Part shown: positions 1 through 64,000 of the stretch, in pieces
How the letters are laid out: every line of letters begins with the position of its first letter
Numbering within the stretch: the first letter of the stretch is position 1
DNA from: a virus
Length of the DNA: 64,000 bases
IMG/VR virus record: IMGVR_UViG_3300027619_000001
Reading direction: 5' to 3' (one strand)
Notes under the pieces: generated by a model
What the model saw: only the letters and a program-made list of their open reading frames with translations
Database searches by the model: none
What the model was told of the DNA's origin: nothing
Made by a program: the position numbers and the translations under genes

Positions 1-3000
1 GGTACTCTATCAATCCGGCACCCATCCAGCGCAGCAAATCAACGCCTACGCTCCCCCGATCAATTCCAGTGTCAGCACATACTCCCACCTGATCGGCTCG
101 GGGACGGGGATTCTGAATCTATTCACGCCGGGACAGTACCTGACTGGCGTCACTTGGTTCCCTAACGTAGGCTGCACGGCGTCCAACTGCACGGGAGCCA
201 ACGGCACCTACCTCGATCACGTCGGCACGTCTTCCATCGCGGGCGGTGGATGCCCGAATATCGTGTTCTCGGGGTCATCCCCGCAGGACATCGACAATGT
301 GGTCGATAAAGTGGCCGCGCTCGGATACTGGAACAATTTCATCCCCGTCAATACCAGCTACGGCGCGGGCGGCGGGACAGGCAACACCGCGACTCCGGGA
401 TATGAGTTCACTCAGGATTGGGCGGATAATCTCGACACCGATTGCGCGCACCAGAGCGGGGTGTTGTCCCGACAGAATAGCGGCTACTATCTTCCCGGTG
501 ACTACATCCTGTTCGGCGGACAGTACTGGCAGATGACCAAACTGACGTGCAGTAACGCGACTGGCACCGATACCCATTACGATGCCTGTAAGACTGCCAC
601 GTCTCCACCCGCATGTCTGCTCACTCCCAGTTCGCCATGCGTAGATGGAACCGGATCGTGCTCGACCGGGAATGCGGCATGCTGGACGCTCACTCCCAGC
701 AGCGGCTTACACGCTCCTCCACAGGATGGCTGGTGCGATTCGACGTACCCCGGCAGTTTGTCGCTTCCTTGCTACTCGCTCGTGGTCAACGGCACCGCAT
801 CGATCAACGGCAGCGGAGTAGCGACGATTACGGTAAGCAGCATTCCGACATACGCCAACGGTAACACGGGATTCATATCCGGAGTCAGCGGCGTCAACGG
901 CTCCAATTTCAATTGCGGGTCGGCAACCAGCACCACCGCTACCATCCAGTCCATCAACCAGTCCACGAATCAGGTCTCCTATACATGCTCCCCGGCGCTC
1001 ACTACGACTGCATCCACAACGCTCACCGGAGGCCAGATCAGCGCCGCTCATTCCCTCAACATCAATACCGCGCCACTACCCTTGCTGCAAGCCACATTCC
1101 CGATCCCGTATGAGTTGCCGAACCGGGTGAGACTGCAATCCCTGTGGGCGTCGATGGATACGCATTACAAAAACTCCATCGGGTATATCCGGATGGGACT
1201 CAGTAAGGGCGGCGAGTCCTCTCAAGACAACAGCAACCTATGGCCGTGGTATACCGCGAACCAGTATCTGAGCTACGAAAAAGTCATGTATGCGTTTGAG
1301 TCCGGAGCGGGTGGCGGGACGGACTTTGCCTGCGTGGGGAATCTGAATACCAACCCGAATCAGGAAGCGGTCTATATTTATGGCGCGAATTGCGGCGGGG
1401 ACAACAACGCTCTCAGCACCGATCACGCTTATACGCTCGGATGTTATGCATCGACTCCAGCCCCCGCGTGGTGTGGGACGGTCACGTATAACAGTGGCGT
1501 CCCCGCCGACGGGTCACTTCTCCACGGTGGCAACTGGGCGGAGTTGTTCAAGACCTACAACACGACCACACCGAACGGTGACTATCCAACACAAACCATC
1601 CAGACCACGAATGCATCGAATCCGGGTTCGACACCGGGGAATTGCTCAGTAAACACTTGTGCCAATGGCACCTGCACCGTGCCTAGTGGATCGCAGCCGA
1701 TAACCGGATCGCTATCCATCGACACCGGATGCACCAATACCACTCTCACCGGCGGAGGACCGTTCCCGGCACCCAATGGTTACCCCGGCGATCTCCCACT
1801 GATCCAGCAGTATCTGGCGACCAACTTAGAGGCTTACTTTTGCGACATCGCGCTGATGCTGGACCCGAATTACCCGCCGAGTGGGTGCTCATCGTATTCC
1901 CAGACCACATACGCGCCTTTGTATAAGAGTGCAGCCTCGACGTTTCTGACGCAATCCACCACTGTGCCTGTATTCACCAGCGCGGCGACCGCGTTCTTTA
2001 CGATCAATGTGTTTAACACGTTTACGGTCGCGGCTACAGGGACGCCAACGCCGGCGTTTACGATTATTGGCGGGACGCTGCCGTCGGGAGTCACATTTGT
2101 AGACAATGGCACGGGAAACGCAACATTGAGTGGCACACCGACAACGGTGGCGGTAGTGACGTTGACTATTCACGCGGCCAACTCAGCCGGATCGGTCAAC
2201 CAGACATTCACGCTCAATATCATCCCCGGTGGATCGTGTTTTGGGTGCAGTGGGGTGGGAACGGGGCAGTTTGTAATCAGTGGCGCGGCCAGCAATTTTC
2301 CCACTACTCCCGCCGATGACATGTATTGCGGCACGTCGGGGACTCCGACATGGGGCGTGAGTGATGGGCCTGCGACATTGCCGACTGATTGCCTGAATAC
2401 CAATCCGGCCAACTCCCCCGCGACCGGATCGGTGGTGAATGTGACCACGGCAGGACAATTAACGACCGCGCTGGCAGCGGCATCCTGTGGCCAACAGATC
2501 ACTCTCGCCGCCGGATCGTCGTTCTCGGGGAATTTCACCGCACCCGCCCTCAGTTGCCCATCGAATAACTGGCTGATTATTCAGTCCTCGGCGGTGTCGT
2601 CTCTCCCCGTCTACAGCGCGCGTTATTCGACTACTTACGAAGGCGCGACCGTGTATCTACCGCAATTCAGTCCGTGCTACTCGGGGGTAACCTCTCTTAC
2701 TGGCCGTCCGACCATGCACTGCCCGAGCACTCCGGGCACCTACACGGCACAGATCATCACGCCCAATTCGACCGCCGCGCTCACACTGTCCGCCAACACA
2801 TCCAATGTCCGATTTATCGGGATCGAGTTCACCCGCACCGCGTCCACTGGTCTCACCACTCAACTTATCGGCATGGGCGGGGTGGGGGGGATTTCGCACG
2901 TCATCTTCGACCGGGTATGGTGCCACGGTGACGAGAATCAGGACGAGACCACCAGATGTTTCAGCGCGACACAAACCGACCACGTAGCGGTCATAGACAG

Positions 3001-4135
3001 TTATTTCAACGATTTCTATTGCATCTCAGTCTCGGGCGCGTGTGTCGATTCCCAAACTCTCATCACTGGCCTCGACGCAGCCAACACCACGGGCGAGAAC
3101 ACGCTCAAAGTGGTCAACAACTACCTTGAAGCTGCCGGGGAGACAATGGAGTTCGGCGGCGGTGCGGCGACCGCGGTCCCTTACAATTTCGAGATCCGGC
3201 TCAATTTGATGACGAAACCGTTGCAGTGGAATCCATCCGATCCGAGTTATAACGGCGGCATCGGCGGGCATGCCTTGGTTGTCAAAAACCTATACGAAAT
3301 GAAAACGGGGAATCTAACGTTATTCGAGGGGAATCAGTTATTCAACGTCTGGGCAGGATTCACGCAAACCGGTACGGCTATCCCAATCGGTGCCAAGAAC
3401 CAAAGCGGCGGCTGTTCCGTGTGCGAGATCACCAACCTGGTCATGCGGTATTCGACGGTTAACACGGCGGGCTTGATGACGGATATCAGCATCGGTCCCA
3501 GCGACACCAACGCGATGGCGGCGGCGCAAAACGCTATCTCGGTCCACGATCTGATCGGTGACAATCTGGGGTACTCGACGTGCAACTCGTGCTCGGTGAC
3601 CAATCCCATGATCGGGTTGACGGAAAGCGACCAGTACATCACATCGACCGCGCAAGCCGAGCACAATGTCACCGTCAATCACGTCACGATGGTGGGGGCG
3701 AACGGAGCCACGGCATTGCAGGGAGCGTTGGGATTGTCGGGGATGTTGCAATCGACCGGGTTCCAGATGTACGGGATGACGTTTACGAACAACGTGTTCG
3801 TGACACAGGACTTCGGCACTCAGAACGTGCTCGGGAACGGCAGCGTTAACTGCGCTTATGGAGTCACAGCGGGCGCGGCGGCGATCAACGCGTGCTGGAC
3901 CGGATCGACGTTTGGCGGGAATTGCATTATCGGGACGCCGACGAGAACGTGGCCGGGGGTGAATAATGTGACCAGTATCGCAACACAATCCAGCGTTTAT
4001 ACAAGTTGGAATAACGGCGAGAACGGCACGTATACTATCGCGGCTGGAGCCTGCAAGGGGATAGGCACTGACACTCTCGATCCGGGAGCGAATGTGAGTG
4101 AAGTAGCGAGCGTAATCGCGGGCAACCATCCATAG
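1..4135 (+). CDS. Tail fibre / receptor-binding protein, 5'-truncated by the window edge; He_PIG-type Ig domain plus right-handed beta-helix (polysaccharide depolymerase-like) C-terminal half
   Basis: The frame of track ORF 263..4135 has no stop back to nt 2, so the CDS enters from the left edge. Ig motif FTIIGGTLPSGVTFVDNGTGNATLSGTPT. Beta-helix-like rungs: NVRFIGIEFTR, HVIFDRVWCHGD, VIDSYFNDFYC, LKVVNNYLE. G/S/T/N-rich fibre-like composition. Confidence 0.6.
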   Translation, partial: VLYQSGTHPAQQINAYAPPINSSVSTYSHLIGSGTGILNLFTPGQYLTGVTWFPNVGCTASNCTGANGTYLDHVGTSSIAGGGCPNIVFSGSSPQDIDNVVDKVAALGYWNNFIPVNTSYGAGGGTGNTATPGYEFTQDWADNLDTDCAHQSGVLSRQNSGYYLPGDYILFGGQYWQMTKLTCSNATGTDTHYDACKTATSPPACLLTPSSPCVDGTGSCSTGNAACWTLTPSSGLHAPPQDGWCDSTYPGSLSLPCYSLVVNGTASINGSGVATITVSSIPTYANGNTGFISGVSGVNGSNFNCGSATSTTATIQSINQSTNQVSYTCSPALTTTASTTLTGGQISAAHSLNINTAPLPLLQATFPIPYELPNRVRLQSLWASMDTHYKNSIGYIRMGLSKGGESSQDNSNLWPWYTANQYLSYEKVMYAFESGAGGGTDFACVGNLNTNPNQEAVYIYGANCGGDNNALSTDHAYTLGCYASTPAPAWCGTVTYNSGVPADGSLLHGGNWAELFKTYNTTTPNGDYPTQTIQTTNASNPGSTPGNCSVNTCANGTCTVPSGSQPITGSLSIDTGCTNTTLTGGGPFPAPNGYPGDLPLIQQYLATNLEAYFCDIALMLDPNYPPSGCSSYSQTTYAPLYKSAASTFLTQSTTVPVFTSAATAFFTINVFNTFTVAATGTPTPAFTIIGGTLPSGVTFVDNGTGNATLSGTPTTVAVVTLTIHAANSAGSVNQTFTLNIIPGGSCFGCSGVGTGQFVISGAASNFPTTPADDMYCGTSGTPTWGVSDGPATLPTDCLNTNPANSPATGSVVNVTTAGQLTTALAAASCGQQITLAAGSSFSGNFTAPALSCPSNNWLIIQSSAVSSLPVYSARYSTTYEGATVYLPQFSPCYSGVTSLTGRPTMHCPSTPGTYTAQIITPNSTAALTLSANTSNVRFIGIEFTRTASTGLTTQLIGMGGVGGISHVIFDRVWCHGDENQDETTRCFSATQTDHVAVIDSYFNDFYCISVSGACVDSQTLITGLDAANTTGENTLKVVNNYLEAAGETMEFGGGAATAVPYNFEIRLNLMTKPLQWNPSDPSYNGGIGGHALVVKNLYEMKTGNLTLFEGNQLFNVWAGFTQTGTAIPIGAKNQSGGCSVCEITNLVMRYSTVNTAGLMTDISIGPSDTNAMAAAQNAISVHDLIGDNLGYSTCNSCSVTNPMIGLTESDQYITSTAQAEHNVTVNHVTMVGANGATALQGALGLSGMLQSTGFQMYGMTFTNNVFVTQDFGTQNVLGNGSVNCAYGVTAGAAAINACWTGSTFGGNCIIGTPTRTWPGVNNVTSIATQSSVYTSWNNGENGTYTIAAGACKGIGTDTLDPGANVSEVASVIAGNHP

Positions 4136-4190
4136 GAGATTGTTGACGCGGGTGGTACGATATCAGTGAAAGGAAAGGACCCCTCCGATA

Positions 4191-4601
4191 ATGAAACGAC
4201 TGATCTGTACACTGGCACTGTTGTCGATCTGGCTCGCGTTGCCGACCGTATCCGCTGCCGCGCAATCGACGGTTGCAGGAACGGGCCAATTCACATGGAC
4301 CGTGACTGGATTCGGCGAGACCGGAACTGGAACCTATACATGTCAGAGTGGTCCCGGTACTCTGTTTCCGCCCTGCCAGATCGTCGATGACACCACGCAT
4401 GTACCGCCGCAGTTGGGTGTGGCGTTCACGATGACGATTCCAACGGTTGGGCCGAAGACGAGCGTCACATGCACGCTAACAAGTGGAACATTGCCATCGT
4501 GGATGACGCTGAAATCGAGCGGGATTAACTGTGTGTTGACGGGGACGCCGACTACGACCGGGGCGGGTACGAGTATCGCATTGAGCTTCACTGGAAGTTA
4601 A
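4191..4601 (+). CDS. Secreted protein with He_PIG-type Ig-like domain
   Basis: Signal peptide MKRLICTLALLSIWLALPTVSAAAQ. Motif CTLTSGTLPSWMTLKSSGINCVLTGTPT. Purine-rich RBS aaaggaaagga upstream. Confidence 0.6.
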   Translation: MKRLICTLALLSIWLALPTVSAAAQSTVAGTGQFTWTVTGFGETGTGTYTCQSGPGTLFPPCQIVDDTTHVPPQLGVAFTMTIPTVGPKTSVTCTLTSGTLPSWMTLKSSGINCVLTGTPTTTGAGTSIALSFTGS

Positions 4602-4895
4602 ATGCGGCGACTGCTCATTTTCGGGTGCTTGATGCTCTGTGGTTGTGCCGCCAAAACCCCTGCGGCTGCTCCAGCGATAGCCGCGCCGGACATTGGCATC
4701 ATCCAGCCACCGCCGATGCAAGTGCTCGAAGTTTCGCTCGGCGAGCGGGTCAATCGCGCGCTATATCGGGCAGGCAATTGCCGTATCACCGCTGGTACAT
4801 TTCCCAAGGGATTAAAACTATCCCGCCAGAGTGGATCGTGCTGGGCATCCGGCGTGGCGTTACAAGCGGGAGTGTTTCGGTTTATCGCAAACTGA
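4602..4895 (+). CDS. Lipoprotein (lipobox LCGC)
   Basis: MRRLLIFGCLMLCG|CAAK lipobox. ATG directly follows the previous TAA. The competing ORF 4625..5419 is Arg-rich shadow. Confidence 0.5.
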   Translation: MRRLLIFGCLMLCGCAAKTPAAAPAIAAPDIGIIQPPPMQVLEVSLGERVNRALYRAGNCRITAGTFPKGLKLSRQSGSCWASGVALQAGVFRFIAN

Positions 4896-4907
4896 CAGGA
4901 GTCGTTT

Positions 4908-5870
4908 ATGTCCAATCCCAAAGTCGCTCTCAACGTCGCCTTCCCCTCCGATCCCACTGCGGTCGCCAAATATCTCCTGCCCAACAAAACCGTCACCGGC
5001 GCGCTGATCGGGGTGAACTGGTCCTCTATCGACAACGGCAAGAGCTACAATTTCGCTTCCGTCGATCAGCAGATCGCTACGTGGACCAAAGCAGGCAAAG
5101 TGGCCAACCTCGTGATCTGGGCGGTGTCAGATTCGGGCTCCGGCCAGTATGGCAATGCCTCAACTCCGCAGTACATCTGGGACGGATTAGGCCCCGAAAA
5201 TTACACCACGCTCGACACCCAGGCTGGCTCACAACGGATACCGAACTATTTCGACGAATTCTACCAGCAGCGATGGCAGTTGTTCATCCAGAATCTCGCA
5301 GTTCACTGCCGGGGGAAAGTGGGCTACATCCGTCCCGGTCTGGGTCATGGCGGGGAAACAATCCCCGGCGCGGGCTGGCAGAACAGTCCCGCATTCAAGC
5401 AGTGGGGTGTCACGGTTGAGACGTGGATGGCGTACCTGAATAATTGCCTCGAATATCTTGGGGAGTTCAAGGGCATAGATTGGGCAGTTGGAATTACGCC
5501 GATGGGGAGTCCGAGCACACAGGTTCCCGACTTTCTGGCTGGAGTTGCCGCGTCACTCGGTTTCCAGTTCGGCTCTCAGGGACTTGAGTTGAGCGACCTG
5601 ACCGCGAAAGTGACGACCGCGAACTGGCTGGGAAACTTCGCTAAATATCCGAACGTCAGGCACGAGTTGCAAACTATCGCCGCATCGTGCCCGCAGAACA
5701 ATTGTCCGACGGGATCGCTGGTGGAATTGGTGCCATTCGCGGTCAAAAATGGATGCGATGTGCTGGAATTGTATTGCTCCGACTGGATGATCGCGTATGA
5801 TCCCGCTAATCCTCTATACGCGGAGTACGGCAAACAGTACGCCACTGTGCTCGAATCGGTGAACGGATGA
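4908..5870 (+). CDS. Glycoside-hydrolase-like protein (function uncertain)
   Basis: 320-aa ORF with RBS acaggag. The VGYIRPGLGHGGET segment resembles IGYIRMGLSKGGES in the tail-fibre protein. No catalytic assignment is possible by eye. Confidence 0.45.
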   Translation: MSNPKVALNVAFPSDPTAVAKYLLPNKTVTGALIGVNWSSIDNGKSYNFASVDQQIATWTKAGKVANLVIWAVSDSGSGQYGNASTPQYIWDGLGPENYTTLDTQAGSQRIPNYFDEFYQQRWQLFIQNLAVHCRGKVGYIRPGLGHGGETIPGAGWQNSPAFKQWGVTVETWMAYLNNCLEYLGEFKGIDWAVGITPMGSPSTQVPDFLAGVAASLGFQFGSQGLELSDLTAKVTTANWLGNFAKYPNVRHELQTIAASCPQNNCPTGSLVELVPFAVKNGCDVLELYCSDWMIAYDPANPLYAEYGKQYATVLESVNG

Positions 5871-6358
5871 ACTGGTCTCTCGCATGGCACTGGCTCTGGT
5901 TTTTTATCGGTGCCCTTACCTACATGGCGCAGCGCGCGTATTACGGCGTGCAGGGACCGCGTCCGGTTGCGACCAGTTATCCGAACTACGTTTACCGCTG
6001 CTGGGGACCATTGCTGTTCCGGTTTGTCGTTGACAGCGCCTTTTACTGGGCAACGTTTACTCCGATTCTGCTGGCAGGAATGTTGCACGCCCTCGGTTGG
6101 GAGACATTCGCGTCGGAAGTGGAAGGCGTGACTCAGTACGGCGTATTTGCGCTGGCGTTCGGGCTGGTAATCGATGTAGCGGTGGATTTCAGCGTCACCA
6201 AGATACCGCTGCTGAAAGATATCTGGCCGCAAATGCCGCCTGCGTTACCTCAACCCGCCGTCGTACAGTCCGCGATTGTCGAAACTACACAAACCACCAA
6301 AGTGACAGAATTAGCGACGAAGACTACCATGATCCCGGACCCGAAGGAGTCCAAATAA
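5867..6358 (+). CDS. Multi-pass membrane protein (holin candidate)
   Basis: ATGA overlap with the previous stop. About 4 hydrophobic helices: WLWFFIGALTYMA, LLFRFVVDSAFYWATF, ILLAGMLHAL, VFALAFGLVIDVAVDF. Confidence 0.5.
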   Translation: MNWSLAWHWLWFFIGALTYMAQRAYYGVQGPRPVATSYPNYVYRCWGPLLFRFVVDSAFYWATFTPILLAGMLHALGWETFASEVEGVTQYGVFALAFGLVIDVAVDFSVTKIPLLKDIWPQMPPALPQPAVVQSAIVETTQTTKVTELATKTTMIPDPKESK

Positions 6359-6603
6359 TGCTGGCAACAATATCCAGTTGGATGCTGCGTCTACCGGATG
6401 CGGGCGGCGGCGATCTGATTCACTTCCTCGTTGGATTCCTGATCCTGTGCTGCGTAATCGCGTGCGTGATCATTCTGGTCAAATGGCTGTGCGGGCTGAT
6501 GGGAGTCACCATCCCTCCGCCACTGATGGCCGTGCTGGGGATTATTCTGTTCATCATCCTGTTGCTGATGCTGCTCAACTACAGCGGTTACTACCGGTTC
6601 TGA
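6358..6603 (+). CDS. Small two-helix membrane protein
   Basis: ATG at 6358 overlaps the previous TAA (TAATG). Same frame as track ORF 6097..6603. Helices LIHFLVGFLILCCVIACVIILV and LMAVLGIILFIILLLMLL. Confidence 0.5.
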   Translation: MLATISSWMLRLPDAGGGDLIHFLVGFLILCCVIACVIILVKWLCGLMGVTIPPPLMAVLGIILFIILLLMLLNYSGYYRF

Positions 6604-6692
6604 CGAGCCGGCAATACGCTGTCCGGATTATGGAAAATGTAATAAAATTCGTTGCAAGCCACTCCGTCGAGACTAGACTAGGAGCGCTGTGA

Positions 6693-7361
6693 ATGAACAG
6701 TATCCACATCACGGACTGGGCTGGGTTATTGGAGTGGTCTTTCTGCTTCTTCGCGATCTGTTTATTCGCGTGGGCATTCTTGAGAAACGCGATCGTGCAC
6801 GCACTTCGAGGTCTGGGGTGGATGCGCGGCCCGGCGAACAGGGAAGAGATAGCGCACGCGATCAAAGTGAAAGAGAGACTGATGGATCTCAGTAAGAAAC
6901 CCAATGGCAGCGGCGAGTGGGGCAAGGCGAGGTTGTTTGGCGCGTGGATCGCCGGGGTATTGATGACGGTCGCAGTCACAGCCGTATTTACAGTCAAGCA
7001 CGACCGGGAAATCAAGCGGCTGCAACTTGAGAACCAGCAATTAAAAATGGAGCTGTCGGTCAGTCCCGACACCTACACATGGTTTGAGGTACTGAGGGTA
7101 TACGATGCGTGGGATTTCCAGTTGCAGTTCATCAACGGCGGAAACCCGTTCGATATCCATTTCGACCACGATGGATCGGAACTAAAACTTGGATGGGATG
7201 AGGGCATGATCGTCGAATCTATGACATTCCGCCCGACATCCACCGGCAACACCGTGGCTGCACATAATCTCGGTATGCGGATTCACCGCAATACTGCTAC
7301 CGGGAAATTCATCGACTACAGGAGCGCAGCGTGGATTACAACGATGCAATCGCAGCGGTAA
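6693..7361 (+). CDS. Membrane-anchored protein with coiled-coil segment
   Basis: Two hydrophobic segments (LLEWSFCFFAICLFAWAFL, LFGAWIAGVLMTVAVTAVF), then KRLQLENQQLKMEL. Confidence 0.5.
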   Translation: MNSIHITDWAGLLEWSFCFFAICLFAWAFLRNAIVHALRGLGWMRGPANREEIAHAIKVKERLMDLSKKPNGSGEWGKARLFGAWIAGVLMTVAVTAVFTVKHDREIKRLQLENQQLKMELSVSPDTYTWFEVLRVYDAWDFQLQFINGGNPFDIHFDHDGSELKLGWDEGMIVESMTFRPTSTGNTVAAHNLGMRIHRNTATGKFIDYRSAAWITTMQSQR

Positions 7362-7531
7362 ACGCCGGTAAGTACGCATGGCGTTCTGAGTGGAATGGCG
7401 CTTACATCTACCTCTACGAAGGGCAGATTGTCCAGAGTACGGCAACTGGGCCATACCATCCATACATGCCGACGCCGGCGGATCAGCAAGCGCAGGATTT
7501 TGACACCGGAGACCACCCGCCACACCCTTAA
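7331..7531 (+). CDS. DUF2829-like small protein (the family that contains the Thoeris anti-defence protein Tad2)
   Basis: GTG start 7 nt after aggag. The N-terminus MDYNDAIAAVNAGKYAWRSEWNGAYIYLYEG fits the DUF2829 pattern M.F.eAl.Al..GK...R..W.g...i.l. Confidence 0.45.
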   Translation: MDYNDAIAAVNAGKYAWRSEWNGAYIYLYEGQIVQSTATGPYHPYMPTPADQQAQDFDTGDHPPHP

Positions 7532-7546
7532 AAGGAGCTTCGTTGA

Positions 7547-7915
7547 TTGAGCGCCACTCCGCCAACCGAGATATACGTCACTCTCCCGGTCGTCCAGTTT
7601 ATCGACCGGGAGATCGGCCATTTGGGGGAGAAAACCACATTGCGCGCCGATCTGGAGGCAATGGCGGTCAGGCTGAACCATTTGGAAATTCTGCGGCGTT
7701 TGGATGAGTTAAACCACGCTCACGTTCAGGCAACAGCCGACAAGCAAGAGCTACTTCCGCGACAATTGTTCGAGCAATTCGCCAATGAGAACGCGAAGTG
7801 GCGGGAGGCAGTAACGAAGTCGATCAGCGAGTCCGTAGGCTCTAACCGCACACTGATTGTCGTGGTAGGATTCATTTTTACTTCCATCACTATCCTGATG
7901 AGATTTCTGAAATAA
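7547..7915 (+). CDS. Tail-anchored coiled-coil protein
   Basis: TTG start 10 nt after aaaggag. C-terminal TM LIVVVGFIFTSITILMRFL. Confidence 0.5.
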   Translation: MSATPPTEIYVTLPVVQFIDREIGHLGEKTTLRADLEAMAVRLNHLEILRRLDELNHAHVQATADKQELLPRQLFEQFANENAKWREAVTKSISESVGSNRTLIVVVGFIFTSITILMRFLK

Positions 7916-7929
7916 GCCGAGTGGGATGA

Positions 7930-8121
7930 TTGGTACGCCGCATAACTTTGCACTGTCTCTTGACCACCCCTGAGTCCATACGAGCGGAGATCGAACGGCT
8001 GGGGGAAGACAAACTTAAGATGACGGACACGGGGCTGATACGGATCGTGGACTGGATCATAGAGAGTTTGCGGGAGAGATTGGATAAACTGGAAACGAGA
8101 GAGAAGAGGCCACCGAAATGA
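7930..8121 (+). CDS. Small hypothetical protein
   Basis: Its stop overlaps the next start (ATGA at 8118). The start is uncertain (TTG 7930 or ATG about 8020). Confidence 0.35.
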   Translation: MVRRITLHCLLTTPESIRAEIERLGEDKLKMTDTGLIRIVDWIIESLRERLDKLETREKRPPK

Positions 8122-9029
8122 TCACCAACTATTACGATCTCGTGCAATCCATACTCCCGGCGTGGAACGGGAGACTGGCTGGCCACCACATCGGGTACCT
8201 CGCTGACGGTCACGTTCACCGCGCGGTGCCATATAACGCCGCTGACCTCAAGGTAATGGCCAAGCGCCTCTCCCTGATGCGCGCCGCCGGATTCGACATG
8301 CTGATCGAAACCTGGCAGGGACCGTGGGCGACGGCGTGCCATGCGGACGCGATAGCCAACTCGGCATTGTGTACCGAGATGGGAATGCAGTTTGCGCTCC
8401 TTCTCGATCCGGGTGGGATGCAGAAATGGCTCCCCAATCAGTCCCAGGCTACGATCACCGCGAATGTTGTAGCTGCACTGGAATCAGCCGCGCCCATGAT
8501 TGCCGCATCCAGCTATGTCCCCGAAAAATTCATTCTCGATTTCAATACGGGAGCTAACTTGTCAACGTTGGCGAAGGCATTTCCGAGCTACAACTTTCTC
8601 GCGCAAGGATCGGGATTTAGTTGGATCTCTATTCCTAAATTAAACTCGAAAGCGTACTTGTCTCCGGATGATCTCTCGTGCAATTCCCTATCCGTTGCTA
8701 ACCTCAAATCCCAGCACTCCAACCCCGCCATGAAGGTTGCGAGTTTCTGTTTCGAGTTCGATGACTCGGGGATGCCACTACCATCGGGGGTGCAATCGAT
8801 GGCGACGTTTCTGGCGGCGGGCGGCAACCGGGACTTTACGCAGTCCTGCTGGGGTGGGCCAGCACGACGGTTATACTCTTACTCCGGCCAGTTCGCGCGG
8901 CAGCAGATTGCGACAATCAACCCAAGCACACCGATTATCGCAGCGGTTACGATTACAGACTACGACGAGAATACCGCGCTGGAGCCCAAATTAGCCGAGG
9001 CCGCAGGAGTCAACTGGAGCACGCTGTAA
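8118..9029 (+). CDS. Hypothetical protein, possibly glycoside-hydrolase-like
   Basis: 303-aa ORF coupled on both sides. The segment AAGFDMLIETWQGPW...MQFALLLDPGG is TIM-barrel-like only by impression. Confidence 0.4.
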   Translation: MITNYYDLVQSILPAWNGRLAGHHIGYLADGHVHRAVPYNAADLKVMAKRLSLMRAAGFDMLIETWQGPWATACHADAIANSALCTEMGMQFALLLDPGGMQKWLPNQSQATITANVVAALESAAPMIAASSYVPEKFILDFNTGANLSTLAKAFPSYNFLAQGSGFSWISIPKLNSKAYLSPDDLSCNSLSVANLKSQHSNPAMKVASFCFEFDDSGMPLPSGVQSMATFLAAGGNRDFTQSCWGGPARRLYSYSGQFARQQIATINPSTPIIAAVTITDYDENTALEPKLAEAAGVNWSTL

Positions 9030-9400
9030 TGTGGACCTACGTCATATCCAACGGCTACCTTGGCCACGATGGCCAGCATATCGATACCGGATACAGTGGC
9101 CACCCCCCGTATGTGAACGATGTAACCGCAATCGCGATCAGGAATGTCGGCCCCCTGCCAACGGGATTCTACACATTTGACGCCGCCATCGACAGCCCGC
9201 AACTCGGCCCGTGCGCGATCCCACTCACACCCGACCCGGCCAACTTTATGTTCGACCGATCCGGTTTCTTTGTGCATGGTGATAAAGTGGAAGCCCCCGG
9301 AGCCCATCTCGCGTCCGACGGCTGCATGATCTTCGGACACTCTACCCGCATGATGATCGATTTGAGCACCGATAAACAGTTGCAGGTGGTAGCATATTGA
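9029..9400 (+). CDS. Tlde1/DUF2778-like (YkuD-fold L,D-transpeptidase/carboxypeptidase-like) protein; endolysin candidate
   Basis: TAATG coupling to the upstream gene. GPLPTGFYTF...FFVHGDKVEAPGAHLASDGCMIF matches the YkuD catalytic pattern H-x(13-17)-S-x-G-C. Confidence 0.55.
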   Translation: MWTYVISNGYLGHDGQHIDTGYSGHPPYVNDVTAIAIRNVGPLPTGFYTFDAAIDSPQLGPCAIPLTPDPANFMFDRSGFFVHGDKVEAPGAHLASDGCMIFGHSTRMMIDLSTDKQLQVVAY

Positions 9401-9431
9401 GGTTGAGGCAGTGACGGAGGGAGATACCGAT

Positions 9432-9968
9432 ATGGCCAACAATAACAAATGGCGACCAGTCACGCAGGGACCAGCGGCGGAACAGTCACAAGTGGCACAA
9501 GCGGCGCAGGGAGTCGACGATACACCCAATCAGGGCATCAATCCCAGCCCGAATGGCGATCCTCCGGCTCCAGCCCTCACCGATAGTCAATCGGCCACCA
9601 ATCCACCCGCCACGGGGCAGGAATCGGCTTCAACTACCGATCTAGCCGCTCTCGTCGCCAACCTGTCCCCGGAACAGTTAGCCAGGGTCCGGCAACTGGC
9701 CAACGCCCACGGCATCGCGTCCAATATCGGTCCCCGCAAGCTACCCAACGGCAACGTGGTGATCGAAGTCGAGATCCCCGCCGAGGCGGTTGAGCCGTTG
9801 TCTGTATGGGCCGAGGCTGCCGGAGAGCCACTCGCTGCGTTCATCTCCAAAGTGGCAGGGGATGCGATCGTCAATTACACGTTCGGCGACTGGGGGGCGG
9901 TGGCGACGATGGCGACGGTGCCAGCGCCTGTAACCGCGGCTACACCCGAGCCCGTAACCGCAAAGTAG
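9432..9968 (+). CDS. Pro/Ala-rich hypothetical protein
   Basis: ATG 8 nt after ggaggga (track ORF starts at GTG 9411). Low-complexity N-terminal half. Confidence 0.45.
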   Translation: MANNNKWRPVTQGPAAEQSQVAQAAQGVDDTPNQGINPSPNGDPPAPALTDSQSATNPPATGQESASTTDLAALVANLSPEQLARVRQLANAHGIASNIGPRKLPNGNVVIEVEIPAEAVEPLSVWAEAAGEPLAAFISKVAGDAIVNYTFGDWGAVATMATVPAPVTAATPEPVTAK

Positions 9969-9975
9969 GCCAACC

Positions 9976-10329
9976 GTGCCATTTGCCAATCTGCCGCCGC
10001 AAGGCACTCTCTATATCCAAAACTTTAACGGGATCGCATGGGCTCAACCGGGGGGGCCGAACACACCCGTTTATCCACAACAACAGATCGGCGTGCAGTA
10101 CCAATTCGAGCCCACACCGGGATCGATTATCTGGTCGGAGAATAGTGGATTGTGGTCGTTCTCGTGCTCTCACTGGGCTATGGAGCCAATGATATTTCAA
10201 GATTTCGATGAGATGCTGGGAGTAAGTGTTGCTGTGATTACGTGCCCGATTTGCACCTGCGTGAGTCGTTACCAGAGCCCTTACTCCAGCATCCACGACG
10301 TGTTCGCGTACCCGATAATCATTCCCTAG
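9976..10329 (+). CDS. Hypothetical protein (last gene of the rightward block)
   Basis: GTG start. Its stop overlaps the stop of the convergent XRE gene in the palindrome CTAG. Confidence 0.4.
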   Translation: MPFANLPPQGTLYIQNFNGIAWAQPGGPNTPVYPQQQIGVQYQFEPTPGSIIWSENSGLWSFSCSHWAMEPMIFQDFDEMLGVSVAVITCPICTCVSRYQSPYSSIHDVFAYPIIIP

Positions 10330-10781
10330 CCGTCACCCTTCGCCATCCACTCGCACAACCCCAGCAACTCCCTCATACTCACTCCCAGTCCGTCCGCATA
10401 CTCGAATAAAGTCCCCATAATCGGCGTCGCTTTATTCGTTTCGATCTTACATACATGTGTGCGAGGTTTGTGCAGGACGCGCGCCAGTTGTGCCTGAGAC
10501 AAGCCCATACGGACGCGGAGATACCAGACGACGAATGGCAGCCAGAACAACACATCACACGCGGGGCGATAACGGGCTGGAATGGCAATCGGTACAGTCA
10601 TAATAGGCTCGGATACTGTCTCGACCACTTCCACAGGTTCAGCGAACTCCGTGCGGCACCGCCTGCACTTACCGTTTACCGTCTCGAATTGCCGCAACTC
10701 GCAATGCCTGCACCGGACGACATTGCGAGGCGGGACGGAGGGTGACGCAACTATAGTTCCGGACTGAACGACAGAGCCCAT
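10326..10781 (-). CDS. XRE-family HTH regulator with N-terminal zinc ribbon
   Basis: CRHCELRQFETVNGKCRRCR (CxxC...CxxC) followed by the HTH GLSQAQLARVLHKPRTHVCKIETNKATP. I chose the internal Met at 10781, just after the upstream stop at 10786. Confidence 0.6.
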   Translation of the reverse strand: MGSVVQSGTIVASPSVPPRNVVRCRHCELRQFETVNGKCRRCRTEFAEPVEVVETVSEPIMTVPIAIPARYRPACDVLFWLPFVVWYLRVRMGLSQAQLARVLHKPRTHVCKIETNKATPIMGTLFEYADGLGVSMRELLGLCEWMAKGDG

Positions 10782-10785
10782 ATCG

Positions 10786-11121
10786 TTATGCCAGCGGCGC
10801 GATCGGTTGCAACTGTGTAGGGTCCACTTTCGACTTCGCCACCGTATCCGCGGCCAGCGCGGCGGCAATCGCATCGTCAAGGCCAGCGATAATCGACAGC
10901 GCGGACTGCGGCAAGTTGGTCTGGGATTTCAACGTGGCGATAACGCCGGCCAGCGCGGCCAGCACAGTGGTCGGGTCCAGTGTCGTAGTCACCCCCGAAG
11001 CCACCACGGCGTTGAGCGACGAGAATATCGCGGCGACGATGGACTTGATGGAGGTGGAGACTTGGGGAAGGTTCTGGACGACGGAGGAGAGAAGGGATGC
11101 GATCAGCAATGCGAAGGACAT
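10786..11121 (-). CDS. Hydrophobic Ala/Ser/Leu-rich protein
   Basis: 111-aa ORF tightly spaced with its neighbours. Hydrophobic N-terminus MSFALLIASLLSSVV. Confidence 0.4.
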   Translation of the reverse strand: MSFALLIASLLSSVVQNLPQVSTSIKSIVAAIFSSLNAVVASGVTTTLDPTTVLAALAGVIATLKSQTNLPQSALSIIAGLDDAIAAALAADTVAKSKVDPTQLQPIAPLA

Positions 11122-11123
11122 GA

Positions 11124-11534
11124 CTATTTTCCTCCCGTGACTTGGGCTGCGATACCCGTAATATCGGACTGGACTTTGTTGATCGCGGCAGTGACGGGAG
11201 CGGTTGCAGATGCACTACTGTTTCCACCCGCCGCCCGCCACGCTTGGTACACAGTGTTCGCGGTATCGTAGTCGGAGATCGCCTGATTCAATACCATCTT
11301 GAGCGTCAGCGTCTCAGTCACCTTCCCACTCGCAACATCGGCCTTGAAGGAATTCAACGCGGCCTGCGCATCATACAGTACGCGATAACTGTAGGCGTCG
11401 AAGGTTGACAACTGTCCCGGCACTGGAGCGACTGCCGCGTGGTTAGCGCACGCGTTTGTCAGGAGTGAAAGCGAAAGCAGCATAAGGAGCGGCGGCAACA
11501 GCCTCCGCATCGGTCGATACTTCGATATCGGCAT
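11124..11534 (-). CDS. Lipoprotein (lipobox LTNAC)
   Basis: MPISKYRPMRRLLPPLLMLLSLSLLTNA|C. ATG preceded by gaagggag. Confidence 0.5.
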   Translation of the reverse strand: MPISKYRPMRRLLPPLLMLLSLSLLTNACANHAAVAPVPGQLSTFDAYSYRVLYDAQAALNSFKADVASGKVTETLTLKMVLNQAISDYDTANTVYQAWRAAGGNSSASATAPVTAAINKVQSDITGIAAQVTGGK

Positions 11535-11787
11535 TGGTACTCCCTTCGTTGGTTGGAATTGGTGCAATTGTAGTCGAATTCGTCCGGCTGTCAAGGAACG
11601 GTTGGAGAATGCGATGGAGGCAGGATTCTCCGCAGATTATTTTGACGCCGTTTTCCTTGGAACCAAAATCACTCCAGTGCTCGATTACAAAATGCTGATC
11701 GGAGCCGTCGAAGACCAACAGCCATTTGTTAGCGATCTTCTTCTCGGCACCGCACACGTCGCAGCAAGCTTTGGTCGTCCAGCCCAT
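11443..11787 (-). CDS. Cys-rich (zinc-ribbon-like) hypothetical protein
   Basis: ATG 11787 preceded by a strong RBS (aaaggagg). CCDVCG...CGESCLH. Confidence 0.45.
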   Translation of the reverse strand: MGWTTKACCDVCGAEKKIANKWLLVFDGSDQHFVIEHWSDFGSKENGVKIICGESCLHRILQPFLDSRTNSTTIAPIPTNEGSTNADIEVSTDAEAVAAAPYAAFAFTPDKRVR

Positions 11788-11996
11788 TACGATTGCCTCC
11801 TTTCTGGATTCCTCCACACCAGATACGCCCGCTTGCTGTGCGCGTGCGCGACCAATGCCTCGCACGGCCATTCCTGACACGCGAGTACTGGTCCTCCACT
11901 GTGATCACATTGAGTCACCGCGTCGTGGAGATCGGGAGTGTAGGTGTTGGTGCGCGGGGATTTGACGAGCGTGCGGAATGGATGACCGTTGGCCAT
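11787..11996 (-). CDS. Small hypothetical protein
   Basis: RBS gggagga before ATG 11996. Its stop overlaps the next start (TAATG). Confidence 0.4.
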   Translation of the reverse strand: MANGHPFRTLVKSPRTNTYTPDLHDAVTQCDHSGGPVLACQEWPCEALVAHAHSKRAYLVWRNPERRQS

Positions 11997-12000
11997 ATTG

Positions 12001-12315
12001 TTACCGTCCTCCCACTCCCGGCATTGCCATCGTCGCCTTTACAAAATGCCGCATATCCGCGTTGTCGTCGGTATACGCTATGTCGTGCAATTGCATCCCT
12101 AGTTGCAGGATCGGCGGGTTGTCGAAATACATCTCGAACAGTTCATGGTTGGGACGCATGAACCAGAAGATGTGAGAGTTGACGTAAACGACCTGGCAGT
12201 CCCAAGTGTGTTTGAGTGGGTGATGCCACTTGCGGATCGCGGAATCGGTGCCCATGCCGATCCAGAACCAGCACAGAGCGATGAACAGCATGAGAGGGAG
12301 AGCGCGACGGTTCAC
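12001..12315 (-). CDS. Membrane protein
   Basis: GTG 12315 overlaps the upstream stop (GTGA). TM LPLMLFIALCWFWIGMG. Confidence 0.45.
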   Translation of the reverse strand: MNRRALPLMLFIALCWFWIGMGTDSAIRKWHHPLKHTWDCQVVYVNSHIFWFMRPNHELFEMYFDNPPILQLGMQLHDIAYTDDNADMRHFVKATMAMPGVGGR

Positions 12316-12749
12316 AGTTCGTCCTCGTCTGGTTTGCCGACCTGCACATACCTCGATCCTTTGCCCGTCTTCATGCACTCCGCGATCACCATCGCGCTGA
12401 CCCCCTTCTCCAGCAACTTTTTGGCATCCACTCTACGGCTTCCCTTCTTCTCCACGATGTTCACTGGGTAGCCAATGCAGGTTACGTGCTCCTCTCCAGC
12501 GACATCCAGCGCGGTGACCAGAGCCTCCTTCAATTCTTTGAGGATACCGTTGCGGAACTTGATCTCGTTCTGGATGTCGGTCACCTTATCGACCATTTGG
12601 TCGAAAGTCAGCAACTTTTCGCCGTCTTTGAGCTTGATCCGTTGCTTGAATCGTTTAAGTTCCGGTATCGAGTCCCATTCCTTCACGGGCATCGACTGTT
12701 CGATCTCCGCCGCCAGTCTTGCCATCTGCGCGCGCGCTAAAGCTGTCAT
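12312..12749 (-). CDS. Hypothetical phage protein
   Basis: 145-aa ORF with charged, helical composition. No recognisable motif. Confidence 0.5.
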   Translation of the reverse strand: MTALARAQMARLAAEIEQSMPVKEWDSIPELKRFKQRIKLKDGEKLLTFDQMVDKVTDIQNEIKFRNGILKELKEALVTALDVAGEEHVTCIGYPVNIVEKKGSRRVDAKKLLEKGVSAMVIAECMKTGKGSRYVQVGKPDEDEL

Positions 12750-12765
12750 GAAATTGTCGTCCTCT

Positions 12766-12969
12766 CTATTGTTCGATTTCGTTCTTGGTCAATTCCCGCT
12801 GAATACGCATCCACATATCGTAGGGTACAAGCACCGCCTCCTCTTCGATCTGCCAGATGTCGTCGAAATGCTTGAACGCTTCGATTTCACATCGTTGCAT
12901 CTCGCGGACCTTGGTCTTGAATCGAGTAAACGTGTGGTATTTGACCCGCTCATCAAAGAATAGTGCCAT
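12766..12969 (-). CDS. Small hypothetical protein
   Basis: Internal Met (MALFFDE) chosen over the track start at 12987. Overlaps the upstream gene end by 17 nt. Confidence 0.4.
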   Translation of the reverse strand: MALFFDERVKYHTFTRFKTKVREMQRCEIEAFKHFDDIWQIEEEAVLVPYDMWMRIQRELTKNEIEQ

Positions 12970-13162
12970 CACCCGTTCCCCCACCAATCACTATCTCCAT
13001 CCTTCCATTCGCGCCAGCCACCAATTCCACCACCTGTCCATCCCCTACACCCATCAGATCGACAATCTCCTCGGGCACCGTCATCTCGGTCACGGTATGG
13101 ACGGTCGATGAGTACTGATGGCGGCGGAGGCGAACCGACCGAGTTACAGTTTCACTAGCCAT
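12953..13162 (-). CDS. AbrB/SpoVT/MazE-like DNA-binding protein
   Basis: EMTVPEEIVDLMGVGDGQVVELV fits the swapped-hairpin SpoVT-AbrB pattern (tIPkei...lgl..Gd.v.l). Confidence 0.5.
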   Translation of the reverse strand: MASETVTRSVRLRRHQYSSTVHTVTEMTVPEEIVDLMGVGDGQVVELVAGANGRMEIVIGGGTGDGTIL

Positions 13163-13403
13163 CCGCTTTTGTGACCTTGATCCACTTCTCCGTTCTATGC
13201 GCTTTCACCAGCACCGTATCCCCGGCCTCCAGTCCCGTCAACTCCACCACCGCTTTGGGGATCGTCATGGCCAGTCCGCTGTCCTTGGCTTTCCCTCGCG
13301 ACCGGAACACGGTCATGGCGCGGATCACAACGTTCCCGCCCGTATCGACTGGCGGGCTGGTCGAGCGCTGCTTTGCCGTTCTCTCCGTTCCCCTCTTTGT
13401 CAT
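13155..13403 (-). CDS. AbrB/SpoVT/MazE-like DNA-binding protein
   Basis: AMTIPKAVVELTGLEAGDTVLVKA. It is the first gene after promoter 13410..13438, and its ATG lies only 6 nt from the -10 box. Confidence 0.6.
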   Translation of the reverse strand: MTKRGTERTAKQRSTSPPVDTGGNVVIRAMTVFRSRGKAKDSGLAMTIPKAVVELTGLEAGDTVLVKAHRTEKWIKVTKADG

Positions 13404-13409
13404 ATCGTT

Positions 13410-13438
13410 AGCATATCGTTAGATATCGGCGATGTCAA
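13410..13438 (-). promoter_or_regulatory. Sigma70-like promoter with embedded palindromic operator
   Basis: Minus strand: TTGACA (13438..13433), 17-nt spacer, TATGCT (13415..13410). The spacer and -10 box carry ATATCTAACGATAT. CATATCGTTAG is tandemly duplicated at 13401..13422. Confidence 0.55.
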
Positions 13439-13457
13439 GGAAAATCCGCAACTTATC

Positions 13458-13676
13458 TCAACTCCCCTGATCCGACCACTCCATGCCGCAACTATCGCAC
13501 ACGATATTGCCCTTGCGGATAATCAGGACGTGGCCGGTCCCATCCTCACGTTGACACTTGTCCAGTTTCTCTCTGTAACGAGATACTGCGTCAACAAGAC
13601 TTGTGGGAAGCAAACGATATCGTGTTGTTGTCGGAACTATTTTCACCTGCACATCCTCATTGGCTGCGATAACCAT
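13458..13676 (-). CDS. Small hypothetical protein
   Basis: 72-aa ORF. C-terminal CDSCG. Confidence 0.45.
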   Translation of the reverse strand: MVIAANEDVQVKIVPTTTRYRLLPTSLVDAVSRYREKLDKCQREDGTGHVLIIRKGNIVCDSCGMEWSDQGS

Positions 13677-13705
13677 AATTAGTTCTCCTTTGATCGACTT
13701 ACGAT

Positions 13706-14017
13706 TTAGAATTCAAACTTAAACTTATGGGACGGAGGTATGGCGGTTAGCCACTGTCCTCCGTCCGTTCCACGAGCGCCACTATTGCAGTCCAATAGCG
13801 ATTGCCTGCGCCGCAGAAATTGTTGTGCGCTGGTGCCGCTGTACCCAGCCACGCACTCATCGCAGTTGTACAATTGCATCCTCGGCTGTCTCTCGCCGTT
13901 CACGATTAATTCGTGCCCACATTCCAATTTCACCACCCACTGCCTGCACGGCACGTCGTCGCTGTACGGGGATTTGGCGATCTTGACGGGACGCATTCTC
14001 AATCGACGGATGCCCAT
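13706..14017 (-). CDS. Cys-rich hypothetical protein
   Basis: Met at 14017, 1 nt after the polA stop. CRQW...CGH...CDEC. Confidence 0.45.
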   Translation of the reverse strand: MGIRRLRMRPVKIAKSPYSDDVPCRQWVVKLECGHELIVNGERQPRMQLYNCDECVAGYSGTSAQQFLRRRQSLLDCNSGARGTDGGQWLTAIPPSHKFKFEF

Positions 14018-14018
14018 G

Positions 14019-16223
14019 TCAGTGTTTCGCCGCTCCCCAGCTTGGCCCAAAATCGCCCTCCGCCTCTAGCGGCACCCTCAGCTGCGTCGTCGTTGTCAGC
14101 GCCCCTATCACCACTCGATGCACCAACTCCCGGCACTCCGGCTCATCCGGCAATTCGTGAATCACTTCATCATGAACGGGCAGTAAAGGCTCCACCCCCG
14201 CCACGCGCCTCAACCCATCCCACATCGCCATCATGGCGCGTTTCAGTATCGTATTCGCACTAGTCTGGATCAGATGCGCGTACGAGCACCTCTCGGCTTC
14301 CGCTCTTACCTTGGGAATCGGCGACCATATCTGAGGCAGATATCTCATCCTGCCACTCAGGGGATCGACCGCCAATCCAGTCGCTCTGGTTCGCTCCATG
14401 CAATCACTCTGAAACCGTTTCGCGCCGGGGTAGATCTCATACCACGTATCGAGCATCGACTGGCAATCGTCTTCGGTCCATCTCGATCCGTCCTGCCGGT
14501 ACGCGCGGAACTTGATCATCTGGATACGCAGCCCGTATGCCTGGCCGCCGTTGATGATAAAAAAATTGACCACCTTCCCGGCCTGGCGCTGGTACTTTTC
14601 GATCCGCGATATCGGAGTTCCAAACATATCCGACGCCGACCGGGTATGCACGTCCCATTTCAGCTTCTCATCGTCCTTTGCCTCATGGCCCTTGATGAAT
14701 ATCTCGCACAACTTCTCATCCCGCGACAGATGCGCGAACGTTCTCATCTCCACGGTACTCAAATCGGCATCGTGAATTACTTTGCCCTCCGGTGCCACGA
14801 ACCCATATCGGCATTCCGAGCCCAATTCCGACCGCACCGGGATGGACAGCAGATTCATCGGCTCGGCGGTGGATATCCGGCCCGTGACTTGTCGAGTGAG
14901 TTTGAATGTCGCTCGTGCGCGCCTATCCCCAGTGGACGCCATCAACCTCAGCGGCTTGACATACGTGCCCTTGAGTTTGCTGGCCTCGCGGTAATCTTCG
15001 ATATGCTCGATGATCGGGGATAACGGTAGCAACTCCTCCAGACACTTATCGTCGGTAGACCCCCTCACGTCCCCGGACTCCCCGCCATCCGTCATGCGCG
15101 GTGGGGTCAATCCCAGTCCCCCCTTCGATACCGGACTGTACAACAATTCCGCTACCTGATCTCCCGAGCCGGGATTGATATCGCGCCCGGTTGCTTGAAA
15201 TATCCGCCACTTCGCCACCTCCATCTGGTTATCGCATTTGTCGTCCAGCGCATCCCAGAACTCCGGCCCCGCGAGTCCAATCCCCACCGCGGACATCCGG
15301 TCAATCATGGGAACGATCCCGTGGTCGATACGGCAGGCTTCCTCCAATCCCATAGCTTTGACTTTTTCGATCAATGGCCGCGTGATCCGGAATTGTGCGT
15401 CGGCATCGCGGCTGCCATATCGAATTGCCCTATCGATATCGATATCGTCCATCGTTGGCGTGGGCATGTCGCCAATCACCGCTATGACAGGTTCCTTGGC
15501 GGCATCGGTCAATTTCATCCACCGCTTGCGTGGATCAACGGGCGAGCCGTCCTTGAGTACTTTCCCCGACTCCACGTCGGCGATAATCCGGGTGACCAGC
15601 TTGCCGACGCCTTGGGGCTTTTCTACGCGGGTGCCGTTCCCGTCAGACACGATCTCGGGCTCGGGCTCAGGCCATGACTGGATGAGAGTCGATTCGGGCT
15701 CGGGAGGCGGCTCCAGTGTCGGTGCAGATCCTTCCTTGGCCTTCTTTCTCTTCTTCTTTATCTTTGCCGCCAACTCCACCCACGGCGCGTCCACCGCCGA
15801 TGCCACTCTCCTCAGATACTCCATCGCGATCCCGTGCCCCACATCCCCGATCAGATCGCTATAGTCCTCCTGATGCATCCCGGCGTGACGGTAGCACAAC
15901 GCCTTCAACCCGCCCGGTTCCACGCATAGCAGATACGCGAGTATCCCGGTATCGACAAACGGTATGTCCTCGCCCGCGATATCGATGCCCATGCCGCGGA
16001 GTTGCGCGAAGTCATTGAGCATCGCGTAGTGGAGAGAGACGAGCACGCGGTCGCGACTCGCGTATAACCAATCACGGAGTTTGCGTACAGCCACGGTATC
16101 CGTGGATCGGATCATGTACCCGGTACCGGGACGGAGGGAGATTTGCGCCGACCACGGTTGATCGGGAGAGCCTTCGCAATCAATCCCCACGATGATACGA
16201 TTGCCGATATCCAGCAGGCTCAC
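14019..16223 (-). CDS. polA: Family A DNA polymerase with 3'-5' exonuclease domain
   Basis: Exo I GIDCEG. Motif A DLSTVEMRTFAHLS. Motif B RQAGKVVNFFIINGGQAYGL. Motif C LLPVHDEVIHE. GTG start overlaps the upstream stop (GTGA). Confidence 0.9.
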   Translation of the reverse strand: MSLLDIGNRIIVGIDCEGSPDQPWSAQISLRPGTGYMIRSTDTVAVRKLRDWLYASRDRVLVSLHYAMLNDFAQLRGMGIDIAGEDIPFVDTGILAYLLCVEPGGLKALCYRHAGMHQEDYSDLIGDVGHGIAMEYLRRVASAVDAPWVELAAKIKKKRKKAKEGSAPTLEPPPEPESTLIQSWPEPEPEIVSDGNGTRVEKPQGVGKLVTRIIADVESGKVLKDGSPVDPRKRWMKLTDAAKEPVIAVIGDMPTPTMDDIDIDRAIRYGSRDADAQFRITRPLIEKVKAMGLEEACRIDHGIVPMIDRMSAVGIGLAGPEFWDALDDKCDNQMEVAKWRIFQATGRDINPGSGDQVAELLYSPVSKGGLGLTPPRMTDGGESGDVRGSTDDKCLEELLPLSPIIEHIEDYREASKLKGTYVKPLRLMASTGDRRARATFKLTRQVTGRISTAEPMNLLSIPVRSELGSECRYGFVAPEGKVIHDADLSTVEMRTFAHLSRDEKLCEIFIKGHEAKDDEKLKWDVHTRSASDMFGTPISRIEKYQRQAGKVVNFFIINGGQAYGLRIQMIKFRAYRQDGSRWTEDDCQSMLDTWYEIYPGAKRFQSDCMERTRATGLAVDPLSGRMRYLPQIWSPIPKVRAEAERCSYAHLIQTSANTILKRAMMAMWDGLRRVAGVEPLLPVHDEVIHELPDEPECRELVHRVVIGALTTTTQLRVPLEAEGDFGPSWGAAKH

Positions 16224-16922
16224 AGTACGCTCCTGAGTATCGCATCCAATTCCTTCTCCTTGACCATCCGGTAATCGAGATCGGATTCGGGCACATCGTC
16301 CTCGACGGGGGATATCTCCTCATCCAACAACCGACCAAGCGACTGCACATCGTCAAAAACGAGGTTCAAGCTGTCCGCTGAGTGCGCCGCCGACGCCGGA
16401 TGAATCATCGGGAGCACGATCCATTCCCCTTCCAGTTCCCCACCGAATAGTTCAGTCACTCGGATCGGCACACCATGACATTTATCCAGCTCCGGCTTGC
16501 GATACAGCACATGCTCGACCGACCACGCGCCGATTAACACAATCACTCTCGGCGCGCATAACAGTATCTCGGCCACGAGTTCATCATGATCGTCGGCGAT
16601 ATCCTGCGCGGTTGGCTTTTGGTAGTCGCGGTAGGATTTCACCAGATTTGTAACGTATAACGATGCGCGATCGATGGCAGCGGCTTCGAGACATAGATTG
16701 AGATATTTCCCCGAGATACCGACAAACGGTTTACCTTTACGCGCCTCTTCAAAGTCCGGGCCGTTCGCCGATCAACATGCAATCGGCTGGAACAGGCCCT
16801 TCTCCCGGTACTCGTTTTAGCGGTCGGTTGGCGAACGGATCAAACTTGCGAAATGACGGGCGTGCCGGCGTTCCAGTGTCGGGAAACGGTGGATCGAAAG
16901 AGGTAGGCGATTGGGGAGGCAT
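16220..16922 (-). pseudogene. UDG-superfamily (family 4/5-like) gene in two frames joined at CTT TGA (16754..16749): programmed +1 frameshift, 1-nt error or pseudogene
   Basis: ORF A runs from ATG 16922 to TGA 16749 and ends ...PADCMLIGERPGL*. The +1 frame continues EEARKGKPFVGISGKYL...VLPMIHPASAAHS down to 16220. Joining them gives the canonical GE.PG-x8-PFVG spacing. Confidence 0.55.
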
Positions 16923-16928
16923 AGGCGA

Positions 16929-17348
16929 TTACAGCCTGCACGTCTGGATTACCTGGTTATCACTGTTGTAAACCTCAACCACTCCATCGAACAGCGCGTT
17001 GTCCACGAGCAGCCTCACTCCGATAAACTCGACCGCTACCAGTTGTTCGGTGGACATGCCCGCAGTGTCGATCTCACATGGGTTTACTCTCTTCAACAAT
17101 TCATCCCGAGTCGGTTGATTCATCTTCATGTACGCGGCGATCTTCTTGCGCGGGTAGACGGTATCAATGGCATCCAGAGAGGCTTTAATGGACGCGAGAT
17201 CAATACGCGGCGCGGGCTGCGACCGAGTAACAGTCCCCATGTATTGCAGCAGGTTGTCATGCTCGGGCCGAGTGGGTATCTCAATTTCACCTTCCGGCCA
17301 AACGCCGATCTCGGAGATGTGCATGTACCGCTTCGGATCGTCTGTCAT
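16929..17348 (-). CDS. Hypothetical protein
   Basis: ATG 17348 overlaps the upstream stop (ATGA). The track start at 17399 is probably too long. Confidence 0.5.
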   Translation of the reverse strand: MTDDPKRYMHISEIGVWPEGEIEIPTRPEHDNLLQYMGTVTRSQPAPRIDLASIKASLDAIDTVYPRKKIAAYMKMNQPTRDELLKRVNPCEIDTAGMSTEQLVAVEFIGVRLLVDNALFDGVVEVYNSDNQVIQTCRL

Positions 17349-17656
17349 TCCACCCACCCCTCCACAGGCAATATCGTCACAAATCTCGCATTCGTCCAAC
17401 GGAACACTTCCCCGTCGTACAACTTTTTGATGTAGTACACCGTCTCCAGAGGCTCCGGCATCCCCTCTTCTTCCTCATTCCACGGTGGCTCATCTTCTTC
17501 TCGCGGATACGGTTCCCGTGTGATCTTATCGAGGAACCCGATCGCGTTATCGACTTTCAAGTAATCATACGGACCCGGATGTGGCTTGTCGCCCTGCCGC
17601 CACCATCCAGCAGTGGATGTCTCGATCACCACATCTCCGGGCTTGGGTGCTTCCAT
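17345..17656 (-). CDS. Hypothetical protein
   Basis: 103-aa ORF coupled to the next gene. Confidence 0.5.
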   Translation of the reverse strand: MEAPKPGDVVIETSTAGWWRQGDKPHPGPYDYLKVDNAIGFLDKITREPYPREEDEPPWNEEEEGMPEPLETVYYIKKLYDGEVFRWTNARFVTILPVEGWVE

Positions 17657-17731
17657 ACGGTGATAGCGGCGGGTATTCGATGGACAGGAATTGCCGACAT
17701 GTAAATCGCGGTCGGTGTCTTGGTGTCGGTT

Positions 17732-18517
17732 TCAGCGTCCTGTGCCATTCCCATTTCCCCCGTGCAACGCTCTCACTATTTTCTGCGCACTCAATTTCCC
17801 GATACCGTCTATGGATGCCCAGTCACTCTCACTCGCACTCACCATGTCAGCGACACTCTTAAATCTCGCCGCCACAGCCGCGCTCCTTGTCCTACCCACA
17901 TTCGGCAACTGAGCCGCGATCATCCGGCTGATTGACGGGCGCACGAGCAGTGCTCTGTCAAACAATTCTCCGCGCATGCTGTCATACACCGCGAGATGAC
18001 TTTCATGCTCGTCCCATCCCCGCGTCCACCAACTGTGCAACACCTGGACCCAGTTCGCGGCCATCTCGTAGTCGTCCACGATAGCCACCCTCACGCCGGC
18101 CTTGTGAGTCAAAGTATGCAGCCACATCTGGAGATCATGCCAGAGAAAACTCCTCCGCCTGCCGTGACTCGCATCCTTCCAGTACCCTTCGGATTTCCCC
18201 CGCTGAACCTGATACTCCAAAACTCCATCCCGCGCCCGCGCCCGGAATACGCCAATCACCAGTAACCAAACCTCATCGTAGGTCTGTAACATGCCCGGCA
18301 ATTGATGTCCGCTAAATCTGCTGTCCTGAATACAGGCGAGTAAATCTCCCAAAACTTTTACCTCGGCGGTCACTGTCAAAGGCACGCCTCGCGGGCCAGT
18401 ACCACAGAACGCAACGTCACCGAACTCCAACCGTCCCAACTCCACGGGCACGCCACGCCGACGAAGGAGAGGTTCCAATTGTGCCGAGCCCGCGCGGGGA
18501 TCAATCGTTATGCACAT
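17732..18517 (-). CDS. ERCC4 (XPF/Mus81/Hef)-type nuclease with C-terminal helix-hairpin-helix
   Basis: FGDVAF...TAEVKVLGDLLACIQDSRFSGHQ fits GDx(n)ERKx3D...Q. C-terminal HhH: SIDGIGKLSAQKIVRAL. Confidence 0.6.
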   Translation of the reverse strand: MCITIDPRAGSAQLEPLLRRRGVPVELGRLEFGDVAFCGTGPRGVPLTVTAEVKVLGDLLACIQDSRFSGHQLPGMLQTYDEVWLLVIGVFRARARDGVLEYQVQRGKSEGYWKDASHGRRRSFLWHDLQMWLHTLTHKAGVRVAIVDDYEMAANWVQVLHSWWTRGWDEHESHLAVYDSMRGELFDRALLVRPSISRMIAAQLPNVGRTRSAAVAARFKSVADMVSASESDWASIDGIGKLSAQKIVRALHGGNGNGTGR

Positions 18518-18692
18518 CGGAAGCCATCTGCTCCTGTTCCTGTTCCTGTTCCTGTCCCGCCTTCACCAGCCAATTATGTGCGTCCGCTATCGACCCGAAA
18601 GGCCCAATCGGATGCGGGAGATCCCAGTCCCGGACGTAGTATCCGAGTTTTAATCCCGGTCCGCCCCGCTCGAAATCAATACGCTGTTTCAT
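18501..18692 (-). CDS. Small protein with (EQ)4 repeat
   Basis: 63-aa ORF. The hexanucleotide repeat ctgttc x4 at about 18531..18555 encodes EQEQEQEQ. Confidence 0.4.
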   Translation of the reverse strand: MKQRIDFERGGPGLKLGYYVRDWDLPHPIGPFGSIADAHNWLVKAGQEQEQEQEQMASDVHND

Positions 18693-18703
18693 CTCGGTAT
18701 ACG

Positions 18704-19549
18704 TTACCCGAATATCGCTCCCATGATCGAATCGTAGTCGTTCAACACGATCTGACCGTTCGCCGCTGGGTTAAATCTGCAGTCTTCGATTTCCACGTTA
18801 AACACCGTGCCTTCCGGCGTGTCGTCGCGCACTGTCGTCGCCACCACTTGCACCAAAAACGCCAAATCCCCGAATCCCTTGCGCGCCAGTTCTCCGGTCT
18901 TGCGTCCTTTCTCTTTTCCGGTGGAGTCGATATAGTTCTCCCACACCGGGCACTTTTTGCTGAGGAAGAACACATTAGCATCGTGATCGTAGGATTCCCG
19001 GATCACATCGCGCAACTCGGCATTCACAGGCCCGTAATGGTGGGGCATAATTTGCGTGAGCTTGCCGAAACGGGCCAGCCTCAGTAATTCATACAACTCG
19101 GTATCGGTGTCTACTACAGTTGTGCCATTGCCGCAACTCGCCAGTCCATCCCGGTAGTTGGACACGAACTGCTGCCATACCTTGTCGGCGGCCTCCGCGA
19201 CCTCTCCCGCTGACGCTTCCCCCGGTTGCACGGTCAACTCGTAATCGGCGACGTAAATCTTTTTCTCATCCTGGAATTTTTGCACCACGCCGTCCAGACC
19301 GATATCGAATGAGTGAACATAGATCGGCGACGGCGCGGTCAGTGAAGTGTGATTTTTTCCCGTCTTCTCTTCTCCGGTAAGGGAGATAATGATCCGCTTG
19401 GTGAGCGGCTTGTCGGCGCGTACGAAAGTGGATTTATGAGTGGATGACGAATTGCCGTTGGATGGCCGTGGTGACCGATTGATGACCGAGGCAGAAGAGG
19501 ACTGAGACTCCGCCCGAGGCTGGGGCTTGTTGAGATTGAGCGCGCACAT
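18704..19549 (-). CDS. RecA-fold ATPase, AAA_24/Sak4-like (recombination mediator candidate)
   Basis: Walker A-like SLTGEEKTGKNHT. Walker B-like TTVVDTDTELYELLRLARFG. The N-terminus MCALNLNKPQ shares the ALNLN tag. Confidence 0.45.
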   Translation of the reverse strand: MCALNLNKPQPRAESQSSSASVINRSPRPSNGNSSSTHKSTFVRADKPLTKRIIISLTGEEKTGKNHTSLTAPSPIYVHSFDIGLDGVVQKFQDEKKIYVADYELTVQPGEASAGEVAEAADKVWQQFVSNYRDGLASCGNGTTVVDTDTELYELLRLARFGKLTQIMPHHYGPVNAELRDVIRESYDHDANVFFLSKKCPVWENYIDSTGKEKGRKTGELARKGFGDLAFLVQVVATTVRDDTPEGTVFNVEIEDCRFNPAANGQIVLNDYDSIMGAIFG

Positions 19550-19551
19550 GA

Positions 19552-20205
19552 TTACAGAATTCCTTTCTCGACCAATTTAGGGGACTTTTTAGCGAACCAG
19601 TCCCGTACTCGTATAACTCTCCAACCACCGGATACAGCGTAGGCATCACGCTCCGCATCACGTTTTATCTGCAATGGCTGTCTGTGTTCCGGACCATCCA
19701 CCTCAATAACAAAACGACTAACAGGATCGGCAAAATCGAAGGCATAGGGGCCTATCATAAATTCCGAAAAGTAGCCTAAAGGCTCAAGGATCGAACGGAA
19801 GAGGCCATGAATTCCCCCTTGGGATTCTCTACGCGCCTTGCATAGATTACTGTGCCCCACAAGACTGCTCTTCATCGTTTCCCTAATTTTTGATTTGGTG
19901 GATTCCGATCTCGGAGGGTGAGGCAGGCCCTTCAACGCCCACGATATATTGCGCTTCCTTTCTTCCGAAAACACTTTACCTCTACACGCTTCTGAAATAG
20001 CCTTTCTATGCGCCTCTGTCAGCCGCCTACCTCGTAAGTGTTTTTTAGGCACACCCAGCGCGGACGCCGACATTTTAGCCCTTACCTCCTCCGGCACAAC
20101 TCTTCCCCGCAGGGATTCTGATATACGGCGACGTACCTCATCAGATACACGGCTCCCCTTTTTCACGTTACAAAATCCCCCGATCCACCAATTTGTCTTT
20201 CGCAT
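19552..20205 (-). CDS. Free-standing homing-endonuclease-like protein: five NUMOD3 repeats plus a Vsr/DUF559 PD-(D/E)XK nuclease domain
   Basis: Repeats: SDEVRRRISESLRG, PEEVRAKMSASALG, TEAHRKAISEACRG, SEERKRNISWALKG, SESTKSKIRETMKS. C-terminal domain: YAFDFADPVSRFVIEVDGPEHRQ...RDAERDAYAVSGGWRVIRV. Visibly more AT-rich than its flanks. Confidence 0.65.
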   Translation of the reverse strand: MRKTNWWIGGFCNVKKGSRVSDEVRRRISESLRGRVVPEEVRAKMSASALGVPKKHLRGRRLTEAHRKAISEACRGKVFSEERKRNISWALKGLPHPPRSESTKSKIRETMKSSLVGHSNLCKARRESQGGIHGLFRSILEPLGYFSEFMIGPYAFDFADPVSRFVIEVDGPEHRQPLQIKRDAERDAYAVSGGWRVIRVRDWFAKKSPKLVEKGIL

Positions 20206-20629
20206 CCGAGAGCCAATGCAACTGTTTCCCGGTTACCACATACGACACGCCGTACACCTCGTATCGCTCGAACTGTGCGCGGATGAAATCACGGGTACGA
20301 CCGTCGAGCGGCCCATCGTCCTCGTCCCACGGACAGGAGCCGATCATTTTCAGCAGTGTGATCGCACGCTCGGTATCGGACTGGGCGGTGCCCCCGGTGA
20401 CTTGACCGATACCTTTACCGAGAGATGGCTGTGGAGTCGGTGTCATACTCACACGCTTCGGCGTATCGACCGGGGTATTGAACCTTGCCAACTCGTCCTC
20501 GAACGCCTCTTTGAATTTACTCTTATCCGGCCCGCATCCGCCTTCCATTCGAGCAGCGTCATCGGCCAACTTGTGCGCCCGCCGCGCTAGAGCTTCAATG
20601 AGGATCGGAGATATCGTCGTAACCGTCAT
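20168..20629 (-). CDS. Hypothetical protein (likely target gene of the adjacent endonuclease insertion)
   Basis: ATG 20629 overlaps the upstream stop (TGATG). Its C-terminus KLVDRGIL* is echoed by the HEG C-terminus KLVEKGIL*. Confidence 0.5.
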   Translation of the reverse strand: MTVTTISPILIEALARRAHKLADDAARMEGGCGPDKSKFKEAFEDELARFNTPVDTPKRVSMTPTPQPSLGKGIGQVTGGTAQSDTERAITLLKMIGSCPWDEDDGPLDGRTRDFIRAQFERYEVYGVSYVVTGKQLHWLSDAKDKLVDRGIL

Positions 20630-21213
20630 CACAACCAACCTTTCTTCTGTGCATGCTCCATTATCTGCGACCAGTTATCCGCTATCTCCCTGTCGCTAAA
20701 TTCCAGTCTCACACACGGAGCCTGCGGCACGGGCGGTCGCCAGTTCCCCGCGACAAAGAACACGCCTAGATTGCAGACATTTGTGCTCACCATATGGCAG
20801 TAGGACTTGCACTGCATCAGTTCCAGAAAGAAATACTTCTCCAGTTGCTCGAATTTCCACGCGGCCATCCAGCGGCATTTTAACTCCCATAACTCCCACA
20901 ATTTGGTATCCAACCTGTCTGGCGTCCCCACAATCCCATCACACTCAAATTCCCCTGGATTGATGAGGGTGCCGCTCGTCACAGCTTCGGCATGGGCAAG
21001 GTCAAATACCCTTTCCCACAGCCACCCGCCACTCGCGTACCAGTCGAGATCGTCCTCTCCGGCGCTATCCTTGGCGATCCCAATCGTGGATGCGATGTCC
21101 CGGATCACGTCGGTCAGATGCAGCCCTGGCGACCGCGTGTGCCCGGTAATGGATTGCGGCCCGAGGATGCGCTGCGGGTACGGTGGTTGAGGTTCGAATG
21201 GGGTGACGATCAC
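20629..21213 (-). CDS. PD-(D/E)XK nuclease, RecB/Cas4-like exonuclease
   Basis: GIVGTPDRLD...LWELKC (D...ExK). C-terminal Cys residues. GTGA coupling to the upstream gene. Confidence 0.55.
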   Translation of the reverse strand: MIVTPFEPQPPYPQRILGPQSITGHTRSPGLHLTDVIRDIASTIGIAKDSAGEDDLDWYASGGWLWERVFDLAHAEAVTSGTLINPGEFECDGIVGTPDRLDTKLWELWELKCRWMAAWKFEQLEKYFFLELMQCKSYCHMVSTNVCNLGVFFVAGNWRPPVPQAPCVRLEFSDREIADNWSQIMEHAQKKGWL

Positions 21214-21374
21214 TCTCCTACCACCTCCTCCACCGTCCTCGACACCTCCGCGATCTCGCCATTCGGGATCACCAGCCGAATGCTCTCTTTGACTGCTGAC
21301 CGCTCCAACGTCCTCCGCAACCAGTCTTCGTCGCCGATGTATTCGAGCACGCGAATGATACGAACCTTGGGCAT
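21210..21374 (-). CDS. Small hypothetical protein (54 aa, not in the track)
   Basis: Own translation: MPKVRIIRVLEYIGDEDWLRRTLERSAVKESIRLVIPNGEIAEVSRTVEEVVGE*. Its stop overlaps the next GTG (GTGA). Confidence 0.4.
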   Translation of the reverse strand: MPKVRIIRVLEYIGDEDWLRRTLERSAVKESIRLVIPNGEIAEVSRTVEEVVGE

Positions 21375-21515
21375 AAATTGTGATTGTTCTTGGATATGAA
21401 TATCAAATTAGGGATCGGATGGCGGGCCTTCGGGCGCTGCCCTACCCAGTGCGTGATCCGTCGGTTACTGAATGTGATTCAGTACCGCCATCCTCACCTT
21501 TGTGGTGATGCAGCT

Positions 21516-22430
21516 CTACTCGGCGAGTCCGAGTGTCGGCGGCTCATAGACGAACCCGTTGTCATTGAGTGTGCTGCGAAACGCCTGCGTGGCACTCCGC
21601 GCAACGGCTTTGTTGGCCAACTTATCCATCCCGTTTTCGTTGTAATACCCGAACACCAACTTGGCAATCTCCTTGACCTGGATCGTCTCGCCTTCTGGGA
21701 TGCCGCCGCGCAGAGCGGAATAGAGATCGGCATCGTCGATATCGGACGCGGGTGCAGTTGTCGTTGCCGCCGCCGCCGCCGCTGCGTGCCCAACCGCTTT
21801 GCCGTTCGGTTTGCCACTCACAGTAGCCGCGGCACCAGGTTTGGCACCGACTGCGGGCTTGGTCGGCGATTTGGCCGGCGCAACTGTGTCCGCTCCCGGT
21901 AATGAATGGATCTTGGACACGAGTAGCACTGTACTGGGCCGCTGCGCGTTCTTGCCGGTGCGTATCAACCCGGTGCGTTCGACCGCTTTTTGCAGAAAAT
22001 GCGCTCGGGTGCCGATAATCACCTTCAAGTTGCCGTCATCCAGCATCTCCTTGGGGAATCCGTTATCGACCAGCGAGGCCAGAAACATCCCCAGATTGGT
22101 GCTGTTGTTGATGCCCGATTTGCCGGAAGGGGAGATGAATCCTTCATGCGACTCTTCGGGCTGGAGGTCTTCCGGTTTGCCCGCCGAGTAGTATTGCGTG
22201 TGCGCGGTGCCGTTGTCGTCAGTGATCTCGACAGCAAGGAAAGGTGTGGTGGGATCGACTTGTCCGTTCATGTCCCATTGGACTGTGCCTGCGTCGGTGA
22301 TATTGCCGTCAACGTCGTTAATGAGCCCTCCGGATGTAAACGTATCGGGGTTCATGGACATGCGTGCCGGTTTCGGTGGTGACGGCGGTGCCGCCTTCTT
22401 TGCCGCTGCCTGTGTTTGCTGTAAAGCCAT
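21516..22430 (-). CDS. Hypothetical protein; possible ssDNA-binding/annealing role by position only
   Basis: 304-aa ORF at the head of the recombination cluster. Ala/Pro-rich linker and acidic patches. No motif recognised. Confidence 0.45.
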   Translation of the reverse strand: MALQQTQAAAKKAAPPSPPKPARMSMNPDTFTSGGLINDVDGNITDAGTVQWDMNGQVDPTTPFLAVEITDDNGTAHTQYYSAGKPEDLQPEESHEGFISPSGKSGINNSTNLGMFLASLVDNGFPKEMLDDGNLKVIIGTRAHFLQKAVERTGLIRTGKNAQRPSTVLLVSKIHSLPGADTVAPAKSPTKPAVGAKPGAAATVSGKPNGKAVGHAAAAAAATTTAPASDIDDADLYSALRGGIPEGETIQVKEIAKLVFGYYNENGMDKLANKAVARSATQAFRSTLNDNGFVYEPPTLGLAE

Positions 22431-22485
22431 AAGTTATCCTGCTCCTTGGTTCCCGCTACCGGGAGTGAATTGTAAAACGATTGAG

Positions 22486-22686
22486 CTATTTTGAAACGGA
22501 ATCCCCGCTCTTACTCCGATCCCTGGTGCCCCAAGCCTCTTCCATCAACTTGTAGACATGGGCGTTGGCCGTCCGATGCTCTTTATCGGCCTCCCGGCGG
22601 ACCCGAGACGCAGCCGACAGCGGCAACCGCACATGCAGAGATACGGTAGTCAATCTAACGTGGCCATTGTTGGATACTTTTGGCAT
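22486..22686 (-). CDS. Ribbon-helix-helix (Arc/CopG-like) regulator
   Basis: Internal Met chosen. TVSLHVRLPLSAASRVRREADKEHRTANAHVYKLMEEAW gives a beta strand plus two helices. It is the first gene after promoter 22724..22752. Confidence 0.45.
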   Translation of the reverse strand: MPKVSNNGHVRLTTVSLHVRLPLSAASRVRREADKEHRTANAHVYKLMEEAWGTRDRSKSGDSVSK

Positions 22687-22723
22687 ACGCTGGTCACCTG
22701 TGGTTGATTGTGGAACGTTGACC

Positions 22724-22752
22724 AAAATAAATCCGGTGTGGAGGTTTGTCAA
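22724..22752 (-). promoter_or_regulatory. Sigma70-like promoter
   Basis: Minus strand: TTGACA (22752..22747), 17 nt, TATTTT (22729..22724), within a 119-nt intergenic gap. Confidence 0.55.
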
Positions 22753-22805
22753 GATAATTCGTACAATTCGCGCATAGAATCTGAAATAACTGGGAACACC
22801 TACTG

Positions 22806-23252
22806 TTACTGTTTGATCTTGCGGCACCAGGGTTTGCCGTCAGTCGAGTTTTCCTGTATCCACGAGCCTTGAGAGGGGCAAGAATACACGTCCTCCCAAT
22901 TAGGAGATTTCCATTCCCTGCCCGCACTAGTGGCGGGGATTTCTCTTGGTTCACTCTTAAGCGCGGGAATCATATCGAAGCACTGGCCATTCGTGCTGGA
23001 TTCATTAGGCATACAGTCACGCCAGCGCGGAACCATCTCCGCTTCGGCCCTCACGGGGCAGTCGATCTTCTCTGCCTCTGGCATCAGTCGATAGGCGTTG
23101 CCGTGAAGATTGAGCCGTAACCAGCCATCCGCGGCTAACCACACGGAATCCGTAGTCAACGGCATAGGATCGAGGATGGGAATCTTAACCACTTTCGCTT
23201 CCTGCCCCACCGCCGATCCCGCCATCAGGCACGCAACCCAGAACCAACGCAT
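22806..23252 (-). CDS. Secreted Cys-containing protein (moron-like)
   Basis: Signal peptide MRWFWVACLMAGSAVGQEA. Several Cys residues. AT-richer than the genome average. Confidence 0.5.
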   Translation of the reverse strand: MRWFWVACLMAGSAVGQEAKVVKIPILDPMPLTTDSVWLAADGWLRLNLHGNAYRLMPEAEKIDCPVRAEAEMVPRWRDCMPNESSTNGQCFDMIPALKSEPREIPATSAGREWKSPNWEDVYSCPSQGSWIQENSTDGKPWCRKIKQ

Positions 23253-23262
23253 AGAGCCTCCA

Positions 23263-23682
23263 TTATTCAACTTTAATACCCTCATTTGTAAGCGCCTTTT
23301 TAGCTTGTTCTATGGCGGCTAAGGCTTCTGGCGAGTTGAAACAAGTACTACGAATTTTGCCCTCATCGACAATAACCTTTATTAAGTCCCATGTAGCTGT
23401 TCGATAATCAAGGAACTGCCGCAAATGCTGATAATATTCATCATGCTCCGGCCCGCGCTCAATCATCACCGATAGTTCGCTGGCGATTCGCATGATAGTT
23501 CCGGGGTTACTTTGAACATTCATACGGTTGACAGTTAGCCGCAATTCTTCGAGAAACTGCGACAGGCGTTCCTCTTTACTCATTTCCGCTAAAGGCTTCA
23601 ACATAATCCTCCCTCGCACCCCACCATACCCACCATCCCCACCATCCCCCAGCGCCAATCCAACAACTAACAATCGTTTCAT
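23263..23682 (-). CDS. Hypothetical protein, start uncertain (23682 or 23604)
   Basis: There is an ATGA overlap at 23682, but a strong RBS (gagggagga) precedes Met 23604. Codons 10-22 are the G-run repeat GDGGDGGYGG. The body is very AT-rich. Confidence 0.45.
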   Translation of the reverse strand: MKRLLVVGLALGDGGDGGYGGVRGRIMLKPLAEMSKEERLSQFLEELRLTVNRMNVQSNPGTIMRIASELSVMIERGPEHDEYYQHLRQFLDYRTATWDLIKVIVDEGKIRSTCFNSPEALAAIEQAKKALTNEGIKVE

Positions 23683-23918
23683 TCTCCGTCCCCCTTGCGA
23701 ATAGCGGCAGCCACGTCTCGGCGATTAACCGCGCCACCAACCCAGAATAACGGCGCATTCTCTACTAGTCCAGCGTCCTTCTCCTTCTGTGCGGTCATTC
23801 CTGCGGAGTAAGCAGCCTGCACGATCTCCTTCAAATTAAGCCGCCGCAACGGTTCATCCACGAGATGCCAAAACTGCTCGACTATCGTTTCTTGGATTGG
23901 ATCGGGGCTAGGATTCAT
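23679..23918 (-). CDS. Small hypothetical protein
   Basis: Met MNPSPDP at 23918 overlaps the upstream gene end. Confidence 0.4.
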   Translation of the reverse strand: MNPSPDPIQETIVEQFWHLVDEPLRRLNLKEIVQAAYSAGMTAQKEKDAGLVENAPLFWVGGAVNRRDVAAAIRKGDGE

Positions 23919-24180
23919 CGGGGCCTCCAGCCCGTTTGCGAAGTTCGGCGAGGATATGATTTGCGGCATTCATAATGCAGCCTGTTATCATTCGCACATC
24001 GCCAGAATACAAACTATAGTAACGCGCGGCATTGCCGGCCAGGGAACTGGCGCATAACTCACAGAGCCACAGTTCCTTGTGGACACCATTGGACTCCATG
24101 CCGTGATCGTACATAGTGAGCGCATCGGTGTCGTAATGGCACGATTCGCATTCGTCCGGCTTATTCTTTCTCTCTGCCAT
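23908..24180 (-). CDS. Cys-rich small protein
   Basis: CESCH...CELC. TAATG coupling at 24180. Confidence 0.45.
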   Translation of the reverse strand: MAERKNKPDECESCHYDTDALTMYDHGMESNGVHKELWLCELCASSLAGNAARYYSLYSGDVRMITGCIMNAANHILAELRKRAGGPDES

Positions 24181-24368
24181 TAGAGCCTCCCCGCAACTTT
24201 CGCCGCTGCTTCTTTCCCGACCAAAGCATCGCAGTCCTCAAAACGTTTACCGCAGTCAAGGCACTTATGCATGAGCGGACCCCCGTTGCGACTGCTTACC
24301 TGTCCGCTACCGCATTTAGGACAGTGTTTGCCGTACTTGTCGAGTAAATCTTGCAGCGAATCGCTCAC
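24180..24368 (-). CDS. Zinc-ribbon protein
   Basis: CPKCGSG...CLDCGK. Confidence 0.5.
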   Translation of the reverse strand: MSDSLQDLLDKYGKHCPKCGSGQVSSRNGGPLMHKCLDCGKRFEDCDALVGKEAAAKVAGRL

Positions 24369-24601
24369 TTCCCCTCCTGCCCTCGGGCGTTCTCCCCGGA
24401 CTCCGTTGCGACTGGCGCGGGTACAGGATACAGTTTCTTCTCTATCTCGAATGCGGCGACTAGGTGATCGCGTAAATCAGAAGTCCAACAGCAACGGCAA
24501 GGTTTATTATGTGTACAATCATCGCCGCAAGCGCCGTACACGCCGATACGGTCGGCTAAACCCTCGATGATGTCATCCAACGTCTCAATTGCCATTCCCA
24601 T
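24365..24601 (-). CDS. Cys-rich small protein
   Basis: 78-aa ORF coupled on both sides. CGDDCTHNKPCRCC. Confidence 0.45.
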   Translation of the reverse strand: MGMAIETLDDIIEGLADRIGVYGACGDDCTHNKPCRCCWTSDLRDHLVAAFEIEKKLYPVPAPVATESGENARGQEGK

Positions 24602-26948
24602 CCTCCTTGGCTGGTGCGGATGCCAACTCTTCGCTTACGAATTTGTGCCACGCAAGGATTATGGATTCCGCCGCTTTGACTGCATGTTCTTCTGTTTCGG
24701 CTTGCGTCATTCGCTCCGGCAGTAGGGCGATGTAGCAGCTTGTCTGTTCATCCTTCCACGTATCCACACGGTGCCGCAGAACTACATGGGATTTATGCTC
24801 AGGTGCATTTTCAATAGCCTTGTAGCGTGCTAATTGAGTAGAAAGTGTGGTGTCCATAACATTCTCCTTTTCGATGGCTGGTGCGGATGCCAGAGCCTCA
24901 GCCAAGCCACAGATACACTCTAAGTCGATCCCTTGGTATTGCGGGCAATCGGAATCGTGGCGTCCGTACTTTCGCAGCGCCGCTTCCCGCTGATCGGCGT
25001 CACGCCTTAGATCGGCGATTATCTGCTCCAAAGAGCTATCTGTATCCTCTTTAGAAAGCACGCCGACCGCCTCCCAGATACGCTTAATAGTGGCTCCTCG
25101 CTGATCGGCCAACTCGCGCAAGCGCTTGATTGCAGTGATAGCGGATACGTCAAGCCGTCCTTCGATTAGTCCTTCGGTGGTGAGAAATTTGAACAGATTG
25201 CGCCAAATCTCTTTACCCGCGTCCAGTTCCTTGCGGGCCTCGGCAAGTTGCGCTTCCTTTTCCCCATAAAGTTCGCCAATGGCACGGTAGTACTTGTACC
25301 AGATGCCCTTTTCTGACTGCGTTGCGACAGCCTTTTCCAGCGCCCCTACCCTGCGATTCAATTCCCGATTCTTATTGCGGGCCTCGCGAAGCTCCCGCTC
25401 CGCCTTCTCAGCACGGTCCTGCCAGTTGAACATTGCCGCCTTGATTGACCAAGGCTCTCCGTGCTCTGTTGCGTAGGCGATTACTTTCTTGGCCCACTCG
25501 GCTTGCTCCCCTGCGGCGCGTGTTTGTGCGGATGCGCGTTCCCCCGCTACAGCACATCCTGTGGAAATGGCTTCTGGGATGGTCCCGGTGCCGTCATTGG
25601 GCATCACCTCCTTTCGAGGCTCCCCTGTGGTGCTGGGCGATGCCGCATACAAAGGCTGCCGACTTACAACCTTAACGCCTTCCGGAGCACGATAGCCGTT
25701 CTCTTCGCCAACATTTACCGACGCGAATTCAGCACGCTGTTTGCCATCCCAAATCACAATCAATTCTGCGACTGGCTGGGCGCTGGGCGATGCGGAGAGA
25801 GCCTCGCACTTACTTGTAACTGAAGCCTGCCACGCAATGCCGGCGCTAAAGGCGTGTGCCAAACTAATAGTCGCCCCGGACTTAGTCCATGTAATAAACC
25901 CCGGTTCATCACAACCAATCGACATCAAGTGATCCGCAACTAGGGGATGCCGCCATGAGTACTTGCCGCGAATATGCGTCCAAGCTGCCTCCAGCACAAG
26001 TTCGCCTCTCTCAGACCTCCCTGTCGCGCACATAACGCAAATTGATCGCTGTTCTTCTGGCCGGGGAGCCGCCGCATCCGTCAATGCAGGAGTCGATCCG
26101 CACGACAGGCAGCGATATTCCACCAGCCTCCAGTTCATGGTCCCATACTCGCCTTTGCTCACCATTACCGCGCCACAGACCGTACACGTAGGACCGGAGT
26201 GCCTAACATTGCTTACGAAATTGGCCGAGGGAGCCGCCGCGCCGGGGAACTGGAGAGCGCGAATTCGTTCCTCTATTCGGTTTTGTATCCACTCGTGTTC
26301 TCTACCGTAACTCAACGAGCGCGACTCTACGGCTGCTGCATCTCTCCCTTGCTCCCAATATCGCCTCAGCCGATCTGCCTCCTCATCCTCTTCGGTTGGC
26401 AAACTTCCTGCTAACTCCGTTGGCTCTGCTGGCGGCTGGGAGGGACGGAGGGAGCGATGCCAAGGATGTTGATTAGGCCACATGCAGCCTAATGCCTGCG
26501 AAGAATTCCATGCAAACCAGTCTTTTCTACCGCTCTCGCATTGCGGGCACACGTCCGGCTTCGCCTCTACTGGTGCAACGGTCGCCACTCGCGCTCTGTA
26601 AGCTAGTCCCGTGAGGATTGAACGCAACTGGAGTTTCTTCGGCGGCTGAATGGCTTTATCGCGGCCATCAATCTCGCACTGAGCGTCAACCAAGCCAAGT
26701 ACATCGAAAAGTTGGCGCATGCAATCGCCGATATCTGACTCCGTATCCCTGTTCAGTGTTGTCGTCCCTGCCGCTGCGCGGGAAGCGTAAGCCGCTGTTA
26801 TTTGCATAGCAACTTCTTTTCGCCGTTCACCGAGACGCTTGCGGACATTGAAATCATGTATGTAGTTGTCTGGTGCCGGGAGTATTACTTTCGTCGCCTC
26901 CCAAACCCACGTCTCCATCTCCGGCTGTCCCTTCCCCGATTCAGTCAT
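24585..26948 (-). CDS. Large orphan protein with zinc ribbons and long coiled coil
   Basis: ATGA coupling at 26948. CPQCESG and CTVCG...CLSCG. Long heptad-like region. The LASAPA peptide and the 17-nt GGCTGGTGCGGATGCCA are repeated (24608..24624 and 24876..24892). Confidence 0.55.
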   Translation of the reverse strand: MTESGKGQPEMETWVWEATKVILPAPDNYIHDFNVRKRLGERRKEVAMQITAAYASRAAAGTTTLNRDTESDIGDCMRQLFDVLGLVDAQCEIDGRDKAIQPPKKLQLRSILTGLAYRARVATVAPVEAKPDVCPQCESGRKDWFAWNSSQALGCMWPNQHPWHRSLRPSQPPAEPTELAGSLPTEEDEEADRLRRYWEQGRDAAAVESRSLSYGREHEWIQNRIEERIRALQFPGAAAPSANFVSNVRHSGPTCTVCGAVMVSKGEYGTMNWRLVEYRCLSCGSTPALTDAAAPRPEEQRSICVMCATGRSERGELVLEAAWTHIRGKYSWRHPLVADHLMSIGCDEPGFITWTKSGATISLAHAFSAGIAWQASVTSKCEALSASPSAQPVAELIVIWDGKQRAEFASVNVGEENGYRAPEGVKVVSRQPLYAASPSTTGEPRKEVMPNDGTGTIPEAISTGCAVAGERASAQTRAAGEQAEWAKKVIAYATEHGEPWSIKAAMFNWQDRAEKAERELREARNKNRELNRRVGALEKAVATQSEKGIWYKYYRAIGELYGEKEAQLAEARKELDAGKEIWRNLFKFLTTEGLIEGRLDVSAITAIKRLRELADQRGATIKRIWEAVGVLSKEDTDSSLEQIIADLRRDADQREAALRKYGRHDSDCPQYQGIDLECICGLAEALASAPAIEKENVMDTTLSTQLARYKAIENAPEHKSHVVLRHRVDTWKDEQTSCYIALLPERMTQAETEEHAVKAAESIILAWHKFVSEELASAPAKEDGNGN

Positions 26949-27202
26949 AGCAAGCCCGCTTTCCATCGTTCCTTCGATAACTGAAGAGAATGTACATTTA
27001 AAGAATGGATTGTTATCCGATCACCGTGTTCTCTGCCATAATCCACTTCAAACTGTGCCGCCTCCATCGAGGCGTAGTAATTTCCAGTCGGCTCATGGGC
27101 ACTTTCATGCCATGTGTAATAAACGAGCTGGCCTGCTCTTAACCGTCGCTGCCAATCGAGCAATTCGCGGACTCTCTTACCTGCCGCCCCGGTCTCAGTC
27201 AT
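26945..27202 (-). CDS. Small hypothetical protein
   Basis: 85-aa ORF. ATGA couplings at both ends. Confidence 0.45.
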   Translation of the reverse strand: MTETGAAGKRVRELLDWQRRLRAGQLVYYTWHESAHEPTGNYYASMEAAQFEVDYGREHGDRITIHSLNVHSLQLSKERWKAGLL

Positions 27203-27357
27203 CGCGTTGGCTCCTTGAACGCCCGGTTGCGGATGACAGTGTGAACTTCATCATCCTCGTGCACATCGGCCTCGTTCGCGTCCATCGTCACGTAATCGCA
27301 GTTCTGGCACACGTAGCGCCAATCTGCGCGATTAGTTGATTCGTCTATAAGCGGCAT
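27199..27357 (-). CDS. Small zinc-ribbon-like protein (52 aa, not in the track)
   Basis: Own translation: MPLIDESTNRADWRYVCQNCDYVTMDANEADVHEDDEVHTVIRNRAFKEPTR*. ATGA overlap with the next gene. Confidence 0.4.
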   Translation of the reverse strand: MPLIDESTNRADWRYVCQNCDYVTMDANEADVHEDDEVHTVIRNRAFKEPTR

Positions 27358-27404
27358 CGTTTCCTCCGTCCCGCTCTCTCCCGCTTGTCAGCCATCACGC
27401 CCCC

Positions 27405-27566
27405 TCAACGATTCTGTAGTGTTTTCCAACTATCCGCGTACACTCGCTGGTGCAGTTCCCAGTACAGATGCCATCCGACCGAACGCACAAACGAGTTAGT
27501 CTCCGCTTGAATCTCGCGCTCCAGTTTCTCAAGCGTCTCTTTTGTCGGCGTCTTGTTCTCAGCCAC
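27405..27566 (-). CDS. Small hypothetical protein
   Basis: GTG 27566 overlaps the upstream stop. The track alternative starts at 27635. Confidence 0.3.
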   Translation of the reverse strand: MAENKTPTKETLEKLEREIQAETNSFVRSVGWHLYWELHQRVYADSWKTLQNR

Positions 27567-27882
27567 GGTCAGCCTCCCCGCCAGATTCCCGTGTAACAGA
27601 TTCCACGGCGTAACGCAGTTGCAAGGGCGGTTCACCGGGCTTGCTCAACTTCAAATGAAGCCCGCGATAGATTTTCTTTTGCAGCACTTTGCGGCCTCGC
27701 CAAAGCCAGCCCTGAAACGGCGTGGCATCCTGAATCACATTCGTGCGCTCATCGACGAACAGAACCAAGAAGTCCTGCCCTAAATCCTCCAACTCAACTC
27801 TCAACATTGCTTCCTCCCTGTCATGCCAAGAATGAATACGTGCGGGCCAACTCTCCTTGGCCTTGAAGTGCGCCTTATGCAT
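27559..27882 (-). CDS. Hypothetical protein
   Basis: 107-aa ORF following a 156-nt gap. Confidence 0.4.
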   Translation of the reverse strand: MHKAHFKAKESWPARIHSWHDREEAMLRVELEDLGQDFLVLFVDERTNVIQDATPFQGWLWRGRKVLQKKIYRGLHLKLSKPGEPPLQLRYAVESVTRESGGEADRG

Positions 27883-28038
27883 TTAGGCACTCATGTCAGT
27901 CTCTCGAACCAACCTTCTTTTCTAGCGTCCTAGACTGTCCGGTTGCGAAGCCGATTACTGGATATATCGACTCCTTGTTCTACGTTCCGCGTGAACGCCG
28001 CCGCACGTAACTTGTGTCATTGCCCCTGCCTCCGCCAA

Positions 28039-28251
28039 TCATTCCGTCCACGTAACCTTGAAGTACTCAGTGCTCAACGAGTCCGTGCGGAACGGTCCAT
28101 CTGTGTGCTCATCGTCAATGGGCCGTCCGACTTCGACGCTGATCCCTGTCGCCTCTTTCGCCTCGGCCATGAATCGCTCCGCATCCTCTTGCGAGAAGTC
28201 ACTTGCTTCAATATCCAGCGTGATAACAATCTTCATTTGCGCCTCCGCCAA
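28039..28251 (-). CDS. Small acidic protein
   Basis: 70-aa ORF. Confidence 0.4.
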   Translation of the reverse strand: MAEAQMKIVITLDIEASDFSQEDAERFMAEAKEATGISVEVGRPIDDEHTDGPFRTDSLSTEYFKVTWTE

Positions 28252-28264
28252 TCAAGGAGCCAAA

Positions 28265-28669
28265 CTACGGTCTCAGCAGCACGTCTTCTTTGCCGAGCGG
28301 TTGCGTCCACTTCCAACCCTTCGTCGTCGTCACAATGCGGTCGTATCCGTTGCACTCCATGTTCGACAACAGAATGGATTCCCTAGGATCGTTGCGGGCC
28401 TTAACTTCCGCCAGCGTCTCTACTTTGCAGTGCGGCAAGTAGTAAGTCGGACTTATCTTCGTCCGGCGCGAGTCCAGATCGTTTGGCCCACGAGAGCGGG
28501 TGGTGAAGTAAAAGGCGTAGGGGACGGCATTGTATCTCTCGGTGATTTTCGCCGCCATCTTCCGCGCTTTCTTCACGTCCCATGAATCAATTGGCTTAGT
28601 GCTGTCTTCCGCCATGAAAGTACCCGGCGAAAGAAACGTAACAAAATGCGCTTCAACATTTTTACTCAT
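28265..28669 (-). CDS. Hypothetical protein
   Basis: 134-aa ORF with coupled start. Confidence 0.5.
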   Translation of the reverse strand: MSKNVEAHFVTFLSPGTFMAEDSTKPIDSWDVKKARKMAAKITERYNAVPYAFYFTTRSRGPNDLDSRRTKISPTYYLPHCKVETLAEVKARNDPRESILLSNMECNGYDRIVTTTKGWKWTQPLGKEDVLLRP

Positions 28670-28968
28670 TTGATCTCCTTCTCTATCCTCTCAGCCAGTT
28701 CCCGCAACGCCTCAGCCCGAACTCTTCCATCTAGCGACGCCTTGGAATCATATGCGGCTTGTTTGGCATCAGCTAACTCCCTGATCTCCCTTACCAGCCT
28801 CTGCTGCTCGGCGCGATGAAAGTCGGCCATTGCGCGCACAAGGTCCAAACGCGTGCCATTTAGATCGTAATCGCAAGGGCCTCCCATGACCCCGCTATAA
28901 AACGGCGCGAGCGCTTTCGCAGCACGAGATTTGAGTGTGTCCGGCTTAGTCATAACTGGCCTTCCCAA
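28666..28968 (-). CDS. Hypothetical helical protein
   Basis: 100-aa ORF. Confidence 0.45.
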   Translation of the reverse strand: MGRPVMTKPDTLKSRAAKALAPFYSGVMGGPCDYDLNGTRLDLVRAMADFHRAEQQRLVREIRELADAKQAAYDSKASLDGRVRAEALRELAERIEKEIK

Positions 28969-29105
28969 TCCTCTTCCGGCTCGTCATAAATGCCGTCCGC
29001 CTCTCGCTCTGCCTCATGCATATCCCAGCCCGCACAAATCAGGCGATGCACAAATTGTTCGCGCGATAATCCTATGTCTGGCGTTGTGTCCGGCTTGGTG
29101 GTCAT
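28950..29105 (-). CDS. Small acidic protein
   Basis: Met MTTKPDT at 29105, just after the upstream stop. Confidence 0.35.
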   Translation of the reverse strand: MTTKPDTTPDIGLSREQFVHRLICAGWDMHEAEREADGIYDEPEEDWEGQL

Positions 29106-29106
29106 C

Positions 29107-29271
29107 TCAGACTCGCCCTTCAATCGAATCCTCAACCGTAAACTGATAAATCTTCCGCACAGAACCGCCGCACTTTGGGCAACGCCAATGCAGGTGCGCT
29201 ACGGCTCGTCTGCCGCGCCATCCACAATGGTCGCATCCGCACTTGCAGCTTGCTTTACGAGTCCCGGTCAT
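29107..29271 (-). CDS. Zinc-ribbon protein
   Basis: RBS aaggag before Met 29271. CKCGCDHCG...CPKCGG. Confidence 0.45.
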   Translation of the reverse strand: MTGTRKASCKCGCDHCGWRGRRAVAHLHWRCPKCGGSVRKIYQFTVEDSIEGRV

Positions 29272-29518
29272 CCTCAACTCCTTCGTCCAGATCGTAATTC
29301 GCAAATGGCACGCAAAATTCTTCGCCAACCACAGCCACGAAAGGCCCGTCAACCATTCGCCCACAAAAATCACACTGCGACTGTTCGCTCGTTTGTTGCG
29401 ACAAATCCAAACGGCGTTCGATCATGGGATGCTGCTCAATATCCCGCACGTTTGCTTCGCAGCACAAGTACTTCTCCGGTATCTCCTCTATCGGTTTACG
29501 GCGTGCCCGGACGATCAT
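29255..29518 (-). CDS. Cys-containing hypothetical protein
   Basis: Internal Met MIVRARR chosen over the track start. Confidence 0.4.
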   Translation of the reverse strand: MIVRARRKPIEEIPEKYLCCEANVRDIEQHPMIERRLDLSQQTSEQSQCDFCGRMVDGPFVAVVGEEFCVPFANYDLDEGVEDDRDS

Positions 29519-29525
29519 CGCCGCC

Positions 29526-29927
29526 TCACTTTTGCATCCGCGTTGCTTCCATGATCGGAATATTGGCTTCTGTGGGCACGTAGATGGTGGCGCTTTTGTC
29601 ATGGCGATCTTCCATCATCTTGATCCATTGCCACTTGAGGTAAAGATCATGCTCGGTAAGTTGCTGGCCGATTTCCTGAATTTGCAATGCCACAGCCTGA
29701 GCTTCTATGACCGCCGCCTTCTTGTTCAGGTCCGCAGCGTCCAGCCGGGACTGCGCTTGGGCAATCTGAATCTGCTGCTCGTTTTTGGCCCGCGTTAAGT
29801 CTGCGAGTCCGTCCTGATGACTGGCCCATACCTTCCACTTCGGATAACCGACCAAAATCCAGAACAGAAGTATCGCTGCCGCAACGCAACCCCAAAAGAT
29901 CACCGGAGTCCAATTAAACGTGTCCAT
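29526..29927 (-). CDS. Membrane-anchored coiled-coil protein (weak band-7/SPFH C-terminal likeness)
   Basis: TM VIFWGCVAAAILLFWILV, then QQIQIAQAQSRLDAADLNKKAAVIEAQAVALQIQ. Confidence 0.45.
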   Translation of the reverse strand: MDTFNWTPVIFWGCVAAAILLFWILVGYPKWKVWASHQDGLADLTRAKNEQQIQIAQAQSRLDAADLNKKAAVIEAQAVALQIQEIGQQLTEHDLYLKWQWIKMMEDRHDKSATIYVPTEANIPIMEATRMQK

Positions 29928-30018
29928 TGAATCACTCTTTTCTCCCAAGGACTTACAGGCTTGGGGCCATTTCCCGCTGCAAGGGCTTGGAGTCTGCGCT
30001 ACCGCTTGCCGATGTCAT

Positions 30019-31743
30019 TCAAAACTGTATCGGCGCGGGCATTTTGTCTACGCTCTTGAACGACCCCCACCACCACTTCGCGATAAAACCCTTCGCCCGC
30101 ATCTTCGGCAGAGCCCACTCGCAATTCTGATCGATCAACCAGGTCTCGGCCCAATCCGTTTCGCTTCTCACCGGTCGCCCGCTCATCTGAATAAGCGTCT
30201 GCGCCACCTGGTACAGGTCATAGTCCGGATCTTTGGCCTTGCGCGCCTTCACCAGAGAATCGGTCACAGAGGCGAAAGGCAACTTGCACAGAATCTGAAA
30301 CCTGCACAAATCGTGCGGGAAGTCGTATCCCGTATCGAGACTTGGGCTCAGAAGCAGAACGGCCTTGTTTGAGTCCTTGAATCCAGCCACAACTTCCGCT
30401 TTGTCGTACTTTCCGTGAATCATCATGCGATTTCGGTGGATGGAGTTGTCGAAAATGAATCTTGCTCTTTTGTACGACACGCAATGCGCGATCCCCTTCC
30501 AGCCCTCGTCCAGTCTCGATCCTGCGATACGGTCGAACACCTCCAGCCACTCCCGCATCAGTTCGTCGTTCTGTTCGTTGATGTATGTCATGCGAATCGA
30601 CGGGACATGGATGACCGGGCGGCGAGCAACGGGAAACGTACTCGGGTACTCCACAAATTCCATATCCGCGGGATCTATACCCAACATGGTGGCGGTCTTG
30701 GGACGGACTGTCGCCGATACCAGCACAATCTTCTCTATCCCCCGGAACAACGCCTGCTCCGCGTACCTCGCCGGCGACAGTGGATCAAACCGCACGCTGG
30801 CCATCCCGTCCGACTCGCTGACGATCCACTCGTCGTCGGTACGCATCGCGGCCAAGCGTTCCAACTTCCGTTTGAGATCGCGCAAATTCTTGAGTTCCCG
30901 CGACCAGCCACGGGTGCCACCACCACTGCCATCCGATCGCAGCCGCTTCTCCTGGTCCTTGACTCTCTCACTCACGCCCTCCAACTCCCCCTCCTGCGCC
31001 CACAACTTCCACTCCTCCACCGTCCATCCGCTGTCCGGCCACTGGATATGGAGCTGGAGACATTCTTTGCGTGAGAGATCGACACCGACGAACAACCCGA
31101 GAGCGTCTTCCGCTTTTTGCGCCTCGTCGCAGAACAGTATCTTCACCGGGCGATCCACACCCGCTTCCACCCCGAATTGCAGGTTTCCGCGTTCCTCGGA
31201 ATTCTTGATGCCGTCAAAAAGCCAGCAGGCATAGTTGGTCACGATCATATCCGCGCGTTGTGCGGTACGGTAATCGTCGTAATATCCGCACCCCGCTCCC
31301 GCTGTGGATTTAAGTCTGCATTTATATCCGCACTGGCATGGCGCGTCGGTAACTGTCGTACCCGCTGGTATTCCCAACTGTGCCGCGATGGGACAGGGAT
31401 AGTTATTCATGCCGCGAATGTCGTTGATTACATTTCGCAGGTCTCCGACATATTGATCCTCCAGTCCCTTCGTCATCGTCAGAACCGCCGATCTCCTGCC
31501 CGACATCAACGACGCGCCCGCCACAGCCAAAGTTTTCCCGAATCCCGGAGGCGCGCACAGAATAAATACCCGGCGCTCACTGGCGATGATCCGATGGATG
31601 GCATTTAATTGTGGATCGCGCCAGTTTGGGAACTTATCTCCATCCAGTCCATACTCGCACGGCGGCAGGACATCGGCATCCAGATTGATACCGGACACTG
31701 GCACAGGCGCGAGTCCATTCGGGTTAAGATTCAACGCGGCCAT
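30019..31743 (-). CDS. XPD/DinG (Rad3)-family helicase with Fe-S-cluster Cys motif
   Basis: Walker A CAPPGFGKT. Four Cys (YPCP...APCQCGYKC...GCGYY) lie between motifs I and II. Walker B ILFCDEAQ. Helicase_C_2-like VLLLSPSLDTGYDFPHDLCRFQILCKLPF. Confidence 0.7.
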   Translation of the reverse strand: MAALNLNPNGLAPVPVSGINLDADVLPPCEYGLDGDKFPNWRDPQLNAIHRIIASERRVFILCAPPGFGKTLAVAGASLMSGRRSAVLTMTKGLEDQYVGDLRNVINDIRGMNNYPCPIAAQLGIPAGTTVTDAPCQCGYKCRLKSTAGAGCGYYDDYRTAQRADMIVTNYACWLFDGIKNSEERGNLQFGVEAGVDRPVKILFCDEAQKAEDALGLFVGVDLSRKECLQLHIQWPDSGWTVEEWKLWAQEGELEGVSERVKDQEKRLRSDGSGGGTRGWSRELKNLRDLKRKLERLAAMRTDDEWIVSESDGMASVRFDPLSPARYAEQALFRGIEKIVLVSATVRPKTATMLGIDPADMEFVEYPSTFPVARRPVIHVPSIRMTYINEQNDELMREWLEVFDRIAGSRLDEGWKGIAHCVSYKRARFIFDNSIHRNRMMIHGKYDKAEVVAGFKDSNKAVLLLSPSLDTGYDFPHDLCRFQILCKLPFASVTDSLVKARKAKDPDYDLYQVAQTLIQMSGRPVRSETDWAETWLIDQNCEWALPKMRAKGFIAKWWWGSFKSVDKMPAPIQF

Positions 31744-32366
31744 CACTGTCCTTGTGCCTCCCGCCGTTCCTCATCCATATCTTCAATCCACAACTCGAAC
31801 GGTTGCAACTTTGGATCATCCGTGCAGTGCCAGCGCCACCTGAATCCATCGTCGGGATATGAGTGCCGGACGAAATCGGAATCTATACGCTCCCCGCTCA
31901 TGTACATCCCCGGCAACTTCACGCCATCCGGCGTGAGTTTCTGCCACTCGTTTACCGGGTAGTCCACTTTGGTGCTGCACGATACGCCCGACCACAGTTC
32001 GTGATTGATCGCTCCCGGTTTATATCCGCCCCCGGTTTCGTCCAGATGGCATGTGCATTGCTTCGGTCCTTTACCTTTGCCGGGGATGCGCCAAATGACT
32101 TTCCAGCGGCGCATGCCCATGTTAGACGCTTGAGCCTGTACCCCACACAACCTCGACCACGGGTGCATGCCGCACCAAGCATCGCCGCCAACGCCGCCGC
32201 CAAACGTCACAATCGACCACAACGCGAACAATGCGAGTACCGCTCCTTTTGCGCCGGATCGTTCGGGGATTGGCAGGCGCTCGATCCAGTTCAGGCGGGT
32301 GAGCAGCCGATTGATCCCGGACGCATACGTTGATGCCAGCCCATTCGGGTTGAGATTGAGAGCCAC
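31743..32366 (-). CDS. Hypothetical protein with ALNLNPNGLA N-terminal tag and one hydrophobic segment
   Basis: GTG start. Residues 2-19 parallel the helicase N-terminus. Confidence 0.5.
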   Translation of the reverse strand: MALNLNPNGLASTYASGINRLLTRLNWIERLPIPERSGAKGAVLALFALWSIVTFGGGVGGDAWCGMHPWSRLCGVQAQASNMGMRRWKVIWRIPGKGKGPKQCTCHLDETGGGYKPGAINHELWSGVSCSTKVDYPVNEWQKLTPDGVKLPGMYMSGERIDSDFVRHSYPDDGFRWRWHCTDDPKLQPFELWIEDMDEERREAQGQ

Positions 32367-32372
32367 AGGAGG

Positions 32373-32657
32373 TTACAGGCCACGTTTGCCGCGCGGGTAC
32401 ATCGTCCCACCGATTACGACATAATCCGGGTCTTCTTTCGGAGCCACCACACCACCATCGCCGCTGTATTTGTCTCCTTCTTTGTACATACCGATACGAG
32501 TAACTACAAAGAAGCGATCCTCCAGACCCTGCCGCATGATTCCCATCCTCGTAACGGCTTCGGCATTCTGATAGGTCTTGTTGCCATCCACCCACAAAAC
32601 GTTTCCATTGTTGGTGCTGACACAAACTGCGTCGTACATTTCTTCTTTCGTCTTCAC
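32373..32657 (-). CDS. Small hypothetical protein
   Basis: 94-aa ORF. Confidence 0.45.
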   Translation of the reverse strand: MKTKEEMYDAVCVSTNNGNVLWVDGNKTYQNAEAVTRMGIMRQGLEDRFFVVTRIGMYKEGDKYSGDGGVVAPKEDPDYVVIGGTMYPRGKRGL

Positions 32658-33196
32658 TTTTTCACCTCTGATTTAGTTGACGCTGCCGCTGCCGCCGCCG
32701 GGCACCCCGCCTGTCCGTTCGCTCCCGTGACCATCTTTGACTGCTCACAAAACCTCACCGGCTGTGATCCCAGATCGCATTGCACACCACTCGGCCACTT
32801 ATGCTCCAATTTCACGCTCTCGCACTCAGCCCGCAACACCCCCACTGTCCGTTGGAACTCCCCATACTGCGGGAGTTGCTGAGACGCTGACATGTACGAC
32901 GATTGCGCGAGTTGAGCTTTCAACTGTGCGTTCTCCAGACGCAATGTCTCCGTCTCGGTCGGCGTGTACTCCGGTGCGGGCTCATGTACAACTGTCGTGG
33001 GAGTGGCAACCGCACCAGTGGACGCGGATGGGGGATTGGAGGATGCGCCCGCCGATTGGCTCTTCGATTGCCCACGCCCATCGCCAACCAGTACCACTCC
33101 CACGATGACGATAGCGGAGACGGCTACTGCTGTCACCCTCCACCAAGTTCGATGCCGCGATAGATCGTTACGAAGTTGATTGCGAAGTCGATTCAC
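32654..33196 (-). CDS. Membrane-anchored protein
   Basis: TM WRVTAVAVSAIVIVGVVLV. Coiled LRLENAQLKAQLAQ. Confidence 0.5.
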   Translation of the reverse strand: MNRLRNQLRNDLSRHRTWWRVTAVAVSAIVIVGVVLVGDGRGQSKSQSAGASSNPPSASTGAVATPTTVVHEPAPEYTPTETETLRLENAQLKAQLAQSSYMSASQQLPQYGEFQRTVGVLRAECESVKLEHKWPSGVQCDLGSQPVRFCEQSKMVTGANGQAGCPAAAAAASTKSEVKK

Positions 33197-33507
33197 TGTT
33201 GACTCCTTTCGTTTGAGTACCTCAATTCACTGATTGCCCGCAGGATGAGATTCATCGCGCTCTTGTATGAATCGGTAAATGGTGCAGCGGCGGTTTCGGC
33301 GGCGGCGAGCGCATCGGCTCTGCCTTTTTCCCAAGCAATCTCCGCAGGGTCCGGTTCTGGGACAAACGGGAGTGCGCTGCTCGGCACGTCATGGCATTCT
33401 CCGTTTTTATGGCACACTTCACACTGGCCTCGTGACACGCCCATAAACGGGTAACTCAAACTGGTTGGCCAATCATTCTTTACCCGGCACTCTTCACAGA
33501 AAAACAT
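33193..33507 (-). CDS. Zinc-binding small protein
   Basis: CEEC...CEVCHKNGEC. Confidence 0.5.
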   Translation of the reverse strand: MFFCEECRVKNDWPTSLSYPFMGVSRGQCEVCHKNGECHDVPSSALPFVPEPDPAEIAWEKGRADALAAAETAAAPFTDSYKSAMNLILRAISELRYSNERSQQ

Positions 33508-33652
33508 ACCTGTCTCCCACTGTCCCCGTCATGCATTCCGTTCCGCCCGTTTCGCGGTTGTGTGTCAGATGGCACGATCGCAAATTGGTGTCGGTCTATA
33601 GCCCGGCCAGCCAACCCACCTGCGTAAATGACACGCCCTGTGTGTGCGAACA

Positions 33653-33940
33653 CTAACGGGCGGGACGCGATGCACCATCCCAAGCATTGATAGCCTCACG
33701 TACTCGGCCTGCATCTCGTTCTGCTTCCTCTTCCGTGTACCACTCCACGCCCACGAACGGATAGCCATTTATCCAAACGATGGCTTGGTATACCGCTTTT
33801 GCCCACGGAGACTTGTGGCTATTTACGTTGACACTTATCTTGCTGGGTCGATCTTCCAGCATGTCGTATACGAATCGGGCACCCTCGGAGGATTGTATTG
33901 GCTTCTTCATAACTGTACCGATATCGGTCACTGTGTCCAA
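33653..33940 (-). CDS. Hypothetical protein (start uncertain)
   Basis: Candidate starts are TTG 33940, GTG 33931 and ATG 33910. Confidence 0.4.
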   Translation of the reverse strand: MDTVTDIGTVMKKPIQSSEGARFVYDMLEDRPSKISVNVNSHKSPWAKAVYQAIVWINGYPFVGVEWYTEEEAERDAGRVREAINAWDGASRPAR

Positions 33941-34548
33941 TTCACCAGACTGTTTCGCGTAAAATAATCCTCCCGCCCATGCACGCCCGATCCGACAATC
34001 CGCAGAAATTGCCGATTGAAATTCTCCTTCACCGGTAAACTCTCGTGCGGAGTCAGTATTCCGATCTCATGCACGTCCCCGGCGCGCATCAGGGTGGCAG
34101 TATCGTAAGGGTACTGTTCAGCCAAGTGGCCGATGTCGCCGTCGATGGTTGTCTCTTCCTGTTCGGCATCCCACACCACGCAACTGCCATCGAGATTGTT
34201 GGCCAGTAGGATACGCACGTCCCGGTCGAGCGTCACACGATGCGGCAGTCGTCCCCACCCACCCCCACCCCAGCAGTAAATTTTATTCGGGTCGCGGCCC
34301 GCTTCGGTATGCAAGGCACGGCCAAACTTCGCTCTCACTCCCCGGTGAGGCGTACCTGCCATAACTGGCGATTCGTCAATGGTCAGGAATCCGATGTCAT
34401 CCTTCGATATAAATACCGACCCGACGATATCCCTGTAGGCCGCGTACTCGTCCGGTACCGACTCCGGCTCACCCTGCACATACGGCATCATCAGACATCG
34501 GACGCCCGAGTATTCAGGAAACGCTATATGCTGCGTTGCTATCGTCAT
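33928..34548 (-). CDS. Hypothetical protein
   Basis: 206-aa ORF with no motif recognised. Confidence 0.5.
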   Translation of the reverse strand: MTIATQHIAFPEYSGVRCLMMPYVQGEPESVPDEYAAYRDIVGSVFISKDDIGFLTIDESPVMAGTPHRGVRAKFGRALHTEAGRDPNKIYCWGGGGWGRLPHRVTLDRDVRILLANNLDGSCVVWDAEQEETTIDGDIGHLAEQYPYDTATLMRAGDVHEIGILTPHESLPVKENFNRQFLRIVGSGVHGREDYFTRNSLVNWTQ

Positions 34549-34730
34549 TGTGTTGTTCCTCTTTGTCCAACCACTCTCACGCTCAACTCCGCCAGCGCCA
34601 ACATACCCTCAATACTCACCAGACATCTCCACTTGCCGCTCTCCTCACACCATCCCGGATCGCCGATCAGATACACACCCGGACGAATCTCCTTGCCATC
34701 CAACCCGGTCAGGCTATCCACAGTAATCAT
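34545..34730 (-). CDS. Small hypothetical protein
   Basis: ATGA coupling at 34730. Confidence 0.4.
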   Translation of the reverse strand: MITVDSLTGLDGKEIRPGVYLIGDPGWCEESGKWRCLVSIEGMLALAELSVRVVGQRGTTQ

Positions 34731-34945
34731 TTTGGCTTTGAGCCTCTCCAAGCAAACGCCACCAGAACCGAAAACTGAACCACGCCGCATACCACGGCTA
34801 TCGTCACAATCTCAACCACACGCGAATGCGTAAAGAGGTACACCACGACTCCCGCCGTGGCCAAACACGCCGTTGCCGTCACATAAGCCACGATCGATGC
34901 CAGCCACGTTGTTGGCTTTATCGCGGCAATAATATCCAAAGTCAT
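34727..34945 (-). CDS. Two-helix membrane protein
   Basis: WLASIVAYVTATACLATAGVVVYLF and IVTIAVVCGVVQFSVLVAFAW. Confidence 0.5.
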   Translation of the reverse strand: MTLDIIAAIKPTTWLASIVAYVTATACLATAGVVVYLFTHSRVVEIVTIAVVCGVVQFSVLVAFAWRGSKPK

Positions 34946-35280
34946 GACGTAATCGTCCCCGCGCCCACCACATACTCCTCCGGCACGTCGATCTCGAACT
35001 CGAACGGCTGCGCGACCAAGCGGCAGTCAACCATTTGGCCCCTGAAATCCTGCCGTCCCGTAAACACGGCATCGTCGAAATAGCCGATGAATCGTTGCGC
35101 TAAATCCGGCATCTGTGCAAAAAACGCTCGACCTATCGGATGCATGCGCGTCTCTCCCACCGCCCACTTCCAACCGGTCGCCCTCCACATCGCCAACGCC
35201 ACCGGACACTTCCAGCAATCGCCCCGGATGCCGTTGTCGATATCGGATTCGGTCACGGTAACTTTCACTTTGACGATCAC
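34942..35280 (-). CDS. Hypothetical protein
   Basis: 112-aa ORF, coupled. Confidence 0.45.
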   Translation of the reverse strand: MIVKVKVTVTESDIDNGIRGDCWKCPVALAMWRATGWKWAVGETRMHPIGRAFFAQMPDLAQRFIGYFDDAVFTGRQDFRGQMVDCRLVAQPFEFEIDVPEEYVVGAGTITS

Positions 35281-35510
35281 GCCCCGTCCTCCAATCCGGC
35301 GTCCAGTTTAGCGTTCAACCTGTCCGTTACCTCTTTTGCTTCCTTCCAGCCGACATTGCTGCAAATCGTCACAGTCACCGCCACATCCTCGGCGTGCTTA
35401 CCTAAACTATTCACCACCTGCGCCATCTCTTCCGGTGTGTCGCATGCGATCCTGAATTCGGTACCGATGCCCGAGAGCACGAATCTGTGGAAGTCCTGTA
35501 GATGGATCAC
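35277..35510 (-). CDS. Small hypothetical protein
   Basis: 77-aa ORF, coupled. Confidence 0.45.
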   Translation of the reverse strand: MIHLQDFHRFVLSGIGTEFRIACDTPEEMAQVVNSLGKHAEDVAVTVTICSNVGWKEAKEVTDRLNAKLDAGLEDGA

Positions 35511-35722
35511 CGTCCGATCTCCAATCCGGTAATCTGCCTGATCTGATCATCGGTCAGCGTATCCATCCACCGCTTGAATTGTTCTGCACTCGGCAGAGTA
35601 CGCTGTCCAGCCAGTTTGTCGGCAATCTGCTCCAACCTCAACACCAAATCCTCCCCCGCGTCCTCACCGTATCGATAAATCAACCTATCCCGCAACCAGA
35701 GTAAAAATTCCCGGTCATTCAT
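35507..35722 (-). CDS. Small hypothetical protein
   Basis: Met MNDREF at 35722, just after the ParB-like gene's stop. Confidence 0.4.
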   Translation of the reverse strand: MNDREFLLWLRDRLIYRYGEDAGEDLVLRLEQIADKLAGQRTLPSAEQFKRWMDTLTDDQIRQITGLEIGR

Positions 35723-35726
35723 GTGG

Positions 35727-36518
35727 TTATCTCGCTCCCCCCAACAGCATCGCCAGCCAGTCCACCACCTCATCCGGCACATCCATCTCTTTGCCATTCA
35801 CCGTCATCCGGCCGCTCTCCACCGCAGCCTTGAGACTATGTCGCAACGTCACCCGGCCAGCGCCATTGCCATTGCCATTGCGGGGCACTTTTATCCTACC
35901 CGTACCATTCTCCCTCACTGCCTTTGCCTGCTGCTCCTGCGACAACTTCGCTATCGCCGCCGCCGCCGACCCTTTTAGTCTTCCATCCCGCCACGCTTTC
36001 TCCGCCTCGGGACTTAGGTTGACTAATGCCGCGCGTTTCTTCACCCACTTCAATCCCTCTTTCAACTTTTCATCCCGCGCTCCGGGAAAGTACACCCCTG
36101 CGACCTGCTCCTCGGTCATGGCGTATACCTTCATTAAGCGCTTGATATTGTGGGCGTCGTCCAGTTCAGTCGTGGAGTTGCGGACGCGATTCTCACTGAT
36201 CGCCGCCAGAAACCCCTCGTGCTCGTTAGCTTGAGTATAAGTGCAGCGGAGTTGCAGTGGCGTGTCCATCAACTTCCGCCGGTTGATTTCGCTTACCGCC
36301 CGATACCTACTGAACCCCGCGCACAGTACTGCCTTGCCACCGTCGTTGCGGATCACCACGGGCGTATGCTGGCCGTTGACGAGAATATCTTGGATCAACG
36401 GCTCGATATCGGGGAGATCGTGCCGCCCGTTCAACTTGGGGTTGATGACGATGTCCTGGGGGAACGCGCGATACTCGCTCGTCCTGCTGATGGATTTCGA
36501 TGTGAATTGAACGGCCAT
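35727..36518 (-). CDS. ParB-like nuclease-domain (ParB/sulfiredoxin fold) protein
   Basis: IEPLIQDILVNGQHTPVVIRNDGGKAVLCAGFSRYRAVSEI matches the ParB N-terminal box pattern. Confidence 0.6.
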   Translation of the reverse strand: MAVQFTSKSISRTSEYRAFPQDIVINPKLNGRHDLPDIEPLIQDILVNGQHTPVVIRNDGGKAVLCAGFSRYRAVSEINRRKLMDTPLQLRCTYTQANEHEGFLAAISENRVRNSTTELDDAHNIKRLMKVYAMTEEQVAGVYFPGARDEKLKEGLKWVKKRAALVNLSPEAEKAWRDGRLKGSAAAAIAKLSQEQQAKAVRENGTGRIKVPRNGNGNGAGRVTLRHSLKAAVESGRMTVNGKEMDVPDEVVDWLAMLLGGAR

Positions 36519-36719
36519 CTATCGTCCCGCTTTCCGTTTGTTAAACTCCGGTTCCACGTCATCCCACTCTGGGCCGATCCCCTCGTTCAGAATCCCGCAA
36601 ATGATATCGGCATCCTTGCGAGCGTAGATCAGATCGTATTCCAGTCCCCCTCCGATCACCGACACGCCGAACGGTCGATTGCCCGTTACCCGATACTTGA
36701 CTTTTGACTTGATTGCCAT
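36519..36719 (-). CDS. Small hypothetical protein
   Basis: 66-aa ORF abutting the ParB-like gene. Confidence 0.4.
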   Translation of the reverse strand: MAIKSKVKYRVTGNRPFGVSVIGGGLEYDLIYARKDADIICGILNEGIGPEWDDVEPEFNKRKAGR

Positions 36720-36779
36720 ATCGCTACCCTCTGTATGACAGATGATTCCTCGCCTGCGCCAGCACTTCGGTGAAAACTG

Positions 36780-37037
36780 TCATTCACTCCACTCGTACCA
36801 CTCAGCGCACGGGAGATCAAGTACGCGATCCGGCGCAGGCAGCCGCTTGACCTGAGCGCCAGTCATGGGCGCGTTTCCTTTTTCATCGCGTTCATACGCG
36901 CCTCCGCAGACATAACCTTTTCCGCCCGCTGCCAGTTCGCGCGCCGATTCTTCATCTTTAGCTACAACAAGCAACAAACTGTTGCCATAACTGACGGCGT
37001 ATGGATTGGTCCATACGAACATTTTCATTTTGGTCAT
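36780..37037 (-). CDS. Small hypothetical protein
   Basis: ATGA coupling at 37037. Confidence 0.4.
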   Translation of the reverse strand: MTKMKMFVWTNPYAVSYGNSLLLVVAKDEESARELAAGGKGYVCGGAYERDEKGNAPMTGAQVKRLPAPDRVLDLPCAEWYEWSE

Positions 37038-37192
37038 GCCGCGCTCCCGTTCTTCGCCCGTTTCCTCAGCCTCTCCTGCCCCGCCGCGTTCTTGCATCGA
37101 CGGTCACAATACCTTTGCCGTCGATCCTTCGGGATGAACCACCCGACTGGACACAGTTTCCGTCTGCACCGTCTTGTTTTGGCTTTCTTCAC
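37034..37192 (-). CDS. Basic zinc-finger protein (CxxxxC...CxxxC); start uncertain
   Basis: VKKAKTRRCRRKLCPVGWFIPKDRRQRYCDRRCKNAAGQERLRKR. GTG 37192 lies at the predicted transcription start of promoter 37200..37228. The track ORF extends to 37309. Confidence 0.35.
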   Translation of the reverse strand: MKKAKTRRCRRKLCPVGWFIPKDRRQRYCDRRCKNAAGQERLRKRAKNGSAA

Positions 37193-37199
37193 TTCCGGG

Positions 37200-37228
37200 A
37201 AGATAATCCGATTACTATTCTTTGTCAA
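37200..37228 (-). promoter_or_regulatory. Sigma70-like promoter restarting leftward transcription downstream of the Rep-like gene
   Basis: Minus strand: TTGACA (37228..37223), 17 nt, TATCTT (37205..37200). Confidence 0.5.
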
Positions 37229-37269
37229 GCACAATCTAAAAATAAATTGTGGAAATCCCCGGTTTGCCA

Positions 37270-37297
37270 TTGCATTCCATTTTCCCGGCGATATACT
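37270..37297 (+). promoter_or_regulatory. Sigma70-like promoter for the Rep-like gene
   Basis: TTGCAT (37270..37275), 16 nt, TATACT (37292..37297), about 30 nt before ATG 37328. Confidence 0.45.
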
Positions 37298-37327
37298 TAT
37301 AACGTTCATCCCGGAACAATCTCATTC

Positions 37328-38545
37328 ATGTTATCCCATAAGAAAATTAAGCCATCGTCCCGAAAACCGTCCCATCCGTCGTCCAAACGCAAACCCGTCA
37401 AGTCCATCGGCGACCAGCGCCGCGACGAGATCACAAAATCCCTCCTCGCCAAGATGGAATCCTCCACCGCCCCCAAAGACCAGTACCGCGTGCAACTCTA
37501 CCGGCACCTGTCCCGCTTCCCGCAATCCGGCATGCTCACCGACAACCAACGATTCTTCTTTCTTGCGTGCCAATGCCTCAAGATGGTGGACCGCTGCCCG
37601 AACGACGGCTATGAGGAATTCAAATGGAGAAGGTTTTGCCGGCGCGAGTTCTGGTGTCTGGACTGCGCAGCGTGGAAAACCACCTCGCGCGCGATGCAGT
37701 GGGAACGTAACGTCAAATCCGCATTGCTGATGACCAATCTGTTCCTCGGACCCATGCTTACGCTCGCATGGGACATACCCGAATCCGGTCCCGGCACTGG
37801 CTCCGGCCTCGACCATCTGAAACGCTTCCACAAGTATCTCGAACAGACTTGGCCGGCCAAATTGGAGACCCTTGGAATCGGGTCCGGCAACCGCCGGGAG
37901 GGCGAGCTGGCGCAATGGCTACTTTTTACCTCGTTTGATCCTATATTGCACAAAATACGTGGGTTATACTTCGGACCCCCGTTGAGTACTAGGGCACTTT
38001 CTGCGTATATATATAGTACTAACGCAAAAAGTGCCCTAGTACCTCGGGGGGGTCAGCCGTCCCCTTGGACTCCTAAAAAGGGCAAAGAGGTTTATCTGCT
38101 GGACGAGGAAAAGTCCCCGGTCAAGGCCGCATCCAAATTTTTTGAGCGTATCCGAACGGGAATTGATTGGACGCTGGGCTCTCCGCACGCACTACTCGAA
38201 CTCGAACCCAAGCGGGCGTTTGAACTCGACTCTCAATATGGCCACCGCCATCTCACCAGCGCGCGCGGAGCGGTGTACGGATTGAACGAAGCCGCAGCCT
38301 TCATCGAAGGCGACACTCCGATCCAGACCGAACTCAACGTGCTCAAGTTGTGCGCGGATGGAAATGTGGATCTGGTATCGGTCGATCCGGTCAAACTCAT
38401 AGGCAGCGTACAGACCACCCAGACCGCGCCAAAAACCGACGCCGGATCGTTGTCAGGAGATGACTTTCAATCCGGCGTCTGCGGTACGTGCGGGGGGCCG
38501 CTTGATAGAACGTGCGTCCCGGTGGAGCCGAGTGGCACGAGCTAG
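37328..38545 (+). CDS. RepSA-like replication-initiator candidate, the only rightward gene inside the leftward block
   Basis: ATG 37328 (the track ORF starts at 37001). CRREFWCLDCAAW, MLTLAWDIPESGPG and GHRHLTSARGAVYG resemble, from memory, the C.RR...C..C, fLTLTaPsfG and GHf.tKSRrYS boxes of actinomycete RepSA-type initiators. Confidence 0.4.
   Translation: MLSHKKIKPSSRKPSHPSSKRKPVKSIGDQRRDEITKSLLAKMESSTAPKDQYRVQLYRHLSRFPQSGMLTDNQRFFFLACQCLKMVDRCPNDGYEEFKWRRFCRREFWCLDCAAWKTTSRAMQWERNVKSALLMTNLFLGPMLTLAWDIPESGPGTGSGLDHLKRFHKYLEQTWPAKLETLGIGSGNRREGELAQWLLFTSFDPILHKIRGLYFGPPLSTRALSAYIYSTNAKSALVPRGGQPSPWTPKKGKEVYLLDEEKSPVKAASKFFERIRTGIDWTLGSPHALLELEPKRAFELDSQYGHRHLTSARGAVYGLNEAAAFIEGDTPIQTELNVLKLCADGNVDLVSVDPVKLIGSVQTTQTAPKTDAGSLSGDDFQSGVCGTCGGPLDRTCVPVEPSGTS
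37974..38054. repeat. 81-nt imperfect inverted repeat (27 bp pairable) with a TATATATA-containing loop, inside the Rep-like CDS
   Basis: GTACTAGGGCACTTT (37986..38000) pairs perfectly with AAAGTGCCCTAGTAC (38028..38042). Inner stem TGCGT/ACGCA (38002..38006 and 38022..38026). Outer stem GACCCCC/GGGGGTC (37974..37980 and 38048..38054). Loop atatatatagtacta. Confidence 0.8.
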
Positions 38546-38548
38546 CGG

Positions 38549-39133
38549 TCAGCGCTTCTTCGATTTCTTTTTCGGCTTGGGCTTACTCCCGTCGCCGCTC
38601 CCTCCCTTCGCTCTCTTCTTCGCACTCTTCTTGTTCGCGCGCCCGCTGCCTACCTTCCGTTTCCGCATCGGTCTATCGGTGGGCACGCGCCGCTCTGCTT
38701 TGAACCTGGCCGCCGTATCGTCCATGACCTTGGCGGCGTCCCCCGTGAGGTCATCCGATACGACATTCACATCGGGTCCGGGTGCGGCCTCGGGTTCCGG
38801 CTCCGGCTCCGGCTCCAGTTCGGGTTCCGGCTCCAACCCCTCCAACTCTTCCGGCGACCACTCGTCGTTCTGTTCGCGCTCCGATTCCTCTTCCGGCCCA
38901 TCGGCCTGCTCGAATATCTCCCGATCGGCATCGTCCACGAACACCGACGCCGCATCGGCATCCATCTCCCGTTCGCCATCCAGATACATCCTCTCCCGGT
39001 CGGCTGTCTGTGCGTCCGGTATGTCATCCCTCAAGCCAACCGGCACGTATCCGTTCTCGTCGGCCATCGGGTGACTGCTGTCCCGTTCGTCGTTGCGAAA
39101 CCATCTCCCATTGCCACTGCCACGATTACTCAT
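38549..39133 (-). CDS. Highly charged protein (acidic EPEL repeats, Lys-rich C-terminal tail)
   Basis: ATGA coupling at 39133. EPEPELEPEPEPEPE is encoded by ggctcc/ggttcc repeats at about 38785..38830. The tail is KKSAKKRAKGG...KPKPKKKSKKR. Confidence 0.5.
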   Translation of the reverse strand: MSNRGSGNGRWFRNDERDSSHPMADENGYVPVGLRDDIPDAQTADRERMYLDGEREMDADAASVFVDDADREIFEQADGPEEESEREQNDEWSPEELEGLEPEPELEPEPEPEPEAAPGPDVNVVSDDLTGDAAKVMDDTAARFKAERRVPTDRPMRKRKVGSGRANKKSAKKRAKGGSGDGSKPKPKKKSKKR

Positions 39134-39462
39134 TGCGATTGTTCCTCCGTTGATTGAATTTTCACTGCCGCTGCCATTGCCTTACACGCGGGGCATATCC
39201 TAGCCAAACTCCCCGTGCGCTTGTTGTTTCTCAGTCCCTTCATTCTCCTCTCATCCTTCCGTCCACCCGGCCACGTCCTCACCAGCATCATCACGCATCC
39301 GGATTGCGCCGCCGCTGTCAACATCTTGACCCCGCTCTCTCCGCGTCGATGACTGGCTACTCTGACCTGAATATCATCGCTGAACCCGAGATAGTGGCCA
39401 GCGTGTTTGTACCTCGGCTCGAAATGCAGGAGATAGATTCCGTGTTTGCGCGGTCTGCTCAT
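39130..39462 (-). CDS. GIY-YIG nuclease-domain protein
   Basis: HGIYLLHF...YKHAGHYLGFSDDIQVRVASHRRG matches the GIY...YxG...R...H pattern. C-terminal CPACK. Confidence 0.6.
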   Translation of the reverse strand: MSRPRKHGIYLLHFEPRYKHAGHYLGFSDDIQVRVASHRRGESGVKMLTAAAQSGCVMMLVRTWPGGRKDERRMKGLRNNKRTGSLARICPACKAMAAAVKIQSTEEQSQ

Positions 39463-39465
39463 AGG

Positions 39466-39798
39466 TCAGAATCCGATATCGTGCCCGTAACAGGTATAAC
39501 TGCAATAAGCGTGATGCGCGTAGAAATACGCATCGGCCTCGGATACGACAGTCCGACAATACTCACACTCAATGTTCCCGTCGTACTCTTCGTATTCGGC
39601 TCCAATTCCCTTTGTCGGGAACTGTTTCACGCTCGGATCGACAATCGCGCCGTCCGTCCTCACACACCACCAATGCGCCTGCTTCCCCCACATCGGGCAG
39701 TGGTACCAGCCGCGCACCAGTCTCAGTGTCAAATCCTTAGCGCACTCGGCCTCGGCCAACTCTTTGCACTTGCCGCGAAACTCCAGATAGTCGCTCAT
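39466..39798 (-). CDS. Cys/His-rich hypothetical protein
   Basis: ATGA coupling at 39798. CEYC...CSYTCYGH. Confidence 0.45.
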   Translation of the reverse strand: MSDYLEFRGKCKELAEAECAKDLTLRLVRGWYHCPMWGKQAHWWCVRTDGAIVDPSVKQFPTKGIGAEYEEYDGNIECEYCRTVVSEADAYFYAHHAYCSYTCYGHDIGF

Positions 39799-40112
39799 GC
39801 ATCGAACCCCGTCTCCGCGTCCCCGCTTGCATTCTCGCTTCCTCCTACCCCTACCACCCTCACCCTGTACATCGGCCACTCGTCGAACAACATCCTCTTC
39901 AACGTCTCAACATCGGTATGCGAATTCACCGCCGGGCTATCCACCCACGCGCCATCAGAGAAATCCGCGCGCATCATATACGCGTACCCCGGCGGTCCCG
40001 GCTTGACTTCGATAGTGAGTGGGCTAACCTTACACGCCCCGATCAACGTCCCCGGCCCGCTCACTGTCACCGTCCCCTGTCCGGGGAGATGGAGATAGTT
40101 GGATAATTTCAT
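39795..40112 (-). CDS. Hypothetical protein
   Basis: 105-aa ORF, coupled. Confidence 0.45.
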   Translation of the reverse strand: MKLSNYLHLPGQGTVTVSGPGTLIGACKVSPLTIEVKPGPPGYAYMMRADFSDGAWVDSPAVNSHTDVETLKRMLFDEWPMYRVRVVGVGGSENASGDAETGFDA

Positions 40113-40795
40113 CAGACGGTCTCCAGTGCCATCGCTTGATTCAGTCTCTTTGCCGTCGCTATCGCCTCACTCAGCTCCTCAGCCTGGCACACCTTGACAG
40201 TAAACTCGCCATTCAGGCTATCCCGCTCACCCACCCGCCAACTGTCCTCGCTCCCGCCGCCAAACACTCCGAATCGCGGAACTGTAGGCGCACTCTCCAA
40301 CTGTTCCACTCTCACCCACGTCCCCCCGAACGCCGCCCTGTCCTCTCTCACCACCGCCACTCCCGTAAATTCCCCGTCCTCGATCACCCAATCGTCCGAC
40401 CGCATGCTGGCGACCGCCACTCCGGTGATCTCGAAACTCAATCCCCATTTCGTATCCGCTTCGTCTCCGGCTCCGTCTCCGTCTCCGTCTTCGCTTTCGT
40501 TCCCTACCCCGATCGGCCACTCGTCCAATTCGCCGCGGATCAATATGCCCTCGTCTGGGATGGCCTGCGCTTGCACCACAGTGCCCAAATTCGAGCGATC
40601 ATCGCCCCAATGACCCTTTCCACCCCCCGATACGCAAATCGGCTTCCCAACGAGCGTATGCGCGATCACGCCGGCTACTCTTCCCGGCACCACCACGCGA
40701 TGCCCTCTTGCACCCAGTGGCGCTCGCCTGCTCACCACATCCACCGGGCACACGATGCCGGTAAGCGAACATCGGTATCGGGTATCGGCGCTCAT
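40112..40795 (-). CDS. Hypothetical protein
   Basis: 227-aa ORF with an acidic GDGDG insert. Confidence 0.5.
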   Translation of the reverse strand: MSADTRYRCSLTGIVCPVDVVSRRAPLGARGHRVVVPGRVAGVIAHTLVGKPICVSGGGKGHWGDDRSNLGTVVQAQAIPDEGILIRGELDEWPIGVGNESEDGDGDGAGDEADTKWGLSFEITGVAVASMRSDDWVIEDGEFTGVAVVREDRAAFGGTWVRVEQLESAPTVPRFGVFGGGSEDSWRVGERDSLNGEFTVKVCQAEELSEAIATAKRLNQAMALETV

Positions 40796-41079
40796 AGCAC
40801 TCCCGCTTTTTGCAGCAACTCTTTCAACTGCCGATCAGGTCCGATGGCGTTGTACAGACCCAGCAGGTATTCGGCCATTTCCCACGCCGCCGCAATCAGT
40901 TTGCCGTTCGCTTCGTCCTCTTCCGGCGAAATGCAGTGGTGCCGATTCAACGTATCGGCGACCGGGTAGCCAAAGTCCCCATTGATGCCGTTGGGAACTT
41001 TGCCGTGCGCTATCTGATAACTACCATCGCCATCTTTCGCTGAATCGTGCTTCCAAGGTCCCTGACTGTACTTGGCCAT
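40792..41079 (-). CDS. Ead/Ea22-like small phage protein
   Basis: RBS ggagga. MAKYSQGPW...EANGKLIAAAWEMAEYLL resembles the GPW...ANA.LIAAAP pattern of that family. Confidence 0.45.
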   Translation of the reverse strand: MAKYSQGPWKHDSAKDGDGSYQIAHGKVPNGINGDFGYPVADTLNRHHCISPEEDEANGKLIAAAWEMAEYLLGLYNAIGPDRQLKELLQKAGVL

Positions 41080-41086
41080 AACCGTT

Positions 41087-41392
41087 CTATCCTCCGTTTC
41101 CATTCACTCTCGATTTTTCCCAATCCCTGGCTCTCGCGCTGATAGGCCGGTGCGTCCGCGATATTTCCTCCAACGCCTCGGCTCGTGTCGCCTTTTCATT
41201 TGCCATCAATGTCTGCCGCAACTCCGCCAGCGTCCCCCAGCAATGACTCGGACATTGATGAAGCTCTGCGAGTGACTTCCTTCCAGCCGTCGCCATGTAA
41301 CTATGCCCTTTAGATCCGTAGCATCTCGTTCTACAGATCGGACACCTACTGTCGCATGGCTCGCTCTTCGTAATCTCGGCCAGGGTACTCAT
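41087..41392 (-). CDS. Cys-rich hypothetical protein
   Basis: ATGA coupling at 41392. CDSRCPICRTRC. Confidence 0.45.
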   Translation of the reverse strand: MSTLAEITKSEPCDSRCPICRTRCYGSKGHSYMATAGRKSLAELHQCPSHCWGTLAELRQTLMANEKATRAEALEEISRTHRPISARARDWEKSRVNGNGG

Positions 41393-41517
41393 TTCGTGAG
41401 CCACCAGATAAACGCAATCCATCCCGGTGCCACGATCAACAGCCCGTTCCTTACTCCCCTGAGCATCGCGATACAGTCCTGTCTGGTTACAAACGGATCA
41501 TCACGTTTACGCCGCAC
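41389..41517 (-). CDS. Small membrane peptide (42 aa)
   Basis: GTG 4 nt after gaggagga. C-terminal TM LLIVAPGWIAFIWWL. Confidence 0.35.
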   Translation of the reverse strand: MRRKRDDPFVTRQDCIAMLRGVRNGLLIVAPGWIAFIWWLTK

Positions 41518-41557
41518 AATTCCTCCTCGGTTGAGATTCACCCGCGCCCCAACGGAC

Positions 41558-41806
41558 CTAACCAAAGATGTGCCAAACGAAAGGTTGAATGTGTGCGGTC
41601 CCCAAATAGGCCAAGCCTCCCGGCACAGCATGGCCCGTTCCGACAATTGCGAATCGGCGCATGACAGTTCCGGCGTTCGGGTTCACAAGCGCCCACAACG
41701 TTATAAAGCCCGATTGCGCGGCCACATGCAGCACCTTAGCGCCCACGGGCATAATAATCTCAACCTGATCGTCAATCTGCTCGACCTGATACTTATAGAT
41801 CGTCAT
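41558..41806 (-). CDS. Small hypothetical protein
   Basis: RBS aaggag before Met MTIYKYQ. The track ORF is over-extended to 41944. Confidence 0.45.
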   Translation of the reverse strand: MTIYKYQVEQIDDQVEIIMPVGAKVLHVAAQSGFITLWALVNPNAGTVMRRFAIVGTGHAVPGGLAYLGTAHIQPFVWHIFG

Positions 41807-41847
41807 GATTTCTCCTTTTTCCCTTCCCTTGGTCCCTCCCTCTTGCC

Positions 41848-42018
41848 TTACTCGGTTGGGAAGTCGCTCGCATCCACAAATTCCTCGATCAGATTTGCCG
41901 CCAAGTGCAACCTGTCGCGCATGTTCTCGCGATCCTCGGCCCACTGCCGCAGATATCGCACGAGTTCAGACTTCTTAGATACCTGTCCTAACGTTGTTTT
42001 CCTAGCCTCAATTGGCAT
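41848..42018 (-). CDS. Small hypothetical protein (56 aa, not in the track)
   Basis: Own translation: MPIEARKTTLGQVSKKSELVRYLRQWAEDRENMRDRLHLAANLIEEFVDASDFPTE*. RBS ggagag. Confidence 0.4.
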   Translation of the reverse strand: MPIEARKTTLGQVSKKSELVRYLRQWAEDRENMRDRLHLAANLIEEFVDASDFPTE

Positions 42019-42076
42019 AACTTCTCTCCGTCCGGTTGAGATTCACCGCCCGTCTAACTCCGTCACTCGGACGGAC

Positions 42077-42307
42077 TCAGCGATTTACCCTCTGGATAAG
42101 TCGGTCGATGGCTGTACTAGTCAGCGCGTTACCGTGCTCCAAGGCAATATCCGCGAAGTCAACAGGAACACCTTCGTTGTCGGTCATATCGTCCGTCACG
42201 TCCGCCTGCCACATCCGCAGGGCTGCGATGATGGTGTCAAACTCCCTTTCTGATACATCGAACGCGATACGTCGTGCCATAGTCTCCTCCGTTGAATCTC
42301 CGGTCAC
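42077..42307 (-). CDS. Small acidic protein
   Basis: 76-aa ORF, coupled. Confidence 0.45.
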   Translation of the reverse strand: MTGDSTEETMARRIAFDVSEREFDTIIAALRMWQADVTDDMTDNEGVPVDFADIALEHGNALTSTAIDRLIQRVNR

Positions 42308-42549
42308 TGCCCGTCTACCGCACCCGCCGGTTTGACAATGAAATCAGACCACTTCTCACCATCTTCAGTGATCCAATACCCATTGATGTAATCGGCGATA
42401 TCTTTATCTCCGTCAACTCCGGCGCGGAGCGTTGCGTAAGTGACTTGAAACCACTCGAAAGGCCCATAAACCTTACTCTCAGCCTCGCCGTCTGGATGTG
42501 ACTCATTGCGCTCAAAAACTACAACTACTTTGTCGTTCATGTGCGTCAT
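42304..42549 (-). CDS. Small hypothetical protein
   Basis: 81-aa ORF. Confidence 0.45.
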   Translation of the reverse strand: MTHMNDKVVVVFERNESHPDGEAESKVYGPFEWFQVTYATLRAGVDGDKDIADYINGYWITEDGEKWSDFIVKPAGAVDGQ

Positions 42550-42638
42550 ATATTCCTTTCTGACCGGCCCCTCTCTAACTGTCCACAGATCGACCGGGCT
42601 ACAGGTTCCATTCCGCTTCCGGTCTCACTGTCGGCAGT

Positions 42639-43295
42639 CTAGGCCGTGACCGTGACCGTCTCTTTCGCTTCCGTCCACTGACCGCGATGACAATGGCCAG
42701 CGTAGAGCCACGTTTTCGCTCCGATTGGCTTGTAGATCGTTGAGTACGTCGCGCGTCCGGCCACGTGCGAATACGGTTCGCCGATTTGAATCAGATCCGC
42801 ACGATAGCAAGCAGGCGGGAGAACACCAAGAAAGTAATCCGCCATCTCATCGTCTATGGCATCGCCGATGGCGAGGTACTTGTCAAGGTCGCATTTCGCT
42901 TCGTGCCATCCGGATAATGTCTTGACCAGTTCAAACACCCGGCAAGGAATCTTGAAATAGACGCCATTACCGCCCGTGTAATGATCATGATGAAAGAACC
43001 AGAAAGAGCCTTCCATCGTTTCGCCAGTATCGCGCAATTGCGTCTTGGGGACAGCCGGGTCCAATGACCCGCTGAACGACGCATGACCGTCACTGAGAAA
43101 GAAAGACGCATCGCCGTTACACGGATGATTCTTTCCGACCGTAGTTTGAATCCCATCGCCCCAATCGTGAGTGAATCGCCGGACTCCGCCGTCCATCCGC
43201 ACAAAGTCTCCGACTCGCGGGCCTTGGACTTCATCGAACAACCGTTGACGTTCGGCTAGTATTTCCGCGTCTCGCGCATCGAATTCAGGTCGCAT
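42639..43295 (-). CDS. Hypothetical protein
   Basis: 218-aa ORF with no motif recognised. Confidence 0.5.
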   Translation of the reverse strand: MRPEFDARDAEILAERQRLFDEVQGPRVGDFVRMDGGVRRFTHDWGDGIQTTVGKNHPCNGDASFFLSDGHASFSGSLDPAVPKTQLRDTGETMEGSFWFFHHDHYTGGNGVYFKIPCRVFELVKTLSGWHEAKCDLDKYLAIGDAIDDEMADYFLGVLPPACYRADLIQIGEPYSHVAGRATYSTIYKPIGAKTWLYAGHCHRGQWTEAKETVTVTA

Positions 43296-43376
43296 TGTAG
43301 ATTTCCTTTCCTTTTACTGATATGACCGCTCACGCCAGCACGCCATTCGAGGTATGCCAGCGTCAACCGTCAACCG

Positions 43377-43580
43377 TCATTTCCCGCAACTAATCACCAG
43401 CGTATCGCCCACTTTGACGCCAGTGGGATCTCCCGAATTGGCACACGATATGCCAATTTCCCTCGTACTCAGCCGTTTGTAATTGAGCACGTACCTGGAC
43501 CCCCGTTCGCCCGCGCCGGCGCTACCGGCCAATCCTCCGAGCCCTATCAACATCAACACAACCGCCAATGTGCGTTTCAT
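43377..43580 (-). CDS. Small secreted protein
   Basis: Signal peptide MKRTLAVVLMLIGLGGLAGSAGA. Confidence 0.5.
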   Translation of the reverse strand: MKRTLAVVLMLIGLGGLAGSAGAGERGSRYVLNYKRLSTREIGISCANSGDPTGVKVGDTLVISCGK

Positions 43581-43598
43581 ATTCGGTTCGTCTCCTTG

Positions 43599-43922
43599 TT
43601 AGATTAATTTGTGTTTGTTCAGTACTCCCGCCGATAACTCTTCTCCCTCGCGTTTATGGCACGTCCCCCAAGCCATGAACCACGCGCGGCCATCGACATC
43701 GGACGCAACCTGGCATACTCTCCTCTCCGCTGCCAATGCTTCCCCATGCGTGCGGTAAGGTCCCGCCATGAGGAACACTTTCCCGCCATCGTCAATACAA
43801 CTTACGTAGTACCGGCCATCCGGCGGACAATCTTCCGGAGTACAAACGTGTTCGCGGTCGTCGCGGAGCGCCGTCTGTTTATCGGTCGGAGCGAAACCTA
43901 ATCCGCTAGTGGTGCTAGACAT
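43599..43922 (-). CDS. Hypothetical protein
   Basis: 107-aa ORF. Confidence 0.45.
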   Translation of the reverse strand: MSSTTSGLGFAPTDKQTALRDDREHVCTPEDCPPDGRYYVSCIDDGGKVFLMAGPYRTHGEALAAERRVCQVASDVDGRAWFMAWGTCHKREGEELSAGVLNKHKLI

Positions 43923-44259
43923 GGCTTGCCTCTTTCGCCAGTCCTACTCTGGTATTCAGCGTGAGCACTCGTTCCGTAACCTGTATCCGCGTGACGGACT
44001 GAAAGTCTCCAGCCTTGTCCAAGACTTCCTTGCGTGTTGGTTTGTGGTCAAAGTGATACTCGGTACTGGCCTTGTATCCTGACCATATCAATCCCGATAC
44101 TTTGACATCGTAGCTAGTGAACGTCATAGCGTCATATCCCTTTGGGCTAGTTGCCCGATACGCTCCAAGCTTCCATTCCATCGCATGCCGGAAGCGTACC
44201 GCGCCACTAGGCCGATACCGATTCGATTGCAAAGTCTGCAAATGGCCGCAACGTTGCAA
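43915..44259 (-). CDS. Hypothetical protein (start uncertain)
   Basis: Candidate starts are TTG 44259 and Met 44181. Confidence 0.4.
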   Translation of the reverse strand: MQRCGHLQTLQSNRYRPSGAVRFRHAMEWKLGAYRATSPKGYDAMTFTSYDVKVSGLIWSGYKASTEYHFDHKPTRKEVLDKAGDFQSVTRIQVTERVLTLNTRVGLAKEASHV

Positions 44260-44273
44260 TGCCCGGTAGCGGC

Positions 44274-44585
44274 CTAATCCTCATCTTCGCTTTCTTCCTC
44301 TTCCTCCATCCCCTCGCGTGCATCAGCCAATGCCAGCTCATACGTTTCAAACGGCCCATTCGCTTCGCTGTCCGGCATACACCCCGGCAGACAAGACCAC
44401 CAGTACCACCCCGATCCCCTGCAATCCCCCTCATCGTCTATCACACACTCGCCGTACAACTCCGCCTTGTGTCCGGCATTCAATGCGCACCGTTCCCGTT
44501 TGGCGTGCTCATGGTGAAACACTTCCACATCCGGCAGCGAATGCGGGTCACTCTCACGTTTCGGATTACTGTAAGCTTGCGGCAT
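44274..44585 (-). CDS. Acidic Cys-containing small protein
   Basis: RBS cggagga. It is the first gene after promoter/operator 44615..44641. Confidence 0.5.
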   Translation of the reverse strand: MPQAYSNPKRESDPHSLPDVEVFHHEHAKRERCALNAGHKAELYGECVIDDEGDCRGSGWYWWSCLPGCMPDSEANGPFETYELALADAREGMEEEEESEDED

Positions 44586-44614
44586 TGTTCCATTCCTCCG
44601 TTCAATGATTGATT

Positions 44615-44641
44615 CCTATACGATATCGTTAGATATGTCAA
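44615..44641 (-). promoter_or_regulatory. Promoter candidate carrying the same palindromic operator as 13410..13438
   Basis: Minus strand: TTGACA (44641..44636), then ATATCTAACGATAT (44636..44623), then TATAGG (44620..44615). The spacer is only 15 nt, so this is a weaker core promoter. Confidence 0.4.
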
Positions 44642-44706
44642 GTACAATCTGGGATTGTCTCACGATTCTGTCTGGACTGTTACGACCGAACCGTCAGAAC
44701 GTTCAG

Positions 44707-44919
44707 TCATTTCAGTTGTTTCTGTCTAGACAGAAATTGTCGTATCGCCTTGCGTACCAACGCGCTTATGCCGGTCTCCTCGCGCCGCGCCAGCGATTGC
44801 AATTGCGCCAGTGTTTGCGCGGTGATTCTCACGTTCAATGGCACTTCGATGCCTTGGTAGTCGGAATGGCGCTTAGTGGGCTTCATTGGAGTACCATCCT
44901 GGTTGAGTGTGCCGGCCAT
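44707..44919 (-). CDS. Ribbon-helix-helix (CopG-like) regulator; start uncertain (44919 or 44886)
   Basis: IEVPLNVRITAQTLAQLQSLARREETGISALVRKAIRQFL. Confidence 0.5.
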   Translation of the reverse strand: MAGTLNQDGTPMKPTKRHSDYQGIEVPLNVRITAQTLAQLQSLARREETGISALVRKAIRQFLSRQKQLK

Positions 44920-45271
44920 CGTCGGCGCAATCCTCCGCCGTCCAATAGGTGAACGAGTACCACGTCGCCCACTCTTTAAGAGCAATCGTCATGTTGCCCT
45001 GATAGATCGACTTGAGACCTGTCTCGTTCAGTTTCTCTTGCACGTAACGGTAGCCTGCCGATGTGAGTGGATTGTGGAAGAACACCCCGCACCCTGTGCA
45101 GTGCTCTGGCACATCCGACTCCTCAGTCTCCACCATTGCATCCTTCGGGTAATCGTCCGAGTCATAGGACGAATGGTCTAATGTATCTTCCGGTACGTTC
45201 GCTGATAGCCGTTGCCGGATGGCATCACCGCACCTATTACAGTAGACATCCGCTTGGTAGATGTAGCCCAT
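44873..45271 (-). CDS. Hypothetical protein, first gene of the leftward operon
   Basis: RBS ggagga before Met MGYIYQ. CNRCG...CTGCG. Confidence 0.5.
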   Translation of the reverse strand: MGYIYQADVYCNRCGDAIRQRLSANVPEDTLDHSSYDSDDYPKDAMVETEESDVPEHCTGCGVFFHNPLTSAGYRYVQEKLNETGLKSIYQGNMTIALKEWATWYSFTYWTAEDCADDGRHTQPGWYSNEAH

Positions 45272-45314
45272 TGCTCTGTCCTCCGTTTGTGTATTGCTAT
45301 GTATTACGTAAGAC

Positions 45315-45343
45315 AATGTAATACTGAAACAGAAACGTGTCAA
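45315..45343 (-). promoter_or_regulatory. Leftward early promoter
   Basis: Minus strand: TTGACA (45343..45338), 17 nt, TACATT (45320..45315). Confidence 0.55.
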
Positions 45344-45475
45344 GCACTATTTCTCATCTGCCTGTAGAAATGTCGGCACGGCGACCGATACAGCGATTGA
45401 CCGACCGGAGTAACCATCGGCCAACACACTCCCGTAACTTGCGCGCGGTCGCGGTCTGCCGCATGATGGCACTCG

Positions 45476-45499
45476 GAGGATACATATGAGGATACATAT
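45476..45499. repeat. Perfect tandem 12-mer GAGGATACATAT x2 in the divergent control region
   Basis: Read directly. The two units are 45476..45487 and 45488..45499. Confidence 0.8.
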
Positions 45500-45966
45500 A
45501 ATGACCGGCACCCGGACTGACTCGCCGACCTACTCACTTATCGAAGTATTGCTAGGCCCATCCATCTACCCGACACTGCCAGCTACCCGTTGCCACGCGC
45601 CCACAACCGTCCCACTCGTTGACCGCGTGACCTGGATAACCGATGCCGCGATGCGGGAGTGTGCCAGCAGACAGTCCGACTGGGAACGGGAGCTTGGACG
45701 GTGGCGAGCTTAGGACGGTAGAACGGTAGAGTGTCAGTCAGTCACACAAACACACTGGCCGGCATGCCTATCGTCATGCCATTGCCTATACCGTTGCCTA
45801 CACCGTCACTCATGCCAATACTGTCCGCTCATGCCCGAGCCCATGTTCCGGTACAAGGGGTAGGGCGGGGGCTCGTACAGGCCGAATCGCGGATGCCTAG
45901 ACTTTCGTACACTAATTTCAAAAATTGTCGAAATTCCGTCCTCGCCGTTTTTGTTGAAAATTTTCC

Positions 45967-45996
45967 TTGACAGTTTCGCCAAGTCCGGCGTATTGT
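45967..45996 (+). promoter_or_regulatory. Rightward promoter
   Basis: TTGACA (45967..45972), 18 nt, TATTGT (45991..45996). An A/T-rich tract lies upstream. The gene ATG is at 46010. Confidence 0.55.
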
Positions 45997-46009
45997 GATC
46001 TCAACCTAA

Positions 46010-46291
46010 ATGGCGAAATACAAATCATCTATCGTCGCGTTCGATCCCGCGATTGAAAAGTCGATTGCACGCACCTACGACGACTTGTCTCAAGACGATG
46101 TTGTGGGTTTGCTGGTTCACGCCAAGGGCGGGGATTCGATCGAAGTGCTGGCCGCTAGAGTGGGGGTGTCGTTTCAGTATCTGGCTAGGGTGCTGACCGG
46201 GGAGCGGTCGCCGGGGCCGAAGGTGCTTAAGTTTCTGGGTGCGAAAAAAGTGGTGGCGTATCGGCTAGTGGTGAACAAGGAGAAAAAGTAA
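46010..46291 (+). CDS. Cro/XRE-like HTH protein
   Basis: IEVLAARVGVSFQYLARVLTGERSPG. It is the first gene after the rightward promoter. Confidence 0.5.
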   Translation: MAKYKSSIVAFDPAIEKSIARTYDDLSQDDVVGLLVHAKGGDSIEVLAARVGVSFQYLARVLTGERSPGPKVLKFLGAKKVVAYRLVVNKEKK

Positions 46292-46516
46292 ATGCTAAGA
46301 GTCATGCGAATTACGGGAGCTCAGTGGTCGTTCATCTGGGCCAAACTCATGCCCATGCAGCGTAGGTCGGCGGATTGGGTGGGTACCGATAATCTTATCC
46401 TCAACGACGAGGATGGTCCGATACTCCTGACGATTGGAAAGGCCGAGGTGATTACCGAACCCCCAGAGCGAGTGAGGCGATATCTGGATAAGTTCGAACA
46501 ACAGCTTATCGAGTGA
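46292..46516 (+). CDS. Small hypothetical protein
   Basis: The ATG directly follows the previous TAA. Confidence 0.45.
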   Translation: MLRVMRITGAQWSFIWAKLMPMQRRSADWVGTDNLILNDEDGPILLTIGKAEVITEPPERVRRYLDKFEQQLIE

Positions 46517-46534
46517 CGAGAGGACCGTCCCGCC

Positions 46535-46566
46535 GAACGATGGAACGATGGAACGATGGAACGATG
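46535..46566. repeat. Perfect tandem octamer GAACGATG x4
   Basis: Read directly. Each unit contains an ATG, and the ATG at 46556 is in frame with the downstream ORF. Confidence 0.85.
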
Positions 46567-46642
46567 TGGTGTTGAGGTTTCTGGGGTTGGAAAGAGCGGT
46601 GGTGGAAGGGTATCGCGTGGGCGGAGTAACGGGGATCGATCG

Positions 46643-46891
46643 ATGAGTGATACTCCAACAAATCCAAACATGGATCGCATCAAATGCACATCCGTGACCG
46701 ATACCCTGATGAAAGCGATGGAGCGCGCGGATTCGATGGATGGCGTGCTGGTGCTGTTCTACAAGCGCTCGGATACCGATCAGGAGATAGGGTGCTCATT
46801 TAGTTCGGATGACATGCGGGCAGACTCGACACTGTGGCTGCTGGAGCAATACAAAGCGTGGCTGCTGGGGCTTGCTAGGAGAGAGGACTGA
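46643..46891 (+). CDS. Hypothetical protein (start 46643, or 46556 inside the octamer repeat)
   Basis: The frame is shared with track ORF 46556..46891. MSDTPTNPNMDRIK... looks like the native N-terminus. Confidence 0.45.
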   Translation: MSDTPTNPNMDRIKCTSVTDTLMKAMERADSMDGVLVLFYKRSDTDQEIGCSFSSDDMRADSTLWLLEQYKAWLLGLARRED

Positions 46892-46893
46892 TC

Positions 46894-47199
46894 ATGGGTA
46901 GCGTCAAAATCACCGTCGAACTCAAGTGCGCCCAGTGCGGGAAGAAGTTGTCTGTGCATGGCAAGATGAAGCACGGGCGTAAGAGAATGGGCTCATGGGT
47001 CGTGATGCCGGGTGTGTGGAAGACGGATTGGTATGTGCGCGAGGGGCAGCCGATACAGGAGTCGTCCATACAGATCACCAAGGGCGTTAGTTACTCTGAC
47101 GGCGACGACGAAGATCTGTATTGCTCGAAGGAGTGCGTGCTGGAGTTCGTGACCGGGGTGCTGCCGAGACTGAAAGCGGATGGCGACAACGATGACTAA
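46894..47199 (+). CDS. Zinc-ribbon protein
   Basis: CAQCGKK...CSKEC. Confidence 0.5.
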   Translation: MGSVKITVELKCAQCGKKLSVHGKMKHGRKRMGSWVVMPGVWKTDWYVREGQPIQESSIQITKGVSYSDGDDEDLYCSKECVLEFVTGVLPRLKADGDNDD

Positions 47200-47215
47200 A
47201 ACTGGAGCGCGATAA

Positions 47216-47605
47216 ATGGGTGAAGGTAAACTCAAATCCGAACTGGCGAACGAATTCTATCGCGATAACCAGCGCAAGATAGAAGCTGCGGTCGAGGCTG
47301 TGCGCAGGAATTACGAGAAGACGATGGAGGCGATGGCCATCAGGATGGACGCGGATGGGTACGAGGCGGTTGAGGGTGATCTGGCGGTGCTCAGGGATTT
47401 TAAGACCGTGCTGGATGCTTATGACCAGTTGCATGCGCACCTGCATCACTTCTCGAAGTACCACGCGGCGGACGAGGATGCGTTCATGGGCGGGGAATTC
47501 TATCTGGGTACGGAGTGTGTGAGTTGTGAATTCTCCCGGTCCCAGCACCGGGCGGTGGTCGAGTATGCGGATCGGTTGAAAGCGGAAGGACAGTTGAAAG
47601 GTTAA
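47216..47605 (+). CDS. Hypothetical helical protein
   Basis: 129-aa ORF. Confidence 0.5.
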   Translation: MGEGKLKSELANEFYRDNQRKIEAAVEAVRRNYEKTMEAMAIRMDADGYEAVEGDLAVLRDFKTVLDAYDQLHAHLHHFSKYHAADEDAFMGGEFYLGTECVSCEFSRSQHRAVVEYADRLKAEGQLKG

Positions 47606-47606
47606 C

Positions 47607-47966
47607 GTGGCCGCTATGGATGACGATGAGTTAAAAAGCGAAGCCATAAGCAAGGCGCGGTTGGGGGTGAAAATTGCGGCTGGATACACGGTCATCCGCA
47701 ATCTGCGCGGCAATTGGCCCGAGTGGTGCGTCGATTTAGACGATGGCCGAGTGGTGTTTATTTATATCCGGTACGGTGAGGTTAGGGTCGGAGTCGGACC
47801 GTCTGAGGTAGAAGCGTCGAACGTAGCCGAGGAAGTACGCGAGGGGGAGAAGTACGGCGGCGTGGTTGGTGTGTTTGAGGCGCTTGAGTTGTTGCAGGAG
47901 TTGGGATATTACTACGTTTGCCCGACGTATCGGGAAGCGGAGACGAAGAAGGCGGCGAAAGTATGA
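47607..47966 (+). CDS. Hypothetical protein
   Basis: GTG start 2 nt after the previous stop. Confidence 0.45.
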   Translation: MAAMDDDELKSEAISKARLGVKIAAGYTVIRNLRGNWPEWCVDLDDGRVVFIYIRYGEVRVGVGPSEVEASNVAEEVREGEKYGGVVGVFEALELLQELGYYYVCPTYREAETKKAAKV

Positions 47967-48196
47967 TAACCCCCGCACCTACCGATCCATGTACATGGGG
48001 GTGGTCCGCACCACGACTCCATCCTTGCGCCCTCCGCCAGCCGGGGCAACCGCCCGCTCGTATATCGTTCCCGTAACCGCCACGTATACCATCCCATGTG
48101 GCGTGTGGATGTCAGATCGAGGTGTGAGAGTTATGAAACATGGGAGGAAGCTGTGGACAGGGCAATGGAGATGACAACAATAACGGGAGGACGATA

Positions 48197-48388
48197 ATGG
48201 CGCACAAACGTGGCAAGGCCGAAAAGAGGCAGGTGGAGATGGGGGAGAAATTCAAATTGGATGCGATGCGTCTGGCACGTTGGTCTCTGGAAAAGTCCAT
48301 CGAGTGGATCAACGGTGGCGACGCCGTGTGGGCGTTGGTGCATGCTAAGCGGGCGGTAGCGATGCTGGAGGCCGCGAGGACGGTATGA
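48197..48388 (+). CDS. Small hypothetical protein
   Basis: RBS gggagga before Met MAHKRG (the track ORF starts at 48140). Confidence 0.4.
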   Translation: MAHKRGKAEKRQVEMGEKFKLDAMRLARWSLEKSIEWINGGDAVWALVHAKRAVAMLEAARTV

Positions 48389-48612
48389 GCGCAGAGTACG
48401 ATACTCTCGACCTGCATCACGCGCCTATGACGATGGCGGCGCTACATACCCTGCTTACAATGTTGTCGCAAGGGTCTTCCGTGCTGGTTGTCAATCCAGT
48501 TAAAGGCGGTGACGGTGAGTTTGTGCATCGGCTGGAGTTGTCGATCGTCGCCGCCCACGAAGCGAGGGTGAGGACGGCGCGGGAACGGGAACGGGCTAGG
48601 GTGGGAGGATAG
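48385..48612 (+). CDS. Small hypothetical protein
   Basis: ATGA coupling. Confidence 0.45.
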   Translation: MSAEYDTLDLHHAPMTMAALHTLLTMLSQGSSVLVVNPVKGGDGEFVHRLELSIVAAHEARVRTARERERARVGG

Positions 48613-48614
48613 TA

Positions 48615-48947
48615 ATGGCCAAGATGAAAAACTGGCACTGCAACTGCGATGACGAGTTCGATACCAAGGAACAGTTGGCCTCTCACTACCGCAAAGAGCA
48701 CCCCGAGGACGGCTACGGGTGCTGGGATCAGGCGGGAACACTGGGAGATAAATTCTCCGATAACGCAATGAACGCGGTGCTGGAACGTTTCATGGATGAG
48801 CGAAACGCCATGACGAAGACGCGCACCGAACTGAAAGCCTATAAGGATAAGCATGCATCGATGGTGACGAATTACAACGAGTTGTCGCGGCGATTGCAGA
48901 TCGTGCAACTGGCCGTGGCGTTTACCGAACCGCACAAAGCGGAATAG
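48615..48947 (+). CDS. C2H2-like zinc-finger protein
   Basis: WHCNCDDEFDTKEQLASHYRKEH. Confidence 0.5.
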   Translation: MAKMKNWHCNCDDEFDTKEQLASHYRKEHPEDGYGCWDQAGTLGDKFSDNAMNAVLERFMDERNAMTKTRTELKAYKDKHASMVTNYNELSRRLQIVQLAVAFTEPHKAE

Positions 48948-48954
48948 TCGCGCA

Positions 48955-49113
48955 ATGGCTTATGAAATCGAGCGTCTCGCCAATCGAATATCGCACGACA
49001 AAATGGGGTTCGCCAAGCGATCCGTGGATGCGTACCTGCAACGCCTCGGTGCCAAGAGGCTGGTCGAGACAGAAAGCGGCGCGGCGATGGCCAGCGGAGA
49101 ATTGTTCGACTAA
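48955..49113 (+). CDS. Small hypothetical protein (52 aa, not in the track)
   Basis: Own translation: MAYEIERLANRISHDKMGFAKRSVDAYLQRLGAKRLVETESGAAMASGELFD*. I prefer it to the overlapping track ORF 48962..49165 on composition only. Confidence 0.3.
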   Translation: MAYEIERLANRISHDKMGFAKRSVDAYLQRLGAKRLVETESGAAMASGELFD

Positions 49114-49197
49114 GTTTGTAAATATTTACCTCACTGCCACTTTTTGCTCACATCCACAACCTTAACCGTGATATATCGAGAACTGGAGAACAATACT

Positions 49198-49758
49198 ATG
49201 GCATGGGACGACATGTTTCACATCCATCGCCAGCCTAAACCCGATCCAAAACTGGATGAACTCCGGGAAATAGAACGCACCGATCAGCGTATCGAAGCCG
49301 ATCTCGATAAACTGGTGGGGGCGCTCGTGCCCCGGTTGAGTTTCATCAAGATCGCATTCCAACCCCCAAGGGGATTACAAGGAGATGTTATGGCAGAAGG
49401 ACCAGTGGTACTTGCATCAGGTCAGTTGACAACCGCGTCGATTGACTATTTCGATCAGACCGGGGCACCGATGCCCGCGACGTTCGTTCCTCCGAATATC
49501 ACGTTTGCGATTGACAATCCGGCTATCGCAACCTCAACCCCCAATCCCGACAACCAGACCGATGTGGTCGCGTATGTGTCGGCGGGTGTAGCCAACCTGA
49601 CCGCGAGTTGCACCAGCGCGGAAGGGCTGGCGCTGACCGATACCGAGACTGTCACATGCAGCCCGGTTGTGCTGCCGCCTCCGGTGCTGTCGAGCATCAA
49701 GGTTAACTTCGCTGCTCCGACTGGCGGAACAGCGGTCGCCGCAGCGCGGAAGAAGTAG
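49198..49758 (+). CDS. Protein with bacterial Ig-like (Big_2-like) C-terminal domain
   Basis: RBS ggaga. ITFAIDNPAIATSTPNPDNQTDVVAYVSAGVANLTASCTS. Confidence 0.5.
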   Translation: MAWDDMFHIHRQPKPDPKLDELREIERTDQRIEADLDKLVGALVPRLSFIKIAFQPPRGLQGDVMAEGPVVLASGQLTTASIDYFDQTGAPMPATFVPPNITFAIDNPAIATSTPNPDNQTDVVAYVSAGVANLTASCTSAEGLALTDTETVTCSPVVLPPPVLSSIKVNFAAPTGGTAVAAARKK

Positions 49759-49851
49759 AAGAGATAACGACAGTTTCATCAACCGGGGGGCTGGCCGAGC
49801 CGCAACGAGCCAGTAATCGATAACGGATTTCTATATCTATCTTCGAGGTGA

Positions 49852-50181
49852 ATGAAAATGTCAACGACTCCGAATCCGACTCCTGCGCCCGTGTCCACTG
49901 CTCCGGCACCGATACCTGCGCCAGCATCCACTATCAGCCCCACGCCAACTCCCGCATCCGCCACCGCCATCGCTGCCGTACAGGCCGATCTGTCGTCCGA
50001 CGTTACCGCTGTCAAGGGCGCGTTGATCTCGGTAGCGGCTCAGGCGAGGACGGAATACGAAGCTCTCGATGCCGCATCACAAGCGAAAATTCACCAACTT
50101 TTCAACGACCTGGAATCGCTTAAAAATGCGTCCTTGGCCGGGATGCATTCACTTTTTGGCGCACAAAAGCCAACTACGTAA
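49852..50181 (+). CDS. Pro/Ala/Thr-rich protein
   Basis: 109-aa ORF followed by a terminator. Confidence 0.45.
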   Translation: MKMSTTPNPTPAPVSTAPAPIPAPASTISPTPTPASATAIAAVQADLSSDVTAVKGALISVAAQARTEYEALDAASQAKIHQLFNDLESLKNASLAGMHSLFGAQKPTT

Positions 50182-50198
50182 CGGACGCTGAATGAAAT

Positions 50199-50233
50199 GT
50201 GGGGGTAGAAAAGCCCCCACGCTATTTTATTTT
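50199..50233 (+). terminator. Rho-independent terminator
   Basis: Stem GTGGGGG (50199..50205) pairs with CCCCCAC (50214..50220), 8-nt loop, followed by gctATTTTATTTT. Confidence 0.7.
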
Positions 50234-50244
50234 GAGGTTCGATT

Positions 50245-51030
50245 ATGGCTTGGTCTCTTTATCTGATGAAAGACATTACCGATAAGAAATTTGGGCGGTT
50301 GACGGCTCGCTGGCCTGTAGGGAAATACAAAGACGGGGCCGCGCTGTGGTTGTGCTCATGTGACTGTGGAAAGTTAAAAGTGGTCATGGGCAGTGCCATA
50401 CGCAGACTAGTTGTTCGTAGTTGCGGCTGCTTGGTGGCAGATAGGGCTCAACGCTTGGGTTGGGGCAATCTCGGGACCAATAATCCCAACTTCGCGCATG
50501 GTTATGCTAGAAAAGGAAAGCAAACCCCCGAATACAAAACTTGGACAAGCATGATCAATCGCTGTCAGAGTACTCGCGAGAAAACGTGGAAGATTTATGG
50601 TGGACGTGGGATAACAGTTTGTGGTCGCTGGCGCAGCAGTTTCCGCTATTTTCTTGCCGACATGGGTACTCGTCCAGAAGGTATGACGTTGGATCGCATC
50701 GACAACGACAAAGGGTATGAACCGGGCAACTGTCGTTGGGCGACTCCTGCTCAACAATCACACAATAGAAGAGTGTCTCGGCATAACTACATGCCTGAAG
50801 CTTCTGGTGATCCTTCTCTTATGAGCGCACCTGATGGTGCAGCGTGGGCGCACGAATTTGCTTCTATGGCCAAAAAACGACCGGCGATGGCCGCCGATTT
50901 GGTGCTGTTGACGGAGTGGTTTAATGCCGCTATAAGAGCGGGAAGAAAGCAGACCACAGCGGCAGATGAGGAACTGAAAGCGATGCTGTTACGTTTGAGC
51001 GCCACGGTAGAGAGTCAGGCGATTCAATGA
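50245..51030 (+). CDS. Degenerate HNH_3/AP2-like homing-endonuclease-family protein
   Basis: FGRLTA...WLCSCDCG...SCGC. YKTWTSMINRC...YGGRGITVCGRW..F..FLADMG.RPEG. LDRIDNDKGYEPGNCRWATPAQQSHNR. AT-richer than its flanks. Confidence 0.55.
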   Translation: MAWSLYLMKDITDKKFGRLTARWPVGKYKDGAALWLCSCDCGKLKVVMGSAIRRLVVRSCGCLVADRAQRLGWGNLGTNNPNFAHGYARKGKQTPEYKTWTSMINRCQSTREKTWKIYGGRGITVCGRWRSSFRYFLADMGTRPEGMTLDRIDNDKGYEPGNCRWATPAQQSHNRRVSRHNYMPEASGDPSLMSAPDGAAWAHEFASMAKKRPAMAADLVLLTEWFNAAIRAGRKQTTAADEELKAMLLRLSATVESQAIQ

Positions 51031-51094
51031 AGACACTGGCCGGGATTCACACATTGTTCGGTGAGAAAGCGCCGACGAAATAACGAACACTGTC

Positions 51095-51493
51095 ATGCGT
51101 TTACTTGTATGCGGTTCCAGAGAATGGGCGGATGCGTCGGTGATCGAGCAACATCTTCGCCGACTACATCCGTCCGTTGTCATACACGGTGGAGCGCGGG
51201 GTGCGGACGTTATCGCAGGCAATGTGGCTATCCGCCTCGGTGTCCCCGTCGAAATTTACCGCGCGGACTGGGACAAGCATGGTCGCGGGGCAGGATTTAT
51301 TCGTAATCAGCAAATGCTCGATGAAGGAAGGCCAGACAGAGCAATTGCGTTTTGGAATGGATACAGCCGCGGCACCAAGGACATGATCAACCGGACAATA
51401 CACGCACACGTTCCCTTGGAGGTTGTGGCTCCGGATGGATATCCTGCAAGATTTGCTGTGGAAGCAGCGACGGGTGAAACCACATGTCCGTAG
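51095..51493 (+). CDS. DUF2493 / YspA-type SLOG-domain protein
   Basis: MRLLVCGSREW...VVIHGGARGADVIAG...ADWDKHGRGAGFIRNQQML...AIAFWNGYSRGTKDMI. Confidence 0.6.
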   Translation: MRLLVCGSREWADASVIEQHLRRLHPSVVIHGGARGADVIAGNVAIRLGVPVEIYRADWDKHGRGAGFIRNQQMLDEGRPDRAIAFWNGYSRGTKDMINRTIHAHVPLEVVAPDGYPARFAVEAATGETTCP

Positions 51494-51554
51494 AAGGAAA
51501 GGATAGTGTATGAACCGCCGCGATCTGCTGAAACGTATCATAACCGGAGCGGCT

Positions 51555-51666
51555 TTGCACAAGAAGCCCTCCTCTGGTGACCCCTTATGAGGGCCACTTC
51601 TTGTGCAGCCAACGGGGTTTTTGTGCAGGCCGGAGGCTTCTTGTGCAGAAGATGATTCTTGTGCAA
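51555..51666. repeat. Iteron array: one inverted plus four direct copies of CTTCTTGTGCAR
   Basis: TTGTGCAG at 51601, 51621 and 51641 (exact 20-nt phasing). TTGTGCAA at 51659. Inverted copy TTGCACAAGAAG at 51555..51566. Confidence 0.85.
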
Positions 51667-51686
51667 AGCCAACCGGAGCCCCGGCG

Positions 51687-52088
51687 ATGGCGTTGTCGCT
51701 GCCTGCGTTGGCCGACATTAATTTATCTTCCCTACCGCTATCCGCTCCTGATGACTTTATGTTCCACGGATGGCGCTGCGTGTGGGGCGGATGGCGCGAC
51801 ATGCCGAACATGGACGTGCGCGTCGGGTTCTGGACGGCATACGGAGCCCAGACGGATACATGGCATTTATACTCGGCATGGCCGGGCGCGGTGGGGCCGT
51901 TCGTGCGCGGGGCGCAGATTGATATCAGTCTCAAAAAAGATCAGATTATGCCGGACTATATGTGTTTCGAAAACGACTTGAAGTGGTTTCGCAACGAGTG
52001 TCTTGAACGCCTGAAACGGATGATCGTCAAAGCAGGACCGCCGCCTTTTCCGATTGATGCATGGTGGGAAGGGAAGCTGATACCGTGA
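51687..52088 (+). CDS. Hypothetical protein
   Basis: Met MALSLPAL is in the frame of track ORF 51603..52088, immediately after the iterons. Confidence 0.45.
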   Translation: MALSLPALADINLSSLPLSAPDDFMFHGWRCVWGGWRDMPNMDVRVGFWTAYGAQTDTWHLYSAWPGAVGPFVRGAQIDISLKKDQIMPDYMCFENDLKWFRNECLERLKRMIVKAGPPPFPIDAWWEGKLIP

Positions 52089-52162
52089 GTACGTTATAAC
52101 ATACTGTTCGATTGTCGCAATGACCGACCGGGGGTGCGTATCGGACCAACGCACGAATTTAT

Positions 52163-52372
52163 ATGCCAGTCATTCTCAAAGCCCGATCTCTTGGACCAAC
52201 GAGTCTCGTGGCCACCCATCACCACCATTTCGTCTCCGGTCCACCGGACGAATTCACTCTGTTCGTCAACGCCGTCAACAACGCCGACAAGATCGCGTGG
52301 GCGCGGCACTGCTGGATACTGCACGAAAAGTTCTGGCACGAAGAGTGGAAGGAAAGGAAACTATCGGTATGA
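52163..52372 (+). CDS. Small hypothetical protein
   Basis: Its stop overlaps the next start (ATGA at 52369). Confidence 0.4.
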   Translation: MPVILKARSLGPTSLVATHHHHFVSGPPDEFTLFVNAVNNADKIAWARHCWILHEKFWHEEWKERKLSV

Positions 52373-52644
52373 CCGTATCCGTGTCCGACATTTCCCGCGT
52401 CACCATCGACTACATGTTCCGCGACCGGAACACGATCAAGTCGATGCTCCTGTGCGTCGAGGACCGGGAGGGGTATGACACTATCGCGCGGCTGTGCTCG
52501 GCGCGTGGGATGGATGTGGACGAGTTGATGGCCGAGGCGTTAAAGGATCAGCAAGCGAAACGGGATGCGTTCCGCAATGGTAAAGTGGGGATGACCAGCA
52601 GCAAAGAGATCAAAGTACCGTTCACGTACAAGGCGGGATTGTGA
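52369..52644 (+). CDS. Small hypothetical protein
   Basis: RBS ggaaggaaagga. Met MTVSVSD is in the frame of track ORF 52120..52644. Confidence 0.45.
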   Translation: MTVSVSDISRVTIDYMFRDRNTIKSMLLCVEDREGYDTIARLCSARGMDVDELMAEALKDQQAKRDAFRNGKVGMTSSKEIKVPFTYKAGL

Positions 52645-53228
52645 GCACTTTTGGCGTCGTTGCCCTCTCCGTCCTCATCGGCGTCTTCATCTCCCTGCTG
52701 ATCGGGGCATCGGCCTATCTGATATTCGTTGCGTGGTCGTTCAAGAAGATTGTCACCGAGACCCGTGCCACCCTCACCGCCCACCGCGAACAATGGGCTA
52801 CCTCCCTTACCGGACTCAGCGCTATACTCACTCAACATAGGACCGAAACCTCCCATGCCATCTCCGCGATCAACGGGCAGCAAATCGGCGAAGCGGTCGA
52901 AAGGTTCAGCCAGCTCATCGTCAACTTCGGCAAAGTCGCGCAGCGCAGCGAAGCCGCCGCGATCGCGATCACAACATGCACGAGAGAGTGGCTCGCCTCA
53001 GACACGACGGACGAAGAAGACGATGGCTCCTCTACCACTGGCCCCGGAATCCCCGGCATTCCTAGCTCCTACCGACCTCCCAGTGTCGGCGGCAGCGGGA
53101 TCGCAGGAGTCGGCCTCGACGGGTACGCGGTTGCTGCTCCAGGGGAACACTTCATCGGACGGTCAAAAGTTGCTATCTCCGATGCCGAAGCACTCTTACA
53201 AGAACAGACCGATCACACACAAACCTAA
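52641..53228 (+). CDS. Membrane-anchored protein
   Basis: GTGA coupling. TM VVALSVLIGVFISLLIGASAYLIFVAW. Confidence 0.5.
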   Translation: MSTFGVVALSVLIGVFISLLIGASAYLIFVAWSFKKIVTETRATLTAHREQWATSLTGLSAILTQHRTETSHAISAINGQQIGEAVERFSQLIVNFGKVAQRSEAAAIAITTCTREWLASDTTDEEDDGSSTTGPGIPGIPSSYRPPSVGGSGIAGVGLDGYAVAAPGEHFIGRSKVAISDAEALLQEQTDHTQT

Positions 53229-53859
53229 TATTCGCGACACGATTATCTTCGGACTCCTCGCTCACGGACTGTCCGAGGAAGAAATCGCGGCCAAGATGCA
53301 TACCGATCTCCAGGAAGTCGCCGATGGCCGTGTCCGTATGCTCGCCCATAAAGCCACGCTCAACCACGAGATCGTGGATATGATCAGCAACCAGATCGTG
53401 ATCGAAGCCGCGAAGAGTGGCAAGGTAAAGGCCGCTCTGGATAACGTACTGGGCGCAAAACGTGTCGTGGTGACCAGCGCGGGTGTGGCAGTCCATCCGG
53501 ACACGGGCGAGTTGATCACCGAACCTGATGTAGCGATGCAGAACGAGGGTATCAAGACCTGGAGTTCCATCGCCAAGAATATCCGCGCGCAGGGTGCAGC
53601 GGTCCAGGTCAACGCCCAATTCAACAACTCGAACACCCAGAATAACGTCATCAGCGGTGGACGGAGCTTTGAAGCGAGACGGCGGGCGGCTGCGGAGCGC
53701 AGGGGAGTAGTGGTGGATGGAAATGGTGGAGCGGGGACGGTAGTGGCGGATGCGGAAACGCAAGAGGAATTGGATGAGGAACTGCCTGATGGAGAAACCA
53801 ATATAGAGTTGGACGACGCCGACGAAATTGATGACGATACCGAAGACGAGGAGGACTAA
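53182..53859 (+). CDS. HTH DNA-binding protein with acidic tail; small-terminase candidate
   Basis: First in-frame ATG of the second half of track ORF 52729..53859. HTH-like GLSEEEIAAKMHTDLQEVADGRV. Poly-acidic C-terminus. Located upstream of terL. Confidence 0.35.
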   Translation: MPKHSYKNRPITHKPNIRDTIIFGLLAHGLSEEEIAAKMHTDLQEVADGRVRMLAHKATLNHEIVDMISNQIVIEAAKSGKVKAALDNVLGAKRVVVTSAGVAVHPDTGELITEPDVAMQNEGIKTWSSIAKNIRAQGAAVQVNAQFNNSNTQNNVISGGRSFEARRRAAAERRGVVVDGNGGAGTVVADAETQEELDEELPDGETNIELDDADEIDDDTEDEED

Positions 53860-54022
53860 ATTAATGGAATGGACAGATCAGGTAATGCTGTGGGCGTTTC
53901 GCATTGTGGCTTGGATCGTGGTGCTGTGCGATATCGGGATGATAGCCGCTAAACTATTCAAGAGATAGTCCGCTATGTTCGTTCCCCGCCGCGACAATAC
54001 GCTCAATAAAGGAGGGCGCGAT

Positions 54023-54295
54023 ATGCAAATCGGTCACTGGGACGCGGAACGCCTGATCTTTGACGGAGAAATCCTCACCACGGATTCAGGCCGCGAGCTT
54101 CCCCTGAAACTCCTAACTCAGCAGGAATATAACAATCTCTGGGAATCCATTCCGATGCGGCAATGCTATCGCATGGAGCAGTCGCCATTCCTCCAGTCGA
54201 ACGGCTATCGCTGTATCGTGACGGATTCGTTAATAGCGTGCATCAGTCAGACAGGAAACGGAATTCCGGTGAACGCCAGTGTTTATCCCGCGTAG
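54023..54295 (+). CDS. Small hypothetical protein
   Basis: RBS aaaggaggg before Met MQIGHW. Confidence 0.4.
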   Translation: MQIGHWDAERLIFDGEILTTDSGRELPLKLLTQQEYNNLWESIPMRQCYRMEQSPFLQSNGYRCIVTDSLIACISQTGNGIPVNASVYPA

Positions 54296-54313
54296 AGACA
54301 ACCCGCGCAACTA

Positions 54314-56572
54314 ATGGGCATCAAGCGCAAAGACGAGAGCCTGAATGACGCTATAGAGGCGTTGGACGAACTCTTTGTGTCCGACGCGGGCTCTGACTTT
54401 AATCGTGCTTGGGAAATAGTCAACGCGCAATTCGATTACTCGGAGTTTATAGACGACCAAATCGAAAAGTGTACATACGATCGACGCTACTACTTGGAGA
54501 ATTACCACATCATCAAAGACGAGCAGGGTCACCCACAAACTCTCTATCCCCTCCTCGATCAACAGGAGCTAATTCTAGAAACCATCGAGCGTGACTGGAC
54601 TACGGATGGATGTTACCGCCGCATCATCGTCAAGCCCAGACAGTGCGGAGGCACGATCATCGCGGGCGCTCTGACTTTTCAGGCGACTATTTTCAACGAG
54701 CGCATGTTCACTCTGATGATGGCCCAAAACCGGGATACGACTTCGGAACTAGCACGCCGCATCAAAGATGCGTTTTATAATTTGCCCTGGTGGGCTCGTC
54801 CGAGGCGCGAGTCGGAAGTTCAGGACACGCACTACATATTCCAAGAGCCGGATGAAAAGAAACGCCTCTCCGATCCGGGATTGGGTTCCACGCTTATCAT
54901 CTCTAACGCCGCGAAAGAGGCGGGCATTGCGATTGGCAAGACCATAAGGTGCGCGCACTTTTCGGAAGTCTCTCGCTGGCCCGAGTCCGACGCTTGGACA
55001 AGCGACATTGAGCCTTCCATGAATGCGCCCGATACACGCGCCATCATGGAATCCACAGGCTATGGCAGGCGCGGGATTTTTTACAACATGTGGCTGGAGG
55101 CTGTCGAAGGCGGCGATACGGACTGGAAGCCACTGTTCATTCCGGTGTATCGTGTCCGCAAATATTTCATGCCTATCCGCAAGAGGGAGCAATTCGTTCT
55201 CACCGATAAAGAGAGCGCGTTTCGTGAAAGAATACGAACTATCGGCGATGGCATCGGAAAGTACACTATTCCCAAAGGCTTTTTCAAGTGGCAGCGCCGC
55301 AAGATAAAATCCTATATCAAAAAAGCCCGATCCGCGGAGGGTATCTATCAGTATCAGGAATCCTATCCCGACACTTGGGAAGTGGCTTTTATTTCTTCCG
55401 GTCTATGCGCGTTCCCGAGAACGTGCCTCGACGACCAAGAGAGATTGCATTGCCGTGATCCGATACTGATCGGCGACGTGGAATACGCGGGTATAGACAC
55501 GGCACCTAGATTCATCAACCTTCATCCGCCTCGGCCAGAAGAGTTGCTCAGAAAACCCGAACACGAGAACCGCCTTTGGATATGGGAGGAGCCGGATAGT
55601 CTCGACGAATCGACGGAATACTACATAAGCGCAGACGTGGCATCCGGGCAGGGAAAGGATTTCTCGTCCTGCGACATTTTTCGCTTGGGATTCGGTAAAG
55701 ATGGATGGACGCAAGTCGCTAACTGGCATGGGAAAATAAACGCCTCTCATTACGCGCGGATCATCGCCGCTCTCGGTTACTGGTATCACGGTGCCGAGGT
55801 GGCGGTGGAGTACCTCGGTCCCGGCGTTACCACGGGTGACGAACTCAAAAACCAATTAGACTACGCCGCGTTGTATCGCTGGCGCGTTATGGATAAGATC
55901 AGCGGCAATGCCACTCTTCACGTCCATTGGATGACGAATTACAAAACGCGTGAAGACATGATCCAGCGCGCGTATGAGGCGTTGATTGATGAGACGGTAA
56001 AGATTCGCAACAAACACACAATCGCCGAAATGCGCGACTTTGCCCGGTATGAAGGAGAGGGACGCGCCGAGGGTATCGACAATAACGACGATTATGTTTT
56101 TTCTCTGATGATCGCCATCGCTGCCTCCCATCAGGCCGGCAAAGGTGGCGCGAATTGGAACGAAGAACATCTGACATCGCGGGGAGATAGAGCGGGACTG
56201 ATGCCCAGCACGCCTGTCATTTATGCGGTGTACGACCAATACCTCCGGCAAATAGTAGACACACAGCACCCGACCGAGAAGGAATGCCAAGATATAATCG
56301 ACCAGTGCCAAGCGAAAGTGAAGATCAAGCTCCCGTGGATTGTCAGAGGTATTCAGGTGACGAAAGCGAACACCATATGGTCGCCTATCTTCGACGGGAC
56401 GAACCAGACGCCCGAGGCCGAGTTGTACAATCAATTCGGGATCGAACCGAAACGTATGAATCCCGATCTGGTGACCGCGTACCGGGATTCGTTTAGACGT
56501 GGGCAGCAGGGGCACACTCCCGACGAAATGGGGGAGTTTGTAGGCGTGAACGATGCCAGCGACGAAGACTAG
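54314..56572 (+). CDS. terL: Terminase large subunit
   Basis: 752 aa. Walker A-like VKPRQCGGTIIAG. CAHFSEVSRWPE. C-terminal nuclease-like YYISADVASGQGKDFSSCDIFRL and DDYVFSLMIAIA. Confidence 0.75.
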   Translation: MGIKRKDESLNDAIEALDELFVSDAGSDFNRAWEIVNAQFDYSEFIDDQIEKCTYDRRYYLENYHIIKDEQGHPQTLYPLLDQQELILETIERDWTTDGCYRRIIVKPRQCGGTIIAGALTFQATIFNERMFTLMMAQNRDTTSELARRIKDAFYNLPWWARPRRESEVQDTHYIFQEPDEKKRLSDPGLGSTLIISNAAKEAGIAIGKTIRCAHFSEVSRWPESDAWTSDIEPSMNAPDTRAIMESTGYGRRGIFYNMWLEAVEGGDTDWKPLFIPVYRVRKYFMPIRKREQFVLTDKESAFRERIRTIGDGIGKYTIPKGFFKWQRRKIKSYIKKARSAEGIYQYQESYPDTWEVAFISSGLCAFPRTCLDDQERLHCRDPILIGDVEYAGIDTAPRFINLHPPRPEELLRKPEHENRLWIWEEPDSLDESTEYYISADVASGQGKDFSSCDIFRLGFGKDGWTQVANWHGKINASHYARIIAALGYWYHGAEVAVEYLGPGVTTGDELKNQLDYAALYRWRVMDKISGNATLHVHWMTNYKTREDMIQRAYEALIDETVKIRNKHTIAEMRDFARYEGEGRAEGIDNNDDYVFSLMIAIAASHQAGKGGANWNEEHLTSRGDRAGLMPSTPVIYAVYDQYLRQIVDTQHPTEKECQDIIDQCQAKVKIKLPWIVRGIQVTKANTIWSPIFDGTNQTPEAELYNQFGIEPKRMNPDLVTAYRDSFRRGQQGHTPDEMGEFVGVNDASDED

Positions 56573-56774
56573 AACTATCGGCGTTACCGACGCTTTCTAC
56601 TGGGAGCTAGCGGGCAAATTGAAACCCGTAGAAGAGCGTTGCGTCGAATCCGGCCCGGACGGTACGGGACTTATTTTGTGGTCCAAGAATCCCGAAGGGG
56701 AGTGCATCAAATTGCTGTTTCAGATTGAAATAGGAGAATTTGTGAATGCGGGTGGTGACGGAGAGGACGACTGA
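56553..56774 (+). CDS. Small hypothetical protein
   Basis: 73-aa ORF overlapping the terL end by 20 nt. Confidence 0.4.
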   Translation: MPATKTRTIGVTDAFYWELAGKLKPVEERCVESGPDGTGLILWSKNPEGECIKLLFQIEIGEFVNAGGDGEDD

Positions 56775-56998
56775 TGACAATAACCATAGCCGATCTGCAA
56801 TCGGATGCTTATGCCCACAAGCGCGTTCCCGATTCCGATAGTGACGACGAATTCAACCCCTGGTTCTCCAAAACCGCTGATGGGCAAGTGCTGCTCACTA
56901 CCAAACTGGGCTGCCGTGTATATCCGGAAAGTGTTTTGTCGAATTTGAGGGCGAAGGGAATTACATTCTTGTGGGACTGGATAGAGGGTGAGTTATAA
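56774..56998 (+). CDS. Small hypothetical protein
   Basis: TGATG coupling. Confidence 0.4.
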   Translation: MTITIADLQSDAYAHKRVPDSDSDDEFNPWFSKTADGQVLLTTKLGCRVYPESVLSNLRAKGITFLWDWIEGEL

Positions 56999-57497
56999 GA
57001 TATCAAGAATAAGGACAACCGACATGCCGATCGGAGTGGAGCCGAAACGTAAATGGTCGCTGGAATCTTTCATTGTCAGCAATATCTGGCGGCTGGAGTG
57101 TAAGTATTGGTTCAAACGGCGACCGGATTGGATTCATCCACTCATCGGTCCATCATCCGAGTGTAGAGGCAGGTTCTTGGTGTTCATGTTCCGCTGGCGG
57201 CAATCGTGCTGGTGGCCTCCGTTCTGGGGGGCACTCTTCCGCTTCGATGAGGAGTACGATCCCAAGACTCGCGGCTGGCGTGTGGCGATAATAGCCATTC
57301 CGCTGTTCGCGTTTAGCTGGCAGTTCCGTTATCCGGCGTTCGATAGTTTGTGTGTCGAGACTTCGATGTGGGTGAGCGCGCTTCCGGGAATGCCCGATCC
57401 GGGAGCGATCATGCCATCAACGTATCGTAAAGTGTGGATGAGTACTCGTCTCACCGATTACCGATCATGGGAGGAGGCCGCGCGCCATCATGTTTAA
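56988..57497 (+). CDS. Trp/Arg-rich hypothetical protein
   Basis: 169-aa ORF. Start is GTG 56988 or ATG 57024. Confidence 0.4.
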   Translation: MSYKISRIRTTDMPIGVEPKRKWSLESFIVSNIWRLECKYWFKRRPDWIHPLIGPSSECRGRFLVFMFRWRQSCWWPPFWGALFRFDEEYDPKTRGWRVAIIAIPLFAFSWQFRYPAFDSLCVETSMWVSALPGMPDPGAIMPSTYRKVWMSTRLTDYRSWEEAARHHV

Positions 57498-57714
57498 CGA
57501 AGAGTGTAAGCGTTTTAATTGTCGTGTCTCAGAGATGTCCTGTGCTCCATGCGGATGCGGTGGCCACTTAGTCGTCACTAACCACCGTCACGCCGACAAC
57601 TCGTTCAAGAATTTCGATTCCCCCAATTGGATTGACGAGAGCTGGGCGCACAGCATGATAAGCGAGTCGATTGAGCATGTGTCACCGGAGGTGGCTCTGT
57701 GCCTGCTCTCCTAA
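57490..57714 (+). CDS. Cys-rich small protein
   Basis: CAPCGCGGH. Confidence 0.4.
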   Translation: MFNEECKRFNCRVSEMSCAPCGCGGHLVVTNHRHADNSFKNFDSPNWIDESWAHSMISESIEHVSPEVALCLLS

Positions 57715-58247
57715 AACCTATTGACAGTAATTGCCTCTACGTCTACTGCGCCGCTTGTGAAGCCAACGGCAACCCCAACGTCATGCTGATGCGCGAGCTT
57801 GACAAAGTTAGCTGTCCTCTGGGGCATATCTATTCCGGCCAGCAACTCATGTCCGTCGCCGGGCACTCCGAACAGGGCGCGACTGTCGCTCCCACATCCA
57901 ATCTCAACATGGTGAAACTCGTGGACTTTCAACCTGACTCTCCCTTGGATACCGACATCAAATGGAATATTTTCGTGCATCCTCAAGTTCGCTCACTGCT
58001 TGAGCAGAAGTTTAAGGGGCGATTGTGGGTGACGATCTCTACTCATCTCGCTGCCCTCGCCGACAATGCGATTGTCATACTGTCGGGTGCGGATGCGGCC
58101 AAGTTACGCAAGCGCGGACTGACCACCAGCCCGCAGATCGTAGCGGCGCTCGATGCCTCCGCCGAACTGGAAAAGGAAGTCGCACGGTTGCAAGCGCAGG
58201 TCGAACAATACGCTAACATTTTCCGTCAAGCGGGGGTGACACAGTAA
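57699..58247 (+). CDS. Hypothetical protein
   Basis: 182-aa ORF with a C-terminal coiled coil. Confidence 0.45.
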   Translation: MPALLKPIDSNCLYVYCAACEANGNPNVMLMRELDKVSCPLGHIYSGQQLMSVAGHSEQGATVAPTSNLNMVKLVDFQPDSPLDTDIKWNIFVHPQVRSLLEQKFKGRLWVTISTHLAALADNAIVILSGADAAKLRKRGLTTSPQIVAALDASAELEKEVARLQAQVEQYANIFRQAGVTQ

Positions 58248-58278
58248 CGCTTGCATCTGCTGGTACAATTCCATCAGC

Positions 58279-60153
58279 GTGGCCACTACTCCCACTCCCG
58301 TTATCGGTGAGACTCCTCCATCGGCTGCGCTCGTCTCCGCGCAAGCCAAGGCGATGATGCTGGAAAAAGAGGTGGTCGAGTACACTGATCGCTTATTTTC
58401 CCAAGCCACCGAAGACCCCGACTACGAACGTGAGTGCCGCGAGACCATGAGGCTCGTGGATTACGTTTACGAAAATCGCCAGTGGCGCGAAGGTTCCAGG
58501 TTCTCTCGCAATCGCCCGGTGATGAACAAATCCGCCCGGCACGCATGGGAGTTGACGGCTCTCCTTACCGATCTGGCCCTCGATTTCCAAGTCAGTGCGG
58601 GTACGCTCTCCGGCGAGTACTCCCAGATGCAGGAGATGCTCAACTCCCTGTGTCTGCACTGGGCTTTAAAAAATTATTTCGAGCAGCGTATCTACGACGT
58701 GGTGCTCTACGGTATTCTCCACACCGGACCGGCAAAACTTCAATGGAATTCTTCTCTGCAAGGCGGCATGGGTGATGTACAACTAGTTCCTATAGCTCCG
58801 TGGCAGTGGGCGACTCTGGGCTGCGGCAATGATCCGCAAGAAGCGGAATGCATTATGTACTTCCCGGTCGTCACCAAGGACCATCTCATCCGCCGCTTCG
58901 GCAAGACGGCGATGCGGGTGGAGTGCGATGCCGATTTCAACAACTCTCTCAGCGGCGGTTTCAACCGCCCATCGGGCATCAGCAAATCGTCGTGGGCAAC
59001 GATGGGATCGATGCTGAAAAAGAGAATGGGAGTCAAAGCCTCGGCGGGCTCGGATGATCCATACCCGAAAGCGGTACTGAAAGAATTTTGGCTCACGGAC
59101 GACAGCCGGAACGAAGGATCGGTAACGGTGACGGTTGGGCCCGCGGACAGCAATGGGGAACCACTTGTCAATTGGGCGTACCGCGTCGAACCGGGAGAGA
59201 TGTTGTATCCGCGCGGGCGCATCATCTGCACCGCAGGCGGAGCAGTCCTCGAAGACGCTCCCAATCCCTACTGGCACGCTAAGAAACCTTTTCCCGTGTT
59301 CCGTCCCAATCGCGTACCGTGGAAGATGTCGGGGAACAGCGTCCTCAAGCCGTGGGTAGAGATCAACAACATCATCAATAAGATTCTGGGCGGGTCGCTC
59401 GATTCGTTGTATTCGATTAACGAGCCCACGCTAATTGGTCCAAAGGGGGCACTCCCTAAAGCCGACTGGGACGCTCTTGATCCAGGTGCTGCGGGTGGTA
59501 AAATCGCCACCAATAATAATGCACCCGGCAAGCTCGAATTCGCAAAGCGAGCCGAGTTCCCGTTTGTTGCCGCAATGCAGTACGTGGATACGCTCTCAAA
59601 AGAGTTGGATATGTCGTCCACGAACAGCGCAATCTCTCAAGCACTGGGCAAAAAGCAAGTACCCGGTGAGGGCTCGATCGACAAGATTCTTTCCTCGCGT
59701 TCACTTCCTGTCCGCGTACAGACTCGTGCGTTAACCGACTTCGTCGAAGATACTGGATTCATGGGTGTATCGAACATGCTTCAGTTTTATACCGCTGCGC
59801 ATCGCGTTGCTATTCTCGGCCAGCAAGGATTATCGCCATCCGATTTCCGTCCTATCTACTCACAGTTTTACAATCAATCCGCCGGCATGAAGCCCGAAGA
59901 GTTTGTAAGAAAGTTTCAGTTTGTCATCAAGCCCGACTCGACTCTCGCTACCCAGCGCGACGATAAAGTTGCCATCGCAATCGCGTTGCAGAAGCAAGGC
60001 GTGCTCAGTGCTCGCGGCATGTTCGCGCGTCTCGACCCCGGATTTAATTTTGACAAGAACCAGCAGGAATTGATTGCGGAAGCCAAGATCAAAATTGCTC
60101 TGGGCGCGGTCGCTGCCGCCGCCACAGGCAAAGGCCAATCTCACAAGAAGTAA
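58279..60153 (+). CDS. Portal protein candidate
   Basis: 624-aa ORF downstream of terL and upstream of the scaffold/capsid genes. Called on size and position only. Confidence 0.5.
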   Translation: MATTPTPVIGETPPSAALVSAQAKAMMLEKEVVEYTDRLFSQATEDPDYERECRETMRLVDYVYENRQWREGSRFSRNRPVMNKSARHAWELTALLTDLALDFQVSAGTLSGEYSQMQEMLNSLCLHWALKNYFEQRIYDVVLYGILHTGPAKLQWNSSLQGGMGDVQLVPIAPWQWATLGCGNDPQEAECIMYFPVVTKDHLIRRFGKTAMRVECDADFNNSLSGGFNRPSGISKSSWATMGSMLKKRMGVKASAGSDDPYPKAVLKEFWLTDDSRNEGSVTVTVGPADSNGEPLVNWAYRVEPGEMLYPRGRIICTAGGAVLEDAPNPYWHAKKPFPVFRPNRVPWKMSGNSVLKPWVEINNIINKILGGSLDSLYSINEPTLIGPKGALPKADWDALDPGAAGGKIATNNNAPGKLEFAKRAEFPFVAAMQYVDTLSKELDMSSTNSAISQALGKKQVPGEGSIDKILSSRSLPVRVQTRALTDFVEDTGFMGVSNMLQFYTAAHRVAILGQQGLSPSDFRPIYSQFYNQSAGMKPEEFVRKFQFVIKPDSTLATQRDDKVAIAIALQKQGVLSARGMFARLDPGFNFDKNQQELIAEAKIKIALGAVAAAATGKGQSHKK

Positions 60154-60323
60154 CTCTCTCCGAAATAAATTTGCCCTTCGTGGCCTTTGCCGTAGACAAG
60201 ATTCCAATCTTGCCTTCATCATCCCCATCAGGAACAGTCGGTACCACAGCCTGCGATCCTGTTCCACGGGCCGGATGGTTGACCCGATTCGATAACTCAA
60301 ATCTGAGGAAGGAGGACAACATT

Positions 60324-60386
60324 ATGGCTCGACGCAAAGGGCGCGGCAAAAAGGGACGTAAGGGCGGCCGCAAACATAAGCGCTAA
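60324..60386 (+). CDS. 20-aa Arg/Lys/Gly peptide (speculative)
   Basis: MARRKGRGKKGRKGGRKHKR*, preceded by a strong RBS (gaggaaggagga) 7 nt upstream. Confidence 0.25.
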   Translation: MARRKGRGKKGRKGGRKHKR

Positions 60387-60509
60387 CCATTCGGTTAGTT
60401 AAGTCATCTGCGGGACGGCGAGCGGGGGTCATGCGATACGCGGATTCTCACAACCGTCCCGCAACACAATCACCTACAGCGGTAACAGTCTCACTGGGAG
60501 CACTCAATC

Positions 60510-60761
60510 ATGGCGAAAGAATCCAAGGGCAAGGGTAAGAACATGGAAGTCGGAAAGCGTCCCGGACCGGGATCGACTCACGAGTCGTTCGGTGGCAACC
60601 CCGGAGATGTGGGGATCGGCGGCGGCACGATGCACATGTTCGGGCATCGCAAGATGGAATCGGGCGTGTGGCCGGGGAATCCCGTCAGCGTGGACCAGAA
60701 GACCGGGTACCCGCAGGGATGGGACGGGAAGAGTATGGGTCCGAAGGCGGGGAAGAACTAA
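60510..60761 (+). CDS. Gly-rich small protein
   Basis: 83-aa ORF. Confidence 0.4.
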   Translation: MAKESKGKGKNMEVGKRPGPGSTHESFGGNPGDVGIGGGTMHMFGHRKMESGVWPGNPVSVDQKTGYPQGWDGKSMGPKAGKN

Positions 60762-60773
60762 CAACCGACATTC

Positions 60774-61160
60774 ATGGCTGACTCCTCCAAATCGAAAGGC
60801 GCACCGAGTTTCTACTCCGCTGCCGCCGACATGGCAATGGGCGGTAAGAGCAGCGGTGGCGCTCCGGGTGCTCCTCCTCCGGGTGGCGCTGGCGATCAGT
60901 CCGGCGAGGAAGCCAAGATCATGGCTACTCTGCTGGAAGTGTTCGATAAATGGGACAAGTTGACCAAAGACCCGAAGAAGAAGGAAAAGATTCAACAGTT
61001 GGTATCGCTCGTGAAAGAGATGCAGTCGGGTATGGGTGGGGACAGTGGTGGCAAGATGCCCCCGAGCGGAGATGCGAATCCAACGCCGGATGCGAGCGCG
61101 GCAGGTGGAGCAGGTGGTGCGCCTCCTCCTCCGGGTGGTGGGCAGCAGGTACCAGCATAA
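60774..61160 (+). CDS. Gly/Pro/Ala-rich, probably disordered protein
   Basis: 128-aa ORF with a central helical KIMATLLEVFDKWDKL segment. Confidence 0.45.
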   Translation: MADSSKSKGAPSFYSAAADMAMGGKSSGGAPGAPPPGGAGDQSGEEAKIMATLLEVFDKWDKLTKDPKKKEKIQQLVSLVKEMQSGMGGDSGGKMPPSGDANPTPDASAAGGAGGAPPPPGGGQQVPA

Positions 61161-61189
61161 CGATATCGCGGTAATGGGAGACGATTGAT

Positions 61190-62008
61190 ATGGCAAAGAC
61201 TCTGAGTGAAGAACTATTAGCCCTGATCGCGGATGATCCGGCAGCTACGGCCCGCGTCAAGGCTGCATTTGCGTCCAAACCGGAACTGATCGCGCGCGAC
61301 CTCAAAGGATCGGAACTGATCGATATCTGGTCGAATTTCGGCGGCGAGTTGGAGACTCCCGCCGTGACCACTCCGGCTGTGGTGCATACTCCCGCTCTGC
61401 CGAGTTCGGCATCGACATCCGCTGCTGCCACTGTGCCCGTAACCACCAACACTAACGACGCCGGTGGATACGCGGCGATCCTCGCCAAACTGGATGGTAT
61501 CCAGACAGGCATCGACGCCAAGATCAGTGAGCGGTTAAAGAACGTCGTGACCGAGGACAAGCTCCCCGCGTACCGATCTGAACTGCTTACCTTGGCAATC
61601 AAATCCGCCGACGACTACGCATCCGTGCGCGAGTCCCACCGCGAGGAATTCAAAGAGCCTCTGGATCGCACGGCGTTTGAAAAGTTCGTCGCCGATTCGA
61701 CCGCAGCCAATATCAAGTTTCCGTCGATGAAGGCCGCGCACGACACGTTCGTCGCCGAGAAGCGCACCGCTGCGCAAGCGACCGCGAAGAAAGCTGAGAT
61801 CGATGCCGCAGTGGCCGAAGCCCTCAAACAGCAACGGTCAAGTACGAGCGTTCCCGGCCAGACTGTCACTGCTGGCATGAGCCCGGCGGCACAAGTGATC
61901 GCGAAAGCGAAGGCGGCTAAGGCCAATAATGGTGGCGAGTCGAATGCGATGCGCGTGGCGAGATTGCTCGAAGCGCAGGACCGCGCACAGCAGGACATGA
62001 TTCAGTAG
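61190..62008 (+). CDS. Scaffolding-protein candidate
   Basis: Ala-rich helical 272-aa ORF immediately upstream of the capsid gene. Confidence 0.45.
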   Translation: MAKTLSEELLALIADDPAATARVKAAFASKPELIARDLKGSELIDIWSNFGGELETPAVTTPAVVHTPALPSSASTSAAATVPVTTNTNDAGGYAAILAKLDGIQTGIDAKISERLKNVVTEDKLPAYRSELLTLAIKSADDYASVRESHREEFKEPLDRTAFEKFVADSTAANIKFPSMKAAHDTFVAEKRTAAQATAKKAEIDAAVAEALKQQRSSTSVPGQTVTAGMSPAAQVIAKAKAAKANNGGESNAMRVARLLEAQDRAQQDMIQ

Positions 62009-62041
62009 CACAGTTGTTAACGATTTCAGGAGAACATCGCA

Positions 62042-63016
62042 ATGGCGAACTTGAGCGATATCCAAGCCGTAACCGTGAATTACGTGAGCGACACTTTTGT
62101 CGATAATTTTTTCAAAGTGTCCCCGACCTTCGTCAAAGTCTGGAAGGGCGGCGAGATGGCCAAGCCCTACCCCGGCGGCGTCCAGATCCAAGCGCCATTC
62201 CAATACGCCCCTCTGAAGGCTGGCCCGTTCGCGCCGGGCGGAGTGTTTGACATCTCCTACGTGCAGACCCAGACTGCGATGTTGTTCAATCCCAAATTCA
62301 GCTATGCGAACGTCACAGTCCGCCGCACGGACTTGGCTATCAACCGCGGCTGGCCTGCTGTGATGAACTTTTTGGAGCCTAAAGTCGTGAACGCGGAGCA
62401 AGCCCTCGCCCAAACCCTCATCACTCAGTTCTTTGAGGACGGGCAGGGTACCGTCTCCCCTCTGATCGCGCTCGACGGTATCCTCGCCGGGTACGACGAC
62501 GGTACCAATTACCCCACGTATGGTGGGATTACCCGTTCGTCAGTGGGCACGGGCGCATCCGCCGGCATCAACGGCTATTACTTCAACAACTCCGGCACCA
62601 CCTGGCCGTTCTCGCTCCAGCAACTCCAGACCGCATTCGGCCAAGCCACGTTCGGCCCCAACCAGCCGAATTTCATCGCCACCACTCAGTCCATCTACAA
62701 CTCGTTCTGGGCGAAGATGCTGCCCATGCAGCGGACGATGGAAATCGATCCCGATTTGCAAGGCGCGGGATTCCGGGCGTTCCGGTTTAACGGCATGAGT
62801 GTCGTAGTCGATCAGTATTGTCCGAGCGGGTACATTTTCGGCATGAATACCGACTACATTGACGCTTACGTCAGCGAGGATCCGGCGTTCAATTTCGGGT
62901 TCACGGGCTGGAAGGAGTTGCCGAACAGTCTGGATATGGCGGCGCAGACCGTATTCGGGGGCAACATTGTCGTGACCGCTCCGAGGCTTGGTTTCATTCT
63001 GGCGAGCGTGAGTTAA
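62042..63016 (+). CDS. Major capsid protein candidate
   Basis: 324-aa ORF with RBS caggaga. The call rests on position after portal/scaffold and on capsid-like size. Confidence 0.55.
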   Translation: MANLSDIQAVTVNYVSDTFVDNFFKVSPTFVKVWKGGEMAKPYPGGVQIQAPFQYAPLKAGPFAPGGVFDISYVQTQTAMLFNPKFSYANVTVRRTDLAINRGWPAVMNFLEPKVVNAEQALAQTLITQFFEDGQGTVSPLIALDGILAGYDDGTNYPTYGGITRSSVGTGASAGINGYYFNNSGTTWPFSLQQLQTAFGQATFGPNQPNFIATTQSIYNSFWAKMLPMQRTMEIDPDLQGAGFRAFRFNGMSVVVDQYCPSGYIFGMNTDYIDAYVSEDPAFNFGFTGWKELPNSLDMAAQTVFGGNIVVTAPRLGFILASVS

Positions 63017-63025
63017 AATGGCGCA

Positions 63026-63628
63026 ATGAAAAGATCACGCACAAGTATCGGAGAGCAAGGGGTAGCGCTGGTAATTGCAGAACTCCTTGTTCGTGATTTC
63101 AAACCGTATCGCCCAGTCGTGGATGATCACGGTGTTGATATAATGCTGCCGGACGGCTTGCGCATTCAGGTAAAAGCCGCCAATCTATCTCGCTCTTGGG
63201 CCATGAATCGTAAGACGGGAAAGAGTGGTCCTACAGGAAAACTGGCATACCAGTTTTCTCTTCAACGCACTGTATTTGGCACCAAAGAGAAACTGCAAAC
63301 AGTCGGTATCACGTATGAATACCGTGATGTCTATCGGGAGTCCGATTTTTTAATTTTAGTCGGATTCGACGAACGCAGGTTCTGGATTATTCCGACTAGT
63401 CTTGTAGACGGCTGTAAGCATGTATCTCTTGTTCAGGGTTTGTCTTATGCCAAAAAGAGTTTGAGAACGAAATTCTGGTACAGCGTAAGAGAAGGCGAAG
63501 GCCGCTGGGATTTATTGCGTGATTGGGATTTCAAACGCAAAACCGATTTGCCGCAGGTGGATATTGCGGCACTGAATTTGGATGAACCTCGCGATGAGAT
63601 CGCGTCGTTCGCAGGTTGGATGAACTAG
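63026..63628 (+). CDS. PD-(D/E)XK (DUF4365/Hjc-like) endonuclease-like protein wedged between structural genes
   Basis: GEQGVALVIAELLVRDFKPYRPVVDDHGVDIML...LRIQVKAA gives a D...D-x(n)-QVK pattern. Clearly AT-richer than the flanking capsid genes. Confidence 0.45.
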   Translation: MKRSRTSIGEQGVALVIAELLVRDFKPYRPVVDDHGVDIMLPDGLRIQVKAANLSRSWAMNRKTGKSGPTGKLAYQFSLQRTVFGTKEKLQTVGITYEYRDVYRESDFLILVGFDERRFWIIPTSLVDGCKHVSLVQGLSYAKKSLRTKFWYSVREGEGRWDLLRDWDFKRKTDLPQVDIAALNLDEPRDEIASFAGWMN

Positions 63629-63640
63629 GAGAGGATCGCT

Positions 63641-64000
63641 ATGGCTTACAATGATTTTCCTGTAATCACGTCGAATGCGAAAATCGGATTGGGAATTTAC
63701 GGGACTGTTGATCCGTGGGTTGCCAACTCCAATAGTCCATTCCCTAACGGGGCGCAGAACCCCCCCGGAGCTATTTTTATCCTCCCTCCTCCCAATGAAA
63801 ACACCATAAACCTTTCTGGTGGAGGTTATGGTGAATATACGATGGTGAGATATGTAAAATATCTGTCCACCGCCAACCCCGCTGTCGTCGCTGGCCCCGC
63901 GCCCGTCTACTACACCGACAACACGTTCACGACAGTATCCGGTGTATCGACCGAATCCGTGGGTGGCGTGAACTTCGCCGCCGGGTGGATGGCACCGAAC
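63641..64000 (+). CDS. Structural-module protein, 3'-truncated by the window edge
   Basis: ATG 63641 follows aggagagga. The frame is open for 120 codons to the end of the window (MAYNDFPVITSNAKIGLGIYG...). Confidence 0.45.
   Translation, partial: MAYNDFPVITSNAKIGLGIYGTVDPWVANSNSPFPNGAQNPPGAIFILPPPNENTINLSGGGYGEYTMVRYVKYLSTANPAVVAGPAPVYYTDNTFTTVSGVSTESVGGVNFAAGWMAPN

Follow-up and report, generated by a model that had tools for sequence, protein, structure and literature searches.

Organization of the split UDG gene and its neighbours

The window considered here is a stretch of 64,000 nucleotides of viral DNA (IMG/VR record IMGVR_UViG_3300027619_000001), and on its minus strand a gene of the uracil-DNA glycosylase (UDG) superfamily is divided between two reading frames. 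The 5' part of the gene (16749..16922) opens with ATG at 16922 and aligns with the N-terminal regions of relatives that are not interrupted; it comprises 57 codons ending in ...CMLIGERPGL, the final leucine being encoded by CTT at 16754..16752, and this codon is followed immediately by an in-frame TGA at 16751..16749. The 3' part (16220..16750, minus strand) lies in the +1 frame and runs as EEARKGKPFVGISG ... HPASAAHS ... SVL to a TGA at 16222..16220. This frame is open from 16771, and from the GAA at 16750 it reads EEARKGKPFVGISGKYL...HPASAAHS..., such that skipping T16751 yields a joined product of 233 amino acids. On re-reading of the sequence every coordinate given for these features in an earlier note on this DNA was confirmed, as was the placement of the break exactly at CTT TGA. 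The first start codon within the 3' part is a GTG at 16642, with none earlier, and the 140-aa ORF found in public databases is therefore an artefact of the break. Neither the 233-aa fused protein nor the 57-aa ORF was present in the protein collection by exact look-up.

The UDG gene adjoins a gene for a family A DNA polymerase (PolA) of 734 amino acids (14019..16223, minus strand; Pfam DNA_pol_A, E=6.4e-72) that is intact and collinear with its relatives. The GTG start of PolA at 16223..16221 overlaps the UDG stop codon (GTGA), and the earlier assignment of a UDG-superfamily gene beside PolA is borne out. An AGGAG Shine-Dalgarno (SD) sequence at 16230..16234 on the minus strand, 6 nt upstream of the GTG, makes PolA independent of ribosomes arriving through the UDG frame, and its expression should be unaffected by the break. 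On the other side lies a gene with no Pfam match and no assigned function (16929..17399, minus strand), the TAA of which, at 16931..16929, is followed 6 nt later by the UDG ATG. This upstream gene is conserved in relatives L047-L050, two of which (L049 and L050) represent a 96.4%-identical sister strain whose contigs end at window positions 16835 and 16850, approximately 90 nt short of the junction.

Together the two ORFs make up a single domain, as had been proposed. The joined protein matches Pfam UDG (PF03167) with 79 bits, above the gathering threshold of 24.3 (E=4.6e-22), and the match covers residues 39-182 in one stretch that includes the junction, across which family 4 UDGs from the PDB also align free of gaps. 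The spacing of eight residues between GERPG and PFVG that had been noted for the fusion recurs in the nearest relative (GERPG-LEEARRGK-PFVG). Motif A (GE[AG]PG, here the Arg variant GERPG), the PFVG.[AS]G motif (PFVGISG) and motif B (HP[SA], within HPASAAHS) are all present, and the residues invariant in the clade are E53, G56, P65, F66, G68, G71, N92 and H174. Matches to solved structures of family 4 UDG and UdgX reach E-values of 1e-20 to 1e-23, and the phage protein shares with these families (TIGR00758, TIGR03914; PDB 4zbx, 1ui0, 6ail) the GE.PG, PFVG.SG and HP[AS] motifs as well as the conserved Asn in TNLVK, although its motif A has Arg in place of Ala or Gly. Scores against the curated family models fall below their cut-offs: 91.8 bits against 125.3 for TIGR00758 (family 4 UDG, NCBIfam), 88 against 250 for Arch_udg and 82.5 against 190 for the UdgX domain. 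In the family 4 UDGs of Thermus thermophilus and Sulfolobus tokodaii four cysteines ligate a 4Fe-4S cluster. Unlike in 4zbx, the cysteines of this cluster in the N-terminal CxxC and in VKC are not conserved in the phage clade, where, in the part of the profile alignment that covers them, the CKKC and VKC positions of 4zbx face residues other than Cys (f..a, vks). Apart from the break, the gene is a well conserved one for a family-4-like, putative uracil-DNA glycosylase.

Many relatives encode UDG and PolA in a single ORF of 870-1309 amino acids (L006-L009, L011, L024, L026 and L029). The SP-15-like, UDG-fused family A polymerases of phages likewise carry the UDG domain N-terminal to, and the present gene lies directly upstream of, the replicative PolA. 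Unlike those fusions, both the window and its closest relatives have UDG as a separate gene, with the 4-nt overlap to polA; sequence similarity to the characterized SP-15-like fusions is low, and the phage UDG is also broken. A profile of the clade gives a weak match to residues 11-147 of 9qhs_A, a putative Pol I of 1142 amino acids (E=3.3e-6), and SPO1-type polymerases match at 28-30% identity. The nearest annotated phages provide protein-level matches only, at no more than 34% identity, and at the DNA level the 4.6-kb region matched none of 50,697 phage records; the phage is uncultured. A scan of genome_contigs found no relatives and hence no clue to a host or prophage, and there are no tRNA genes in the window.

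A single additional T at the junction

Comparison with related loci places the lesion at one nucleotide. Among 44 homologous proteins (about 30 distinct sequences; about 29 of the proteins are 45-78% identical), every one crosses the junction in a single ORF, and none has a stop codon or change of frame there; the same holds for 11 loci from IMG/VR and 31 from metagenomes. In a pairwise DNA alignment the nearest relative (L002) reads CCCGGAC-TTGAAGAGGC where the window reads CCCGGACTTTGAAGAGGC, with a single gap in the T run flanked by identical bases, seven upstream (CCCGGAC) and ten downstream (TTGAAGAGGC). The GGA CTT GAA GAG of this relative is thus the window sequence minus one T, and L024, also uninterrupted, likewise has GGA CTT GAA; both have TT where the window has a TTT run (16751..16753, minus strand). 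The residue that follows GERPG differs among relatives (L, Y, E, R, Q, F, S, K, A or M), so there is no conserved CUU. The earlier note had proposed a programmed shift of the prfB type, against which stand the single ORF and the lack of CTT TGA at all 44 loci, an outcome that the note itself had named as refuting; the insertion or genuine pseudogene that it offered as an alternative is what the comparison with relatives shows.

Both halves of the gene are otherwise intact. Relative to L002 they are under purifying selection, with dN/dS of 0.07 for the 5' part and 0.10 for the 3' part at saturated dS. The T is the sole lesion in the gene, which points to a recent event, and the junction is the only break of frame in the approximately 8 kb of the window that proteins of the relatives cover. 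Short relatives (183-191 amino acids, starting MLIGERPG) were considered as further breaks and set aside, the upstream part being in frame in L003, as expected of a gene-caller's choice of start. A candidate second frameshift at a start-less stretch of 264 nt before 9029..9400 was likewise dismissed as chance; the ORF there matches its PHROG from end to end (1-121/121).

The additional T is probably real, that is, present in the phage DNA. DNA from JGI 3300001087 and a MEGAHIT (k127) contig in ENA from run ERR1700735 are both 100% identical to the window and carry the same T, and protein records place the same 140-aa product on contigs of 15,438, 102,720, 102,748 and 102,762 nt (JGI, ENA, Logan), although these assemblies may stem from one read set or from replicate samples of one site. 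Consensus-level indels in a run of 3 nt are very rare with Illumina HiSeq sequencing. The source project, on forest soil, used this platform (PMC5525643), and with the same T in two other assemblies the suggestion of an assembly error now appears unlikely. No intact allele of this phage was found in a collection of 15 billion proteins, and scans for the exact junction pattern with either TT or TTT gave 0 matches in viral_contigs and metagenome_contigs.

Comparison with known +1 frameshift sites

The resemblance to the frameshift site of prfB (release factor 2) drawn in the earlier note holds for the CUU UGA core and the +1 reading beyond it, and fails for the SD stimulator, the base after the stop codon and conservation. 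As in prfB, CUU stands directly before an in-frame UGA, here forming CUUU with T16751, a functional protein continues in the +1 frame, and re-pairing of the same tRNA-Leu from CUU to UUU would restore the frame. An SD-like stimulator (AGGGGG-NNN) before the CUU and a C after the stop codon are both near-universal at prfB sites (PMC12421855). Unlike these, the phage site has no AGGGGG-type element 3 nt upstream of CTT, the nine preceding bases being CGGCCCGGA with no purine-rich run at -9..-4, and A takes the place of C after the UGA. At the 13 real gene ends in the window that have TGA, the stop is most often followed by A (TGAA, 5 of 13), and TGAA so acts as a normal terminator context. SD-like sequences precede about half of the genes in the window, from which it follows that the host ribosome uses SD pairing. 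A fold of 16690..16800 gave z = -0.98, which is not significant and indicates no stimulatory local structure, and the CTTTGA hexamer shows no enrichment, with 34 copies in the window against 26 +/- 5 expected. The phage site further differs from that of prfB in that it is not conserved in orthologues, comes about trivially from one T placed into CTT GAA, and has no autoregulatory logic, its product not being RF2.

Other precedents are partial. Work by Zimmer and colleagues from 2003 is said to have described +1 frameshifts in the capsid and tail genes of Listeria phage PSA, reportedly at the 3' ends of these genes, where they give C-terminally extended structural proteins as part of normal expression. 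The present case is like these in being a +1 frameshift in a phage gene and unlike them in that the break interrupts an enzyme within its catalytic domain. The SD-less prfB sites of some Flavobacteriales, such as Winogradskyella psychrotolerans, support a few percent of +1 shifting in the absence of a functional SD; in Flavobacterium johnsoniae the frameshifting at SD-less CUUUGA sites amounts to 2-12%, and comparable levels can be attained in E. coli by slippery sequences on their own (PMC10798248). The Flavobacteriales sites are the best model for any rescue of the phage UDG, although they are conserved in prfB, retain UGA-C and are autoregulatory, whereas the phage site occurs in one genotype only.

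Origin and consequences of the frame break

Taken together, these data make it probable that a recent, genuine and lineage-specific insertion of one T has crippled the UDG gene, with the prfB-like core as a by-product. Under this reading the ancestral codons would have been CTT GAA (Leu-Glu), and expansion of TT to TTT at 16751..16753 on the minus strand would convert them automatically to CTT-TGA-A; since CTT TGA would arise automatically from duplication of the T, it would be no evolved signal. Standard decoding would then produce a peptide of 57 amino acids ending in motif A, and, with the rest of the domain lacking a start codon of its own, the gene would be functionally crippled, a recent pseudogene. 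The sole route to full-length UDG would be a spontaneous +1 slip of tRNA-Leu on CUU_U during the pause of the ribosome at UGA. Such unprogrammed slippage might be expected to rescue a few percent of full-length protein at most, because there is no SD stimulator and the stop is an ordinary UGA-A.

Several observations nonetheless sit uneasily with simple loss, and they are the substance of a less likely explanation, in which the site is a newly born and used one: an accidental, SD-independent +1 site, with the phage now depending on slippage at CUU_UGA for a useful supply of replisome-associated, full-length UDG. On this account the allele would survive because no other insertion in the gene can be corrected by the ribosome, and it would also lower the output of UDG relative to PolA. 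Of the distinct run-expanding insertions, only 1 in 530 yields a CTT-TGA from which slipping by +1 recovers the ancestral protein exactly (1 in 2098 for insertions of any kind), and 26 runs in the UDG gene are longer and more mutable; such a coincidence is easier to reconcile with a frameshift retained for its leakiness, albeit it was judged post hoc. Rescue might not be negligible if the levels seen at SD-less CUUUGA in F. johnsoniae, and from the slippery sequence in E. coli, apply (PMC10798248). The retention of the gene in every relative, often fused to PolA, argues that its loss is costly, the two halves are otherwise intact, and with no intact allele in the protein collection it is the genotype with the T that assembles. 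Set against this, the site is known from a single genotype and shared by none of the 44 relatives, it lacks the SD stimulator and has the ordinary UGA-A context, and the UDG-PolA fusions of the relatives imply a 1:1 stoichiometry that is beyond the reach of a slip of a few percent.

That the phage genome in fact has TT and an unbroken UDG gene of 233 codons, the T being an artefact of sequencing or assembly, is more doubtful still. A change of one base in homopolymer length is a classic type of error, every relative is intact, and the T-bearing contigs, being 100% identical, may trace back to one library, or to sister libraries, within a single forest-soil project; but such indels are very rare in HiSeq libraries, the T recurs in JGI and in ENA/MEGAHIT k127 assemblies with the same 140-aa ORF on four contigs of 15,438-102,762 nt, and the neighbouring approximately 8 kb has no other break of frame. 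An evolved and regulated shift of the prfB type, by which UDG synthesis would be matched to RF2 levels of the host, has the CUU UGA core and a productive +1 continuation in its favour. It is nevertheless highly improbable: the site is conserved at 0 of 44 related loci, an SD-like element at the spacing needed, a C following the stop and a local structure are all absent, and one T in CTT GAA accounts fully for CUU-UGA.

If, as seems probable, the insertion has disabled the gene, its significance is mainly a matter of annotation: the 140-aa "UDG" ORF that public protein collections list for this phage is a fragment, and the locus is best annotated as a frameshifted UDG and not as a gene with programmed frameshifting. 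Duplicating one T within adjacent Leu and Glu codons suffices to create the CUU-UGA core, which on its own is therefore weak evidence of recoding when neither conservation nor stimulators accompany it. Should the site instead prove to be newly born and in use, it would represent a recoding signal caught at birth, with no stimulator evolved as yet, and would provide a natural example of how +1 sites may originate, from leaky mutations that are first tolerated and only later optimized.

The divided UDG gene and its surroundings

The window is phage DNA, with genes for a terminase and a portal protein. On the minus strand, six bases after the stop codon of the preceding gene (TAA, 16931..16929), an ATG at 16922 opens a 57-codon ORF (16922..16749) that ends in ...ADCMLIGERPGL, with CTT (16754..16752) as its last sense codon and TGA (16751..16749) as its stop. 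The +1 frame, free of stops from 16771, carries the remainder of the gene, EEARKGKPFVGISGKYLNLCLEAA ... VLPMIHPASAAHS ... SVL, from the GAA at 16750 to a TGA at 16222..16220, which shares a GTGA overlap with the GTG start of a 734-aa family A DNA polymerase on the same strand (PolA; Pfam DNA_pol_A, E=6.4e-72). All of this agrees with the earlier note, which had described two ORFs, broken at CTT TGA, of a UDG domain beside PolA. Skipping T16751 yields a 233-aa protein, and the HMM search that the note had proposed matches it to Pfam UDG (PF03167) in a single stretch, residues 39-182, spanning the junction (E=4.6e-22). The product also matches the NCBIfam models for family 4 UDG, archaeal UDG and UdgX, all under their curated cut-offs, and a profile of its clade aligns with solved family-4 UDGs without a gap over the junction (4zbx, 2.8e-23; also 1ui0 and 6ail). 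The two ORFs are therefore halves of one UDG domain, and the UDG of the clade is family-4-like. Its motif A holds Arg or Lys, GE[RK]PG, in the homologue alignment (A1), GERPG being among the clade's forms. In the 4zbx alignment neither the CxxC near the N-terminus nor the cysteine of VKC, which fall at Fe-S ligand positions of archaeal family-4 UDG, is present in the clade, and it may represent an Fe-S-free family-4-like lineage.

The first start codon of the 3' part is GTG 16642, already past motif A and PFVG.SG. The 140-aa "UDG" that begins there (16220..16642, minus strand) is found in JGI, ENA and Logan gene calls (proteins P0006 and P0045); it has neither motif and is an artefact of the frame break, while the 57-aa 5' ORF is called nowhere in the public gene calls.

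The replication module further includes an ERCC4-HhH nuclease, a helicase and a NUMOD3/DUF559 homing-endonuclease-like gene, the last a 217-aa ORF (19552..20205, minus strand) with NUMOD3 motifs and a Vsr-like DUF559 endonuclease domain that is probably a free-standing homing endonuclease. UDG and PolA form one ORF of 870-1309 aa in many relatives (L006, L007, L008, L009, L011, L024, L026, L029 and L031; for example, UDG at L006:4001-4603 within a 1209-aa ORF), are separate with a 4-nt overlap in the window (14019..16922), L002 and L004, and have an HNH_3 homing-endonuclease gene between them in L003. Since both states occur in the clade, UDG-PolA fusion or fission has taken place repeatedly. 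The fused arrangement corresponds to a recently described phage PolA subfamily joined to an active UDG, which removes dU in front of the advancing fork (bioRxiv 10.1101/2025.03.26.645540); the profile of the clade has a hit to PDB 9qhs, at only E=3.3e-6, and SPO1-type polymerases give matches of 28-30% identity. Hexanucleotide-type short repeats at 18480..18560 (both strands) give low-complexity peptide tails, the ERCC4 protein ending in GNGNGTG and an overlapping 63-aa ORF reading EQEQEQEQ, and at L003:3850-3900 a (G/S)T repeat is inserted where the N-terminal tail of UDG is variable. A second frameshift candidate at 8765..9400 (plus strand) was rejected: the 123-aa ORF there matches phrog_24118 end to end, and the 264 nt by which the frame of 9029..9400 stays open upstream, over the end of the gene at 8118..9029, are open by chance.

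The junction in relatives and the reality of the extra base

Forty-four homologues came out of a search over 5.8 billion proteins, and about 29, at 45-78% identity, are single ORFs over roughly 80-99% of the fused query. The nearest (P0001, 78% identical) reads CLLIGERPGLEEARRGKPFVGISG, as does the conceptual fusion product, and its DNA (L002) has CCCGGAC-TTGAAGAGGC for the window's CCCGGACTTTGAAGAGGC, the sole difference in this stretch being one T in the T run. At the DNA level 11 IMG/VR and 31 metagenome loci, with L002-L004 added, gave 44 loci of about 30 distinct sequences; the frame is uninterrupted at the junction position in all of them (stop or frame change, 0/44). When the relatives' ORFs were placed on the window by tblastn, the frame change mapped to 16752..16759 each time, and no other frame break shows up over the ~8 kb of window that relatives' proteins cover.

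The same T lies within 100% identical DNA on L001, which is a contig of 15,438 nt in the assembly of JGI sample 3300001087, and on a 102,748-nt MEGAHIT contig from ENA run ERR1700735 (L047, L048), and the exact 140-aa product also occurs on contigs of up to 102,720 nt (JGI) and 102,762 nt (Logan and ENA). With Illumina HiSeq, an indel in a run of 3 nt is very unlikely to reach the consensus. That platform was used for PRJEB8420, a forest-soil survey whose data are held at JGI too (PMC5525643). An intact allele of this phage was absent from the protein collection, an exact look-up of the 233-aa product was negative, and there were no homologues between 78% and 100% identity. Given the two other assemblies, the platform, the lone frame break and the missing intact allele, the T is very probably real, on the basis of assemblies that possibly share libraries, and the assembly error entertained in the earlier note is unlikely. 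The 102,720-, 102,748- and 102,762-nt contigs are nearly equal in size across JGI, ENA and Logan, which suggests a complete phage genome of ~102.7 kb whose ends differ by assembler k-mer overlap. A sister strain from run ERR1700723 of the same soil project (L049, L050; 96.4% identical) aligns to 16835/16850..18692; two independent assemblies of it both stop inside the 5' UDG part, ~90 nt before the junction, low coverage and strain variation being possibilities.

Origin of the CUU-UGA and its decoding

The resemblance to prfB lies in a CUU directly before UGA and a continuation in the +1 frame; it does not extend to the other elements of that site. Across >8,000 genomes the prfB site almost universally has a C following the stop and a purine-rich SD-like sequence of the AGGGGG type whose end lies 3 nt before CUU (PMC12421855). 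The window has no SD-like stimulator upstream of CTT, the sequence there, CGGCCCGGA, coding for the conserved RPG of motif A, and no C after the stop; its TGA-A is the commonest TGA context at real gene ends in the window (5/13). SD-like sequences precede about half of the larger window genes (background 10%), so the host ribosomes do rely on SD sequences, and the lack of a stimulator carries weight. Local RNA folding is no better than that of shuffled sequence (z = -0.98). The programmed shift proposed in the earlier note is contradicted by relatives that are single ORFs without CTT TGA in 44/44 cases, neither the two frames nor the junction being conserved. GERPG is followed by Y, E, R, L, Q, F, S, K, A or M, and thus there is no conserved slippery CUU; L024 also has GGA CTT GAA, uninterrupted. 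The ancestral codons were CTT GAA (Leu-Glu), in which a duplicated T gives CTT TGA A automatically, and the prfB-like core is explained without selection as the product of this particular insertion.

Standard decoding would yield a 57-aa peptide, and with the first start of the 3' part lying beyond both motifs, reinitiation could not give a functional UDG. PolA should still be made, since it has its own AGGAG (16234..16230, 6 nt upstream of its GTG). The sole route to full-length UDG would be a +1 slip at the UGA in which the P-site tRNA-Leu leaves CUU and re-pairs with UUU. In Flavobacterium johnsoniae, CUUUGA sites that lack an SD shift frame at 2-12%, against about 50% at the E. coli site with its SD (PMC10798248), and by analogy with the former a rescue of a few percent is plausible. 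It could be argued that the frameshift persists because it is leaky: when all single-base insertions were enumerated in the reconstructed intact gene, a CTT-stop at which a +1 slip restores the ancestral protein arose from 1/2098 distinct insertions and 1/530 run-expanding ones, and the gene has 26 longer runs that are expected to mutate more readily. This is a coincidence judged after the fact; it does speak for persistence through leakiness, a reading that on the whole seems unlikely.

Relative to L002, dN/dS is 0.07 in the 5' part and 0.10 in the 3' part, with dS saturated, and both halves have evolved under purifying selection; as the T is the sole lesion in the UDG gene, the event is taken to be recent. 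The alternative also raised in the earlier note, a one-base insertion or pseudogene, fits the absence of the T from relatives. What explains the findings best is the recent insertion of one base in this lineage, an ordinary mutation that left a pseudogene or at most a leaky allele of a gene of known kind in a known arrangement.

Follow-up and report, generated by a model that had tools for sequence, protein, structure and literature searches.

The initiator protein O of bacteriophage lambda has no nuclease activity. The origin of this phage, made up of iterons and a tract rich in A+T, is situated centrally in gene O, and extra iterons lengthen the protein; among lambdoid relatives, the number of iterons varies and adds residues where O does not contact DNA (PMC7466680). 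RepAM of the element pMEA300, a DUF3631 protein (PF12307; PMC3218068), is an initiator unrelated to the classical Rep families, without the motifs for catalysis and metal binding that rolling-circle proteins have; in purified form it binds multiple copies of one repeat that lie within the gene encoding it, can form a hairpin and constitute a putative origin (PMC2440964). The origins of phiX174 and P2 are likewise located inside a gene, gene A (GenBank record features). An origin inside the initiator gene, the most likely reading of the locus described here, is a known arrangement, and what is new is the protein family.

The locus lies in a stretch of 64,000 nucleotides of viral DNA (IMG/VR record IMGVR_UViG_3300027619_000001), which we refer to as the window. 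The gene at 37328..38545 (plus strand) is an open frame for a protein of 405 residues, which is identical to a public hypothetical protein (HXN71493.1) from a Candidatus Acidoferrales metagenome-assembled genome. We propose that it is an origin-binding replication initiator and belongs to an undescribed, initiator-like family found in phages of Acidobacteria. It probably is an initiator-like DNA-binding protein whose own recognition element, or in-gene origin, is an 81-nt hairpin within the gene.

This hairpin had been noted in an initial annotation of the DNA and is present inside the open frame, at 37974..38054, as a full inverted repeat that could form a hairpin or a cruciform (repeat scan and DNA fold). 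Its arms are 33 nt long each, 82% complementary and 15 nt apart. The 15-bp stem and 5-bp inner stem that had been listed separately read directly as a single 21-nt arm, with 37986-38006 pairing to 38022-38042 in 20 of 21 positions, and the outer stem is GACCCCC/GGGGGTC. Folding of 37960-38070 as DNA gave −30.4 kcal/mol, against −13.6 ± 2.5 kcal/mol in 200 shuffles (z = −6.77), none of which folded as well. The repeat is the strongest in the window and the longest of only three found there at a seed of 10. Read from the sequence, the element most likely comprises a pair of iteron-like sites, each of about 21 bp and inverted relative to each other, with 15 bp of A+T-rich spacer between them. The left arm (GTACTAGGGCACTTTCTGCGT, 37986..38006, minus strand) has the inverted orientation and homologous arms at the equivalent gene position elsewhere; the spacer (ATATATATAGTACTA, 38007..38021) is a proposed melting site or cruciform loop; and the right arm (ACGCAAAAAGTGCCCTAGTAC, 38022..38042, plus strand) has the forward orientation and carries the core AA(A/C)AA(G/C)T, as judged from an alignment of 15 sites. 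The window has these two arms alone, without a third copy, which we count against an origin.

An exhaustive search returned about 20 distant metagenomic relatives (22 proteins at E ≤ 0.001, query included), and the proteins of the intact homologous genes are 23–42% identical to the 405-residue protein. Except for the window and the loci L007, L013 and L014, the contigs are short fragments, so that the genomic context is known for few members; no short contig is circular, so a plasmid reading is not available for any of them. For 12 intact genes DNA is available, and in every one the strongest and longest inverted repeat of the gene lies between the motifs ..LYLGPP and ..SPW. Since the loop between these motifs makes up about one tenth of each gene, the odds of such a placement arising by chance in 12 genes are negligible. 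The arms measure 17–27 nt across the family, with spacers of 11–18 nt at ten loci and of 1–2 nt at two, and TATA(A/T)A is present in six of the ten longer spacers. Three loci in which the spacer is not A+T-rich, and L009, where the palindrome is rich in G+C and its spacer measures 1 nt, count against an origin, as does the length of the A+T spacer itself, 11–18 bp being short for an unwinding element.

Six loci have one to three extra direct copies of the site outside the hairpin, on a lattice of 30–39 bp. At L002, one copy is inverted and three are direct; at L013, two copies point leftward and three rightward; and L005, L008, L007, L010 and L001 have one or two additional copies apiece. Within a genome the copies are 92–100% identical; between genomes they differ, with the core AACAA(G/C)T in common (alignment A3, 15 sites from 9 loci). 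The codon phase of this core varies even inside one gene (ETSVL and NKCTK in L002), and a core that is read in different phases points to a constraint on the DNA and not on the peptide. Conserved position, architecture, common core and DNA-level constraint are thus properties of the element throughout the family.

The same repeat would also fold as RNA, and the arms vary among homologues with their pairing kept, as for an mRNA hairpin that controls translation, pausing or transcript processing. We nevertheless regard a role at the RNA level as highly improbable: the extra direct copies, which cannot pair, stay 92–100% identical to the arms, a sequence core is conserved family-wide, and a search of Rfam gave no family above threshold, with generic hairpins scoring far below it. 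A compositionally distinct palindrome within a gene could further be a MITE-like mobile element inserted in frame, or a site of telomere resolution or site-specific recombination, as the initial annotation had suggested. We give this hardly any credence. The element is single-copy in the window, its 21-mer arm has no exact match in three public collections (genome, metagenome and viral), its position is kept in 12 diverged genes while its sequence has diverged, and the 405-residue protein matches no integrase, transposase or protelomerase family in Pfam. We therefore reject a MITE-like insert on the grounds of copy number and conserved position. Telomere resolution is rejected as well, since the 11–18-nt spacers of ten loci are not palindromic, which makes the precise formation of hairpin telomeres impossible, and since no protelomerase family was found.

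The codon composition of the gene changes around the repeat. The switch to A/T-ending codons described earlier was reproduced with sliding codon windows, in which third-position G+C falls from 0.7–0.9 to 0.2–0.5 over approximately 37913..38062 (plus strand). According to the family alignment and the structural model, residues 217-246 (37976..38065, plus strand), between ..LYFGPP and ..SPW, form a hypervariable loop. In the family this loop spans 20–60 residues of unalignable sequence with indels (alignment A1), and it is predicted to be disordered, with pLDDT <50 at residues 229-239 of the AlphaFold2 model. Third-position G+C was lower in the loop at 11 of 11 loci (0.42 vs. 0.69, p = 0.001). 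In the window, but not in the homologues, the dip also takes in the conserved block on the upstream side of the loop; the idea of an A+T tract for unwinding that reaches into this block was dropped for being specific to the window and not family-wide. The segment is also not an insertion in an otherwise continuous gene, as had been considered, but fills a loop of variable length and sequence in every member. Homologues retain the repeat and the low third-position G+C at the equivalent point of the gene, although not the sequence.

The protein itself belongs to no described family in our searches. It had no match in Pfam, PHROGs, NCBIfam or, by sequence profile, the PDB; in Pfam, the query alone gave nothing at E ≤ 1. 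When all 16 family members were searched against Pfam at E ≤ 10, no replication family was matched, including that of lambda O, the RepAM family PF12307, Rep_1, Rep_2, Rep_trans, Phage_GPA and RepSA (PF20199); the membership in a RepSA-type family that had been suggested from short sequence boxes is therefore not upheld. Word-index protein searches, whether queried with the one sequence or with the family alignment, returned only the protein itself, an exact look-up found no contig on record that encodes it, tblastn against annotated phage and plasmid collections gave zero matches, and blastn of the region matched only low-complexity stretches of a neighboring gene.

The family has invariant cysteines in two places. 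C81, C90, C104, C110 and C113 (codons in 37568..37666, plus strand) follow the family consensus CP..CR.RF.C..C, are invariant wherever sequences cover the region and form a predicted zinc ribbon; strands 84-89 and 96-100 of the AlphaFold2 model fall into this region, and matches of the family to zinc-ribbon profiles in Pfam were weak ones only. A C-terminal CxxC (C385 and C388, 38480..38491, plus strand) is invariant in 16 of 16 sequences. In the box GHRHLTSARG, which had been taken as reminiscent of known initiators, neither histidine is conserved, and the family consensus is Y..RRL.S.RG.

In a Foldseek search of BFVD with the AlphaFold2 model (pLDDT 79.9, pTM 0.80), the top matches were replication initiators of Microviridae (E 8e-5 to 1e-3, probability 0.9–0.99, TM-scores 0.2–0.35). 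Structure searches of the PDB with the full model and with a second model of the core domain alone gave nothing at E < 0.02, the second model did not sharpen the matches, and the weak matches include the HUH domains of AAV Rep, wheat dwarf virus Rep, MVM NS1 and RepB. The predicted structure thus points weakly to Rep proteins of the Microviridae type.

These matches are compatible with a divergent HUH nickase acting at a rolling-circle double-strand origin, with the A+T loop of the extruded hairpin as the nick site (as in phiX174 gpA, P2 gpA, RepSA or pMV158 RepB), and so is the combination of a hairpin with adjacent direct repeats, which is a classic origin layout (PMC2440964). Profile comparisons with P2 gpA and gokushovirus VP4 were non-significant (hhalign probability ∼0.1%), but the VP4 alignment is collinear, placing CR.RF.C..C on PCRRCKFCR,.WML..AFDP on HYHLLIYNYDFP and Y..RR on YVARY. 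However, the strand aligned to HYHLL reads (D/E)WML, so that the histidine pair of the HUH motif is missing, and no histidine at all is conserved in the family. There is no invariant tyrosine either: Y304 is found in 13 of 16 sequences, with phenylalanine in the other three, Y214 in 14 of 15 (phenylalanine in one) and Y256 in 11 of 15, and P0013, with phenylalanine at position 304, has an intact gene with a perfect 23/23 repeat. No cluster of His, Asp and Glu conserved in the family was found. Within rolling-circle origins, conservation is normally highest at the nick site (PMC2440964), whereas the loop sequences here are not conserved; the ten loci compared share no loop or spacer motif beyond TATA, and the pC194-type CTTGAT is absent from them. 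As HUH and tyrosine motifs are not conserved and none of the rolling-circle families listed above was matched, we consider nicking unlikely, and the nick site postulated in the initial annotation finds no counterpart in a conserved loop motif, HUH motif or invariant tyrosine.

The surroundings of the gene provide further evidence. Its early arm also holds genes for ParB, a helicase and PolA, and the terminase, portal and capsid genes are distant; besides the 405-residue protein, no second recognizable initiator was found in the window. The gene was said to be the only plus-strand gene within 35 kb, which is nearly correct: a second plus-strand frame (41303..42253, 316 aa) has no family match and a G/C skew that resembles the minus-strand genes. 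Of the divergent promoter pair assumed earlier, a consensus scan found the promoter-like site of the minus-strand genes (37228..37200, minus strand, TTGACA-17 nt-TATCTT) but did not report the plus-strand one at 37270..37297. The turning point of the cumulative G/C skew of the window is not at 38 kb but at about 45.9 kb, the place of the switch in gene orientation, which counts against an origin in the gene; since the skew follows gene orientation, it is uninformative as an origin marker. The region of the skew turn has repeats of its own.

Two further identities of the gene and its repeat were ruled out: a gene for the small terminase containing a pac site, because the genes for terminase, portal and capsid are 16–25 kb away in the other arm, and an attP site in a repressor gene, because no integrase adjoins, the arms are overlong and the spacer measures 11–18 bp.

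The comparative data point to a DNA element for protein binding without specifying what it serves, and it could therefore be a cis site for its own product outside of replication, either an autoregulatory operator or roadblock within the gene or a partition site resembling a centromere and acting with ParB. The ParB gene lies 0.8 kb upstream in the window, and several arms in the family contain GTTTCA / TGAAAC, which we take to resemble parS half-sites. The in-gene site of RepAM has been suggested to regulate expression as well (PMC2440964). Even so, we rate this explanation as quite unlikely: the motif is missing from the arms in the window, the element always accompanies a gene of the 405-residue type, whereas ParB does not adjoin in L003, L007 and L013, and an origin is the better fit to the arrays, in which two to five sites surround an A+T spacer, and to the Rep fold matches.

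The reading of the locus as a cis-acting, origin-type element in an initiator-like gene, which was also the leading idea of the initial annotation, appears best supported by the comparative data. It is based on the conserved position of the repeat, the iteron-like copies, the DNA-level core, the G+C dip confined to the loop and the predicted disorder of the loop, and in addition on the early-arm context, the Microviridae fold matches, the precedents of lambda O, RepAM, P2 and phiX174, and fast divergence. For the latter, the window and L013 differ more in the Rep-like protein (31% identity) than in the helicase (62%), as expected for a specificity module that diverges faster than its neighbor. 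We infer from this that the 405-residue protein binds the element and that replication is the process served.

In such an in-gene origin, the element would be carried by the codons for a surface loop that is disordered and hypervariable, so that the amino-acid sequence there can follow whatever the DNA requires. The protein would bind both arms next to its own template, with relatives adding direct copies on a lattice of about 30–39 bp, and the complex may then bend or melt the A+T spacer, or extrude a cruciform. The opened DNA could admit the phage helicase (30019..31746) and the family-A DNA polymerase (14019..16223). A more specific version, which we put forward only tentatively, is that the protein has a Rep domain of the Microviridae/HUH lineage that lost its nuclease motifs and became a non-catalytic, iteron- or cruciform-binding initiator in tailed Acidobacteria phages of about 100 kb. 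The origin would lie in the disordered loop of this very domain, so that specificity and origin would be physically inseparable and would change together at a much higher rate than the remainder of the replication module.

If the in-gene origin holds true, it assigns a function to an orphan family without matches in Pfam, PHROGs or NCBIfam, and provides a sequence rule for finding origins in such genomes, namely an inverted pair of sites with the core AACAA(G/C)T in the LYLGPP-SPW loop. It would also be a further, independent example of an origin contained within its initiator gene, supporting the view that nesting is selected, for cis action and linked specificity, and not accidental; it may also be a case from bacterial viruses of a nuclease-dead Rep fold that recognizes an origin. 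To our knowledge, phages of Acidobacteria are almost uncharacterized. The window otherwise has neither an initiator nor an origin that could be recognized, and the module of gene and site would be a candidate minimal replicon for these bacteria, which are short of genetic tools.

Among known systems, the HUH initiators (phiX174 gpA, P2 gpA, VP4 and pSAM2 RepSA) resemble the family in providing the best fold matches and, for phiX174 and P2, in the in-gene origin; VP4 further resembles it in the N-terminal cysteine motif and the collinear order of motifs, in the non-significant alignment described above. They differ from it in that the family lacks conserved HUH histidines and tyrosines, a conserved loop or nick sequence and profile similarity. 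The origin-binding domains of SV40 large T antigen, papillomavirus E1 and AAV Rep have the HUH fold; in T antigen and E1, the domain no longer has nuclease activity and recognizes inverted repeats on either side of A+T-rich DNA at the viral origin. The AAV Rep domain is among the weak, non-significant PDB matches of the model. In these three proteins, an SF3 helicase is fused to the domain and the origin lies outside the gene, whereas the helicase is a separate gene here.

RepAM shares hairpin-capable repeats in its own gene with the 12 of 12 intact loci, but the likeness is one of working principle only. Its repeats are 8 bp long and lie on both sides of a pC194-like nick motif, in contrast to sites of 17–27 bp without a conserved loop motif, and it stems from an actinomycete integrative element, pMEA300, as opposed to tailed phages of Acidobacteria. 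Lambda O has no sequence relationship to the family either (Pfam at E ≤ 10; PHROGs), and its non-essential stretch connects two domains, whereas the loop in the 405-residue protein is predicted to lie within a folded domain. Lambda has four to six direct iterons beside a longer A+T tract; the family instead has an inverted pair, around a spacer of 11–18 bp at most loci, to which up to three extra copies may be added at intervals of about 35 bp. In both systems, iterons and an A+T-rich tract are embedded in a non-essential part of the coding sequence of the known or proposed initiator.

The plus-strand gene at 37328..38545 has an open frame for 405 residues, and its product is identical to a public protein (HXN71493.1) annotated as hypothetical in a Candidatus Acidoferrales MAG. 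A repeat search within it recovered the hairpin that the initial annotation had described at 37974..38054, which is the strongest local inverted repeat of the entire 64-kb window. Its left arm (GTACTAGGGCACTTTCTGCGT, 37986-38006) pairs at 20 of 21 positions with 38022-38042 across the spacer ATATATATAGTACTA (between 38006 and 38022), and GACCCCC/GGGGGTC forms the outer stem. Folding of the single-stranded DNA yields −30.4 kcal/mol, against −13.6 ± 2.5 in shuffles (z = −6.8). The switch of third codon positions noticed earlier was also evident in codon windows, where their G+C content falls from 0.7-0.9 to 0.2-0.5 over about 37913-38062; all three near-identical metagenomic variants of the protein keep this segment. 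Rfam matches to 37977-38049 were confined to microRNA-precursor models, all far under threshold. The best of these, mir-H11 (27.8 bits, threshold 70), belongs to a family whose source is the oriL palindrome of herpes simplex, and its match is therefore a generic long-hairpin match, not homology.

An exhaustive HMMER scan over 1.8 billion representatives yielded 22 proteins, the query included, and annotated phage and plasmid collections held no homologue. The sequence boxes had been likened to RepSA-type initiators, but profile searches returned no replication family: the protein and 16 family members had no match in Pfam, PHROGs, NCBIfam or PDB sequences except weak zinc-ribbon ones. The alignment of the listed proteins shows an N-terminal cluster with five invariant cysteines (CP...CR.RF.C..C), a conserved core ending in ..FDPI...IRALYLGPP, an indel-rich stretch of 20-60 unalignable residues, and then G..SPW.P......YLLD, more conserved helices (Y..RRL.S.RG) and, at the C-terminus, an invariant CxxC. 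Residues 216-242, encoded by the hairpin, are exactly the hypervariable stretch, which the AlphaFold2 model (pLDDT 79.9, pTM 0.80) renders as a low-confidence loop joining two strands of the alpha/beta core.

We fetched the DNA of the homologues, mostly contig fragments of 1-3 kb, and compared the 12 intact genes (window and metagenomic loci L001-L005, L007-L010, L013 and L019), whose proteins are 23-42% identical to that of the window. In all 12, this same loop holds both the longest inverted repeat of the gene and its most stable 90-nt fold. The arms are 17-27 nt long, mostly 92-100% complementary, and vary in sequence between genomes. Spacers measure 11-18 nt in ten loci, usually holding TATA(A/T)A, and only 1 nt in L009 and 2 nt in L019; in three loci the spacer is not A+T-rich, and L009 has a G+C-rich palindrome. 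At least six loci contain additional direct copies unable to join the hairpin: L002 has three forward copies and one inverted, L013 two leftward and three rightward copies either side of the spacer, and L005, L008, L007, L010 and L001 one or two extra copies each. Copies are spaced 30-39 bp apart, or 68 bp in L001, about twice 34 bp.

All sites share the core (G)AAACAA(G/C)T(C/G)GG, present in the window as AAAAAGTGCC. It is read in different codon phases, L002 alone yielding the peptides ETSVL and NKCTK, and its conservation is therefore at the level of DNA, not protein. In each of 11 loci compared, the drop in third-position G+C is limited to the loop (0.42 vs 0.69, p = 0.001); the conserved blocks on either side have normal values, the window being the exception. 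That sites which differ among such diverged genes keep a fixed position in the loop strongly supports a functional cis element, which would co-diverge with the protein. We consider it highly probable that the loop DNA is a conserved element recognized by its own gene product. That this element is the replication origin is the best explanation and a reasonably probable one, with a function that we infer throughout; as an unwinding element, the spacer would be short.

The initial annotation had pointed to the layout of a rolling-circle nick site. Most Foldseek matches among predicted viral structures were replication initiators of Microviridae (E 8e-5 to 1e-3, probability 0.9-0.99, TM 0.2-0.35). 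PDB structure searches with the full model and the separately predicted core domain gave nothing significant; the non-significant matches mixed HUH origin-binding or nuclease domains (AAV Rep, wheat dwarf virus Rep, MVM NS1, RepB) with generic ferredoxin-like folds. A profile alignment with gokushovirus VP4 was not significant, yet collinear, placing the cysteine motif opposite PCRRCKFCR,.WML..AFDP opposite HYHLLIYNYDFP and Y..RR opposite YVARY. Should this homology be genuine, the family has lost the HUH histidines. In 3 of 16 members, one of them with an intact gene and a perfect repeat, phenylalanine takes the place of the tyrosine, and the hairpin loop sequences are not conserved across loci. 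For these reasons we favor a non-catalytic role in origin binding over rolling-circle nicking, which we regard as unlikely. A cis site without a role in replication seems slighter still in probability.

Two further proposals, a MITE-like insert and a telomere-resolution site, did not hold. The element occurs once in the window, it keeps its place throughout a diverged family, and the 21-mer arm is absent from genome, metagenome and viral collections; its centre lacks palindromic symmetry, and resolution there would cut an expressed gene in two. A small-terminase gene bearing a pac site was rejected from the location of the packaging module in another part of the window, and an RNA-only hairpin leaves the unpaired direct copies and the conserved core unexplained. 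Cumulative G/C skew, proposed as a marker of the origin, has its minimum at about 45.9 kb, where genes switch from minus to plus strand; it follows gene orientation and gives no support to an origin at the hairpin. The region around this switch (44600-46700) has three imperfect palindromes (44666-44735, 45282-45333, 46623-46656) as well as a tandem repeat of 8 bp (GAACGATG, 46535-46566); it may have a regulatory role or be a further candidate for the origin.

The window represents a tailed-phage genome. Its long minus-strand arm encodes a family-A DNA polymerase (14019-16223), a helicase of the DEAD/Helicase_C_2 type (30019-31746) and a ParB-like protein (35727-36518); the large terminase (54314-56572), the portal (58279-60153) and the major head protein (62042-63016) are encoded in its plus-strand arm. 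No other recognizable initiator, integrase or protelomerase was found among its scanned ORFs. Gene 37328..38545 had been called the lone rightward gene; it does stand alone on the plus strand within the early/replication arm, but a 316-aa ORF without family match (41303-42253, +) is possibly a second plus-strand gene, although its G/C skew and third-position G+C resemble those of the neighboring minus-strand DNA. Of the divergent promoter pair proposed upstream, our scan found the minus-strand promoter-like site but not the plus-strand one. The convergent downstream gene (38549-39133, −) encodes a low-complexity acidic/basic protein that contains (EP)n repeats and ends in a lysine-rich tail, and its repeat DNA is the source of the only blastn matches to known phages. 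Homing-endonuclease-like ORFs of the NUMOD3/DUF559 and HNH families (19552-20205 and 17732-18517, both −) lie in the replication arm near the polymerase gene. The window has no small co-oriented partner gene before the Rep-like gene. In several homologue contigs such a gene sits immediately upstream: in L001 it encodes an excisionase-type HTH_17 protein (341-553), and L004 and L005 have small co-oriented ORFs there.

Between the window and L013, the Rep-like proteins (genes 37328-38545 and 9935-11140) are about 31% identical, whereas the helicases, encoded only a few kb away (30019-31746 and 5044-6771), are 62% identical, so the initiator-like gene and its sites diverge much faster than the neighboring replication gene. 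In L014, a close relative of L001 on an Acidobacteriaceae MAG contig (CAVZPJ010000013.1), the 68 bp between two direct copies are missing (L014:3040-3160 vs L001:1150-1240), a single site is left and the gene now comprises two reading frames that overlap (2529-3116 and 3040-3627). The loss reflects either a repeat-mediated recombinational deletion that inactivated the gene or an artefact of assembly collapse.

An origin inside its initiator gene has precedents. In lambda, the middle part of gene O contains the origin with its iterons and AT-rich tract, and in Stx phages two more iterons mean 13 more residues in O (PMC7466680); GenBank records place the origins of P2 and phiX174 inside gene A. 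RepAM of pMEA300 is a Rep unlike other families and without rolling-circle motifs, and it binds repeats within its own gene that are able to form a hairpin (PMC2440964); it corresponds to Pfam DUF3631 (PMC3218068), which matched no scanned member of our family. The arrangement is thus of an established kind. New here are the protein family, the placement in a loop of a folded domain, and the site architecture, in which two inverted sites flank a short A+T spacer and a variable number of further copies follow a lattice of some 35 bp.
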